DNA from: Phyllobates terribilis
Lineage: Eukaryota
Assembly (NCBI RefSeq): GCF_046119375.1
Contig: NW_027362916.1
Span: forward strand, 186,001-250,000
Reading direction: 5' to 3'
DNA length: 64,000 nt
The translations under genes were made by a program, and so were the position numbers. This document shows positions 1 through 64,000 of this stretch, piece after piece (the first letter of the stretch is position 1; the number at the start of each line of letters is the position of its first letter). Under the pieces are notes generated by a model. That model ran no database searches. It was given only the letters and a program-made list of their open reading frames with translations, and was not told the DNA's origin.

Positions 1-71
1 CAGTGCAGCAGGTTTTCCTTCAATATGAAAATACACCAGTGGATCAAATGTCCAAAAAAATAGTCCCATAA

Positions 72-119
72 TTCCTACGCGTTTCGCCCCCCCTCCTTGA
101 ATGTGGGGCTCATCAGGGG
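72..119 (-). ncRNA. Candidate minimal (Penelope-type) hammerhead ribozyme
   Basis: Minus strand reads ..UUCCC-CUGAUGA-GCCCC(loop)GGGGC-GAAA-CGCG-UA/GGAA. It has a canonical core, a 5-bp stem II with G10.1-C11.1, a palindromic ACGCGU stem III and a GUA cleavage triplet. Stem I is short and imperfect. Confidence 0.6.
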
Positions 120-286
120 AAAAAAAGAAGAAGGTGGCTGTATTCCAGTGTGGTAGCATCTATTATCGATGCACCCTATCCCTCATTTAAACTTTCTTCT
201 TTGTCTTTTTTCTTATATGTTAGTTTGTCCCAACTGTACTATTGAGTACACTATTTTAGTGTGTTTAGATTAAAAGTTAATTTTTA

Positions 287-630
287 ATGGGTAATTGTCT
301 CTTCTGGAAGAGTGGAGAGGCCACAATCCAAGCTGCTTGAGGTCTCGTGTGAAGTCTCCACGATCCGTGATGGTTTGGGGAGCAATGTCATCTGCTGGTG
401 TAGGTCCACTGTGTTTTATCAAGACCAAAGTCAGCGCAGCCGTCTACCAGGAAATTTTGGAGTACTTCATGCTTCCCTCTGTTGACAAGCTTTTTGGAGA
501 TGGAAATGTCATTCTCCAGCAGGACTTGGCCCCTGTCCACACTGCCAAAAGTACCAATACCTGGTTTAAAAACAACAGCATCACTGTGCTTGATTGGCTG
601 CAAACTCGCCTGACCTTAACACCATAGAGA
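287..630 (+). mobile_element. Tc1 transposase fragment (DDE core), same family as 18781-20346
   Basis: ORF 295-627 contains VMVWGAMSSAGVGPL and QQDLAPVHTAK, and nearly matches the minus-strand transposase at about 19280-19510. No TIRs seen. Confidence 0.85.
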
Positions 631-689
631 ATTTAATATGAGATAATCACGTTTTGATGGTATCTTAAATTTAGTTAGAAGCACTTGTA

Positions 690-2269
690 CAGTGGGGAAA
701 ATAAGTATTTGATACACTGCCGATTTTGCAAGTTTTCCCACCTACAAAGAATGGATGGGTCTGTAATTTTTATCTTAGCTACACTTCAACTGTAAGAGAC
801 AGAATCTAAAAATAAAAACCAGAAAATCGCATTGTATGATTTTTTAAATTGCATTTTATTGCATGAAATAAGTATTTGATCACCTACCAACCAGCAAGCA
901 TTCTGGCTCTCACAGACCTGTTAGTTTTTCTTTAAGAAGCCCTCCTACTCTGCCCTCATTACCTATATTAATTGCACATGTTTGAAGTCATTACCTGTAT
1001 AAAAGACAAATGTCCACATACTCAATCAATCACACTCCAACCTCTCCAACATGGTCAAGACCAAAGAGCTAAGGGACAAAATTGTAGAACTGCACAACGC
1101 TGGGATGGTCTACAGGACAATAGGCAAACAGCCTAGTGAGAAGGCAACAACTACTGGCACAATTATTAGAGAATGGAATAAACACAAGATGACTGTCAAT
1201 CTTCCTCGGTCTGGGTCTCCATGCAAGATCTCGCCTCGTGGGGTAAGGATGATTTTGAGAAAGGTAAGGAATCATCTTATAACCACATGGGAGGACCTGG
1301 TCATTGACCGGAATAGAGCTGGGACCACAGTCTCAAACATTACCATTAGTAACACACTATGTCGTCATGGATTAAAACCCTGCAGGGCAAGCAAGGTCCT
1401 CCTGCTCACACCAGCACATGTCCAGGCCAGTTTGAAGTTTATCAATGACCATCTGCATGATCCAGAGGAGGCATGGGAGGTCAGGTGGTCAGATGAGACC
1501 TAAATAGAACTTTTTGGTATCAACTACACTCGCCGTGTTTGGAGGAAGAAGAAGGATGAATACAACTCCAAGAACACCATCCCAACTGTGAAGCAGGGTG
1601 AGAGAAACATCCTACTTTAAGGGTGCTTTTTCTGCAAAGGGTACAGGACGATGGCACCATATAGAAGTGAGGGTGGTCGGGATCACATATCAAGAGATTT
1701 TGGCCAACAACTTCCTTCCCTCGGTAAGAGAATTGATGACGGGTCATGGCTGGGTCTTCCAGCATGACAATGTGTCGAAGCACACAGCCAAGGAAACTAA
1801 GGAGTGGCTCTGTAAGCATTTCAAGGTCCTGCAGTGGCCTAGCGAGTCGCCAGACCTGAACCCAATAGAAAATCTTTGGAGGGAACTGAAACTCAACGTT
1901 GCCCAGCGACAGCCCTGAAACCTGAAAGATCTGGAGAAAATCTGTATGGAGCAGTAGGCCAAAATCCCTGCTGCAGTGTGTGCAAACTTGGTCAAGAACT
2001 ACAGGAAACGTCTGACCTCTGTAATTGCAAACAAAGGTTTCTGTACCAAATATTAAGATCTGTTTTTCTATTGTATTAAATCAGTATTGCATGCAATAAA
2101 ATGCAAATTAATTATGTAAAAAGCATAATGTGATTTTCTGGATTTTATTTTTTAGATTCTGTCTCACAGTTGAAATGTACCTACGATAGAAATTGCAGAC
2201 CTCTCAATTCTTTGTAGGTGGGAAAACTTGAAAAATCGGCAGTATATAAAATATTTATTTTCCCCACTG
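690..2269 (+). mobile_element. Full-length Tc1 (IR/DR-type) DNA transposon, transposase inactivated
   Basis: About 200-bp TIRs, CAGTGGGGAAAATAAGTATTTG...TTTTCCCCACTG, flanked by TA (688-689, 2270-2271). Transposase starts at 1051 (MVKTKEL..., [17 protein letters not shown]), with a stop at 1501 and frameshifts. Confidence 0.95.
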
Positions 2270-2316
2270 TATAAAGGAAGGTGTATGGTATTCATCAGAG
2301 AATGTTTCAGAAATCT

Positions 2317-2353
2317 GCCTCAACGCTTTTCCCCAACAGGTTCATCAGGAGGC
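2317..2353 (-). ncRNA. Degenerate minimal hammerhead ribozyme candidate
   Basis: Minus strand reads GCCUC-CUGAUGA-ACC(UGUU)GGG-GAAA-AGCG-UU/GAGGC. Stem I is a perfect 5 bp and the core is intact, but 10.1-11.1 is mismatched and C15.2 is A. Confidence 0.4.
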
Positions 2354-3325
2354 TTGATACAAGGATGATAATCCATGATGTTCAGCATAGTGTGCCTAAT
2401 AGCCAGGTGTCCATGTTTAAATATTCCACTTCATCCTAAACCGCGACCCAGATGAGGAAACCCATTCCCATTCCTAGAGCTGAATTGTCATAGGATATTT
2501 TCCTGGGTTTTATTTCCTAGGTTCCAGCCGGTGTTTGCACTTCTGCCGGCCCCCGTGCAGGCTCTTATCTCATGTCCTGGCACTCATTTCCTCGGAAAAC
2601 ATCTAGACAAAAGACACAGGCGCCTTTTGTCACCATTGCCATTTGGGGACACCGCATGGTTTCACATCTTGCTGGGAACCCCACAGGCAGCCTCCTGTGG
2701 TCATTTCACCTTTTCAGATTGGGGGGGGTAGCTCTCCCTTCAGGGAGATCTGGATGGCTCATGTGGACATCAACTCTCTGACCCTGGTATATCTCGGGGT
2801 CATAATATGGAATGCTCACTATTGGCCGGGCATATACTTGCGCTCTTTTGTCCTTCATTTATTCAACGAGAAAGGAATTTTATGGTAAATACAGAAGTCA
2901 AAATTTTCACAACTAAAGCACTGGGAACTCGGGTCAAAACGTTTTTGCTTTCATTAGCCCTAATGTCCAACGTGGCTTAATTCTATGTATTGATTTGTAA
3001 AGTTACAATTTGTATGTATAAATATATTTATAGCTTTCTCCTTTTTGTTAGAATTATTTATATACAGTATGTGTTTTAATAAAACTGTGAGAACTATGGG
3101 CTGAATTTTCATTTCTATAATTATAAATCTTGGTGTAAAATTAGTGAAGAGTAACTGCAGGTGGATCTGTATCAGGGCGTGTTCACACATTGGGATTTGT
3201 GGGAGAAATAATCTGCATCAAAGTCCTCACATGTAGACCTGCAATAAGTCCTTCAGATCTCATCGACAATTTATTTTAAGTCTTCAGCAGCAACCTTTAA
3301 AAAACACCATGATACTCGCTTACCA

Positions 3326-3880
3326 TGTTGCCCATACAGCCTGATTAGTCGTCCAGGTCATAGTTGGCGAAAACATTTTTTGGACAGATTTCTTTTTGTA
3401 AAGAGGCATCATTTGCTTTTCGCTGAGGGTCTGACTGCTGGTGCCGCTGTTCCATTGGACAGAACCTGGCAGAGGTCATATTACATCGGCCACTTTCGGA
3501 AGTAGACTGGGGAACCGGGTTTTCTCTGCAGGCTTTATTGTATGGCATAAAGCCCTGCAGCTCCAGCAAAATAAACACAGCCTTACTGGCAAAGCTACAA
3601 AACAAAAGATAAATGATAGGACAGGTTCGCCCACACAGGTTGTAGCCAAGCCTTTAGCTCCTTCCTGAGCTATGGCATTCCAGTCTGGACACCTTGCCTC
3701 TCCAAACTCAACAGAAAAAAAATAGTGACTGAGCATTTAAGCTTGCTCAGCATCACCCTGAGGGGAGGTAGGGTGAATGACTTCCCACCCTCTTTGCCAT
3801 TCACATAAAACCACACCCTTTAGGTGAGTTAACCCCTAATATATAACATGCTGGAGGAAATAACACCAGTGACTGTCACA
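3326..3880 (-). repeat. 3' LTR of the Gmr1-like element
   Basis: Begins TGTGACAGTC (minus) directly after the purine tract and contains AATAAA at about 3533-3538. The distal CA end (3326) is a best guess; no 5' LTR is available for comparison. Confidence 0.55.
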
Positions 3881-6800
3881 TATTCCCCCCCTCTGCCCAA
3901 AGCTGGGGGTTTGGGCACCTTCAGACACCAGACAGGGAATTCTAGACAGGGCATCAGCATTCCCGTGCAACTTCCCGGGCTTATTCTCCAGATGAAAATT
4001 AAAGTCTTGAAGACCTAAGAACCATCTAGTTACCCTAGTATTTTTACCCCTCTTTTTCCTCAACCATCTCAAAGGGGCATGGTTTGAAACCAATTTAAAC
4101 TTCCGGCCTAGTAGGTAATATCGCAGTGTATCTAAGGCCCATTTTATGGCTAAACACTCTTTTTCTACTATTGCGTAGTTCTTCTCGCAGGACAAGAGCT
4201 TCCGGCTCAGATAGAGAATGGGATGTTCTTCCCCATTTATCTCTTGAGAGAGTACGGCTCCTAGGTCAACCTCTGAAGCATCTGTCTGGACCAAAAATTA
4301 TTTTTTTAAAGTCTGATGCGACCAGGACCGGCTGCTTACACAGTGCTAGCTTCAACTGTTGAAACGTGGTCACTGTTTCCTCCGTCCACTTCACCATGGT
4401 TGATCTGGTGCCTTTTTAGAGGTCCGTAAGTGGCGCAGCCATCATGGCAAAACTTGGGATAAACCGCCGGTAATATCCCACCATTCCCAGGAACGATCTC
4501 ACTTGCTTCTTGGAGAGTGGTTGCTGACAGGTCTGGATTGACTCCACTTTATTGACTTGTGGGTTTATTTTGCCTCTCCTGATGACATAGCCCAAGTACT
4601 TGGCTTCCTCTTTTCCAATGGCACATTTTCTTGGATTTTAGTAAATCCTGCCTTCCTCAGAGCATCCAGAACGGCCTGTAGTTTAGGTAGATGACTAGCT
4701 CAGTCTGAGTTAAAGACTACAGTGTCACCAAGATAGACTGCGGCATACTCCTTATGTGGGGCTATGATCTGATCCATAGCCCTCTGGAAGGTGGCTGGGG
4801 CCCCCTGTAGTCCAAACGGCATCCGAGTGTATTGAAAGCACCCATGAGTTGTCGAGAAAGCTGTCTTCTCCTTGGCCATCTGGGACATAAGGATCTTCCA
4901 ATAGCCCTTCGTCAGGTTGAGGGTGGTAATATACCTCGCTGGTCCCAGCCTCTTGATGAGCTCGTTGACGTGAGGCATCGGGTATGCGTCACACTTGGAC
5001 ACCTCATTCAGTCGGCGGTAGTCGTCACAAAACCTCCATTCTCCGTTGGGTTTTGGCACAAGGACGATGGGGCTCAACCATCCACTTTGACTTCTCTATC
5101 ACGCCGAGGTCTAACATCCTCTTCACCTCGGCCGTGATCACCTCCTGGCGTGTTCAGGAATCCTTTACGGCTTCAGGTTCACCATTACATGTGGCTAATT
5201 TAGCACATTATGTTCTACCACCTGGGTATACCCCAGCAGCTCTGAGAACAGGTCCCAATTCTGCTGGAGCAGTTCTCGACACTTTGCTTCTGGGCTGGCA
5301 AAAGGGTCTCCGCTATAGTGACATCTTCAATCTGGCCTTTGGGAGTGGCTGCCAGACAAGGAGTTCTCACGGGTTCCCAATCTCGCCACGACTTGAGCAG
5401 GTTTACATGGTACACCTGGTCTGGTTTTCTTCAGCCAGGCTGATGGACTCTGTAGTTCACTTCACTGAGTTTCTCCACCACCTCATACGGGCCTTGCCAC
5501 TTGGCCAGGAGCTTCGTTTTAACGGTGGGAATGAGAACCAGAACACGATCCCCAGGCTGGAACTGTCCCAGTCTTGCCGACCAGTTAAAGACCCTCGCCT
5601 GGGCTTCCTGCTCCTGAAGGAGATGTTCCTTCATGATGGGCATCACCTTCGCCATTCTCTCCTGTAACTGGGCGATATGTTCAATGATTCTCCGGTGGGG
5701 TGTGAACTCGGCCTCCCAGGTTTCCTTGGCAGTATCAAGGAGACCTCCTGGATGAAGTCCATACAGGAGCTCAAATGGAGAGAAGCCAGTGGAGGCTTGA
5801 GGAACTTCTCTGATGGAGAAAAGTAGAAATCGGAGCAGGTAGTCCCAGTCTCGCCCCATCCTTTTCAACGACCTTCTTGAGCATCGCCTTTAAAGGTCTT
5901 GTTGAAGTGTTCCACTAGGCCGTCCGTCTGCGGATGGTAAACTGAGGTCCGAATCTGGGCAATCTGAAGGGCTCTGCATAGCTACTTCATCGCTCTTCTC
6001 ATGAAGGGGGTTCCTTGGTCTGTCAAAATCTCTTTTGTCAGACCTGTCTGTGCAAAAATATGGACCAGCTCTCGGGCTATTCTTTTACTGGATGAGTTCC
6101 TTAGGGGTACCGGGTCGCATAGGCCATGACCACCAGGATATATTGGTGGCCCCAAGCCAGTTTAACTAAGGGACCCACGAGGTCCATGGTAATCCTCTGA
6201 AATGGGTCCTCTATCATAGGTAGTGGAACCAAGGGACTACGGAAGTGGGAGGTTGGCACGGTTATCTGGCTGGTGGGGCAGGACCTACAATAGTTTAAGA
6301 TTTCCCGGTAACATCCTGGCCAATAGAACCTCCTCAATATTCTCTCCTGGGTTTTCTCAACTGTAGCTGTCCCGCTAGAATATGTGAGTGGGCCATTTCT
6401 AATACCCTCCGACGGTATGACCCTGGAACTAACAGCTGTTGCACTACCTCTTCACCTTTTAGTTAGTCACCCAGTATAAAAGCTCCCCCTGAACTGGAAA
6501 GTGTGGGTACCTGGTTTCCACCCCCGGCACTTGAGCAATACCATTACAAACAGTAACATTGTCTCACGCCCCTTTCAAAGTCACTTCCTGAACTTGAGCT
6601 GACCCAAAGTTCTCTCCGGGCACCTCCAATTCCGAGAGGTCGGCCACCTTGGTCACAGTCTGGTCCTCGTCGCCAGAAAGGACACAGTGGGAACTCATCC
6701 ACTTCCGATGTCGACTGGGATATTTCTCTCGGGTCCTGGCTTTTGTCCACGTAACTCAGTCTCGATCCCTTCCCCCACAAGTCCCAGAACAAGAGAAAAT

Positions 6801-7211
6801 CGCGCCCCAATATGACGGGATGCATCAGGTCCTTGACCACCCTGACCTCATGGGATTGGGCGCCACAGTCTGTTCCAGCTGTCACTCTGGCCACCGGGTA
6901 GTTCTTGGCGTCCCCATGTATGCAGCAGACGCCCACAGATTTAGTAGGGGTCCAGACTCCCATAGTCCAACAACCCCAGGACCATCACCCCATTAACAGA
7001 AATGGCACACGCCTGCGGCCCCTCGCTGGGTTGACAGTCCACACTGCAGGCTGGGTAAGCATTATAATGCAGCGGCTTGTGGCATTACGGTAGTTGTCCA
7101 GGATGCGTTTTGGCTGACTATGTACCTCCCCCTCAGGTGACTGGTCACATGACTGTGACATAGCACAGGTCCTGTGCACAACTAGAGGATGATAAGGCGG
7201 ATGCAGAGCAC

Positions 7212-8756
7212 ATGCACCAAGTGGTTGAGACCACTCTGCAGGACACCCATGATGAAAATGGTGACCTCCGCAGAAAGACCCTAGGTCTGGAAGCTCAGGT
7301 GAAGGAGTTGCAGACGTTCTGTGATAATCTCCAGAGGGCAGAGACATGCCTTAAGGAAAGAATCAGCAAGGTGGAAGCTGAGCGGAAAAAGATGGAGGAG
7401 TCTATCGGAGAAGCCACAGACCAGGGCCAGGAGTTGGCCATTGGAGATGGGAGGTATGAAACAAATACCTACTCGAATAATGCGAGCTCGGATGATTCGG
7501 TGGAAGTAGGAGCCGAGATCAAGGAGCTCAAGGAGTCGCTACAAGCCCATTTGAAGCAAGAGAAGCTTGAAAGACTGGCTGTTGAGAGCCGAGTGGGCGC
7601 ATTGGAGACAGAGAAGTCTGAGAGAACTCTACTGTTAAAAGAGCAGTTGAAGCAGGAAGAGCTTCAGATATGGGCTGCTGAGAGGCAAGTAGCTGAGCTA
7701 GAGGAAGAAGTTTTCGAGCTCAAAGGTCGCCTAGCAAAGTATCACTCAGTGAACGAGGCCTCCTTGGAGAAGGAAAAGGGCAAACCAGTTGCACTCACTC
7801 CCTTATACCATGAGAAGGTGGACCTGAGGAGAGCCAAGAGAGTGTTAACAGAAGATAAATATGAAATGGAAGTGGTAAAGACGAAAATTTGTGAATTTGT
7901 AGCTGTGAGTCAGCTCAGGGGAAGTATACAGGGTGAAGAAGCTGAAAGTCAGTTGCCCCTGAAACCTGAGCTAGATGATCTTTTGGAGACCACTGGTGAG
8001 ACAGAAACCTCTCGGTACAAGTGCCTCATAGATGTACCCGAGGATTTGAGAGAATGCACCAGTGAGTCTGTGCATGAAGAGTTTAAGAAGGCCGTGGGAG
8101 CCTGTGAGGTGTACTCGACCTCAGAAGCTAAACAGCTGGTGGTCCTGTCCACGACTGAAGTCACAGTGAAGAGGGTGGCGATCCTAAGTGACATACACTG
8201 GCGATATATTCACACGAAGCGGTTTCTCCGGTTGAAGACGGAACAAGCCGTTAGACAACTGGAGCTTATGAGAAAAGCTCACAGTCTGCGGGAAGAGGTC
8301 ATCCGGGTGCCTCATGTTCTGGTGAGAAAGCTCATTGGGAGAAATGGCCGAGCCATGCAGATGATGGTAAAGAAGTCGGGTGTGATGAGAGTAAGCAGTC
8401 CACGTGATCGACAGGACTGGATACCAGATGAAGACGGCATGGTGTCATTCTCCGCTGTAGGAACGGAAGAAAGTCTTGCATATATACGCATGCTGATGGA
8501 GTACCGAGTGACCTACCTGCGAGAGGTAGAACAGTTGAATCTCGCTAGACTGCGAGTGGAAAGACAGAATCGCCTGAGCAGCAGAAGGTGGCAGCTGTCT
8601 AGAAATTGTGAGACCAGACAGAGAAAGGGCCCCCTAAATAACAGAACAGCTACAGCTGAAGTTAGGGACCTATCAAGATGTCCTGAGAGTAGTGGGCATG
8701 GGTTTAGAGGTAGTGAGACCTCCAGTAACTCAGGTTTGAGAGGCCCATACAAATGA
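7212..8756 (+). CDS. fxr1-like: Intronless 514-aa ORF: coiled coil plus FXR1-derived KH0, KH2 and NES-region fragment (KH1 absent)
   Basis: Segment 8016-8576 aligns by eye with recalled FXR1. KCLIDVPEDLRE..HEEFKKAVGAC vs KCTVDVPEDLRE..HKDFKKAVGAC; TVKRVAILSDIH vs TVKRVNILSDMH; KLIGRNG..KSGVMRV vs KVIGKNG..KSGVVRV; EDGMVSF..VGTEES vs EDGMVPF..VGTKES; YLREVEQL vs YLKEVEQL. The frame is open upstream to the deletion junction at 7181, so the real N-terminus is probably lost. Confidence 0.85.
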   Translation: MHQVVETTLQDTHDENGDLRRKTLGLEAQVKELQTFCDNLQRAETCLKERISKVEAERKKMEESIGEATDQGQELAIGDGRYETNTYSNNASSDDSVEVGAEIKELKESLQAHLKQEKLERLAVESRVGALETEKSERTLLLKEQLKQEELQIWAAERQVAELEEEVFELKGRLAKYHSVNEASLEKEKGKPVALTPLYHEKVDLRRAKRVLTEDKYEMEVVKTKICEFVAVSQLRGSIQGEEAESQLPLKPELDDLLETTGETETSRYKCLIDVPEDLRECTSESVHEEFKKAVGACEVYSTSEAKQLVVLSTTEVTVKRVAILSDIHWRYIHTKRFLRLKTEQAVRQLELMRKAHSLREEVIRVPHVLVRKLIGRNGRAMQMMVKKSGVMRVSSPRDRQDWIPDEDGMVSFSAVGTEESLAYIRMLMEYRVTYLREVEQLNLARLRVERQNRLSSRRWQLSRNCETRQRKGPLNNRTATAEVRDLSRCPESSGHGFRGSETSSNSGLRGPYK

Positions 8757-8832
8757 CCCAATAGAGTATGGGACAGTACGGAGTCTAACCGGACCTTAGA
8801 TACCAGGGTGTGTGAGTCATTCTGCGGTATTG

Positions 8833-8949
8833 ACCGCTGGGAGCAGGGGAGGTCTGACAAGGTTACGACTGACCGCTGGGAGCGGGGGAGGTCTGACAAG
8901 GTTACGAGCGACCGCTGGGAGCGGGGGAGGTCTGACAAGGTTACGACCC
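8833..8949 (+). repeat. 39-bp tandem repeat x3 in the 3' UTR of the nested LTR element
   Basis: GACCGCTGGGAGCGGGGGAGGTCTGACAAGGTTACGACT repeated three times. Confidence 0.9.
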
Positions 8950-9144
8950 GGAAATGTGACTTGACGAAGTCAGTGACAATGACAGATGGTAGGTCCCTAA
9001 AGGAATGGGCTAATGTCGTTGGCTAATGTTCCAGGGGCTGAGCAGCGCAATTGTCAAGTACATGGTCTCTGTGTGAACTGGGGGTTATAATGTGATTGTG
9101 TATATTGTGTGTTAAACGCCACAAGTTTGAACAGAGGGGGGATA

Positions 9145-9840
9145 TGTAATGCAGCAGCTTGTGGCATTATGGTAGTGGTCCAGGATGTGTTTTGGCTGAC
9201 CATGTACCTTCCCCTCAGGTGACTGGTCACATGACTGTGACATAGCACAGGTCCTGTGCACACAGAATGTCTGATCACATGACTGTGACATCAGCACAGG
9301 TCCTGTGTGCATTGGAAGATATAAAAACCCTGGTAGTTTTGAGACAGGGGGGGTAAGGCGTGAGGCCTGTTCCCGTGTGGGGCACCATCAGCCTGGAGAG
9401 GCTTAGTGAGGCCTAGAGAGGCCTGGTGAAGCCTGAAAGGCAGAGGCTGGATGTTGGCTGTGTAAACATACCAGTAGCCTTGGATGGTACGAGGGCTGGA
9501 GACCCTCATCTGGGAAGCCGTAAAGCCACAGCGGTGGCCGAACAAACCTAAAGCAGCTAAAACCCGGCGAAGGTAAAAACACTGATTGATGTGGACATTT
9601 ATGTTGTTGCCTAGCTGAGGGCTGTATCTGGAGCTAAGTGGACGTGTCTGTCGCTGGAAAGGCTCTTGGACATTATGTGTATGATATGTCGGCGAGCCAC
9701 TGAGATGGACTCGGTTATGAGCGGTTTATGATAAATAATAAACTGCTGGACTGTGAAATACCGGAAGGTGTTGCCTGGTGTGCCTTAATTTACCCGGTGC
9801 AGCGAGTATCTCCCAGCATGATGACTAGCGCTGCCTTACA
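9145..9840 (+). repeat. Complete 3' LTR (696 bp) of the nested element
   Basis: TG...CA ends, TATAAAA at 9320-9326, AATAAA at 9737-9742, internal duplication of about 47 bp at 9225-9310. Confidence 0.88.
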
Positions 9841-12800
9841 GCATAATGTGAACCTTGTCTGCCTAGGCTGCAGTCCATTGACTCAACAGATGTATGACAC
9901 TGGGCAGCCACGTGTCCTGGATTGTGACACGGCCAACAGATTACATCCTTAACAACAGTCCTTGCGGCACCTTCAGTGGAAGTGGGACGCCCCCCCAGTT
10001 GTGGCTCTGAACCCCTTCCGTAGTAAACCCACCCCCTTTTGGGCACTCCAGTACAGGGAGGGATTTTTCAACCATTTGGTAGCTCTCTACCAGACCCACA
10101 AGGTCGTCGGTGTTCCAAGGGTTGCCCTGGGCAACCCTGATCTGCACTGGCCTGGGTAGGGAATGGATGAACCTGTCCATCACCACATGCTCAACCATCT
10201 GGGCAGGAGAGGAAGACTGTGGCTGCAACCACATCTGGACTAGATGTAGCAAGTCAAACATCTGTGAGCGTGGAGGTCTGTCGCCAGCATACGCCCAGTG
10301 GTGGACCCTTTGCGCTTTGACAGACAGTCACTCCTGAGAGTGCCAATATCTCGGTTTCAATTTGGCGTATTCCTTTGCGTCTTGTAAAGTCAGATCATAA
10401 TAGGCCTTCTGCGGCTCCCCGGGCAAATATGGCACCAAAACCTCCACCCACTGCCCCAGCGGCAATCTCTCCCATTCCGCCACCCTCTCAAAAACAGTCA
10501 GGAACGCCTCAACATCATCCCCCGGGGTCATCTTCTATAATGCTCTCCTTACTCTCTCCAGTAGGTAACTAATTAAAAATAGTTACCTACAGGCCAGCTA
10601 TTTAAAACTGTGGTTGTCCGTCACACGTATCACATATCACTGCGGTTCAAATCCAGCCATTTGTACTGAACGTGGAAAATATATAAAATGGGCAAGGTGC
10701 GGGGCAAGAGACGGGGAAGTGGACGTGATGGTGATGATGGTGCATGCAGAGGACAAGGACAAGGCCATGGGCTAGCTGAAATTGTGCCACAACAAACACC
10801 CACATCTTCTCGCTCGACCTTCCTGTGGCAATTAATAGGGGACCGCAGAACAGCACTATCGAACAAAGATCAGTGTGAAAAGGTTATTGGTTGGATAGCA
10901 GATTCCATGCTTCCAGTCACTTAGCCACCACCACCCTGTCTGCCACACAGTCAAGTCTCAGTAACCGTGAGTCTGGACCGCATATTCCTCACCCTGATCC
11001 TCCTTCCTCCCACCATTCCGAGTGCCTGGAGACAACTGATCCCACACTTGGACAGTCTGAAGAGATGTTCACTATTCCATTTATAGAAATCGGGCCTCTC
11101 CCCCGGTCCACTTGAAGCGGGGCAAGAGGAGATCGCATGTAGCAATGCCCAAATATTTGAGCAGCCACGGTCACACGAAGGCGACGGTGGGAAAGTGTCA
11201 CAAGAGGTGGACGATGATGAGACACAATTGCCAGAAAGTGAGGAGGAGGACCAGGGTGCAGAATTGGAAGACGAGGTGGTGGATGATATAGTAACTGACC
11301 CAACTTGGCAAGAGAACATATAGAGCGAGGACAGCAGCACACGGGGGGGGGGGGGAGGCATAGCACCACAAAAGGCAGGAAGAAGCAGTGTGGTGGCCGC
11401 AGACAGAAGGCGGGCAACCGTTCCCCGTAACATCAACATGACGGACGTTGCCAGTACAACTGTTAGGTCTTTCCGAGTCTGGTTGTTTTTTAACCCCTTA
11501 ACAACATGTGACGTACTAATACGCGTCTGTGCCCTGGGCTTTAAGAGCCAGACCCGTATTAGTACGTCATGGCGATCGCGTGCGCACACAGGCTGTGAGA
11601 GTGCGATCGCCGCCAGGTGTCAGCTGATTGTCACAGCTGAAACTCGGTACTATGTGCAGGGAGCAGTCAAGCACCGCTCCCAGCACATTAACCCCCGCGA
11701 TGCTGCGATCGAAGTCGATCGCAGCATTGCGGTGGCAAGGGGAGGTGATCGCAGATACTCACCTCCTCTTCCGGCTTCCAGCGCTGTCTGCCGTGGCTTC
11801 CAGGATGTTGCCATGACGACCCAATGTCGTCATGACAACATCCGGGTCACCAGACAGCAGGAAGATTTTTTGGACATGCGCAGTGCATCTCCAAACTATC
11901 TTCTCCCTGTCCAGCGCTGACAGCCTGCATGGCACAGGGATGGTGCTGCATTCCTGTGCCATGCAGGCGATCAGAGAAAAAAAAGTGAAAGTCCCATAGT
12001 GGGACAAAGTAATAAAGTATAAAAACTATCAGAAAGTGAAAAAAAAATAAAAAAAAAAAATTGCAAAAATATTTTTTAAAATAATCCACCAAAAATAAAA
12101 ATATAATGTACCCGTCAATAAATATTATTATACAAAAAAAAACAATAAAAGTACACATATTTGGTATCGCAGCGTCCGAAACAACCTGACCTATAAAACT
12201 GTCCCACTAGTTAACCCCTTCAGTGAACACGGTAAAAAAAAAAAAAAAAACGAAGCAAAAAACAAATGCTTTATCACCATACCGCCAAACAAAAAATGGA
12301 ATAACACGCGATCAAAAAGACAACTATAAATAAAAATGGTACCACTGAAAATGTCATCTCGTCCCGCAAAAAACAAGCCACCATACAGCTCCATCAGCCG
12401 AAAAATAAAAAAGTTATAGCTCTCAGAATAAAGCGATGCTAAAAAATATTTTTTTCTATAAAATTGCTTTTATTATGTAAAAGTGCAAAACATAGAAAAA
12501 CTATATAAATGTGGTACCGCTGTACACGTACTGACCCGAAGAATAAAGCTACCATATCAATTTTACCACACGCGGAACAGAATAAAAAAAAACAAAAAAA
12601 ACAATTCCTGAATTGCTGGCTTTTGTTTATTCTGCCTCCCAAAAAATCGGAATAGAAAGCGATCAAAAAATGTCACGTGCCTGAAAATGGCTCCAATAAC
12701 AACGTCAACTCATCCCGCAAAAAACGAGCCGTCACATGACTGTCTGCCAAAATCTGGAAAAATTATAGCTCTCAAAATATGGCGATGCAAAAACTAGATT

Positions 12801-13015
12801 TTACAAAAAATGCGTATTTTAGTGTGTGACAGCTGTCAATCATAAAAACCCCATATGATTCTGGCATTGCTGTAATCACACCGACCTGAAGAATAAAGTC
12901 GTCTAATCACTTATACCGCACGAGGAACGGCGTAAAAAATAAACTCTCGGGTTAGGGTTGGGCTAGGGTTGGGATTTTTTTCAAAAGTAAGAAAAAAAGA
13001 TGACGATATGGCGAC

Positions 13016-13316
13016 TAGTGTTGAGCGCAAGTGCTCGCTACTTGAGTTTGCATCGGGTGTTCTGGTATGCATTGAGTATCGTGGGTATTTGAGTGACATG
13101 CTCGAGTCTCCGCCCCATATGCTTCGCGGCTAAAAAAACTTTGCGGGGATTGCCTGCCATGCACGAGCGATCCCCGCATGTTTTTTTTGGGGTGTCTAAT
13201 AACCATGAAACATGCAGAGCAGGGACTCGAGCATGTCACTCGAGCACACGCTGTACATGGTGCATACCTGAGTACCCGATGCAAACTCAAGTAGCGAGCA
13301 CTTGCGCTGAAGACTA
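13016..13316. mobile_element. Palindromic hAT-type MITE nested in the piggyBac-type element
   Basis: TIR TAGTGTTGAGCGCAAGTGCTCGCTACTTGAGTTTGCATCGGG with its reverse complement at the right end. Possible decayed 8-bp TSD ATGGCGAC/ATGATAAC. Confidence 0.8.
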
Positions 13317-13409
13317 ATGATAACTTATTCAATATGATGACCTAATGTTATCAAATTCTGTGTTGTACCTCTGGGTTCAAAATGTTCACTATACACCTTA
13401 ATAAAATCC

Positions 13410-13900
13410 TTGAGGGGTATAGTTTCCAAAATGGGGTCACTTGTGGGGGAGCTCCAATGTTTGGGCACACAGGGACTCTCCAAATGCAACATGGTATCCG
13501 CTAACAAATTGTCGGCTCAAATTGTTAGCGGACACCATGTTGCGTTTGGAGAGCCCCTGTGTGCCCAAACATTGGAGCTCCCCCACAAGTGACCCCATTT
13601 TGGAAACTAGACCCCCCAAGGCACCTATCTAGATGCATTGTGAGCACTTGGAACCCCCAGTTGCTTCACAAATTGATTCATAAAATTTAAAAAGTGTTTT
13701 TTTTTTCACTTTTTCATTTTTACGAATCAATTTGTGAAGCACCTGGGGGTTCCAAGTGCTCACTATGCATCTAGATAGGTGCCTTGGGGGTCTAGTTTCC
13801 AAAATGGGGTCACTTGTGGGGGAGCTCCAATATTTGGGCACACAGGGGCTCTCCAAACGCAACATGGCGTCCGCTAATTATTCAAGCAAATTTTACAATC
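13410..13900. repeat. Alternating inverted repeats (two back-to-back hairpins)
   Basis: Unit CCAAAATGGGGTCACTTGTGGGGGAGCTCC...CAACATGG occurs forward (about 13425), reversed (about 13535-13610) and forward (about 13800). Hairpin centres at about 13510 and 13705. Confidence 0.85.
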
Positions 13901-15281
13901 AAAAAGTCAAATGGCGCTCCTTCCCTTCCGAGCCCTGCCGTGCGCCCAAACAGTGTTTTTTCCCCACATATGGGGTATCTGCGTGCCCAGGGGAAATTGC
14001 ACAACAAATTTTGGGGTCCATTTTTTCTTGTTACCCCTGTGAAAATAAAAAAAATTGGGTATAAAGTAACATTTTTGTGAAAAAAGCTAAATGTTCATTT
14101 TTTTCTTCCACATTCCAAAAATTCCTGTGAAGCACCTGAAGGGTTAATAAAGTTCTTGAATGTGGTTTTGAGCACCTTGAGGGGTGCAGTTTTTAGAATG
14201 GTGTCACTTTTGGGTATTTTCTGTCATAAAGACCTCTCAACGTGACTTCAAATGTGATGTGGTCCCTAAAAAAATGGTTTTGTAAATTTTGTTGGAAAAA
14301 TGAGAAATCGCTGGTCAACTTTTAACCCTTATAGCTCCCTAACAAAATAAAATTTTGGTTCCAAAATTGTGCTGATGTAAAGTAAACATGTGGGAAATGT
14401 TATTTATTAACTCTTTTGTGTGACATATCTCTCTGATTTAAGGGCATAAAAATTCAAATTTTGAAAATTGCAAAATTTTCAAAATGTTCGCCAAATTTCC
14501 GTTTTTTTCACAAATAAACGCAAGTGATATCGAAGAAATTTTACCACAATCATGAAGTACAATATGTCACGAAAAAACAGTCTCAGAATCAGGGGGATCC
14601 GTTGAAGCGTTCCAGAGTAATTACCTCATAAAGTGACAGTGGTCAGAATTGTAAAAATTGGCCTGGTCATTAACGTGCAAACCACCCTCGGGGGTTAAGG
14701 GGTTAAAGACTCTGCCGATAACCCCATAAAGGCCATTTGCACCACCTGCCAGGCCAGCATCAGTAGAGGTAGCAAAACTACCAGCCTGACCACCACAAGC
14801 ATGATCAGGAAGATGGCAGCAAAGCATCTGACTAAGTGGCCCAAATCCAAGGGTCCAGGAACAGTGTCTGCGGGTGACATCACTGCTTCTTCCGCTGTTG
14901 TGCATGCAAACCAATCCTCTGTCCATGGCGCATGTGAAGATGCCTTACACCGGTCATTGCACACTCAACTAGCACCATCAGCAAGCACGTCCACGTCCTT
15001 GTCCCAGCGTAGCGTTCAGTTGTCAATACCCCAGTCCTTGGAACGCAAACGCAAATAAGGAGCCAACGTCTCATAGGCCACACTACTAAATTCACATATT
15101 TTGCGACTGCTTGCGCTCAAAATGTTGCCCTTTAGGCTCGTGGAGACGGCAGCTTTCTGTTACCTGATGAAGGCGGCCGTCCCTTGGTACTCGGTCCCCA
15201 GCCACCACTATTTCTCCCCGTGTGTCGTCACCGCATTACACAAGCACGTGTCCATCGTTAGCCGTGCCCTCAACAATGTAG

Positions 15282-18200
15282 TTACGGGGAAAGTCCACCT
15301 AACCACGGACAAGTGCTTCTGGGCAGGGACGGACCTTGGGACGGAACACGTCCAAACAATATTTTTGCTTTAGGAGCAGTTCGTTTTTTAATGCTTATTT
15401 TGTGACTTTGATTTTCCTTATTAGTCAGTAATGAATGAAAAGACAGGACCTGTTTCAAAGGATCTTTGCTGTGAAGAGATGATGGTATATCTGGAGTAAT
15501 GTCATTCGCTTCAATTGTATCCTGTGGGATCTCAAGATCATCAGATTTAAAAATTGCAGATGTCAGCTGTCCCTCTGATCTCCTGGTACAGTCATCTGCC
15601 AAGGATAAAACAAATTATTATATTTTGAATAAAATATCCTTGAATTTTATATTTTTGAACATTTCTACTTAATGTGATTGTAGAAATGGCAAGTTATTTA
15701 AAAATGTTAAATTATTCTCCAAGACAATGACAGTTCACAGTCTAATAGAAAACCTCATAGGATGAACCAGTAGAGCGTGGTGTCCAACTGATTGTTCATT
15801 CTGCCTCCCAAATATGGAATAAAAAGCCACCAAACAATGTTATGTAGGTGAAATAATACCAATAAAAACTTCTACTCATCTCACAAAAAACAAGTCCCCA
15901 CTCAGGTTCATCATCTGTCAGTGGAAAACCAGAAGTTTCCACATTATTAGTGGCTCAAAGGCTTTTGAAAAGCAACATGGCTTCCATAACCCAATCCAGC
16001 AATATCCGCTCTCCCAAAGTCAAATCCCCCCCACACTTCTGAGCCTTGCAGTGCGCCCAAACCACATTCAGCATCCATGTATTTGGCATTACTATAGTGA
16101 GAAGAACCCACTTAATTTATGGTGTGTGTCTCCTGGAGCACAATCTGGACACTATGTGTTGGACAATAAAATGGTCTATTTGCAATTTTCACTCTCAAAC
16201 ATCCCCATATCAAAGTTTAAATCACGCCCCTTTCACCTCATTTAAACTAAATCAATAAAAAAAAACACACACATATTTGGTGTCGCTGCGTTCAGAATCG
16301 CCCGACCAATATAAAGAAATAATTAATCCGATCGGTAAACGGCGTAACGAGAAAAAAATGCCAGAATTATGTTTTTTTGGTCGCCGCAACATTGCAATAA
16401 AATGCAATAATGGGCGATCAAAACATCGGATCTACCCCTAAAATTGAATCAATAAAAACATCAGCTCGGCGCCCAAAAAACTAATCCCTCACTCGACCCC
16501 AGATAACGAAAAATGGAGACGCAACTGTGAAATTGCATTTTATTTTGCAATTTAACCGCACTTGGATTTTTTTCTCCCCACTTTCTAGTACATGATATGG
16601 TAAAAGCGAAAAATAAAAAAAGTTATGGCTCTGGGAACAAGGGGAGCAAAAAACGAAAACGCAAAATGCTTTGGTCATGAAGGGGTTAAAGACTACCAGG
16701 GAGTTACACACTTATAGTGAGGCCGGCCGATCCCACCACAATCAAACTATCAAATCAGAATGAATGTGTATTTATCGCAATGTAATGCTATCGCAATCCT
16801 GTTTGAAGTTAGTTGGTTTTAAAAGAGATTGAAAAGTCAGGATAAAGAGAAACTCTGTAGTTATTGTACAGAAATTCACACTTGGCCCTCATTGTACATT
16901 TAATGTTGTCGATAATAAAAGTGAAGTTTGGCCAGAAAGACTGGACCTGGTCTTGTAGGGACCATATGAGCACATTCAGCAGCACAGAAGGGAGAGAAGG
17001 TAGATTCATCCAATAAGATATCAGGGATCTAGGAAGCCAACAGCATCATTACCCTCCACTTTCTCTACAGGCCCATCACAATATTTTTCTTCAAGTGATT
17101 TTCTAGCTTGTCAGCACATTCTAAGTACGCTGTCATTCGGCTTTATAGTTTACAGATCTGGGCAGGTAACGGTCAGCGTCTCCTAATCCCAGGGGGTAGG
17201 TGGATCCTCCAGGTTGTAAGTTCTATAGAAAAGGGCTTTCAATGTCCACAGTCATTTGAACAGTTTTGGGTGGAGGAGAATGTTGTGATCTAGAGGCAAA
17301 ATGGTGATCACACGATTGTGATACGGCCGGACTACACCACTGATAAAGCAGCCACAGCCGGTGACAGAGAAGAATCTGTGACTTCTCTGCATTTAGTGGT
17401 TACTACTCACCTGGGTGGTCATATGTAGGAATCTCCTCTTTAAACCGCTCATCACCCCTCACATATGTCTCTGTAGTATTAATATGGGTCAGATCTTCAC
17501 CCTGAAACAAATATTGTAATAGTCACAGACAGATGGAGAAGTCCCATCTATGATCAGCTCTAATCCTGCCATCTCCACCGTTCTCATTACACAAGTATAA
17601 AACATATAATACTGGTGGATAAAACAAGACTGAGCACAAGACCTTCACAGCCGTCTACACATCATAGGGGAGATCTCATGACACCTTCTCTCCATCTACC
17701 TGATGATCCTGAGGAACATTGGGGTCTCCTTGTTTAAAGTCCTGTGGAAGAAGAGGACGGGGACATCTCTCTGGTGTTGTCCTCTTACTGGATAGATCTG
17801 GAGGAAACACATACAGGGACTGAATTCATTCTTTACATACAGATAATTATAGGCCGTGTGTATTTAGTCCTGTCTATTACCTGGTGATGTGAAGGGCTGG
17901 GGAACCTCCATCATGATGTCCTTGTACAGATCTTTGTGTCCTTCTAAATACTCCCACTCCTCCATGGAGAAATAGACAGTGACATCCTGACACCTTATAG
18001 GAACCTGACACATACAATGATACCATCATCCCCCCGATCCCTCCATAGTGTTACTGTATAATGTCCCAGCATTCCCAGCAGTGTCACCTCTCCAGTCAGC
18101 AGCTCAATCATCTTGTAGGTGAGTTCTACGATCTTCTGGGCATTGATGTCCTCATGTATCAGGGGGTGAGGTGGAGGCCATGTGATTGTGCTCAGGGGTC

Positions 18201-18474
18201 TTTCCCATCCCTCAGACACAGGGTCCTGACAGCGCTCACTAGAGGTCTTCTTCACTAATGTGTAATCCTGGTTATGGAGAGACACATTAATAAATCTCAC
18301 TTCAGACATTTCCAGAGCCCTCACCTCTCCAGTTCTGTCCATCTGTTATTCCCATAGATAAGAATGATGTAATGTGACGTCATCAGAATCTCTCACCTCT
18401 CCAGTAAGCCGGAAGAGGATCTCTAGGGTGAGGTGGAATATCCTCTCCACCATCTTGTCTCTGTCCATATCCAT
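15282..18474 (-). CDS. FAX/KRAB-like zinc-finger gene copy 1, lacking the C2H2 array (potential 294-aa KRAB-only product or pseudogene)
   Basis: Exons 18474-18397, 18267-18088, 18004-17881 (KRAB-A-like [15 protein letters not shown]), 17797-17700, 17501-17411 and 15595-15282, all with GT-AG and consistent phase. Homology to copy 2 ends at about 15364 (KRTAPKAK), then reads into hAT antisense sequence to a stop. Confidence 0.8.
16205..16685. mobile_element. Partial piggyBac-type MITE in the last intron of copy 1
   Basis: Ends GAAGGGG-TTAA (16686-16689), resembles 12100-12700 internally, and is absent from the paralogous intron of copy 2. Left boundary approximate. Confidence 0.6.
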
Positions 18475-18780
18475 CTTTGATGGATAAATCAGGAAAATTC
18501 TCTTATATAGAAGATATTCACTGAGAGGATTCGATATTGTAGAGACCTAAATGAGAAGAAGATGAGCCGATGTAACAAGTAGATGTAAAAAAGATTAATA
18601 AATACTGTAAATTAAAGAGATATTCATTACATGTGACATGAGAAATGAAATACCTACAATCGCAATCTTAAGGCTTATATTCATCATATCAACCCAAATA
18701 TAACAAGTAGAACAAAAAATAACATATGATAGTAATAAGACAACACAGGTAGGAAAACGGGGGCACACCCGGTATACATA

Positions 18781-20346
18781 CAGGTGCATCTCACTAAATT
18801 AGAACATCAGCAAAAAGTTACTTTATTTCAGTTCTTCAATACAAAAAGTGAAACTCCTATATTATATAGAGTCATTACAGACAGAGAGATCTATTTCAAG
18901 CGTTTATTTCTGTTAATGTTGATGATTATGGCTTACAGCCAATGAAAACACAAAAGTCATTATCTCAGTAAATTAGAATACTTTATAACATCAGCTTGAA
19001 AAATGCTTTTAAAATCCGAACTGTTGTCCTACTGAAATGTATGTTCAGTAAATGCCCTCAATACTTGGTCGGGGCTCCTTGTGCATAAATTACTGCATCA
19101 ATGCGGCAATGTGGCATGGAGGCGATCAGCCTGTGGCCCTGCTGAGGTGTTATGGAAGCCCAGGTGGCTTTGATAGCAGCCTTCAGCTCATCTGCATTGT
19201 TGGGTCTGGTGTCTCATCTTCCTCTTGACAATACCCCATAGATTCTCTATAATAGATTCTCTATGGGGTTAAGGTCAGGCGAGTTTGCAGCCAATCAAGC
19301 ACAGTGATACTGTTGTGTGTAAACCAGGTATTGGTACTTTTGGCAGTGTGGACAGGGGCCAAGTCCTGCTGGAGAATGAAATATCCATCTCCAAAAAGCT
19401 TGTTGGCAGAGGGAAGCAAGAAGCGCTCTAAAATTTCCTGGTAGACGGCTGCGCTGACTTTGGTCTTGATAACTCACAGTGGACCTCCACCAGCAGATGA
19501 CATGGCCCCCCAAACCATCACTGATTGTGGAAACTTCACATTAGACCTCAAGCAGCTTGGATTGTGGCCTCTCCACTCTTCCTCCAGACTCTGGGACCTT
19601 GATTTCCAAACGAAATGCAAAATTTACTTTTCATCTGAAAACAACACCTTGGACCACTGTGCATCAGTCCAGGTCTTTTTCTCCTTGGCCCAGGTAAGAC
19701 GCTTCTGGCGGTGTCTATTGGTCATGAGTGGCTTGACACAAGGAATGCGACACTTGTAGCCCATGTCCTGGATACGTCTGTGTGTGGTGGCTCTTGAAGA
19801 AATGACTCCAGCAGCAATCCACTCCTTGTGAATCTCTCACAAATTTTTTGACTGGCCTTTTCTTAACAATCCTTTCAAGGCTGTGGTTATCCCGGTTGCT
19901 TGTGCACCTTTTCCTACCACACTTTTTCCTTTCAGTCAATTTTCCATTAATATGCTTGGATACAGCACTCTGTGAACAGCCAGCTTCTTCAGCAATTTTG
20001 TGGCTTACCCTCATTGTGGAGTGTGTCAATGTCTGCCTTCTGGACATCTGTCATGTCAGCAGTCTTCCCCATGATTGTGGAGCCTACTGAAACAGACTAA
20101 GGGACCTTTATAAATGCTTTAGGAAGCCTTTGCAGGTGTTTTTTGTTAATTATTCTAATTTACTGAAATAAAGACTTTTGTGTTTTCATTGGCTGTAAGC
20201 CATAATCATCAACATTAACAGAAATAAAAACTTGAAATAGATCACTCTGTAATGACTCTATATAATATATGAGCTTCACTTTTTGTATTGAAGAACTGAA
20301 ATAAATTAACTTTTTGATGATATTCTAATTTTGTGAGAAGCACCAG
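18781..20346 (-). mobile_element. Full-length Tc1 transposon, degenerate transposase
   Basis: About 200-bp TIRs, CAGGTGCATCTCAC...GAGAAGCACCAG, with TA flanks (18779-80, 20347-48). Minus-strand transposase fragments include SQSAVSKHINGKL..CGRKRCTS and frameshifted DDE segments. Confidence 0.92.
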
Positions 20347-20590
20347 TATATGATAAAGAGCTAAAAAGAAAGAGCCAGTAGGCGCAAATAGATAATCAAA
20401 TATAGGTGCAGGCCCCTGAACATATACTCTGTATAGACAAGACCCCAAAGGGAGAGAAGGCAAAAGGAGAGAAGACGTTCCAAGGGGCGCACCTACTAGC
20501 TGTTTCTATTTTCTTCTATTTAGCTCTGTCATATATCAGGACTGTGTAAGTAGCAGCCCACAGAAAGGGACAGACAGAGACCATAACCTA

Positions 20591-21510
20591 TGGGAGCTAA
20601 TGCAGGGGCCATTATACAGTGTGGGAGCTAATGTGGGGGCCATTATACAGCGTGAGAACTAATGTGGGGGCCATTATACAGTGTGGGAGCTAATGCGGGG
20701 GCCATTATACAGCATGGGAGCTAATGTGGGGGCCATTATACAGCATGGGAGCTAATGTGGGGGCCATTATACAGCATGGGAGCTAATGTGGGGGCCATTA
20801 TACAGTGTGGGAGCTAATGCAGGGGCCATTATACAGCATGGGAGCTAATGTGGGGGCCATTATACAGCGTGGGCACTAATGCGGGGGCCATTATACAGTG
20901 TGATAGCTATTGCGGGTGCTATTATACAGTGTGGGCACTTATGCGGGGGTCATTATACAGCGTGAGAGCTAATGCGGGTGTCATTATACAGCATGGGCAC
21001 TAATGCTGGGGCCATTATACCGCGTAAGAGCTAATGCGGGGGCCATTATACAGTGTGATAGCTATTGCGGGTGCTATTATACAGTGTGGGCACTTATGCG
21101 GGGGTCATTATACCGCGTGAGAGCTAATGCGGGTGCCATCATAAAGTGTGGGAGCCAATGCGGGAGCCATTATACAGCGTGGGAGTCAATGTGGATGCCA
21201 TTAGACATCGTGGGAGCTAATGTGGGGGTCATTATATAGCATGGGAGCCAATGCGGGGGCCATTATACAGCGTGAGAGCTAATGTGGGGGCCATTATACA
21301 GCATGAGCGCAAATGTGGGGGCCATTGTACAGCATCAGATCTATTGCGGGGACCATAATACAGTGTTGGAGCTAATGCGAGGGCCATTATACAGTTTGAA
21401 GGCTACTGGGGGACGATCATACAGTATGGGGTCCTATACACAGTGTGGGAGTTACTGTGGGGGGCTTTATGCAATGTGGGAGCTACTGGTGGAACCATTA
21501 AAGAGTGTGG
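20591..21510. repeat. 31-bp minisatellite, decaying rightwards
   Basis: Unit GGGGGCCATTATACAGYRTGGGAGCTAATGY, about 30 copies. Confidence 0.9.
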
Positions 21511-21979
21511 AGGCTACTGTGAAGACATTTTACTATGTAAGGAGCACAGCAGTGGCCTTATTATGTGGGGCAGTGAGAGGATCACTGCTTTTATACCACA
21601 CAGCACGTGCAGTAAAAGGGACACATACGGCAGCGGCGGCTCAGCATTGGGGTATCGTCAGGATGAGGGGATTGTTCAGGTTGGCAATAGATGGGAATGG
21701 TGGTGAGGAGTCAGATGTGTCTGTGCTGTAAGCTCTTCAGATCAGTCCTGTCTGGAGAAATCGCAATGTCTTTCTGAGAAAGATGGAAAAGTGAACGACT
21801 CCATCAGAAAGAACGTCAGCTGTGATCATCTGTAACTGTGCTGTATAGTCTATAAGTCCTGCAGGACCGGTATCTACCACTAGATGTCACTGTATGGCGG
21901 GAATAGTGTTGGGCTTTGTGGAGATTTTTCTTTTAGTTACACTGCGGTCATCTGCGGAGGTTCTCCTATACCCACTAAG

Positions 21980-22172
21980 AGGCCACGGCCCCACTAGCAG
22001 TATTCGGTCAGTATTTTTTCTCAGGAGTGGGAGCCAAAACCAGGTGAGGAACAATTGGAGAAAAGGTATAATAGAAACAAGTCACCAATTCTGCATTTAT
22101 CACCCATTCCTGATTTTGACTCCCACTCCTGAGAAAAACACTGACTAAATACTGATAGTGGGGCCGGGGCCT
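21980..22172. mobile_element. Short MITE (Harbinger-like GGCC termini)
   Basis: TIR AGGCCACGGCCCACTAGCAGTATT / AATACTGATAGTGGGGCCGGGGCCT. Internal part is homologous to 52504-52697. Confidence 0.7.
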
Positions 22173-22269
22173 TAGTCTGCACCAGCATAGCTGTAATCAG
22201 GGTTACCAGTAAGGGCCCACTCAGACACTGCGCCCCCTGGAGCTGAACACCTAGATATGCCTCTGCAAG

Positions 22270-23605
22270 TGTTACGTAAGAGGCATAATGGGGGCATTAC
22301 ACTGTGTGGGGGCATCATACATACTACATAAGGGACATAATGGGACATAACACTGTGTGGGCATCATACATCCTGCATAAGGGGCATAATGGGGGCATTA
22401 CACTGTGGGGCATCATACATACTGCATAAGGGACATAATGGGGGCATTACACTGTGTGGGGGCATCATACATCCCGCATAAGGGGCATAATGGGGGCATT
22501 ACACTGTGGGGGGACATCATACATACTGCATAAGGGGCATAATGGGGGCATTACACTGTGTGGGGGCATCATACATCCTGCATAAGGGGCATAATGGGGG
22601 CATTACACTGTGGGGGGCATCATACATACTACATAAGGGGCATAACACTATGTGGGGGCATCATACGCACTGCATAAGGGGGGCATTACACTGTGTGGGG
22701 CCATCATACATACTGCATAAGGGGCATAATGGGGGCATTACACTGTGTGGGGCATCATACATCCTGCATAAGGGGCATAATGGGGGCATTACACTGTGGG
22801 GGGCATCATACATACTGCATAAGGGGCATAAAGGGGGCATTACACTGTGTGGGGGCATCATACATACTGCATAAGGGCATTACACTGTTTGGGGGCATCA
22901 TACATACTGCATAAGGGGCATAATTTCGGCATTACACTGTGGGGGCATCATACATACTACATAAGGGGCATCATACATACAGCATAAGGGGCATAATGGG
23001 GGCATCATACATAATGCATAAGAGGCATAATGGGGGCATTACACTGTGAGGGCATCATACATACTGCATAAGGGGCATAATGGGGGCATCATACATACTG
23101 CATAAGGGGCATAATGGGGGCATTACACTGTGTGGGGGCATCATACATACTGCATAAGGGGCATAATGGGGGCATTAGACTGTGTGGGGGCATCATACAT
23201 ACTGTATAAGGGGCATAATGGGGGCATTACACTGTGGGGGCATCATACATACTGCATAAGGGGCTTAATGGGGGCATTACACTGTGGGGCATCATACATA
23301 CTGTATAAAGGGCATAATGGGGGCACTACACTGTGGGGGCATCATACATACTGCATGAGGGGAATAATGGGGGCATTATACTGTGGGGCATCATACATAC
23401 TGTATAAGGGGCATTACACTGTGGGGGCATCATACATACTACATAAGGGGCATAATGGGGGCATTACACTGTGTGGGGGCATCATACATCCTGCATAAGG
23501 GGCATTACACTGTGGGGGGCATCATACATACTGCATAAGGGGCATTACACTGTGGGGGCATCATACATCCTGTATAAGGGGCATAATGGGGCATTACACT
23601 GTGGG
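22270..23605. repeat. About 50-52-bp minisatellite in the putative first intron of copy 1
   Basis: Unit GGGGCATAATGGGGGCATTACACTGTGTGGGGGCATCATACATACTGCATAA, about 26 variant copies. Confidence 0.92.
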
Positions 23606-23801
23606 GTCAGTAAAGGGGTCCTGTACTATGAGAACAATACGTTTCCTCCCTTCCTGTCTCTATAGTTGGGTCGTATGTATCTATTACAGGAAACAGAACA
23701 AAAACCTTATGATTCTTATAAAGGGGCAACACAAGACCCCAAAAGAGTCTCCGTGCTAAAGGGGTTAATGCCCCCTGCGCCCAGTAATGGGGTCTCCACA
23801 T

Positions 23802-24001
23802 ACCTCCACCTGCAGAGCCGCCACCACATATATGGCTGCTCTGTGCGCACAGGAGCTGTGATGAGGTCACAGGAGGGGAGGAGTCAGGGGTCACATGATC
23901 AGGGGCCTCAGTGGATGCAGGACTCTGCTGTGCTGGTTGTCATGGTGCTGGATGAGCTGAAGTTTATGTGTGGGGTCAGGAGGGGTTTACAGTGTGGATG
24001 T
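23802..24001 (-). promoter_or_regulatory. Putative first exon / promoter of ZNF copy 1
   Basis: Near-identical block in all three paralogues, always between the CpG VNTR and a GAG|GTATGT donor (GT at 23803-23802) oriented toward coding exon A about 5 kb away. Confidence 0.55.
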
Positions 24002-25093
24002 AGCAGAGCCGCGTGTGTACGAGGTGTACGGAGCAGAGCCGTGTGTGTACAAGGTGTACGGAGCGGAGCCGCGTGTGTACGAGGTGTACGGAGCGGAGCC
24101 GCGTGTGTACGAGGTGTACGGAGCAGAGCCGTGTGTGTACGAGGTGTACGGAGCGGAGCCGCGTGTGTACGAGGTGTACGAAGCGGAGCCGCGCGTGTAC
24201 GAGTCGTGCGGAGCCGCGCGTGTACGAGGTGTACGGAGCGGAGCCGCGCGTGTACGAGGTGTACGGAGCAGAGCCGCGTGTGTACGAGGTGTATGGAGCG
24301 GAGCCGAGCGTGTACGAGGTGTATGGAGCGGAGCCGTGTGTGTACGAGGTGTACGGAGCCGAGCCGCGCGTGTCCGAGGTGTACGGAGCAGAGCCGCGCG
24401 TGTACGGAGTGGAGCCGCGCGTGTACGAGGTGTACTGAGCGGAGCCGCGCGTGTACGAGGTGTACGGAGCGGAGCCGCGTGTGTACGAGGTGTACGGAGC
24501 GGAGCCGCGTGTGTACGAGGTGTACGGAGCGGAGCCGCGTGTGTACGAGGTGTATGGAGCAGAGCCGCGTGTGTACGAGGTGTACTGAGCAGAGCCGCGT
24601 GTGTACCAGGTGTACGGAGCGGAGCCGCGTGTGTACGAGGTGTACGGAGCGGAGCCGCGTGTGTACGAGGTGTACGGAGTGGAGCCGCGTGTGTACGAGG
24701 TGTACGGAGCGGAGCCGCGTGTGTACGAGGTGTACGGAACGGAGCCGCGTGTGTACGAGGTGTACGGAGCGGAGCCGCGTGTGTACGAGGTGTACGGAGC
24801 GGAGCCGTGTGTGTACGAGGTGTACTCGAGCTGTGTGTGTACGAGGTGTACGGAGCGGAGCCGCGTGTGTACGAGGTGTACGGAGCGGAGCCGTGTGTAC
24901 GAGGTGTACAGAGCGGAGCCGCGTGTGTACGAGGTGTACGGAGCGGAGCCGTGTGTACGAGGTGTACTCGAGCTGTGTGTGTACGAGGTGGACGGAGAGG
25001 AGCCGCGTATGTACAGAGCGGAGCCGTTTGTGTACGACTTGTACGGAGCGGAGCCGCGTGTATACGAGGTGTACGCAGCGGAGCTGTGTGTGT
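24002..25093. repeat. CpG-rich 30-bp VNTR (about 36 units) upstream of copy 1
   Basis: Unit GAGCGGAGCCGCGTGTGTACGAGGTGTACG, 5 CpG per unit. Confidence 0.97.
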
Positions 25094-25096
25094 ATG

Positions 25097-25354
25097 AGGG
25101 CTACCTCTTGAAGCTCATCAAGAGAATGCCAAGAGTGTGCAAAGCAGTCATCAAAGCAAAAGGTGGCTACTTTGAAGAACCTAGAATATAAGACATATTT
25201 TCAGTTGTTTCACACTTTTTTGTTAAGTATATCATTCCACATGTGTTAATTCATAGTTTTGATGCCTTCAGTGTGAATGTACAATTTTCATAGTCAAGAA
25301 AATGCAGAAAAATCTTTAAATGAGAAGGTGTGTTCATACTTTTGGTCTGTACTG
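25097..25354 (+). mobile_element. 3' end fragment of a Tc1 element
   Basis: YLLKLIKRMPRVCKAVIKAKGGYFEE..I* is a Tc1 C-terminus, followed by a TIR ending TTTTGGTCTGTACTG and TA (25355-56). Confidence 0.8.
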
Positions 25355-26179
25355 TATATCACTTGTTTTTCATGTAGTTTTACATATACACGTACATCTG
25401 ACCCCTCTTTAACAACACATGGATAGAAATAAAGGCAGAAGGGATTGTAGGTCTGATCAACAAGCTTAATCTGAATGGATACACAGCAGGACTGGTATCC
25501 CATGATATACAATGGATTAGCCTTGTATTTTGTGGAGTAGGGTTATCTTGCAGACCTAAGTGGCAGGTAGGGAAAGGAATGAGGGACAGATAGACAAGAT
25601 GATAAAAGAGGGGAGTTGTTAAAGAAATGGTTAATCTCTTGTGATAAAATGGAGACAATATTCAGTTCTTGTTTTTCTAGAATATTCTAAGAGAATGACG
25701 TTTCTACATATTAAAGAATTTGCCTGTAATTATCATGTTTCCAAGTCTGTCCAAGTGACAAGAAACATCATTCCTTTTCTCAGAAATACCAATTCTAGGA
25801 AAATACTCCATAAATGTACTAACAATAACATTTCCCGGATTCATCCCAAGAACAAGTGGTTAGCCGAGGTTGACAGTTTCACACAGTTTTTGACTGTGAC
25901 AAAGGATATCGCCCACACCGTCCATCATAGTAAACTGATAATGGTTTGACAAGTAATTATTTTGACCCAAATGTCTGCTAAGTACCATATGTCGTTTTGT
26001 GTAATCTTACCTCTTACAAAAATACAATAAAAAATTAGCATGTCTAGTAATAATCAGAGATTCTTTTGAGACAAACCTGTGAGTTCTGTCTTATTCGAAC
26101 CTTCACAGCTGAGATCTCTAGCTATCCAGAATCTACGTCCCAGTCTCTGACAGTGCAGAGTAAAAAAAAAGCTTTTTTT

Positions 26180-29100
26180 TTCAGTTGCTAACGTGATTCA
26201 CCACGCCATATCTCACCTTGTTATTTTTTACCGCTGAATTGCAGCTGTGTGCTGAGCTGGTGCAGAGTAAAAAAATCTATTTTTTTTATTGCTAATAGCG
26301 TGCCACTACCACACTATTTGAGCTACATGAGTTGGAAAAAGTGAGGTCATGGTGGAAGGGGGAATAGGCTTGGTGTTCAAGGTATAAGTGGGGTAGGTGG
26401 TAATGTTAGTGAAAGCACTAGTGAACCAACACCATCACGTCTTATCCAAACACAACTGACAACTTCTGTTACTGGACAGGCTACTCCACTCCCTTTCTTT
26501 GGCAGCCGCACAGTGGTATGCCTTGTTGATGAGGGCCAAAAAGAGCATGTGCTCCAGTCGATGGCAAGCGCTGCTATAAGTGGCCTCTCCTCTTCTTCCT
26601 CTACCTCAACATCACACACAGTACAGTCCACGGAGGTGGCACCCCAATTACCCTTGCTTCCCCCCGCATCACAACTCTCCAACCACCCAGCTGACTGTAG
26701 GGGAACCACAGATGGGTGAGTCTGCAGAGCTGTTCACATATGCTATGCCATGGGCATCAGAACTGTACTCCAAAGATTCACAGAGTCAAGAGGAGGAAAT
26801 CATCAACACCGATGCCCAAATTTTTTTAGGTTCGACCCGGGGCAGGATGAAGTGGGGTCAAGAAGCATTCTGACCCTCGTCCCTAGACGTTAACCCCTGG
26901 GGGGGGTGATCCTGTTGAGACTCAGATACCTGAGGCTCACGAGGACTGTACTGTGCTGTCCAGGAAGAGGAAGAGGGTGACTCTCTGGGCGAGGAATGGG
27001 ATAACACGGAGGATGATGATGAGGTTGTAGTTTCCACTTGGTGTGAACCCAGAGGTATACAGCTGAGTAGGTCATCTGAGGATTTGGAAGACAAGGAGGT
27101 TACGTTGCGCCCTACGGCGCAGACATGGAATGATGCAACTACGACGAGCACTGCATCCTTATGGGCCAACTCACGTTATCTGGCAACTTTGCAAAAAAAA
27201 CTCAGTGGAGGGAAAAAGTGCAATAATTTGACTATTACATGCATGAACCTTCACATGCACAATCAACATGCATTACTCTGGCAATCTCACTGTGATAAAA
27301 TGCAAACCAGCGGATCTCAACAACTGTCAGCAACCCCATCAACCGCATTTGCTGCCTTCTTCCTTGTCCTTTGTTACCGTGCCAAGGATTGTCACGCAGG
27401 TCTCCGACCGCAGAACTTCCGGTTCTTTACCCCCTCCATTCAGGCTGAGTGAGAACCCGGCAGCTGTAACGGAAGCCTGCTGTTTTTAACTGATCTCAGA
27501 GAACGAGCACACCACAACTTTCTCAATCCACCATAACATCTCCACCTGCACCTCACTCACGGTCCAGTAGTTTGTCCGGTTCACCGTATTCCGCCCTCAC
27601 TCAGCACTGCAGCCAGCTTTTGGTCCCGCAGTTGTGGTCACGCAAAAGATGGTTTCCTCCTACACATGACAAAGCTAAGAAGTTGAACTCCACCATCTCC
27701 AATCTGTTGGCCACGGAAATGCTACCTTTCCGCCTCGTAGATACAGATGGTTTCCGAAAGCTCATGGCTGTTGCAGTCCCAAAGAACAAGTTGCGCAGTC
27801 GCCATTACTTTTCTAAGAAAGCTGTGCCTGAGCTACACCAGCATGTCGCAGACAACATCACCCGTTCCTTGACTAAATCTATGTCTGACAGGGTGCATTT
27901 CACCACAGACACCTGGATGAGTAAGCATGGCCAGGGACGTTACATATTGCTGACTGGGCACTGGGTGTCTCTGGTGGCTGTGGGGGCAAGCAGGGAAGGG
28001 GCTACTTAGAATCCCCAAGGCTTGCATGACAAACCTGTGTATTTCACACTTCCTCCACTGCTTCTGCCTCCTCTAGGGCCTCCACCTGCGCACTCAACCT
28101 CTGCCTTAATGAGATACGCGTTTCAACTGTGCTGAGCGAATTACCACCAACTCCGTAGTGTTCAGCCAGGGCTCATCGCAATTAGGCAGTGTTAAAATTA
28201 TTATGCCTTAGAGATTGCAGTCACACAGCTGAAGAGTTGTGGACTGCTTTCCAGGCTGAGTTTGAGCAATGGCTGTCTCTGCTGAAGGCCGTGTGCGATA
28301 ATGGTGCAAACCTGGTGGCGGCCATACGCCGAGGCATGCTCACATATGTGCCTTACATCCTCAACCTGGTGGCACACAAATTTCTCAGGCAGTATATCGG
28401 CCTGGATGAGCTGCTGCAGAAAGCACGGAAGCTGTGCGCTCACTTCTGCTATTCGCACCTCTCAGGTCATTGACTTGCATCGATACAGAGGTCTTTGTCC
28501 ATGCCAGTTAACAGGTTGATATGCGATATGCCGACACGGTGGAATTCCACTCTACACATGTTGCAGCGACTGTGGCAGAAGCAACGAGCCCTGACGCAGT
28601 ATGACCTGGCAGTATGAACTGGGGCATATGACGTTTACGGAGTGGGCACAGATTAAGGATCTCTGCACCCTTCTGCACAGTTTCGAAATGGCTACTAAGA
28701 TGGTTAGCTCTGACGATGCCATTATCAGCATCAATATTCCAGTCATCTACATGATGGAGCAGACTTTGAATAGCCTGGGAGGTGGTGGTCCCAGATGAAG
28801 AGGAGGATGAGGAAGGGATAAGAATGTCTCAAAGGTCCAGACTGTTGTTACACAGGCGTGTGCTGAGGGAGGTTGGATTACTGCAATTGAGGGGGGCTGG
28901 TGATACCCAACAAACTGTTTGTGAAGGTGCAAGAGCCGAGGAACAAATGGAGGAGGAAGAGGTGATGGGTTAGCAACAGTCAGGAAATTAAAAGGATAAT
29001 CATCCCTTCTCTGTTGTTTGTGGTTGCCAGGAGGGGACGGAGGAAACAAGCATCAGTGTTACCCAGCCACCAACACAGCATTGGCTTGGACCTCATGGAA

Positions 29101-29770
29101 GCGCCCGACATATGAGTGCCTTCTTGCTGCACTATCTGCAACATGATCCTCGTATAGTTTGGATTCAAAATAGTGCTGACTATTGGGTTGCCACTCTGCC
29201 AGATCCACGGTATGAGAGTAAATTTTGCCACCCTGGAAAGGGACCAGCGAATGCTGGAGTATCGAAACAAGCTTTTACACAACCTTAAGAGAGGTTTTCC
29301 CCAAGACAGCAGTGATGCACGTCAATTCATCAATGCCAAAGCATTAGCAGCAGCCCAGTGTAAGTGGCAGAAGCAATTTCTGTGAGTCCTTTGACACATT
29401 TTTTACATCAGCTCGTGCACCAGCACAACAGAGTACAAGTCTAACACGTGGTGAACAACTGCAGAGGATGTTGCATGCAAGAGTATATAGAGCTCCATAT
29501 CAATACCATCAGGGAGGGTTTGGACCCTTTTACATCTTCAAAAATGGATGAGTGGCCTGAGCTCACCAATCACCACTTGGAGGTTTTATCATGTCCGGCA
29601 GCCAGCGTTCTCTCAGAACGTGTCTTTAGTACTGCTGGTGGTGTCCTGACGGATAAGAGCAACCGGCTGTCCCCTGAAAGTGTAGACAACCGAACTTTCA
29701 TCAAGATGAACAAGTCATGGATCTCCAAGGACTTTTGCACCCCAATCGCAGAATGTAGAGACTAGGTGAT
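26180..29770 (+). mobile_element. Decayed hAT/ZBED-like transposase
   Basis: BED-like segment at about 27130-27300; EMLPFRLVDT..HFTTDTW (27572-28009); VCDNGANLVAA (28189-28473); hAT dimerisation motif WPEL..VLSCPAASVLSERVFSTAG..FIKMN (29448-29765). Many stops and frameshifts; ends not defined. Confidence 0.88.
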
Positions 29771-30467
29771 GTTCTAGATTTTAGTATGCTGCATTGATCT
29801 CACGTAATTGCAATCTGTGAGATCTTTAGCATGGCTTCTGGGCCTGCTATTGCTGCAGATATTAATAATTAATAAGCATGAAGAGGGAGGGCGCACTCCG
29901 AGGGCGCGCTCGGGAATAAAGGCAGGAGGGATAAGAGGGAAAGCCCAATGGTATGTATCATGTAGCTTTGCCTACTGATCAGATGTTAATCACAATGTCA
30001 TAGATCTCGTATCATATATTATTCTGCTCATGGACTTTTATGACATATTAATGTCAACAATGACATCATAGATTTTATATGTCCCTTAGATTGTCATATG
30101 CTGTGAGGTAAAATTATTTACATCTATTTGTCCTTTATTTCTATATTTAGCTGCCATCATTCTAGGTCTTATATATCCCTGGCGCAGGGATGCTTTGTAT
30201 AACTAGTTTTAGATGTTTTTACTTTGTGTGTTACTCTTTGCGCTATATAATAAAATATACATTTACTTATGTTTGATAATTACATGGTAGGTGTGCACAT
30301 CCTTGTGTGGTGCTGTTCTCTTACTTACCTCGTTGCTGCAGATGTTAACACTAATTTTTGGAAATGTGAACACTCCTGGTTGGGTCTCCATCTGCTGGGT
30401 TGGCTGTAGTGGAAGAGGTGTCGGTCCCAATTATACTATATCTACTCTAGCGAAATTGATGCCACTT

Positions 30468-30665
30468 TAGTGATGTCTGCCCCTAATTTGATCGGTTTTG
30501 GTAGCTTTTGGGCCCGTTTGAAGGTGTTGTGTATTCGTTTGGTATTACCTCCCATTGAATCCAATGGGGTTTGGAAATGTTTGATGAATGTTCAACTATT
30601 TAAATCGGCGTCTATTGCAAATTCTACGATCATAAACCGAACATTGAAATGTTCACTCATCTCTA
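30468..30665. mobile_element. Small hAT-type MITE or terminal remnant
   Basis: Ends TAGTGATG...CATCTCTA. No matching TSD seen. Confidence 0.45.
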
Positions 30666-31660
30666 CTCATGATGATTTGACAAAACTATGTTTGGTTTAA
30701 TTTTTTCCTCCTGTGAGGGGTCGTAGTACCTAGGATCATATAGGGATAATCAGGGTGAAACGACTGTAAGCAGGGGTACCACAACTTGTGCGCTTGATTT
30801 AGGGTGCCAACCTCTGTGGTAAGGAAGAGTAAATAATGAGGGATAACTAACAGGGAAAGAATTGAGGCTCCATTCCCCTCCCCCTACCTGCCTTTAACCC
30901 CTGATTTAATTTATATGGCCTAGGAATTATATACATTTTTTTTTTTCATTTCTAAAGTGACAATGTGTAAAATTTGCCTGATTGGGAAAATGAGTAGTAG
31001 TTCCTTTTTAATGAGGTATAAATATAGTATCTACATTTTAATGGATGAGATTTTTCTTCATGAAACATATTTAAATACACACACAGCTCGGCTACATATG
31101 CACAGTTACATACACACAGCTCTACTACATATGCATTACCCCATTTTGCAGTTCCATCCAGGTCGTGTGATTAATTACATGATCTGAAACGTCCTTGAGC
31201 TAGTCAGGTGGTAGGTCCTTCATCTGCTAACTCAGGACGTGCAACCTCTGCGCAGGTCCTGGTACCTTTCTCTCCTGCTCTTCACCAATTAGTTACATAA
31301 GTGTCGGGCTGGAGGAGAGAGCAGTTCTCTCAGTGTTCAGGAAGGACACTGTCTCATTGTTCTCCTCTGTCACAGGAAGCTGCCTCCAGTCTATAAGATG
31401 CACTCACTTATTAGCAAGATCTTTTCTTGCTAAAATTGTCTTATAGTCCAAATCATACAGTAAGTTCTCAAGTAGTTTTCCTTTCTCATTTAATTATACA
31501 ACTGTCTGTTATGTTTTTGTACAATTTGTCAATAACATACATAGTTTCTTTTCATCTGAGTTATTTTTCATGGTGAACAAAAAACGATTTTCCGGTAATT
31601 TATTTTTCACACTCTAGGTGTGATAATGGCTTCTCTCTGTGTGGGATTTTTGACTTTTAA

Positions 31661-32045
31661 AGGGGGTTGTCCAGTACTAGGACAATCCCTTCTCATTCCT
31701 CATGTTTGATCCTGTTAAAATAATAACAATTATACAAACCTCCCATGCCAGCGTAGTTCCAGCTGTGTCGGTACTTGCATTCCCAGGCCTTATGTGAGGT
31801 TTTTATGTCAAATGAGCCCTGCTGGTCTCACTGTCCCCACCTTTAGACAACTCAAACAATAAGAGGAAGTCAAAGAGCAGCCGCAGCCCTGGCTTCCTGA
31901 TGATGTTCAACACTCCCGAAGACAGGGACATCAAAGCCGGGGCCGATTGGGCACAGGGCTCGTGTGATGTACAACCTCATATGAGCACCGTGAACTCAAC
32001 ACACTGCTGAAACGGCATTGGCATGGAAGTAGGAGTGAGTATGAA
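31661..32045. mobile_element. Truncated T2/Kolobok-like MITE abutting the end of the finger array
   Basis: TTAA-AGGGGGTTGTCC left end with internal inverted segments. The right end is missing where finger-like sequence starts. Confidence 0.55.
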
Positions 32046-32154
32046 TGTTTTTATTAAAACATTTTCAACATTCTGAACATGAAAAAGGCTTTTCCCCTCT
32101 GTGAGTTCTCTGATGTTTATTAAGAGTTGATTTCTGTGTAAAACATTTTCCACA

Positions 32155-35100
32155 TTAAGAACATGAAAAGGGCTTGTCCCCTGTGTGGGTTCTCTGATGT
32201 TTGTTTAGACTTGATTTCACTGAAAAACATTTCCCACATTCTGAACATGAAAAAGGCTTCTCTCCTGTGTGAGTCCTCTGATGTTTAAGAAAATCTGATT
32301 TATGGCTAAAATATTTCCCACATTCTGAACATGAAAAAAGCCTCTCACCTGTGTGGATTCTCTGGTGCTCAACAAAATCTGATCTATAGCTAAAACAGTT
32401 TCCACATTCTGAACAGGAAAATGGTCTCTCCCCTGTGTGGGTTCTCTGATGTCTGATAAAACTTGATTTCTCTGCAAAACATTTTTCACATTGTGAACAG
32501 GAAAAAGGCTTCGCCCCTGTGTGAGTTCTCTGATGTTTGATAAAACTTGATTTCACTGCAAAACATTTCCCACATTCTGAACATGAAAAAGGCTTCTCTC
32601 CTGTGTGAGTCCTCTGATGCTTAAGAAAGTCTGATTTATGGATAAAACATTTCCCACATTCTGAACATGAAAAAGGCCTCTCACCTGTGTGGATTCTCTG
32701 GTGCTCAACAAAATCTGATCTATGGCTAAAACATTTCCCACATTCTGAACAAGAAAACGGTCTCTCCCCTGTGTGAGTTCTCTGATGTCTGATAAAATTT
32801 GATTTCTCTGTAAAACATTTTCCACATTCTGAACATAAAAAAGGCTTCTCCCCTGTGTGAGTTCGCTGGTGCTTAACCAAATGCGATTTCTGGTTAAAAC
32901 ATTTTCCACATTCTGAACATGGAAACGGTTTCTCCCCTGTGTGAGTTCTCTGGTGCTCAACAAGAACCGATTTACGGTTAAAGCATTTCCCACATTCTGA
33001 ACAGGAAAACTGTTTCTCCCCTGTGTGGGTTCTATGGTGTCTGATAAACTTTGATTTTTCTGTAAAACATTTCCCACATTCTGAACATGAAAAGGGCTTC
33101 TTCTCAGTGTGAGTTCTCTGGTGACTAACAAGGTATGATTTCTGGTTAAAACATTTCTCGCACTTGAAACAAGAAAATCTATTCTCTGCTGTTTGAATTT
33201 TTTGATGTTTAAGAAAATACTTTTTGAGGGGAAAACTATGTGCAACTGGCTTCTTTGCTTTAGGAGCAGTTCGTTTTTTAATGCTCATTTTGTGATTTTG
33301 ATCTTCCTTAGTAGCCGGTAATGAATCAGAAGACAGGACCTGTTTCAAAGGATCAGATGACAGATCTGTGCTGTGAAGGGATGATGGTATATCTGGAGTA
33401 ATGGCCTTCACTTCAATTATATCCTGTGGAATCTCAAGATCATCTGATTTAAAAATTGAAGATGTCAGCTGTCCCTCTGATCTCCTGGTACCGTCATCTG
33501 CCAAGAATAAAACCAGTTATTATTTTTAAATAAAATATCTTTGAATTTATATATTTTTGTACATTTGTACTTAAAATGTCTGCAGAAATGGCCAGTTATG
33601 TAAGCTATTGAATTATTCACCAAGACAATGACAGTTAACAGTCTAATAGAAAACCTCATAGGATGAACCAGTAGAGTGTGGTGTTCAACTCTTTGTTTAT
33701 TCTGCCTCCCAAAAATGGAATAGAAACAACAAACAATGTTATGTAGGTGAAAATAATATCAATGAAAACTTCTACTCATCTTGCAAAAAACAAGTCCCTA
33801 TTAAGATCCATCATCTGTCAATGGAAAACAGAGTTTTCCTCATTATTAGTGGCTCCAAGGCTCTTGAGAATCAACATGGCTTCCATAAACCAATCCAGCA
33901 ATATCCACTCTCCCAAAGTCATATCTCCCCTCGCTTCTGAGCCTTGTAGCGTGCCCAAACCACATTTAGCATCCATGTATTTGGAATTACTATGGTGAGA
34001 AGATCCCACTGAATTTACGGGGTGTGTCTCCTGGAGCACAATCTTGGCACTATGTGTTGGGTAATAAAACGCCAAATGTGTAATTTTCACTCTCAAACAC
34101 CCAGTACGTGCTAATTTCAGGAAAGTGCCAGTGGAATCAAAATAGTCACTACTCCTATAGATTAATTCACTGAGGGTTATAATTTCCAAAATGGAGTCAC
34201 TATGGGGATTTCTACTGCTCTGGTTTTTAGCAATTTTGTCATATTAGGGCTTCTGCAAATGGAGTGTCCCATCTCATCTGGGTTCTGCTCCTGAGACGTC
34301 TGCTTCTCTCACCAGAAGCCGCATTATTTATTCTATCGGAGGCTCTGGTGATGGAGGAGACGTCAAAACCAAAAGCGTTGGGCATCACATGCTCTGTCCA
34401 GCCACTAAGATAAGGGTTGCTGGGACCAGTAGTATTGTCCAGTCCGGCAGAATGGGTGTATCCAGCTGGAGTAATCTGCTCCCTGCTTCAGCCAACTGGA
34501 AAGCATCACACCCTACTGTGAGTATAGACAATAACACATCTACTGAAATTATCAAACTCAACAGTCTTCATCAGTAAAAAATGAGTAATTAGTGGTGAAA
34601 CCTCTCTGGGGTAATTAGAGTATGGGGCTCGGTGGCTCTTGGAAATCGAAACTATCGTAAGGACCAATATTTTCTGTCAGATGAGTTTCATGAAGAAATA
34701 TTAAGCATTCAAAGAGAACTTTTTATAATAGTGCAGAGCTGAGGTGTCTTAAATTTAGATCTCGGGCATTGGGAAGATAAAGAATAAAAAAAATATGTTA
34801 CATCCCAAACAACAACATATGTATGAGGGGAGAACTCCATTACTAAACCAGAGTTGCACTCATTTATGGTGGACCATTGAAACTACTATGAGTCCTGACC
34901 AGAAGAGTAGAGAAAGTATTAGTGCCCCCATTTCAGGAGAGATTGTGCAGTAATCTGAATTCCTGAGGATTGAAAACATAATGGAATTTATGACGTGGAG
35001 TGAATCCATGAAACCAGGGCTCGAGCCATGCCAACACATCTCCTGCAGGCGTGAATAAATGTATATTACAGCCATCAGCCACGCACAGCTTAGAGATATA

Positions 35101-38100
35101 TCATGGCACAGGTGTAATGTTTTTTGTAGTTTATCGCTATCCTGTTTGAAGTTAGTTGGTTTTAAAAGAAATTGAAAAGTTTAGATAAAGGGAAACTCTG
35201 TTATCATACAGAAATTCACACTCGGCTCTCACTGCACATTTAATGCTGTCGATCGAAAAAGTGAAGTTTGGCCAGAAAGACTGGACCTGGTCTTGTAGGG
35301 ACCATATACAGTGGGGAAAAAAAGTATTTAGTCTGCCACCAATTGTGCAAGTTCTCCCACTTAAAAAGATGAGAGAGGCCTGTAATTGACATCATAGATA
35401 GACCTCAACTATGAGAGACAAAATGAGAAAACAAATCCTGAAAATCACATTGTCTGATTTGGAAAGAAATTTATTTCAAATTTGGGTGGAAAATAAGTAT
35501 TTGGTCAATTACAAACAAGCAAGATTTCTGGCTCTCACAAACCGGTAACTTCTTCCTTAAGAGCCTCCTCTGTCCTCCACTAATTACCTGTAGTATTGGC
35601 ACCTGTTTGAACTTGTTATCAGTATAAAAGACACCTGTCTGCAACCTCAAACAGTCACACTCCAAACTCCACTATGGTGAAGACCAAAAAGCTGTCGAAG
35701 GACACCAGAAACAATATTGTAGCCCTGCACCAGGCTGGGAAGACTGAATCTGCAATAGGCAAGCAGCTTGGTGTGAAGAAATCAACTGTGGGAGCAATAT
35801 TTAGAAAATGGAAGACATACAAGACCACTGATAATCTCTCTCGATCTGGGGCTCCACACAAGATCTCACCCCGTGGGGTCAAAAAGATCTCAAGAACGGT
35901 GAGCAAAAATCCCAGAACCACACGGGGGGACCTAGTGAATGACCTGCAGAGAGCTGGGGCCAACGTTACACAGGCTACCATCAGTAACACACTATGCCAC
36001 CAGGGACTCAGATCCTGCAGTGCTAGACGTGTCTCCCTGCTTAAGCCATTACATGTCCAGGCCCGTCTGACGTTTGCTAGAGAGCATTTGGATGATCCAG
36101 AAGAGTATTGGGAGAATGTCTTATGGTCAGATGAAACCAAAGTAGAACTCTTTGGTAGAAACACAACTTGTCGTGTTTGGAGGAGAAAGAATGCTGAGTT
36201 GCATCCAAAGAACACCATACCTACTATGAAGCATGTGGGTGGAAACATCATGCTTTGGGGCTGTTTCTCTGCCAAAGGACCAGGCCCAGTGATCAGTGTA
36301 CATCAAAGAATGAATGGGGCCATGTATCGTGAGATTTTGAGTGCAAACCTCCTTCCATCAGCAAGGGCATTGAAGATGAAACGTCGCTGGGTCTTTCAGC
36401 ATGACAATGATCCCAAGCACACCGCCAGGGCAACGAAGGAGTAGCTTCTTAAGAAGCATTTCAAGGTCCTAGAGTGGCCTAGCCAGTCTCCAGATCTAAA
36501 CCCCATTGAAAACCTTTGGAGGGAGTTGAAAGTCCGTGTTGCCCAGCGACAGCCCCAAAACATCACTGCTCTAGAGGAGATCTGCATGGAGGAATGGGCC
36601 AACATACCAGCAACAGTGTGTGCCAACCTTGTAAAGACTTACAGAAAAAGTTTGACCTCTGTCATTGCCAACAAAGGATATATAACAAAGTATTGAGATG
36701 AACTTTTGTAATTGACCAAATACTTATTTTCCACCAAAATATGAAAAAAAATTCTTTCCAAATCAGACAATGTGATTTTCAGGATTTGTATTCTCATTTT
36801 GTCTCTCATAGTTGAGGTCGACCTATGATGTCAATTACAGGCCTCTCTCATCTTTTTAAGTGGGAGAATTTGCATAATTGGTGGCTGACTAAATACTTTT
36901 GCCCCACTTTAAGAACATTTAGCGTGGCGCCCTAATGCGCAATGGGGCCACAGATCCCAGAGGGGTGCATGGTACGGATTTCTCCACAAGAGGCCCTCAC
37001 AGCATACATACACCTCCACCCTACCACCTCAGACCACCAGAGGGAGCCCGGATAGGGATATATATACGGAGGGTGGAGTTAGGCAGGCAGTTCCTCTGGA
37101 GAGTTCAGCAAGTACAGGTCTGAATACAGAGTCGAGCTCAGTCTAGAGAACAGAGTTCATGCTCAGAGTCAGAGAGGGACAGAGTTCTCAGTGCAAGTTC
37201 CTCTAGTGCAAAAGCCTAGAGAACAGCTCAGGTTAGTGAGCTTAGGGCATACCGATGCCATAAGAGCGGTGAAGAAGCAGTGTGCCTGCTGCTGTGTGTA
37301 GCCTAGTGAGGGCCCGAGTGTGGCCGAAGGCGAGTGGAGTGAGTAACATAGGGGGCAGAGGAGCTTAACCAGCTCACCCCGAAAGCATATACCGGACACC
37401 GGGTCCGAGCTTACAGGGATCTCTATGACCCAGTAGGAAACAACCGGAATCCCTGGTGAACTACAGGTCCCAGGTTCACCAGAAGCTGATACGTACCAGA
37501 GCCAGGATTCACGGAGGCCCCGCAAGCAGGGAGAGTGATCTCCAACAGAAGGCCCTACCACAAGGTCAGCAGGTGCAAGACAGAGACTAAGTTAGGCCTA
37601 CCTCCAAGCAGGTCAGAGACTTACCAAGAAAAGGCAAGGAACAGGGAGAGTTCTGATATGCACCCTTCACCCTAAAGCGCCCCGGATCGTGCCTTAAACA
37701 CCACCAGTAAAGGTACTGAAGTGACTATCGTGTGTGTCCCTATTCTTGCTCTGACCCGGCTGGGTCCCCTCTGTCCTGCATCCCTACATCTACGCTGCCC
37801 TGAGGCCCAGCTCCACCTGTGGGGTGCTACACCATCTAAGCTGCCTAAACACCGGCCTCAGAGGACTGCTGCAGCGCTGGTGATCCTCACCAGATACCAC
37901 AGGTGGCATCACGAACATTTAAACCCCAAACTTAAATTACCATTTTTAAGAGATACCCCAGGGTACCAACCCGGGCGCCGACTACCACGACATCCACCAA
38001 GATCAGGCATCAAGGCCCGGGTGCCGAGTACGTCCCCATCCCCTGGGCTCGTCATTAGCAGTTCAGAAGAGAGAGAAGGTAGATTCATCCAATAAGATAT

Positions 38101-39492
38101 CAGGATTCTAGGAAGCCAACAGCATCATTACCCTCCGCTTTCTCTAGGAGGCCCATCATAATATTTTTCTTCAAGTTATTTTTGTAACTTGTCAGTATAT
38201 TCTACGTGCGCTGTCATTTGGCTTTGAAGTTTACAGATCTGGGCAGGTAAGGGTCAGCGTCTACTAATCCCAGTGGATAGGTGGATCCTCCAGGTTGTAA
38301 GATCTATAGAAAAGGGCTTTCAATTCCCAAAGTCATTTGAACAGTTTTGAGTGGAGATGAATGTTGTGGTCTAGTGCCAAAACGGTGATCTCACGATTGT
38401 GATACGGCCAGACTACACCTCGTATAAAGCAGCCACAGCCGGTGACTGAGAAGAATCTGTGACTTCTCTGCATTTAGTGGTTACTACTCACCTGGGCAGT
38501 TATCTGTAGAATTCTCCTCTTTACACCGCTCATCACCCCTCACATATGTCTCTGTAGTATTAATAAGGGTCAGATCTTCACCCTGAAACAAATATTGTAA
38601 AAGTCACAGACAGATGAGAAGTCACATCTATGATCAGCTCTAATCCTGCCATCTCCACCATTCTCATTACACAAGTATAAAACATATAATACTGGTGGAT
38701 AAAACATATACGTCTACCTGATGATCCTGAGGAACATTGGGATCTTCTTGTTTATAGTCCTGTGGAGGAAGAAGACGGGTACATCTCTCTGGTGTTGTCC
38801 TCTTACTGGATAGATCTGGAGGAAACACATACAGGGACTGAATTCATTCTTTACATACAGATAATTATAGGCCGTGTATATTAAGTCATGTCTACTACCT
38901 GGTGATATGAGGGGCTGGGGAACCTCCACCATGATGTTCTTGTACAGATGTTTGTGTCCTTCTAAATACTCCCACTCCTCCATAGAGAAATAGACGGTGA
39001 CATCCTGACATCTTATAGGAACCTGAGACATACAATGATACCGTCATCCCCCCGATCCCTTCATAGCGTTACTGTATAATGTCCCAGCATTCCCAGCAAT
39101 GTCACCTCTCCAGTCAGCAGCTCAATCATCTTGTAGGCGAGTTCTAGGATCTTCTGGTCATTGATGAGCTCATGTATCAGGGGGTGAGGTGGAGGCCCCC
39201 TGATTGCGCTCAGGGGTCTTCCCCATCCCTCAGACACAGGGTCCGGACAGCGCTCAATAGAGGTCTTCTTCACTACTGTGTAATCCTAGTTATGGAAAGC
39301 CACATTAAAAAATCTCACTACATACATTTCCAGAGTCCTCACCTCTCCAGTTCTGTCCATCTGTTATTCCCATAGATAAGAATGATGTAATGTGACGTCA
39401 TCAGAATCTCTCACCTCTCCAGTAAGCCGGAAGAGGATCTCTAGGGTGAGGTGTAATATCCTCTCTTCCATCTTGTCTCTGTCCATATCCAT
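32155..39492 (-). CDS. FAX/KRAB-like C2H2 zinc-finger gene copy 2 (XlCOF/oocyte ZFP-like), about 637 aa, 12 fingers
   Basis: Exons 39492-39415, 39285-39106, 39022-38899, 38815-38718, 38582-38492 and 33497-32155 total 1914 nt, with GT-AG sites and no internal stops. The last exon has 12 CxxC-12-HxxxH fingers with TGEKP-type linkers. Confidence 0.92.
35309..36909 (+). mobile_element. Full-length Tc1 transposon in the last intron of copy 2
   Basis: TIRs CAGTGGGGAAAAAAAGTATTTAGTC... / ...GACTAAATACTTTTGCCCCACT(T), TA flanks at 35307-08 and 36910-11. An empty site is present in copy 1 (about 16961-16990). Confidence 0.95.
35674..36696 (+). pseudogene. Tc1 DD34E transposase, 340 codons, single nonsense mutation
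   Basis: Frame continues without indels from ATG 35674 to TGA 36694-96. The only stop is TAG at 36442-44 (KE*L, expected W). 34 residues between QHD and NPIE. Confidence 0.92.
36923..38054. mobile_element. Solo LTR (1132 bp)
   Basis: Ends (C for T)GTGGCGCCC...GGGCTCGTCA with 4-bp TSD TTAG (36919-22, 38055-58). Removing it restores the paralogous intron. Confidence 0.85.
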
Positions 39493-40449
39493 CTTTGATG
39501 GGTAATTCAGGAAAATTCTCTTAATATAGAAGATCTCCACTGCAAAGATCCGATATTGTAGAGACCTGAATGAGAAGAAGATAAGCCGATGTAACATCAT
39601 AAAAATCATGTGTAATAATACAATTACAGGAAACAATAAGGGAAAACATATCAGGAGATAGCCAGTGATTGGGAGCATGGAGAAAATGTCTTAGTCAGCA
39701 ATTCAACTTATGTTCCAGTCCATACAAGACTAGAGAATACAATATCTACACGTTCTAAGTTACTCACTGCTATGGCAACCTAATGAGATGTAGGAATCAC
39801 AAGTTCGTTGGAACTGACCAGGAAATACAGAGACTGGCAGGGGACCTAAGCAGCAATGATATTTTTATTATTTTACAACATTCTGTTTTTTTCATTGACA
39901 TCTACTAATAAAAGCTATATATTTTAGGCCACAGACAACAAGCAGTTTCTTCCTCGGAGTCTGCACCTGATTATGTTTCTCATAGACTTATCTTCCATAA
40001 CGCTAATTCTTGTGTTATTTACTGACACTGCAATCGGCATTAGCAATACTGCAGGAGATATTCATTACATGTGACATGAGAAAAAACTACTTCATGATCA
40101 GGATGACATCTTCATCTTCTACTACGGTTGTACAAACATATTTGGCCAGAGTCTGTTGCTAACTACATTACCTCTGGCCGTCTACATGAATGTTTCCCGT
40201 CTTCCCCGGACTGTAATCTTCAATCACGTTGGATCTCATGTCTGATTCACACACAGAAGTTTGAGGCATTTATAAAAGCTTGTTTGTAAGAACACAAAGA
40301 CAGGAGGTATTTGATGGCAATGTCTCCATGTAAAGTGTTTTTTTCCTCTGGATATGATGGTTTTTAGGGGGGCATTTTCCCTTAGGCTTACATATACTGT
40401 ATTCCATGGAAAAAGAACAAAAAAACACATGTTAAAATATTTCAAAATA

Positions 40450-41600
40450 AAATTGAGGATAAAGGTACTGTGGGAACATTATACTGTGTGTGGGGGGGGG
40501 TGGCGGTACTGTGGAAACATTATACTGTGTGTGGGGCTGATGGCGGTACTGTGGGAACATTATACTGTGTGTGGGGGGGGGTGGCGGTACTGTGGGAACA
40601 TTATACTGTGTGTGAGGCTGATGGCGGTACTGTGGGAACATTAAATTGTGTGTGGGGGGGATGATGGCGGTACTGTGAGAGCATTATACTGTGTGTGGGG
40701 GAATGGCAGTACTGGGAGAACATTATACTGTGTGTGGGGGATTGTGGCGGTACTGTGGGAACATTATATTGTGTGTGGGGGAATGGCTGTACTGTGAGAA
40801 CATTATAGTGTGTGGGGTGATGGCGATACTGTGGTGAGAACATTATACTGTGTATGGGGAAATGGCAGTAATATGAGAACATTATACTGTGTGAGTGGGG
40901 GGTGGTAATAGTGTGGGAACATTATACTGTGCGTGGGGCTAATGGCGGTACTGGGGGAACATTAAATTGTGGGGGGGGGTGGCGGTACTGTGGAAACATT
41001 ATACTGTGTGTGGGGGAATGGCAGTACTGGGAGAACATTATACTGTGTGTGGGGGATTGTGGCGGTACTGTGGGAACATTATATTGTGTGTAGGGGAATG
41101 GCTGTACTGTGAGAACATTATAGTGTGTGGGGGTGATGGCGGTACTGTGGTGAGAGCATTATAATGTGTGTGGGGAAATGGCAGTAATATGAGAACATTA
41201 TACTGTGTGTGGGGGGGTGGTAATAGTGTGGGAACATTATACTGTGCGTGGGGCTGATGGCGGTACTGTGAGAACATTATACTATGTGTGGGGGAATGGC
41301 AGTACTGTGAGAACATTATACTGTGGGTGGGGGATGGTGGTAGTGAGAGAACATTGTACTGTGTGTGGAGGGATGGCGGTACCATGGGAACATTATACCA
41401 TGTGTGGGAACCAAGAAAGAGACACTGTACAGCATTAAGGATGGGGATAAGTGAGGATTTATTATCTTGTGGTTTGGGTCATAACATATTGTGTGGGGCA
41501 TCTTGTATTATCATAGTGTGTGTGGAGGATGGTGGTACTGTGGGAACATTATACTATGCGTGGGGGGATGGTGCAATCATTTTACGGTGTGTGGGGGTGA
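40450..41600. repeat. About 40-bp G/T-rich minisatellite in the putative first intron of copy 2
   Basis: Unit GGCGGTACTGTGGGAACATTATACTGTGTGTGGGGG(N), positionally equivalent to 22270-23605. Confidence 0.9.
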
Positions 41601-42594
41601 TGCGGTACTGGGGGAACACAATACTGTGTGTGGAGGCCAAGAAAGGCACACTGTATTATGTGGGCAATACATGTTTCCTTGGGTATCGTCTTTCATAGTT
41701 GGGTCGAATGTATCGATCAGCGGAAAAGGAAGGAAATTATTGTGATCCTTATAAGGTGGCAACACAAAAACTCCCTAAATATAAAATGTTTACAACAACC
41801 CCACAATTTGTGTATCCATAGGGTTCATCACTATGTATCCATTTGATTAGAGCTGATACTATTAAACTATAAAGTATCTGTAAAGACTTTCTTTCAAATT
41901 CAAAAAGGGGCACTTTTCCGTGTTCGTCATACCTGAATTGTTTGAAGATTATTAAAGGTGATAGTTTTCCCCACCAATTAATAGGGACACATGTGGATAT
42001 TGTTTTTTTATTTTACCTGACGGGAGCGACCTATGAAGCTTCTTCTTTGAACTTTATTCCTCTGTTTTTTCATATTTATATTACTCTCCGGAATCAGGAA
42101 TGTATTAAGTCCTATAGAAACTGCTGAGAAATAATCATCTCTAATTCTGTGCTTCCAGGATTATTCTTGTGGGAATTGGCTGCAATATCTCCTGTGTAAT
42201 ATATTTCTAGTATCAATAGGTTATAATCCTGTAACTCAAAGGACGTGCGGTGGTTGTTCGTTTCTTTCCCTTTTTTGTTTTCTTGTGTCATTTATTATCT
42301 TTATGTAACGTATGTGTATTGGTTCTGACATTTGGTATCCTCTTGTCAAGTGACAATCACTTTATAAGGTATAACTAAGGGATATGACACAGGCTTGAAA
42401 AAGGAATTCGACCCTGAATCATCACAACAGGTGCGTGTTCACACGCCAACTCCCTTTCCATGATGTCCCCATGAAAGGCTGCTTGTGCTGACAGCTGATG
42501 GATCTGCTGATGTATACCCAGCAAGTATTTACCACATATTCATGCAAATTCCCTGAAGTGTTATCAATTGTATCCAGTAGGAAAGAGAAAGCAC

Positions 42595-44428
42595 TAAAAT
42601 GCTCGAGTACTCATTATTCGAATCGAGCAGGTTGGACATGCAGATGGGCTCGAGTCGAGTACCGAGTATAATCGAAGTCAATGGGAAACGCTATAATTTT
42701 TCCAGGAAACAGGAGGGCTGCGGGGGGCAGGAAAATTGCTGAAATGGATGGAAACAATGCTCAAATGGAGTGGGAACAGCATAGGGAAGATGCCTGGATG
42801 CATCTCTGACTCCTAGGTAGCTACTGGGAACTAAATAAAGATGTAATTTAAAAAAAATGACATGGGGTCCCCCATAATTTTGAAAAACAGCTAAGGTAAC
42901 CCAGACAACTGGGTGCTGACATTCACAGTTTGGGAAGGTCCATGGATATTGGCCCCTTCCCAGCTTTAAAATACCAACCCGCAGCAGCCCCAGAATTGGC
43001 ACATCACATTAGATGCATCAATTCTGGCACTTTGCCTGGCTCTTCCCAATTGGAGTCATTTTTTTGGAGTTGATTACTAATGGAGAGGCATCTATCAGAC
43101 ACCCCCATTACTAACCCAGTAAGTTAAAAGAAAAAAAACACACAAAAAAATATTTTATTTTAAAATAAAAAAAACTCCCCAGTTTCCTCATTCACCAATT
43201 TATTAAAAAAAAATCCATACTGGACCAAAGTAGTCCAAGGATTCCAACGTAGTCTACAAATGACAACCTGAAAGACATAAAAAGAGAGAATTAAATAAAG
43301 ACAAGAGACAGTCCCTTGTTCACCAATTTATTAACCCTGCAGCTCCAATATAGTACATGGCATTCCCATGATGTCCAAAAATTCAGTAGTTCTTCCTATG
43401 GAGCCTTGTTCTGAGAATGAAGCTTCATAGGTCTCTCCTGATCAGGCTGCACTCAGTGAGACCTGGCGACAGAAGTGATGACATTAGTAATGTTACTGAA
43501 ATCATCGCTCTCGGGGAGCGGAGCCTGACTGGGAGAGACCTATGAACGCAGAACGAGGCTCCATAGGTTGTACTGCAGAATCGGTGGATGTCGTGGGACC
43601 GCCATAGACTATGTCGGAGCTGTGGGGATCATAAATTGGTGAATGAGGGACGGTCTCTTGTCTTTATTCATTTAATTCTCTCTTTATATGTCTTTCAGGT
43701 TGCCATTTGTGAACTACTTTGGAATCCTTGGACTATTTCGGACCAACATGGCTTTTTTTTTCTAATTAATAAAATTGGTGAAGTGTTTTTCTCTGTGTTT
43801 TTTTTATTTTAGCTTACTGGATTGGTAATGGGGATGTCTGATGCCTCTCCAATACTAACCACTGGGATTGATGCCAGCTGACAATACACCCCCATAAATA
43901 TTACCCCGATTGCCAACGCACTAAGGCAATCAGGAAGAGCTAAGCAAAGTGCAAGAATTGGCGCATCTAATGTGATGGGCAAATTCTGCGGCTGCTGTGG
44001 GCTCGTATTTTTAGGCTGGGAAGGAGCCAATATCCATGGACCTTCCCAGTCGGATAATATCAGCCCCCAGCTATCTGCTTTATCTTGGCTGGTTATCAAA
44101 ACCAGGACCCCCATGCCATTTTTTTAAACTCATTATTTATTTGATAGGTTTAGCACTAAAGCGTATATGTTTATAATATTTAGGTGGGGGCGGACATTAA
44201 TCTAAGCTTTCCCTCCAATAACAACTCTCGCTGAACTACTTCCTGAGGATAGTGCGCCAATGACGCGATGCGGCCGGCCAATAGCAGTAATGCCAGTGGA
44301 AAACAAGGCTACGGCATTATTGTGTATGGCAGGCAAACCCTTTATTGGCTGCCTAACAGCCGCAAAACATGCTGGCCGGAAACCCGAACACCCCGATGAT
44401 TGATAGAGTAGTAGCGAGCTCATCACTA
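42595..44428. mobile_element. Non-autonomous hAT-type element with long internal inverted repeats
   Basis: Right end GCTCATCACTA. About 42860-43050 is the reverse complement of about 43925-44120. It interrupts the conserved block that is contiguous in copies 1 and 3. Left boundary approximate. Confidence 0.65.
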
Positions 44429-44546
44429 GTATCTACATTATTGTCCACAGCTGTTACGTCACTGTTCACACCACACAGAGACCCCAAAAGAGTCTCGGTG
44501 CTGAAGGGGTTAATGCCCCCTGCGCCCAGTAATGGGGTCTCCACAT

Positions 44547-44746
44547 ACCTCCACCTGCAGAGCCGCCACCACATATATGGCTGCTCTGTGCGCACAGGAG
44601 CTGTGATGAGGTCACAGGAGGGGAGGAGTCAGGGGTCACATGATCAGGGGCCTCAGTGGATGCAGGATTCTGCTGTGCTGGTTGTCATGGTGCTGGATGA
44701 GCTGAAGTTTATGTGTGGGGTCAGGAGGGGTTTACAGTGTGGATGT
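44547..44746 (-). promoter_or_regulatory. Putative first exon / promoter of ZNF copy 2
   Basis: Same block as 23802-24001, donor GT at 44548-44547. Confidence 0.55.
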
Positions 44747-45004
44747 AGCAGAGCCGCGTGTGTACGAGGTGTACGGAACAGAGCCGCGTGTGTACGAGGT
44801 GTACGGAGCAGAGCCGCGTGTGTATGAGGCGTACGGAGCGGAGCCGCGCGTGTACGAGGCGTACGGAGCGGAGCCGCCCGTGTACGAGGCGTACGGAGCG
44901 GAGCCGCGTGTGTACGAGGCGTACGGAGCGGAACCGTGTGTGTACAACGAGTACGGAGCGGAGACGCGTGTGTACGAGGCGTACGGAGCAAAACCGCGTG
45001 TACA
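44747..45004. repeat. CpG-rich 30-bp VNTR (about 8 units) upstream of copy 2
   Basis: Same unit as 24002-25093 with a GAGGCGTACG variant. Confidence 0.95.
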
Positions 45005-45319
45005 AGGTTGATGTGGAAACCTGTAGAGAAAGTTTTAGGAGAAACTCAAAGGGGTTTCACACCTTTGCCAGTTTTGATCAAATCAGGGAGTCGATCCATC
45101 GGAGACAAAAGAAACACAACCAAATTTGTCGGTATCCCAGACTCTTCTGCGTCTCAGATGCCTAGTCACAAGTTTTTATTACAAACCACAAAGAGAAGGA
45201 AAGTGGGAGTGGCTTATATTATGTTACCTAAAAAAGAGGATAAGTTGGAAAAAAACAAAGTCATAAATCATGTCTTCTGCTGCATTCCCTAGGAGGCTGG
45301 TTATATCCAGTTTAATATA

Positions 45320-46889
45320 CACTGCTCAAAAAAATAAAGGGAACACTCAAATAACACATCCTAGATCTGAATGAATGAAATATTCTCATTGAATACTTTG
45401 TTCTGTACAAAGTTGAATGTGCTGACAACAAAATCACACAAAAATCATCAATGGAAATCAAATTTATTAACTAATGGAGGCCTGGATTTGGAGTCACCTC
45501 CAAAATTAAAGTGGAAAAACACACTACAGGCTGATCCAACTTTGATGTAATGTCCTTAAAACAAGTCAAAATGAGGCTCAGTATTGTGTGTGGCCTCCAC
45601 GTGCCTGTATGACCTCCCTACAACGCCTGGGCATGCTCCTGATGAGGTTGCGGATGGTCTCCTGTGGGATCTCCTCTCAGACCTGGACTAAAGCATCCGC
45701 CAACTCCTGGACAGTCTGTGGTGCAACGTGACGTTGGTGGATGGAGCGAGACATGATGTCCCAGATGTGCTCAATCGGATTCAGGTCTGGGGAACGGGCG
45801 GGCCAGTCCATAACTTCAATGCCTTCACCTTGCAGGAACTGCTGACACACTCCAGCCACATGAGGTCTGGCATTGTCCTGCATTAGGAGGAGCCCAGGGC
45901 CAACCGCACCAGTATATGGTCTCACAAGGGGTCTGAGGATCTCATCTCAGCACCTAATGGCAGTCAGGCTACCTCTGGCGAGCACATGGAGGGCTGTGCG
46001 GCCCTCCAAAGAAATACCACCCCACACCATTACTGACCCACTGCCAAACCGGTCATGCTGAAGGATGTTGCAGGCAGCAGATCACTCTTCACGGCGTCTC
46101 CAGACTCTGTCACATGTGCTCAGTGTGAGCCTGCTTTCATCTGTGAAGAGCACAGGGCGTCAGTGGCGACTTTGCCAATCCTGGTGTTCTGTGGCAAATG
46201 CCAAGCGTCCTGCACGGTGTTGGGCTGTGAACACAACCCCCATCTGTGGACTTTGGGCCCTCATACCACCCTCATGGAGTCGGTTTCTAACCGTTTGTGC
46301 AGACACATGCATAGGTGGTCATTTTGGAGGTCATTTTGCAGAGGTCTGACAGTGCTCCTCCTGTTCCTCCTTGCACAAAGGCAGGGGTAGCGGTCCTGCT
46401 GCTGGGTTGTTGCCCTCCTATGGCCCCCTCCACGTCTCCTGGTATACTGGCCTGTCTGCTGGTAGTGCCTCCAGCCTCTGGACACTACACTGACAGACAC
46501 AGCAAACCTTCTTGCCACAGCTCGCATTGATGTGCCATCCTGGATGAGCTGCACTACCTGAGAAACTTCTGTGGGTTGTAGAGTTCGTCTCATGCTACCA
46601 CGAGTGTGAAAGCTCAACCAACATTCAAAAGTGACCAAAACATCAGCCAGAAAGCATTGGTACTGAGTTGTGGTCTGTGGTCCCCACCTGCAGAACTGCT
46701 CCTTTATTGAATGTGTCTTGATAATTGCCAATAATTTCCATCTATTGTCTATTTCATTTGCACAACAGCATGTGAAATTGATTGTCAATCAGTGTTGCTT
46801 CCTAAGTGGACAGTTTGATTTCACACAAGTTTGATTTACTTGGGGTTATATTCTGTTGTTTAAGTGTTCCCTTTATTTTTTGAGCAGTA
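45320..46889 (-). mobile_element. Full-length Tc1 transposon (third family), degenerate DD34E transposase
   Basis: TIR CACTGCTCAAAAAAATAAAGGGAACACT with TA flanks. Minus-strand paired-like N-terminus ([17 protein letters not shown]) and QDNARPH...[12 protein letters not shown]. Confidence 0.93.
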
Positions 46890-46919
46890 TATATATACTA
46901 TAATAGTTGCAAATTCTAC

Positions 46920-47385
46920 AAAACATTGCAGTTTCAGGTCACTAGGTTGGACCCAATCTATTATGGCCTGCATCTTCTCACAATCCATTGTAAACCCATC
47001 AGCCGATAAAATGATCCCACAGGAACGAAATTTCCTGAACAGAAAAAAACATTTCTCAATTTTTTCAACAAAGAATTCTCCCTCAACCTTTCTAATACAA
47101 CACGGACATGTTCCTGGTGAGAATCCAAATCAGGAGAGAAAATTCTACATCATCAAGGAAAATCACAAGAAATCTTCCAATGTAATCAGAGAAATATCAT
47201 TCAGAAAGTTGTGAAATCCTGTTGGTTCATTGGAGAATCCAAATGGGAGGACGAGATTATCGAATAAAACCTCAGACGTTAAAGACGCCGATTCCCACTC
47301 ATCACCCTTCAACATGCGGATCACATTGTAATAAGACCCTCTAAGGTCAAAGTTAGTAAACTCTTCATCCCCCAAAGGCCGATTA
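46920..47385 (-). pseudogene. Old sushi-like Gypsy reverse-transcriptase fragment
   Basis: FTNFDLRGSYYNVIRMLKGDEWESA...LVLPFGFSNEPTGFHNFLNDI resembles [25 protein letters not shown]...LVMPFGLCNAPAVFQ in the element at 61700-61880. Confidence 0.75.
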
Positions 47386-47390
47386 TAGTC

Positions 47391-48942
47391 ACGGCTCCAC
47401 TCCGTACACCTCGTACACACGCGGCTCCGCTCCGTACACCTCGTACACACGCGGCTCCGCACACCTCGTACACACGCGGCTCCGCTCCGTACACCTCGTA
47501 CACACGCGGCTCCGCTCCGTACACCTCGTACACGCGCGGCTCCGCTCCGTACACCTCGTACACGCGCGGCTCCGCTCCGTACACCTCGTACACGCGCGGC
47601 TCCGCTCCGTCCACCTCGTACACGCGCGGCTCCGCTCCGTACACCTCGTACACGCGCGGCTCCGCTCCGTACACCTCGTACACGCGCGGCTCCGCTCCGT
47701 ACACCTCGTACACGCGCGGCTCCGCTCCGTACACCTCGTACACGCGCGGCTCCGCTCCGTACACCTCGTACACGCGCGGCTCCGCTCCGTACACCTCGTA
47801 CACGCGCGGCTCCGCTCCGTACACCTCGTACACACGCGGCTCCGCTCCGTACACCTCGTACACATACGGCTCTGCTCCGTACACCTCGTACACATGCGGC
47901 TCTGCTCCGTACACCTCGTACACACGCGGCTCCGCTCCGTACACCTCGTACACACACGGCTCTGCTCCGTACACCTCGTACACACGCGGCTCCGCTCCGT
48001 ACACCTCGTACACATACGGCTCCGCTCCGTACACCTCGTACACACGTGGCTCCGCTCCGTACACCTCGTACACACACGGCTCCGCTCCGTACACCTCGTA
48101 CACACACGGCTCCGCTCCGTACACATACGGCTCTGCTCCGTACACCTCGTACACACGCGGCTCCGCACACCTCGTACACACACGGCTCTGCTCCGTACAC
48201 CTCGTACACACGCGGCTCCGCTCCGTACACCTCGTACACATACGGCTCTGCTCCGTACACCTCGTACACATGCGGCTCTGCTCCGTACACCTCGTACACA
48301 CGCGGCTCCGCTCCGTACACCTCGTACACATACGGCTCTGCTCCGTACACCTCGTACACGCGCGGCTCTGCTCCGTACACCTCGTACACACGCGGCTCTG
48401 CTCCGTACACCTCGTGCACACGCCGCTCTGCTCCGTACACCTCGTACACACGCGGCTCTGCTCCGTACACCTCGTACACACGCGGCTCTGCTCCGTACAC
48501 CTCGTACACACACGGCTCTGCTCCGTACACCTCGTACACACACGGCTCCGCTCCGTACACCTCGTACACACACGGCTCTGCTCCGTACACCTCGTACACG
48601 CACGGCTCTGCTCCGTACACCTCGTACACGCGCGGCTCTGCTCCGTACACCTCGTACACACGCGGCTCTGCTCCGTACACCTCGTACACACACGGCTCCG
48701 CTCCGTACACCTCGTGCACACGCCGCTCTGCTCCGTACACCTCGTACACGCACGGCTCCGCTCCGTACACCTCGTACACGCGCGGCCCTGCTCCGTACAC
48801 CTCGTACACACGCGGCTCCGCTCCGTACACCTCGTACACACGCGGCTCCGCTCCGTACACCTCGTACACATGCGGCTCTGCTCCGTACACCTCGTACACA
48901 CACGGCTCCGCTCCGTACACCTCGTACACGCGCGGCTCTGCT
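47391..48942. repeat. CpG-rich 30-bp VNTR (about 52 units, reverse orientation) upstream of copy 3
   Basis: Reverse complement of the 24002 unit, with homogeneous sub-blocks (e.g. 47520-47820). Confidence 0.97.
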
Positions 48943-49146
48943 ACATCCACACTGTAAACCCCTCCTGACCCCACACATAAACTTCAGCTCATCCAACACC
49001 ATGACAACCAGCACAGCAGAGTCCTGCATCCACTGAGGCCCCTGATCATGTGACCCCTGACTCCTCCCCTCCTGTGACCTCATCACAGCTCCTGTGCGCA
49101 CAGAGCAGCCATATATGTGGTGGCGGCTCTGGAGGTGGAGGTATGT
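48943..49146 (+). promoter_or_regulatory. Putative first exon / promoter of ZNF copy 3
   Basis: Conserved block ending GTGGAG|GTATGT (donor 49141-49146). Confidence 0.55.
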
Positions 49147-49339
49147 GGAGACCCCATTACTGGGCGCAGGGGGCATTAACCCCTTCAGCACGGAGACTCT
49201 TTTGGGGTCTTGTGTTGCCCCTTTATAAGAATCATTGGTTTTTGTTCTGATTCCTGTAATAGATACATACGACCCAACTATGGAGACAGGAAGGGAGGAA
49301 ACGTATTGTTCTCATAGTACAGGGCCCCTTTACTGCCCC

Positions 49340-49730
49340 ACAGTGTAATGCCCCCATTATGCCCCTTATGCAGGATGTATGATGCCCACACACAGTGTAA
49401 TGCCCCCACACAGTGTATTGCCCCCATTATGCCCCTTATGCAGGATGTATGATGCCCCCACTCAGTGTATTGCCCCCATTATGCCCCTTATGCAGGATGT
49501 ATGATGCCCCCACACAGTGTAATGCCCCCATTATGCCCCTTATGCAGGATGTATGATGCCCCCACACAGTGTAATGCCCCCATTATGCCCCTTATGCAGG
49601 ATGTATGATGCCCCCACACAGTGTAATGCCCCCATTATGCCCCTTATGCAGGATGTATGATGCCCCCACACAGTGTAATGCCCCCATTATGCCCCTTATG
49701 CAGGATGTATGATGACCCCCACACAGTTTA
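49340..49730. repeat. About 52-bp minisatellite (reverse complement of the 22270 family)
   Basis: CACACAGTGTAATGCCCCCATTATGCCCCTTATGCAGGATGTATGATGCCCC, about 7 copies. Confidence 0.92.
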
Positions 49731-50002
49731 ATGTTACGGGACGTACTAAAAAGAATGAAGATAAGGAATAAATGAAAAGAATGAACATAAAAACTTACAG
49801 GTCCAAACATATGGAGAGATATTATGGATTTCTTGTGTATTTTGCACATGGGATGAACATGAAATATATATTCCATGTAAACAGGTGTATATTATATTCC
49901 TACCGTACCACCATCCCCCACACACAGTATAATGTTCCCATGATGCCCCCACACTGTGTAATGTTCCCCCAGTATCGCCTGAGGTTTTACAGTTGGATTC
50001 TG

Positions 50003-50853
50003 GGTATGTGCACACGATGCAGAAATGAAGCAGAAAATTTCTGCATCATTTCTGCATCTCCCTGGCAGAAAAAACGCATGCAGATTGTGCATGCGTTTTT
50101 CCTGCGGAATACATGCGGATTCGCATGCTTTTCCACATGCATTTCCGCATGCAGATTGACAAGCGCTTTCCAGGCGATTTTAGCATCACCTGGAAAGTGC
50201 TTGACAACTAGGTCACACTATATAAATCCATGCAAACAGCATGGATTTATATAGTGTGACCCGAGAGAGTGTATATACTTACCTCTGATGGCCCGCGCTG
50301 TCCTGCTCACTCCGTTCTCCCTCGCCGGCAACTTTGAATTGAAAGACCTGCCGACGTCAGCGTCACGTGACCCGTCACATGACTCTGACGTCAGCGCAGG
50401 TCCTACAACTCACTGCAAGTGCCGGGAAGCAAGCAGGAGAAGTGCGCGGGCCGACAGATGGTAAGTATATATTTATTTTTTATTTTATTCTTGTTTTACA
50501 GCTTTTTTAATGGTACCTGGGTGAGGAGGAGACTCTCCTCTCCTCCACACCCGGGTACCATCCGCACATTAGAACGCGCCAATAACGCAAGTACAAATGC
50601 AGTCTTGCGGAATTGGCGCGTTCTAATGCAAGTCAATGGCGGCGAAAACGCTGCATTTCCGCAAAATTAATTGACATGCTGCGGATTTTTGAGCGCAGCG
50701 TTTACGCTGCGGAAAAATCCGCATCATGGGCACAGCACATGCGGATTTCAATTGGGGAACATTGCTGCCCTTCTACCATGCGTTTTTAATGCGTTTCCGC
50801 AACTGCAAAAACGCCACGGAAACGCATTAAATACGCATCGTGTGAACTCAGCC
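50003..50853. mobile_element. Harbinger-like MITE with hairpin-rich core
   Basis: TIR GGTATGTGCACACGATGC / GCATCGTGTGAACTCAGCC, 23-bp perfect stem 50211-50261, CRE TGACGTCA 50386-50393, GTCACGTGAC 50362-50371. Confidence 0.7.
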
Positions 50854-51059
50854 TAATCCCTCTGGGATTGGTTTTCCCTCTGCCTCCTCCCCTACATGTA
50901 TACATGCATGTAGGGGAGCAGGCCGTACTAGATATCGATATCAAAAGAATCTAGTCGGCACTCTGTACAGCTGGGGTGGTGCACGTGGAAAACAGGGTTT
51001 CTAGGAAAAGCAAATCCCGGCACTCACGTTTTGATGATTAATTTGTTTATTCCACAAGT

Positions 51060-51100
51060 CACAAGACGTTTCAGCCTGTCCAAGGCTTTTTTCAATTGTG
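51060..51100 (-). ncRNA. Candidate minimal hammerhead ribozyme, U3-A8 core variant, in an AT-rich Penelope-like relic
   Basis: Minus strand reads CACAA-UUGAAAA-A-AGCCU(UGGAC)AGGCU-GAAA-CG-UC/UUGUG: 5-bp stem I, 5-bp stem II, palindromic ACGU stem III, GUC triplet. One extra A before stem II. Confidence 0.5.
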
Positions 51101-52503
51101 GTTAAATGCATTCAGTCAAAATATATATAGACAAATCCACGGAAATGACACAATTCTTATTAACATAAAAAAGAAGACCAACAGACAATATTTATAACAA
51201 AACTAAACAAAAAATTAATGATAATAATAAACATAAATTACAAAACATCACCCACAAGTAAATTTATATACCTAAATAATCTCTAAACCAATATAAATAC
51301 ATTAGTCTCAAAATATGAATTCCATTTAATTATTCCCACCTATACATATAATATATTTTAATACTTTCTCAAATATATATTTTTTTCAATATTCTTATAT
51401 TGTTTTTATTAAATGTATTTAATATTTTATCATTTTTAAATTATTAATGTTTTAAGAATTTTTTTGTTTTTTAATTACTGCTCATTATATATACAGCTAA
51501 TTCCTTATAAACAACCTGCATCAAATAATTGAATCTACCTTTTCCTCTCCATAATATTAAAATCCACCAGAGTCGTTTCAAGTCACTATCTAATGTCCTG
51601 TAAATAAATCAGTATATTGCCGTGTTTGCGGTGATTTCTATAATAGTAGCTGGATGTGAAAACATACCTCTCTGAATGGGATAGGCTGAATTTGAATAAT
51701 GAGATAAGTAGAAATAAAGGAACATTATGGTAAACCATTCTTACCTTGTGAATTTGGACTTGTGGGAATGGGGCCCATAATTCTGTATGGAGATGGTCAT
51801 TGTATTACAGCGTATTTGGGTACTCTGTATATGCTGTAATGTCACAGGTGATCACTGTATTACCTGTACACTATATACAGGGCTCCTGTGTGTAATGTCA
51901 CTGATGATCCCTGTATTACCTGTACACTGACACTATATACAGAGCTACTGTGTATAATGTCACTAGTGTTATTAGCATTTTGTTTTTTATTAATGATCAG
52001 TATTGTATTATTCGGTCACTGTGTGGTGGTAATATATGATCTCGTCATGATCTGACAGTATTATACAGTCTCTATGTGGTCTGGTAATGGTGTGATGGTA
52101 TTATTCAGTCACTATGTGGAGGTAATATATGGTCTTGTCATGGTGTGACTGTATTAATCGCCTGTATGTGGTATTCGATCACTATGTGGTCTGGTCATAG
52201 TGTGACTGTATTTGTTCCTTGTATGTGGTATTATTCGGTCACAATGTGGTGTTAATATGTAGTCTGGTCACGGTGTGGCAGTATTTCTCCCTTGTATGTG
52301 GCATTATTGGTCTTGGTATAGTGGATTGTATTGTGTATGGCGGCCCTTTGTTCTCTCTGACATCAATAAGGGTAAGACTCTTGATTTCCAAAAGAGATTA
52401 AATACTTGGATGTTTAACCCCTCCCTGTCTTGTGACTATTACACAGTAGCTAATATGCACTTACAGGTGTTATATGGTGAAAACAAGTAATCGCCTATCC
52501 TAA

Positions 52504-52697
52504 GGCCCCATTCACACATTCATTATTTGGTCAGTATTTTACATCCGTATTTGTAAGCTAAAACTAGGAGTGGGTGATAAATGCAGACATGGTGAGGTGT
52601 TTCTATTATAATTTTCCTCTGATTGTTCCACTCCTGGTTTTGGGTTTCAAATACTGATGTAAAATACAGACCAAATACTGAACGTGTGAACAAGGCC
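52504..52697. mobile_element. Short MITE (same family as 21980-22172)
   Basis: TIR GGCCCCATTCACAC / GTGTGAACAAGGCC. Confidence 0.7.
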
Positions 52698-53179
52698 AAA
52701 GGATAAGTTATTGATTGGTGTGGGTCTGACTGCTGGGACCTGCACCGATCTTCAGAATGTGGAGCTTTTATCCCCATTCGTATGGAGCAGCATGTGCGAC
52801 TCGACTACTGATCCATTCATTATTTAAGGGGCTGCACTTGGCTTTTTCTGGAAGACCCCAAAGAGGATGAATGGAGCTACGGTCAGACATCCCACCTGCT
52901 GCTGCATTTTAAAATGGGGATAAAAATTCCCAATTCTTCCGATCGGTGCGGTTTGCAATGCTCGGATTCCACCGATCAATAAGATATCACCTATCTAACC
53001 TGTGGATCGGTGATGATTTGTTTTAATCAAAGAACCCTTTAAAGAACCGTAATTTCATGTACATCCCAGTTATAGTATGTGCACAGTAGATGTGCAGGAG
53101 CCGCCTGTGCTTTACAGTCAACGCTCCACTATAACAGGAATAGTGGCTAACAGGTATTTACATATAGCTGTAGGGTGGG

Positions 53180-53810
53180 CCCCTAGAGTCAACTTTCCCT
53201 GTGGACCCCAGACACCCCAGTCTGACCCTGCCTGTATGCCTCATATTAGAGGTCTGTTTGCTGTGAAATTACTTTTTATTCATTGAAGATTCCGATGCTT
53301 GCTGGCCGGGGGAAGGGAAGAAATCCCCGCCTACTGTGTTGATTAAAATATTTCCCCCCTCCCCTGCACGTCACAGTGCCCTGTGACATGCAGTCGCCAT
53401 TTCCAGATCCCGCGCCTACACACTTTTTACGGTAGTGAAGCGCTTGTACTGTGTACTGTGCAGCCATAGTACTGCAGGGATTTTCTGCCCAGGCGTCGGG
53501 AAGTCAAAGTGACTCACTGGCACCTGCACACAAGATCCCTGCAGTACTATGACTGCATAATACACAGTACAACTGCGCCTTCCATAAAAAGTGAAGTGCG
53601 CGGGACCTGGACATGGTAACTTCACGTCACAGGGCACTTCTTCCCGTCCACCGGCCCGCAAGCATCGGAATCTTCACTGAATAAAAAGCCATTTCACAGC
53701 AAACAGACCTCTAATATGAGGCATACAGGTAAGTATAGATTCACATTTCTATCACCTGTATCCCCATATTAGAGGTCAGATAAGTCCCAGCGGGTGACAG
53801 ATTCCCTTTC
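53180..53810. mobile_element. Palindromic T2/Kolobok-like MITE
   Basis: About 53235-53320 is the reverse complement of about 53640-53730. Right end GGTGACAGATTCCCTTT; left end decayed. Confidence 0.6.
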
Positions 53811-54776
53811 ATCAGCCGTGGGGTAGTCGGTGGAGTGGATTCCCATTAATAAATACTCACTTGGCCCCATTCCTAGTGCAGATACTAATGAATTCAGGAC
53901 CTATGAGATTTGTACCTCATAATAGTTGGATAGTTAGGGGTGTATCATCCATAGCAGCAGCCCACAGGGCCACTATGGTGCCCATGAAAAAACACTGAAT
54001 TTGAACTTGGTTTAAGTTGGTATCCATGCAGCACAAAAATGCATGTTTACTATGGCCATAAATCAGGAAAAAACTATAAAGAAAAATGATCATAAACCCT
54101 GCTGTAAATAAATAAATAAAAAGGAAAAGTGCATTTAAATAAAATGGGGTTCTTAGCAACACTGTTTTTGATCAAAAATAGCATGAAAGCTATCCCACCA
54201 TGGCAAGATGAACCCATTCGGAATAGTCCTACTCTGTATAATAATAAAAACCTTACCATGTATCAAAGCCTCAAACTTCTGTGTGTTAATCAGACATGAG
54301 ATCTAACGTGATAGAAGATTACAGTCCGGGGAAGACGGGAAACATTCATATAGACGACCGGTGAAGATGAATGTCATACTCATCATGAAGTAGTTATTTC
54401 TCATGTTACTTGTAATGAATATCTCCTGCAGTATTGCTAATGCCGATTCCAGTGTCGGTAAATGAGACGAGAATTAGCTTTATGGAAGATGAGTCTTTGA
54501 GAAACGTATTCAGCTGCAGACTCCAAGGAAGGAACTGCTTGTTGTCTGTGGCCTAAAATATATAGGTTTTATTAGTAGTTGTAAAGAAGAAAAATAAATA
54601 CTGTAAAATAATAACTCTCCTCATATGTTTCCCTTATTATCTCCAGTTATTGTATTATTACACAGGATTTTTATAATGTTACATAGGCTCATCATCTTCT
54701 CATTCAGGTCCCTACAATATCAGATCCTCTCAGTGAAGATCTATTAAAGATAATTTTCCTTATGGACCCATCAAAG

Positions 54777-56513
54777 ATGGATTTGGACAGAGACAAGATG
54801 ACAGAGAGGATATTACACCTCACCCTAGAGATCCTCTTCCGGCTTACTGGAGAGTTGAGAGATTCTGATGACATCACATTACATCATTCTTATCTATGGG
54901 AATAACAGATGGACAGAACTGGAGAGGTGAGGACTCTGGAAATGTCTGGAGTGAGATTTATTAATGTGTCTCTCCATAACCAGGATTACACAGTAGTGAA
55001 GAAGACCTCTAGTGAGTGCTGTCAGGCCCCTGTGACTGAGGGATGGGAAAGACCCCTGAGCCTATTCACAAGGCCTCCATCTCACCCCTTGATACATGAG
55101 GACATCAATGACCAGAAGATCCTAGAACTCACCTACAAGATGATTGAGCTGTTGACTGGAGAGGTGAGAGATTCTGATGATGTCACATTACATCATTCTT
55201 ATCTATGGGAATAACAGATGGACAATACTGGGATATTATACAGTAAAGGCCCCGTCACACTTAGTGACGCTGCAACGATCCCGACAACGATACGACCTGT
55301 CAGGGATCCTTGCGGCGTCGCTATGAGGTCGCTGGTGAGCTGTCAAGCAGGCAGGCTCGCCAACGATCAGGGGAGCAGCGACATCGTGGAAAGAATCTTT
55401 CCACGATGTCCAGCTCCTGGTTACCAGCCTGCTGAAGCAGGAGCAGGCTGGTAACCATGGTAAACATCGGGTTACTAGGGGCACACGCGCACCTAGTAAC
55501 CCGCTGTTTATCATGGTTACCACTCTGCTACGGTGAGCGCGAGGTTACCGCTCACTTTAGCAGGCTCGTAACCATGATAAACAGCGGGTTACTAGGTGCT
55601 CGTGTGCCCCTAGTAACCTGATGTTTATCATGGTTACCAGCCTGATCGCTGCTCCCGCTGGTCACACACGGCGATGTGTGATGACCAGCGGGAGGGCAAA
55701 GACCAAAAAATGGTCCAGGACATTCTGCAGCGATCAGCGACCTTACAGCAGGGGCCTGATCGCTGCAAAGTGTCACACATAGCGACACCGCTGGTGAGGT
55801 CGCTGTTGCGTCACCAAAAACGTGACACAGCAGCGATCTCGCTAGCGATCTCGCTATGTGAGACGGGGGCTTTACACAATGAAAGCATCTGGGGGATGAC
55901 TGTATCATTGTATGTGTCAGGTTCCTATAAGATGTCAGGATGTCGCTGTCTATTTGTCCATGGAGGAGTGGGAGTATTTAGAAGAACACAAAGATTTGTA
56001 TAAAGACGTCATGATGGAGGTTCCCCAGCCCATCACATCACCAGGTAATAGACAGGACTAAATACACATGGCCCATAATTATCTGTATGTAAAGAAGGAA
56101 TTCAGTCCCTGTATGTGTTTCCTCCAGATCTATCCAGTAAGAGGACAACACCAGAGAGATGTCCCCGTCCTCTTCTTCCAGAGGACTGTAAACAAGAAGA
56201 TCCCAATGTTCCTCAGAATCATCAGGTAGATGGAGAGAAGGTGTCATGAGATCTCCCCTATGATGTGTAGACGGCTGTGAAGGTCTTGTGCTCAGTCTTG
56301 TTTTATCCACCAGTATTATATGTTTTATACTTGTGTAATGAGGACGGTGGAGATGGCAGGATTAGAGCTGATCATAGATGTGACTTCTCATCTATTTGTG
56401 ACTTTTACAATATTTGTTTCAGGGTGAAGATCTGACCCATATTAATACTACAGAGACATATGTGAGGGGTGATGAGCGGTGTAAAGAGGAGATTCCTACA
56501 TATGACTACCCAG
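54777..56513 (+). CDS. FAX/KRAB-like zinc-finger gene copy 3, N-terminal exons (finger exon outside window); exon A donor mutated
   Basis: Exons 54777-54854, 54984-55163, 55921-56044, 56128-56225 and 56423-56513 have the same sizes as in copies 1 and 2, with no stops. The donor after 54854 is TT instead of GT. The last intron is homologous to copies 1 and 2 up to 59075. Confidence 0.8.
55247..55871. mobile_element. Palindromic MITE in intron B of copy 3
   Basis: TIR AGGCCCCGTCACAC..AG / CT..GTGAGACGGGGGCT with TAA/TTA flanks. The whole element folds about a centre near 55545 and is absent from copies 1 and 2. Confidence 0.85.
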
Positions 56514-59075
56514 GTGAGTAGTAACCACTAAATACAGAGAAGTCACAGATTCTTCTCAGTCACCGGCTGTGGCTGCTTTATCAGTGGTGTAGTCCGGCCA
56601 TATCACAATCGTGTGATCACCATTTTGCTTCTAGACCACAACATTCTCTTCTACCTAAAACTGTTCAAATGATTTTGGGCATTGAAAGCCCTTTTCCATA
56701 GAACTTACAACCTGGAGGCTCCACCTGCCCCCTGGGATAACGAGACAATGTCCGTTACCTGCCCAAATATGTAAACCACGAAGCCAAATGACAGCGTACG
56801 TAGAATGTGCTGACAAGTTAGAAAATCACTTTAAGAAAAATATTATGATGGGCCTGTAAGAAAAAGCGGAGGGTAATGATGTTGTTGGCTTCCTAGATCC
56901 CTGATATCTTATTGGTTGAATCTACCTTCTCTCCCTTCTGTGCTGCTGAATGTTCTCATATGGTCCCTACAAGACCAGGTCCAGTCTTTCTGGCAAAACT
57001 TCACTTTTATGATCGACAACATTAAATGTGCAGTGAGGCCAAGTGTGAATTTCTGTACAATAACAGCAGAGTTTCCCTTTTTCCTGACTGTTCAATTTCT
57101 TTTAAAACCAACTAACTTCAAACAGAATTGTGATAAACTACATAAAAAACATTACTCCTGTGCCATGATATATCTCTAAGCTAAATTTTAAGACACCTCA
57201 GCTCTGCACTATTATAAAAAGTTCTCTTTGAATGTCTAATTTTTCTTCTTGAAACTCATCTGACAGAAAATATTGTCCCTTACGATAGTTTAGATTCCCA
57301 AGAGCCACCGAGCTCCATACTTTTAATTACCCCAGAGAGGTTTCAGCACTAGTTACTATTTACTGATGAAGACTGTTGAGTTTGATCATTTCAGTAGATG
57401 TGTTATTGTCTATAGTCACAGTTTTGACTACAGTAGTTAGTGCCCAAAATACTCTGATTTAACCCCTTCCTACAGCCAGTTTTGTGTTGCTAATCAGGCC
57501 CCATTTTTCAAATCTGACGTGTGTCACTTTATGTGGTGATAACTTTGGAATTTTTCACAAAGGATAATAGGAAACAAATGGACCTTACAAATTATTTTCC
57601 AACTTCTCTTGAATCCGACAATCCCCTATATACTGTTGTACACTACTGTCTGGGCACATGGCAGGTTCAGAAGGGAAGGAGCGACATTTAGCTATTTGAA
57701 TACAGATCTTGCTGGAATAGTTTGCAGACGCAATGTATTGGGGGCACTGTTCATAGTCACCTGGGAGCTCAAAAGATGGCCGCCGTGAACAGGCTTGCAC
57801 CATCTACTCCGTTTTCCAGATCCCAGGGATTGCCTTGCTCATCACCCTTTAACCAATCCTTACCATGGATTTGGACTTACACAGAGATCTCCAGCTTGGG
57901 CCATGGTGTTATCTGCTGTTCTGTGGTGTGACATGGCAAGAAGAATAGTCAGGTATACGGGTCAGAGCCAAGAGGACAGAGAAAATACAAAATCAGAAGA
58001 CACAAGAGTAATCCTTAAATGGGTCAGAGTCACAACAGGAAACAAATACAGAAGCCGGGAGCTGAGCACAGAGGGCTGAACCAGAGGAGAACAAGGCTGG
58101 ATCTCGCAGCTTCCAGCTTTAGTAGGGTGTGGAGCTTTCCAATTAGCTGAAGCAGGGAGCAGAATACTCCAGCTGGACAGCACACACACCCATACTACCA
58201 GACTGGATGGTACTACTGGTCCCAGCAACCCAAATCTTAGTGGCTAGACAGAGCCTGCGTCACCCAGTAGCTTCTGGTTCTGACGTCTCCTCCATCACCA
58301 GCGCTGCCTGCAGGATGAATAAGGCGGCTCCTGGTGACTGAAGCAGATTTCGCAGGAGCAGATCCCAGAGGAGATGGGATACGCAATTTGCAGAAGCCCT
58401 AATGTGACAAAATGGAAGAAAACCAGAGCAGTATTATCCCCCATAAAGTGACTATATTTTGGAGATTATAGCCCTCAATGAATAGTAGTGACAATTTTGA
58501 CTCCACAGCCTCTTTCCAGAAATTAGCACACTGGATGTTGAAGAGGGAAAATTGCACATTGGCCATTTTATTACCCAACACTTAGTGCCCAGATTGTGCT
58601 CCAGGAGACACACAACATAAATTAAGTGGGTTCTTCTCCCTATAGTAATGCCAAATACATGGAGGCTAAATGTGGTTTGGGTGCGCTGCAAGGCTCTGAA
58701 GCAAGGGTGAGATCTGACTTTGGAAGAGTGGATATTGCTGGATTGGTTTATGGAAGCCATGTTGCTTTTCAAAAGCCTTTAAGCCACTAATAATGTGGAA
58801 ACCTCTGTTTTTCCACTGACAGATGATGGACCTGAGTGGGGGCTTTTTTTGTGAGCTGAATAGAAGTTTTTATTGGTGTTATTTTCGTTTACATAACATT
58901 GTTTGGTGGCTTTTTATTCCATAATTTGGAGGCAGAATGAACAAACAGTTGAACACCACACTTCACTGGTTCATCCTTTGAGGTTTTCCATTAGACTGTA
59001 AACTATCATTGTCTTGGTGAATAATTCAATATTTTTACATAACTTGCCATTTTTATGGAAAGTTTAAGTAGAAAT

Positions 59076-59925
59076 TGTAGCGCCGGCGTCCCTGCCCTCT
59101 GCTAGGCAGGGACGCTGTTCCCCTCACCCCTCTGCTCCGAGCCCGGCGTCCTCCTCCCGCTCTGCTGGCAGCGCGCGCTCCTTCCCGGCCACTGTGCTTA
59201 GGGCGCGCGCGCTCCCTCCCTCTTAAAGGGGCCGCGCACGCCGTCCTAAGGAGTCCCCGGCCAATGGCCGGAGGACTTCACCATATATAAGGCACCTCCT
59301 CCAAAATGGAGGTGCCCGAGCAATGTTGTTGCACTGTTCAATACTCTGCTTCAGCCCTCAGGTCCCGTTGCCAGTTACCTGCCAGATTCCTGCCAGTTTG
59401 CTGTCTTATTCCTGCCTGATATTCTGCTACCTGCCTGCTAGCCTGAGGTCCGACGGTCTGCCTTCCAACTCCTGTCAGTCTGTCTATGGACCAGCTTGCC
59501 CGCTCACCTGGGAGCGCACATCTGCTACCTGCCTGCTAGCCTACCTGGAGGCTCCGCCGTCACGTGCTGTGACCACCCGCCTGTCCAGAGACTCCTGCCC
59601 GCTCACCTGGGAGTGCTCATCTGCTGCCTGTCTGTTGGTCTTCCTGGAGGCTCCGCCGTCACATGCTGTGACCACCCGCTTATCCAGAGACTCTCGCCTG
59701 CTCACCTGGGAGCTCACGTCTACCATCAGCCGTCACAGGTCGTACCAACCCTTTACCCAGAGACTGCCCCGGTCACTTGCCGTGACCTCCTGCCCGTTCA
59801 CCCAGAGACTGTCCCGGTCACCTGCTGTGACTGCCTGACCGTCTTCCCTGGTCGCCACCCGCTCCCTTACAAGGACCGCCCCCTTGTATAGTAGCTCAGA
59901 GGTTCCGCCTCCCAGACCCGTTACA
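59076..59925 (+). repeat. 5' LTR (850 bp)
   Basis: TG...CA ends, TATATAA at 59284-59290, GC-rich U3, and tandem repeats of about 90 bp at 59480-59830. Confidence 0.9.
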
Positions 59926-59938
59926 GTTTGCTCGGGCC

Positions 59939-60889
59939 ATGGAACCCGGTGGCACCCAAGCTCCCTCGCTCTCGGACCTATGTCATGAACTGTCCCGTCA
60001 GAGGTCCCAACAGGAGTCCATCCTGGGTCACCTGCGGAATGTCAATTCTCGCCTGGACACTCTGACTGCTCCACCAGCAACCACCGCCAGTGTCATGACT
60101 CGCAACCCGGCAGCCACGCTGCCCACCAATACCGGGGTATCCTACTCCGGACCCCGGCTTTTTGCACCTCCTCGCTTCGGAGGCGACTCCGCTCAGGCTC
60201 GGGGCTTCATAAACCAGTGCACCCTGCACTTTGAACTCCTGTCCCACCAGTTTAACTCCGACCGGGCCAAAGTAGCCTTCATCATGTCCCATCTCACAGG
60301 GGAGGCTCTGGCCTGGCTAAATCCTCTATGGGAGAGAGGAGACCCCCTGGTGTCCGACTTGCCTGCCTTTCTCACGGCTTTCCGGAAAGTCTTCGATGAA
60401 CCCGGACGGAAGACCTCATCTGCATCGTCTCTGCTACGTCTCCGTCAGGGAAGTCTCACCGTGGGCCAATATGCCATACAGTTCCGTACCCTTGCCTCGG
60501 AGCTGGCCTGGGATAACGACGCTCTGGTATCTGTCTTCTGGGAGGGTCTGTCCGACCGTATTAAAGATGAACTTGCCGGTCGAGACATTACGACTACTCT
60601 CGATGACTTAATAACTCTTGCCACCCGGATTGACCTACGGTTCCAGGAGCATGCCAAAGAGGTCACCCGTGAGAGGAGGTTTCTACGTCTAGCTCCTACC
60701 TTTCAGAAACCCGTCACTCCCTCCGTTTCTCCCCAGGTACACTCTCCTGAGCCTATGCAGGTCGACCAGACCAAGATGGTCAAAACCCGTCAGGACTTAT
60801 GCCGTGCCGAGGGGAGCTGCTTCTACTGTGGCAGTAAGGAGCACCGGATCCGTACCTGCCCGGAGAGGTCGGGAAACGCCTGTGTCTAG
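59939..60889 (+). CDS. gag: Gag (PEG10/RTL-like capsid plus CCHC knuckle), 316 aa
   Basis: PPRFGGDS..RGFINQC..F, AKVAFIMSHLTGEALAW, LRQGSLTVGQYAIQF, CFYCGSKEHRIRTC. Confidence 0.95.
   Translation: MEPGGTQAPSLSDLCHELSRQRSQQESILGHLRNVNSRLDTLTAPPATTASVMTRNPAATLPTNTGVSYSGPRLFAPPRFGGDSAQARGFINQCTLHFELLSHQFNSDRAKVAFIMSHLTGEALAWLNPLWERGDPLVSDLPAFLTAFRKVFDEPGRKTSSASSLLRLRQGSLTVGQYAIQFRTLASELAWDNDALVSVFWEGLSDRIKDELAGRDITTTLDDLITLATRIDLRFQEHAKEVTRERRFLRLAPTFQKPVTPSVSPQVHSPEPMQVDQTKMVKTRQDLCRAEGSCFYCGSKEHRIRTCPERSGNACV
60871..60877 (+). promoter_or_regulatory. -1 ribosomal frameshift slippery heptamer G-GGA-AAC
   Basis: X-XXY-YYZ heptamer in the correct gag phase (TCG GGA AAC), four codons before the gag stop. 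Same heptamer as PEG10. Confidence 0.8.
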
Positions 60890-60923
60890 GTTCGCTCAGA
60901 GAGGTCGACCTAGACAAGAATAA

Positions 60924-63900
60924 ATCCTCTCAATTATCTGCGGGGAGAATCGTCATTTCGAACTAGCCCAACTTGACTCTGGAGCAGCCGGGAATCTTAT
61001 TTCACAGTCCCTGGTAGAAAAATACCGCATTCCCACCAAACCTCTGGATGTACCCTTATCTGTCGCTGCTGTGGATGGGGGCCTCTTACCACGTCCCATC
61101 CAACTCGTCACCGAATCCATTACTCTGCAGGTGGGAATGCTGCATTCTGAGAGCATCTCCTTTCATGTACTGCCTGGACTCTCTCACGCCCTCTTACTAG
61201 GTCTACCTTGGCTCCAGAAACATACACCCGTGCTTGACTGGCAGACCGGAGAGGTCCTTCGCTGGGGACAGGACTGCCATAAGACTTGCTTGGTTCCTGT
61301 TCATCCCGTCCGTCCTTCTCCTACCCCAACTAATCTACCTGGACTTCCGATTCCTTATTGGTCATTTGCTGATGTCTTTAATAAAAAGGAGGCAGAGACA
61401 TTACCCCCTCATAGACCATACGACTGTCCTATCGACCTGTTACCCGGTACTACGCCTCCCCGTGGGCGTATTTATCCATTGTCCGCTGCTGAGACCCGGT
61501 CGATGTCCGAATATATTGAGGAGAATCTGGCCAGGGGATTCATCCGGAAATCTACCTCCCCGGCGGGAGCAGGCTTCTTTTTCGTCAAAAACAAGGACGG
61601 CTCTCTCCGTCCCTGTATAGACTATAGAGGCCTTAACCAGATCACGGTGAAGAATAAGAACCCCCTTCCGCTCATTCCGGAGTTATTTGATCGGCTGAGG
61701 GGGGCTAGAATCTTCACCAAACTGGACCTCCGTGGGGCGTACAACCTGGTCCGTATCCGTCAGGGGGATGAATGGAAGACGGCATTCAACACCCGGGACG
61801 GCCACTATGAATATCTGGTTATGCCCTTTGGTCTCTGTAACGCTCCTGCCGTCTTTCAAGAGTTGGTCAATGACATCTTCCGGGACCTTCTCTACTCCTG
61901 CGTAGTGGTGTACCAGGACGACATCTTGGTCTTCTCTCCGGATCTCCAGACTCACCGGAGGGACGTTCGTCAGGTCCTGCTCAGGCTCAGGCAGAATCAC
62001 CTCTTCGCTAAATACGAGAAGTGCCTCTTTGAGCAGACCTCGCTTCCGTTTTTGGGCTACATTATTTCTCAGACCGGCCTACGAATGGATCCAGAAAAAC
62101 TGTCTGCCATCGAGAAATGGCCTCGACCGGAGGGGTTGAAGGCCATTCAGCGGTTCTTGGGCTTCGCCAACTACTACCGCCTCTTCATACCACACTTCTC
62201 TTCCCGGACTGCCCCAATTTCCGCGCTCACCCGTAAGGGTACTAATCCCAAAGAGTGGCCGCCCGAAGCAGAGGAGGCCTTTCTTTCCTTAAAACAGGCC
62301 TTCTCTTCCGCCCTGGTGCTGCATCGCCCGGACGGCAACAAGCAGTTCTTCCTGGAAGTTGACGCCTCCTCCTCTGGAGCCGGAGCGGTACTTACTCAAA
62401 AATCATCTTCCGGGAGGATGGTAACTTGCGACTTCTTCTCTAAACTCTTCTCCTCCTCAGAGCGCAATTATTCCATAGGAGACCGAGAGTTATTGGCCAT
62501 CAAGCTGGCATTGGAGGAGTGGCGTTACCTGCTCGAGGGGGCTCTTCACCCGGTAATAATTTACACTGACCACAAAAACTTGGCTTACCTCCAGCATGCC
62601 CAGAGACTTAACCCGCGCCAAGCCCGGTGGTCCTTGTTTTTTGCTCGCTTTGATTTTGTTCTACATTTTCGCCCGGCTGACAAAAACATCAAGGCGGACG
62701 CCTTGTCCCGATCCTTTCTGGTGTCTGATCTCGAGGAAGAACCTAAACATATCATCGATCCCGCCAGAGTAATGCAGGTGGCTCCCGTGAGTCTAAATCG
62801 TCTCCCTCCCGGAAAGACGTTCGTATCGGTACCTGATCGGGAGAAGATCCTACACTGGGGTCATTCGTCTAAACTAGCTGGCCACGCCGGTCAGAAAAAG
62901 ACCCTCCAGCTTATTACCCGGCACTACTGGTGGCCTACCCTGCACAAGGACGTGATAGACTTTGTTTCTGCCTGTGTGTCCTGCGCCCACAACAAAGTTA
63001 CAAGACACCTGCCAGCCGGTCGCCTTCTTCCGCTTCCTGTACCTGCTGCCCCCTGGCAGCATATAGCTATGGACTTCATAACTGATCTCCCCGTCTCTGC
63101 TGGTTGTACGGTCATTTGGGTGGTCGCTGACCGCTTTTCCAAGATGGCTCACTTTATTCCTCTGCCAGGCCTCCCGTCTGCACCCGTACTGGCTAAGGAC
63201 TTTATCCGCCACATCTTCCGTCTTCATGGCCTGCCCCTCCACATCGTGTCGGATCGTGGGGTACAGTTCACTTCACGTTTCTGGAGAGCCACTTGTAAAT
63301 TGCTAGACGTCACCCTGGACTTCTCCTCCGCTTACCACCCACAGTCCAATGGTCAAGTGGAGCGGATCAATCAGATCCTGACCAGTTACCTCCGGCACTT
63401 CGTTAATGCCCACCACTCTGACTGGGTGGATCTCCTGCCATGGGCCGAATTTTCTTACAACAATCACGAGAGCGAATCTTCCTCCAAATCCCCGTTTTTT
63501 GTAGTCTTCGGTCAGCATCCTTGGATCCCATTTCCCGTCTCCACCTCGGTGGACAATCCGGCTGCGGAATCTCTTGTTAACAAATTTTCCTCCATATGGG
63601 AGAGTACCCGGTCCGCACTCCTTCTGTCTTCCGAGCGTATGCAAAGACATGCTGACAAAAAACGTCTGGATCCTCCTCAATTCCATCCAGGGGATAAGGT
63701 CTGGCTCTCGTCCAAGTATGTCCGGCTCAAGATTCCTTCCTATAAGTTAGGGCCTCGGTTCATCGGTCCTCTGGAGGTCATCAGTCAGATCAACCCGGTG
63801 GCCTATAAATTGAAACTCCCGGCCAACTTGCGGATCCCTAACTCCTTCCATGTATCTCTCCTCAAACCTGTGGTACTTAACTCTTTTTCCAAGTCTACAG

Positions 63901-64000
63901 GTACGCCTCCTGCTCCGGTTTCCGCTGAAAACGAATTTGAGGTAGAGAACATTCTGGCCACCAAAAGGGTAAGAGGGAAGACCTTTTTTCTAGTAGATTG
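60924..64000 (+). CDS. pol: Pol polyprotein (PR-RT-RH-INT-chromodomain), open to the window edge
   Basis: LDSG at 60972 and the chromodomain codons at 63930 are in the same frame. The ORF track lists no stop-terminated plus-strand pol ORF. RT motif YQDD at 61911-61922. Confidence 0.92.
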   Translation, partial: MLSIICGENRHFELAQLDSGAAGNLISQSLVEKYRIPTKPLDVPLSVAAVDGGLLPRPIQLVTESITLQVGMLHSESISFHVLPGLSHALLLGLPWLQKHTPVLDWQTGEVLRWGQDCHKTCLVPVHPVRPSPTPTNLPGLPIPYWSFADVFNKKEAETLPPHRPYDCPIDLLPGTTPPRGRIYPLSAAETRSMSEYIEENLARGFIRKSTSPAGAGFFFVKNKDGSLRPCIDYRGLNQITVKNKNPLPLIPELFDRLRGARIFTKLDLRGAYNLVRIRQGDEWKTAFNTRDGHYEYLVMPFGLCNAPAVFQELVNDIFRDLLYSCVVVYQDDILVFSPDLQTHRRDVRQVLLRLRQNHLFAKYEKCLFEQTSLPFLGYIISQTGLRMDPEKLSAIEKWPRPEGLKAIQRFLGFANYYRLFIPHFSSRTAPISALTRKGTNPKEWPPEAEEAFLSLKQAFSSALVLHRPDGNKQFFLEVDASSSGAGAVLTQKSSSGRMVTCDFFSKLFSSSERNYSIGDRELLAIKLALEEWRYLLEGALHPVIIYTDHKNLAYLQHAQRLNPRQARWSLFFARFDFVLHFRPADKNIKADALSRSFLVSDLEEEPKHIIDPARVMQVAPVSLNRLPPGKTFVSVPDREKILHWGHSSKLAGHAGQKKTLQLITRHYWWPTLHKDVIDFVSACVSCAHNKVTRHLPAGRLLPLPVPAAPWQHIAMDFITDLPVSAGCTVIWVVADRFSKMAHFIPLPGLPSAPVLAKDFIRHIFRLHGLPLHIVSDRGVQFTSRFWRATCKLLDVTLDFSSAYHPQSNGQVERINQILTSYLRHFVNAHHSDWVDLLPWAEFSYNNHESESSSKSPFFVVFGQHPWIPFPVSTSVDNPAAESLVNKFSSIWESTRSALLLSSERMQRHADKKRLDPPQFHPGDKVWLSSKYVRLKIPSYKLGPRFIGPLEVISQINPVAYKLKLPANLRIPNSFHVSLLKPVVLNSFSKSTGTPPAPVSAENEFEVENILATKRVRGKTFFLVD

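Follow-up and report, generated by a model that had tools for sequence, protein, structure and literature searches.

What is an intronless reading frame with the RNA-binding domains of the fragile-X protein family doing between the ends of an LTR retroelement, and how might it have come to be there? In the window, by which we mean the whole 64,000-nucleotide stretch of Phyllobates terribilis DNA analysed here, positions 7063–9840 form an LTR-bounded insertion nested in an unrelated and decayed Gmr1-like Ty3/gypsy element (Table 1). We consider it probable that this insertion is a dead, 5′-deleted copy of a dendrobatoid family of non-autonomous LTR elements that carries a mosaic of host genes, the product of which would serve the element as an RNA-binding protein.

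The insertion and its surroundings

The structural hallmarks originally predicted for the insertion, namely a GCAT target-site duplication, a polypurine tract, a TG...CA 3′ LTR and a matching 5′ LTR remnant, were all confirmed, and TG...CA termini with inverted repeats (10 bp in the 3′ LTR, 9/10 matching), a 4-bp duplication and a polypurine tract together identify an LTR retrotransposon. The 3′ LTR, which begins TGTAAT and ends CTTACA, is the one complete member of the pair; the 5′ LTR retains only its first 118 nt, begins TA and matches the start of its partner at 94–95% identity (7/118 mismatches, K2P 0.063, BLASTN E=1e-47). This stub is without TATA, R and U5 (the TATAAA of the full LTR is at LTR position 176, past the end of the stub) and abuts the cargo gene directly, with no primer-binding site between them in the window copy. 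The further proposal of a self-contained unit did not hold, because the window copy is 5′-deleted and decayed. No Pfam match to gag, PR, RT or IN falls within this copy, which is non-autonomous; the predicted lack of PR applies to the window copy only, since its long relatives start with a protease-like region.

Table 1. Features of the cargo element and of its Gmr1-like host element in the window; the cargo gene remnant is listed as a single part because it is broken.
Feature	Positions	Strand	Basis or remarks
Left target-site duplication GCAT	7059–7062	.	Identical 4 bases at 9841–9844, directly beyond both element ends
5′ LTR remnant, first 118 nt of U3 only	7063–7180	+	Aligns to 9145–9262
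Broken mosaic cargo gene remnant	7182–9148	+	Large 5′ deletion, four premature stops in 3′ portion
Cingulin-rod-derived segment, ORF aa 1 to ~88	7182–7475	+	True cingulins P0139, P0170 at 47–48%
Long helix and LONP1-derived segment, ORF aa 99–242	7506–7937	+	PDB human LONP1, E=1e-8 to 5e-8
FXR-type KH0, aa 264–353	8001–8270	+	Pfam KH_9; PDB 4qvz (FMRP KH0), E=4e-17; Foldseek
FXR-type KH2 with GxxG loop, aa 356–437	8277–8522	+	PDB 2qnd residues 63–144, E=1.6e-15
FXR C-terminal core / NES-like helix, aa 433–508 (weak)	8508–8735	+	Pfam FXMRP1_C_core, E=2.7e-3
39-nt × 3 tandem repeat, 13 codons each, in frame	8831–8947	+	TRF score 213, 94% matches
Polypurine tract AGAGGGGGGA	9133–9142	+	Two bases 5′ of 3′ LTR
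Complete 3′ LTR, 696 bp, TG...CA	9145–9840	+	TATAAA at 9320, AATAAA at 9737
Right target-site duplication GCAT	9841–9844	.	Pairs with 7059–7062
Decayed Gmr1-like Ty3/gypsy host element	3839–10531	-	Pfam; genes over several frames
SCAN-type gag and zinc knuckle of host element	9828–10531	-	Pfam SCAN, 5e-13
Protease-like region of host element	6547–7062	-	Position, homology, motifs
IN of host element	5434–6451	-	Integrase_H2C2, 1e-9; Integrase_p58_C, 4e-7
RT of host element	4703–5095	-	RVT_1, 3e-18
RNase H of host element	3839–4297	-	RT_RNaseH, 2e-34

The surrounding Gmr1-like element has its genes in PR-IN-RT-RH order on one strand, as taken from their coordinates, and the cargo element is inserted between its zinc knuckle and its protease-like region. 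The LTR of the cargo element shows no similarity to the host element, and an autonomous partner with the same LTR was found neither within the window nor by protein search. The protease-like region, in this element and in the long relatives of the cargo, is recognised by neither Pfam nor PDB sequence searches; it is named from its position, the homology between the relatives and this element, and its DSG / GRD-type motifs.

The architecture of the insertion also bears on whether it might be a one-off accident, either an FXR1 processed pseudogene made by LINE machinery or an assembly chimera lying beside a solo LTR. Only one cargo copy exists within the window, as such an accident would have it, but no A-run follows the cargo, the combination of poly(A), long target-site duplication and missing LTR that marks a LINE-type processed pseudogene is not seen, and the 4-bp duplication lies exactly outside matching LTR ends. 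Moreover, the same mosaic junctions recur in the independent assemblies of other species (P0001, P0086; 77–92% identity). An accident or artefact confined to this locus has a very low probability and is refuted, within the reach of these searches, by the relatives in other genomes.

Composition and decay of the mosaic frame

The intact ORF (7212–8756 (+), 514 aa, in a frame open over 7164–8753) represents only the 3′ portion of its gene, which extends about 290 codons further upstream in Phyllobates relatives. It reads as a mosaic of three genes, running from the cingulin rod through a piece of the LONP1 N-domain to an FXR1 module of KH0, KH2 and C-terminal region with KH1 missing. As in Bs1-type elements, pieces from several host genes, all of them intronless, share one frame in an LTR element without pol. 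The original prediction of a coiled coil fused to an FXR1 region is borne out for the intronless FXR-family module; a fusion with FXR1 as the sole host gene is not what we find, the coiled coil being cingulin- and LONP1-derived.

The cingulin parentage is clearest in the Phyllobates relatives, which are colinear with cingulin aa ~550–973 at ~60% along a stretch exceeding 400 aa. For LONP1 the secure core is aa 199–242 (7806–7937), with ~68% identity over 44 aa; it maps just upstream of the LONP1 AAA+ module and stops short of it, and the helix upstream of the core aligns to LONP1 weakly. The homology is statistically detectable in the window/Phyllobates branch only, where Phyllobates P0001 matches LONP1 at E=5e-11.

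Both KH domains of the FXR module were recovered, by different routes. KH0 is recognised outright by Pfam KH_9, the KH0 of FMRP (aa 269–348, E=4.5e-23, 81.9 bits where the cut-off is 24.2), whereas KH2 was found through PDB 2qnd, where the match is the KH2 half of an FMRP KH1-KH2 crystal, and Pfam KH_1 stays below its cut-off in the window copy (E=3e-3, 17.6 bits against 21.5). Similarly, FXMRP1_C_core scores 18.9 bits in this copy, under the cut-off of 29.6, and the tail is decayed. In the AlphaFold model pLDDT exceeds 90 across both KH domains, the modelled KH0 superposes on FMRP KH0 at 1.2 Å over 77 columns (Foldseek), and the predicted helix reaches aa 469, the remainder being disordered. 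The tandem Agenet (Tudor) domains are absent from the window ORF, and the cingulin- and LONP1-derived helices occupy their place. Alignment places the absence of KH1 at a clean gap between KH0 and KH2 common to the window copy and Ranitomeya P0002; Dendrobates and other Ranitomeya copies match over the KH0-KH2 junction in one stretch, and KH1 is retained in Anomaloglossus copies.

Which family member supplied this module can be answered with moderate support: its sequence points to FXR1 as the best-supported parent, in agreement with the claim that it resembles FXR1 better than FMR1 or FXR2. All of the top full-length database matches are FXR1; the window module is 53–55% identical to frog FXR1 across KH0 and KH2, 47–51% to FMR1 and 39–46% to FXR2; and it keeps FXR1-type residues where FXR1 and FMR1 differ. 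Tree placement agrees, with a bootstrap support of only 58% for grouping with FXR1 against 12% for FMR1 and 0% for FXR2.

Downstream of the intact ORF the gene has broken down. Five in-frame stops fall in the remnant, of which the one at the LTR edge is natural to the family and the other four are premature; no frameshift was detected across 7182–9148, and D. tinctorius P0093 aligns in a single frame across 7515–9146. The 39-nt triplication lies within the decayed tail, where the colinear sequence of the relatives is their arginine/glycine-rich tail. The window copy is a dead fossil that can neither be expressed from its own LTR nor move, because the bulk of the 5′ LTR, the primer-binding site and the ~290 N-terminal codons are gone and the four premature stops interrupt what is left.

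A dendrobatoid family and its apparent constraint

Far from being unique to this locus, the cargo has intronless, multi-copy relatives in five dendrobatoid species at the protein level (P. terribilis, D. tinctorius, R. imitator, R. variabilis and A. baeobatrachus), as the original prediction of a retrotransposon family would have it. The relatives, sampled as annotated proteins and hence biased towards intact ORFs, number from several to more than ten annotated paralogues per species and are spread over several chromosomes; in D. tinctorius a single 90% cluster has 11 members. Gene span equals coding length in P0001, P0002, P0090, P0093, P0233 and P0187. The LTR context comes from the window copy alone, in which LTRs, target duplication, primer-binding site and gag were looked for, and the multi-copy status of the family is a protein-level result. 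A literature search found no report of an LTR element with cingulin, LONP1 or FXR1 cargo, nor of such capture in frogs, in keeping with the original suggestion that no retrotransposon family with FXR cargo had been described.

The long relatives tie the cargo to Gmr1-like elements. In these proteins the cargo continues the frame of a protease-like remnant that has its homologues in such elements: the N-termini of P0090, P0093 and P0232 match the Gmr1-like protease-like ORF of the window (BLASTP 1e-13 and 2e-7; tblastn for P0232 aa 20–134). At the other end, their C-termini extend to the codons of the polypurine tract, where internal region and LTR meet in the window, and relatives from Ranitomeya and Dendrobates conserve this coding sequence at their C-termini. 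Among the long relatives read, the protease catalytic motif is intact in one only and has degenerated in most.

These ends also weigh on whether frogs recruited FXR1-derived retrogenes as a host gene family, perhaps as restriction factors or as parts of germ granules, that happens to lie amid or next to retroelement remains, with the window copy a pseudogenised member. Members are annotated as protein-coding in RefSeq, conservation spans genera, and some gene models carry introns or upstream exons (P0053 and P0061, P0053 being the one Anomaloglossus model looked up). Yet the copies are multiple in each genome, occupy different chromosomes and lie within the introns of other genes, their frame begins in protease-like retroelement sequence and runs to the polypurine tract or LTR edge, and the window copy owns an LTR, a tract and a target duplication. 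We therefore regard recruitment by the host as very unlikely.

The FXR modules of the elements form a single clade (bootstrap 100%), with a branching order that agrees with the species tree. These comparisons indicate that the FXR1 piece, spanning KH0 through the C-core, entered the family in a single event that predates the split of Anomaloglossus and Dendrobatidae; that dendrobatid copies, which carry the long helix, subsequently lost KH1; and that the Phyllobates/window branch has a recognisable LONP1 N-domain fragment, preceded by ~420 residues of cingulin rod, the outcome being a single intronless mosaic ORF. Downstream of the protease-like region, host sequence has replaced the family's enzymes, and it stems from spliced mRNAs, because gene span equals coding length in the six relatives and the colinearity with cingulin is so long. 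The pieces would have been joined by reverse-transcriptase template switching between element RNA and co-packaged host mRNAs.

Has the resulting protein mattered to the element? Its modules evolve ~10 times faster than host FXR1 (tetrapod FXR1s differ mutually by about 8%), and this speed, together with the loss of KH1, the decay of the window copy by 5′ deletion and premature stops, the degenerate protease motifs and the truncation of several relatives (including P0001, P0086, P0088 and P0089), would suit passive passengers, that is, host fragments caught by chance and multiplied along with their carrier, with a functionless protein and with intact ORFs only in the young or lucky copies that annotation picks out. 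Conversely, ORFs of 700–900 codons persist across lineages ~0.7 substitutions per amino-acid site apart, where neutral drift would be expected to bring many stops. Substitutions also avoid the columns invariant in host FMR1/FXR proteins: per-column conservation correlates between host proteins and element copies (rho=0.29, p=3e-5), retention is 0.68 for host-invariant columns compared with 0.48 for the remaining columns, and the GxxG loop is kept in 12/13 copies. Since long ORFs have come through this divergence and fold-critical KH residues, with the GxxG of KH2, are preferentially kept, we infer that the element protein has been under selection, and we find a passive cargo unlikely.

Possible roles and known parallels

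The protein would most probably serve the element as an oligomerising RNA-binding factor that combines a coiled coil with KH0 and KH2. It would coat the element's transcript or route it into FXR-type RNP granules, and protease, integrase and reverse transcriptase would be supplied in trans by autonomous Gmr1-like relatives.

A different role, put forward with the original prediction, would be that of a decoy, a dominant-negative mimic of host FXR1/FMRP that blunts Argonaute- or Piwi-linked silencing. KH0 overlaps the dimerisation region in FMRP-family proteins, and a module that retains KH0, KH2 and the weakly matched NES-like helix with neither Agenet/Tudor domains nor KH1 might resemble a truncated interferer; its rapid evolution is compatible with conflict. 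We nevertheless think this role quite unlikely: the preserved GxxG loop and the added long oligomerising helix point to direct RNA binding over mere titration, the pairing of such a helix with RNA-binding domains fits an element-serving protein at least equally well, and a benefit acting in trans on all elements would leave only weak selection in any single family.

Compared with host FXR1, the window module shares the folds of KH0 and KH2 along with the GxxG loop, and probably the NES-like helix; unlike it, the module is without Agenet/Tudor and KH1, has a truncated and decayed C-terminus and is fused to foreign helices. Compared with the Gmr1-like host element, the relatives' N-termini are homologous to its protease-like region, whereas the cargo family is without IN, RT and RNase H and the window copy without any element-derived coding sequence.

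Most documented cases in which LTR retroelements captured host genes come from plants (Bs1) and from retroviruses, and template switching is the accepted mechanism for Bs1 and for the oncogene-carrying, acutely transforming retroviruses. The closest precedent is maize Bs1, likewise a non-autonomous LTR retroelement with three host-gene fragments in one hybrid reading frame and with capture at the RNA level, which for the frog family is our inference. Bs1 is a low-copy element known from one genus; in contrast, an RNA-binding module makes up the frog cargo and has lasted and diversified through several genera. RNA-level capture by template switching, and the three host genes of Bs1, are described in PMC13317346 (citing Jin & Bennetzen, Elrouby & Bureau), and the cargo of this plant element, unlike that of the frogs, comes from H+-ATPase, xylan endohydrolase and glucanase genes (PMC13317346). 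Crocodilian ERVs have captured KIT-ligand or nectin3 mRNA (PMC4299795). Like the transforming retroviruses, they took up spliced host mRNA, usually at the cost of their own genes and sometimes as an in-frame viral fusion, and their cargo shows signs of purifying selection, to which we liken the conservation of the frog cargo. Those retroviruses carry one host gene each, for signalling or adhesion proteins, whereas in the frogs three host genes contribute to a cargo of the RNA-binding kind, carried by a probable Ty3/gypsy (Gmr1-like) derivative.

A retroelement-encoded protein in which a coiled coil is followed by RNA-binding domains (RRM and CTD) is LINE-1 ORF1p. The likeness would be a functional analogy only, with no homology between the RRM and CTD of ORF1p and the frog KH domains. 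LINE-1 ORF1p RNPs purified from mouse germ cells contain FXR1, FXR2 and FMR1 (PMC10289378). It is possible, and we put it forward tentatively as clearly less likely than not, that a Ty3/gypsy lineage dropped its own enzymes and built from cingulin, LONP1 and FXR1 mRNA a ‘coiled coil plus KH’ packaging or granule-targeting factor, kept by selection across dendrobatoids, and that this factor, of host origin, is the convergent equivalent of LINE-1 ORF1p or Gag.

A long-lived vertebrate family, spanning several genera, whose only protein is a three-host-gene mosaic centred on the RNA-binding domains of the fragile-X family would provide a new case in nature. It would illustrate exon shuffling by retroelements in animals, the gain by non-autonomous elements of a protein of their own, and the tolerance of the FXR KH0-KH2 unit to loss of Tudor and KH1 under fast evolution. 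In RefSeq, members are labelled ‘cingulin-like’, ‘FXR1-like’ or ‘restin homolog’, labels that would mislead gene-family and expression analyses in the giant genomes of poison frogs.

A mosaic reading frame of FXR, cingulin and LONP1 parts

The cargo of the LTR element studied here is an intronless reading frame, colinear with mature host proteins from three unlinked genes and carried in an element without pol. The original prediction had described it as an intronless coiled coil fused to an FXR1-like module; the RNA-binding half of that description stands, and the remainder has to be widened to include segments of cingulin and of mitochondrial Lon protease (LONP1). Profile searching recovers the FMRP KH0 domain at aa 269-348 (Pfam KH_9, E=4.5e-23), and PDB searches return FMRP KH0 (E=4e-17) as well as, from the FMRP KH1-KH2 crystal, its KH2 half (E=1.6e-15), with KH_1 and FXMRP1_C_core scoring under the Pfam cut-offs. 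In an AlphaFold model of the frame, whose mean pLDDT is 74, aa 13-76, 96-188 and 205-239 are predicted to form long helices. Two domains of KH type, aa 269-356 and aa 360-469, are modelled with pLDDT >90, and the modelled KH0 superposes on FMRP KH0 at 1.2 Å (Foldseek). When the element modules are aligned with host FXR-family proteins, the KH1 gap between KH0 and KH2 is the same in the window ORF and in P0002, an annotated Ranitomeya protein; the Dendrobates and other Ranitomeya copies give one continuous alignment to the window ORF across the KH0-KH2 junction.

The human LONP1 match (E about 5e-8) has a core of 44 residues, aa 199-242, with ~68% identity, aligned just upstream of the LONP1 AAA+ module. 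The Phyllobates relative P0001 matches LONP1 at E=5e-11; Ranitomeya and Dendrobates copies, searched as a single sequence and as a nine-sequence profile, do not retrieve it; the fragment may be old and decayed in those genera, or may belong to the Phyllobates branch alone. Residues 1 to ~88 match true cingulins at 47-48%, one from a myobatrachid frog and one from a caecilian, and in Phyllobates relatives the colinearity extends along cingulin residues ~550-973 (~60% over >400 residues). Since a stretch of more than 400 residues is expected to span several exons, it points to a spliced mRNA as the likely source of the cingulin part. A 1341-nt Logan contig from SRR32377442 (L001), with 77-87% nucleotide identity to window 7182-7431, was rejected as an element copy because it is colinear with true cingulin to residue ~1119; it represents real anuran cingulin, either a transcript or part of the gene.

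The carrier and the decay of the window copy

The element is nested within a decayed Ty3/gypsy element and lies on the opposite strand to it. The unusual order PR-IN-RT-RH combined with a SCAN-type gag is the hallmark of Gmr1-like elements. Over half of the Gmr elements of frogs are reported to give SCAN matches (PMC4131045). No LTR pair of this host element was found within the window.

Features of the nested LTR element and of its Gmr1-like host element (window positions)
Feature	Position	Strand	Remark
SCAN-type gag + zinc knuckle	9828-10531	-	host element
Protease-like region	6547-7062	-	host element
Integrase	5434-6451	-	host element
RT	4703-5095	-	host element
RNase H	3839-4297	-	host element
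Target-site duplication GCAT	7059-7062 and 9841-9844	.	flanks 7063-9840
5' LTR stub	7063-7180	+	equals first 118 nt of 3' LTR, 7 mismatches
514-aa ORF	7212-8756	+	open frame from 7164
39-nt unit, three in-frame copies	8831-8947	+	decayed tail, colinear with arginine/glycine-rich tail of relatives
Purine tract	9133-9142	+	upstream of 3' LTR
3' LTR, 696 bp, TG...CA	9145-9840	+	9/10 terminal bases inverted-complementary over ten
TATAAA in 3' LTR	9320	+	motif
AATAAA in 3' LTR	9737	+	motif

The 5' stub matches the 3' LTR at K2P 0.063 (BLASTN E=1e-47) and ends upstream of the TATA-box position, so the window copy is without LTR promoter, R, U5 and primer-binding site; self-BLAST finds no second LTR copy in the window. 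Divergence over the 118 sites alone implies an insertion age of ~10-30 million years at substitution rates assumed, not measured, for this clade (1-3e-9 per site per year).

P. terribilis proteins (P0001, P0061 and others) have ~290 further residues N-terminal to their homology with the window, which starts directly after the LTR stub. The Dendrobates tinctorius protein P0093 aligns in one frame along 7515-9146, its last position adjoining the LTR start, and in this frame the window copy holds four premature stops besides the natural family stop, with no frameshift detected along the aligned frame. In sum, the cargo gene has suffered a single large deletion at its 5' end, four stops and a single expansion that keeps the frame. 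The window copy is a fossil: its shortened 5' LTR, the deletion and the stops contradict the original description of a self-contained LTR unit.

Relatives, parentage and tempo

We describe the family from annotated proteins, with DNA-level data from the window copy only. A check for relatives shows that the cargo is not single-copy, with proteins in Phyllobates, Dendrobates, Ranitomeya and Anomaloglossus. In P. terribilis, P0086 and P0001 are 92% and 77-79% identical to the window ORF, and six 'cingulin-like' models also match, the loci lying on several chromosomes. Dendrobates tinctorius contributes P0092, P0093, P0232, P0233, P0253 and P0187 (from a 90% cluster of 11 members), Ranitomeya imitator P0002, P0090 and P0254, Ranitomeya variabilis P0088, P0089 and P0091, and Anomaloglossus baeobatrachus P0053, P0059 and P0094, which retain KH1 and more of the FXR1 C-terminus. 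Dendrobatid members with recorded gene spans are intronless, one of them sitting in another gene's intron; the exception is P0061, whose model has introns and which sits within another gene's span. The model of P0053 has introns as well.

The six P. terribilis models that RefSeq calls 'cingulin-like' (P0060, P0061, P0065, P0077, P0081, P0082) all have the element's cingulin-derived part in common and split at one shared residue into unrelated tails. A reading of this shared breakpoint as a recombination junction was dropped because at least one of the models, P0061, contains introns. The variable tails probably consist of exons to which a splice donor within the element is joined; each locus may supply its own downstream exons, and chimeric transcripts may result.

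The original prediction saw no protease, which holds for the window copy only: in Dendrobates and Ranitomeya, long ORFs (734-900 aa) have N-termini homologous to the protease-like ORF of the host element (BLASTP 1e-13 and 2e-7); tblastn places P0232 aa 20-134 on window 6748-7060, minus strand. In P0090 this region has a DSG motif and a GRD-type motif, both typical of retropepsins; the remaining long relatives have a degenerate form of the first. Motifs and position suggest that the region is a protease; it has no match in Pfam (E up to 10), in a PDB sequence search or in a PDB profile search. A word-based protein search for an autonomous partner with the P0093 protease-like region returned family members only. 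The C-termini of the long relatives end on or read through codons over the window polypurine tract, beyond which no cross-genus LTR homology was found at the protein level. Together, these C-termini and the protease-like N-termini put the cargo at the position of IN-RT-RH, with a protease remnant on one side of it and the 3' LTR on the other. Short Q/K/G/V-rich tandem peptide repeats, perhaps from the tail of a gag or of other origin, precede the protease-like region in P0093, P0233, P0090 and P0091.

A neighbour-joining tree of 192 KH0+KH2 columns covered 13 copies of the element together with 19 proteins of the host family (FXR1, FXR2, FMR1 and homologues from invertebrates). Of 500 bootstraps, 100% unite the element modules in one clade, which groups with FXR1 in 58%, with FMR1 in 12% and with FXR2 in 0%. 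The window module is 53-55% identical to frog FXR1, against 47-51% for FMR1 and 39-46% for FXR2, and the best full-length database matches are all FXR1. Identities and top matches thus side with the original choice of FXR1, but the bootstrap value does so less firmly, and FXR1 as parent of the module is moderately supported by these comparisons. Long-branch attraction alone could draw the element clade together; against this, the Anomaloglossus and dendrobatid copies share residues that are derived relative to all FXR1s in the protein alignment. Anomaloglossus branches first, then the window copy, then Dendrobates with Ranitomeya, an order matching what we take to be the species relationships, and vertical descent with amplification inside lineages fits.

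Mean distance is 0.69 among element modules vs 0.078 among tetrapod FXR1s, roughly a tenfold faster evolution. ORFs of 700-900 codons persist in lineages ~0.7 substitutions per site apart, column conservation in element copies correlates with that in the host family (Spearman 0.29, p=3e-5), and 12 of the 13 copies retain the GxxG loop of KH2. At host-invariant columns the R. imitator FXR1 residue is kept in 68% of cells, vs 48% elsewhere. ORF persistence, column correlation and GxxG retention argue indirectly for past purifying selection on the protein, as read from annotated proteins, which over-represent intact copies.

Proposed capture, possible role and surrounding sequence

We suggest that the cargo was acquired by template switching in the reverse transcription of co-packaged host mRNAs. 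Template-switch capture is known for LTR retrotransposons, Bs1 being an example in which fragments of host origin, likewise three, share a single hybrid frame (PMC13317346), and crocodilian ERVs with KIT-ligand or nectin3 provide vertebrate retroviral precedents (PMC4299795). Gene transduction by LTR retroelements is already known; the cargo, the carrier lineage and the persistence are unusual here. Full-text searches found neither FXR1 nor any KH protein as transposable-element cargo, nor such a family in frogs, with mention of either possible in the poison-frog genome papers PMC6278860 and PMC11152451.

In layout the cargo protein resembles LINE-1 ORF1p, a long oligomerising helix being followed by RNA-binding domains, and in mouse germ cells FXR1, FXR2 and FMR1 are themselves part of ORF1p RNPs (PMC10289378). 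On these grounds we favour a protein that would serve the element by RNA binding or RNP routing, while autonomous Gmr1-like elements would provide the enzymes in trans. We consider it less probable that the protein is the originally proposed decoy against small-RNA silencing, a passive passenger or the product of a host-domesticated gene family.

Nearly all of the window derives from transposons. Two Tc1/mariner transposase remnants with Sleeping-Beauty-type HTH and a separate Ty3-type gag ORF occupy 1003-1500, 35674-36441 and 59939-60886 (all plus strand), and several dispersed copies of another interspersed repeat relate 15364-18577 to 33254-34102, 38053-39596 and 54677-59052 (83-94% identity, both orientations). 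The same 52-nt and 30-nt satellite-like arrays recur, inverted and ~22 kb apart, at 22277-25099 and 47392-49733 (84-93% identity), with a third partial block at 44473-45008; these blocks may represent a single repeat-rich element present twice, or else the arms of an inverted structure of very large size. On the minus strand, 32055-33504 holds an open frame of 448 aa that encodes 12 C2H2 zinc fingers in tandem, with an 84-nt DNA period, probably the finger exon of a KZFP/SZFP-type gene.
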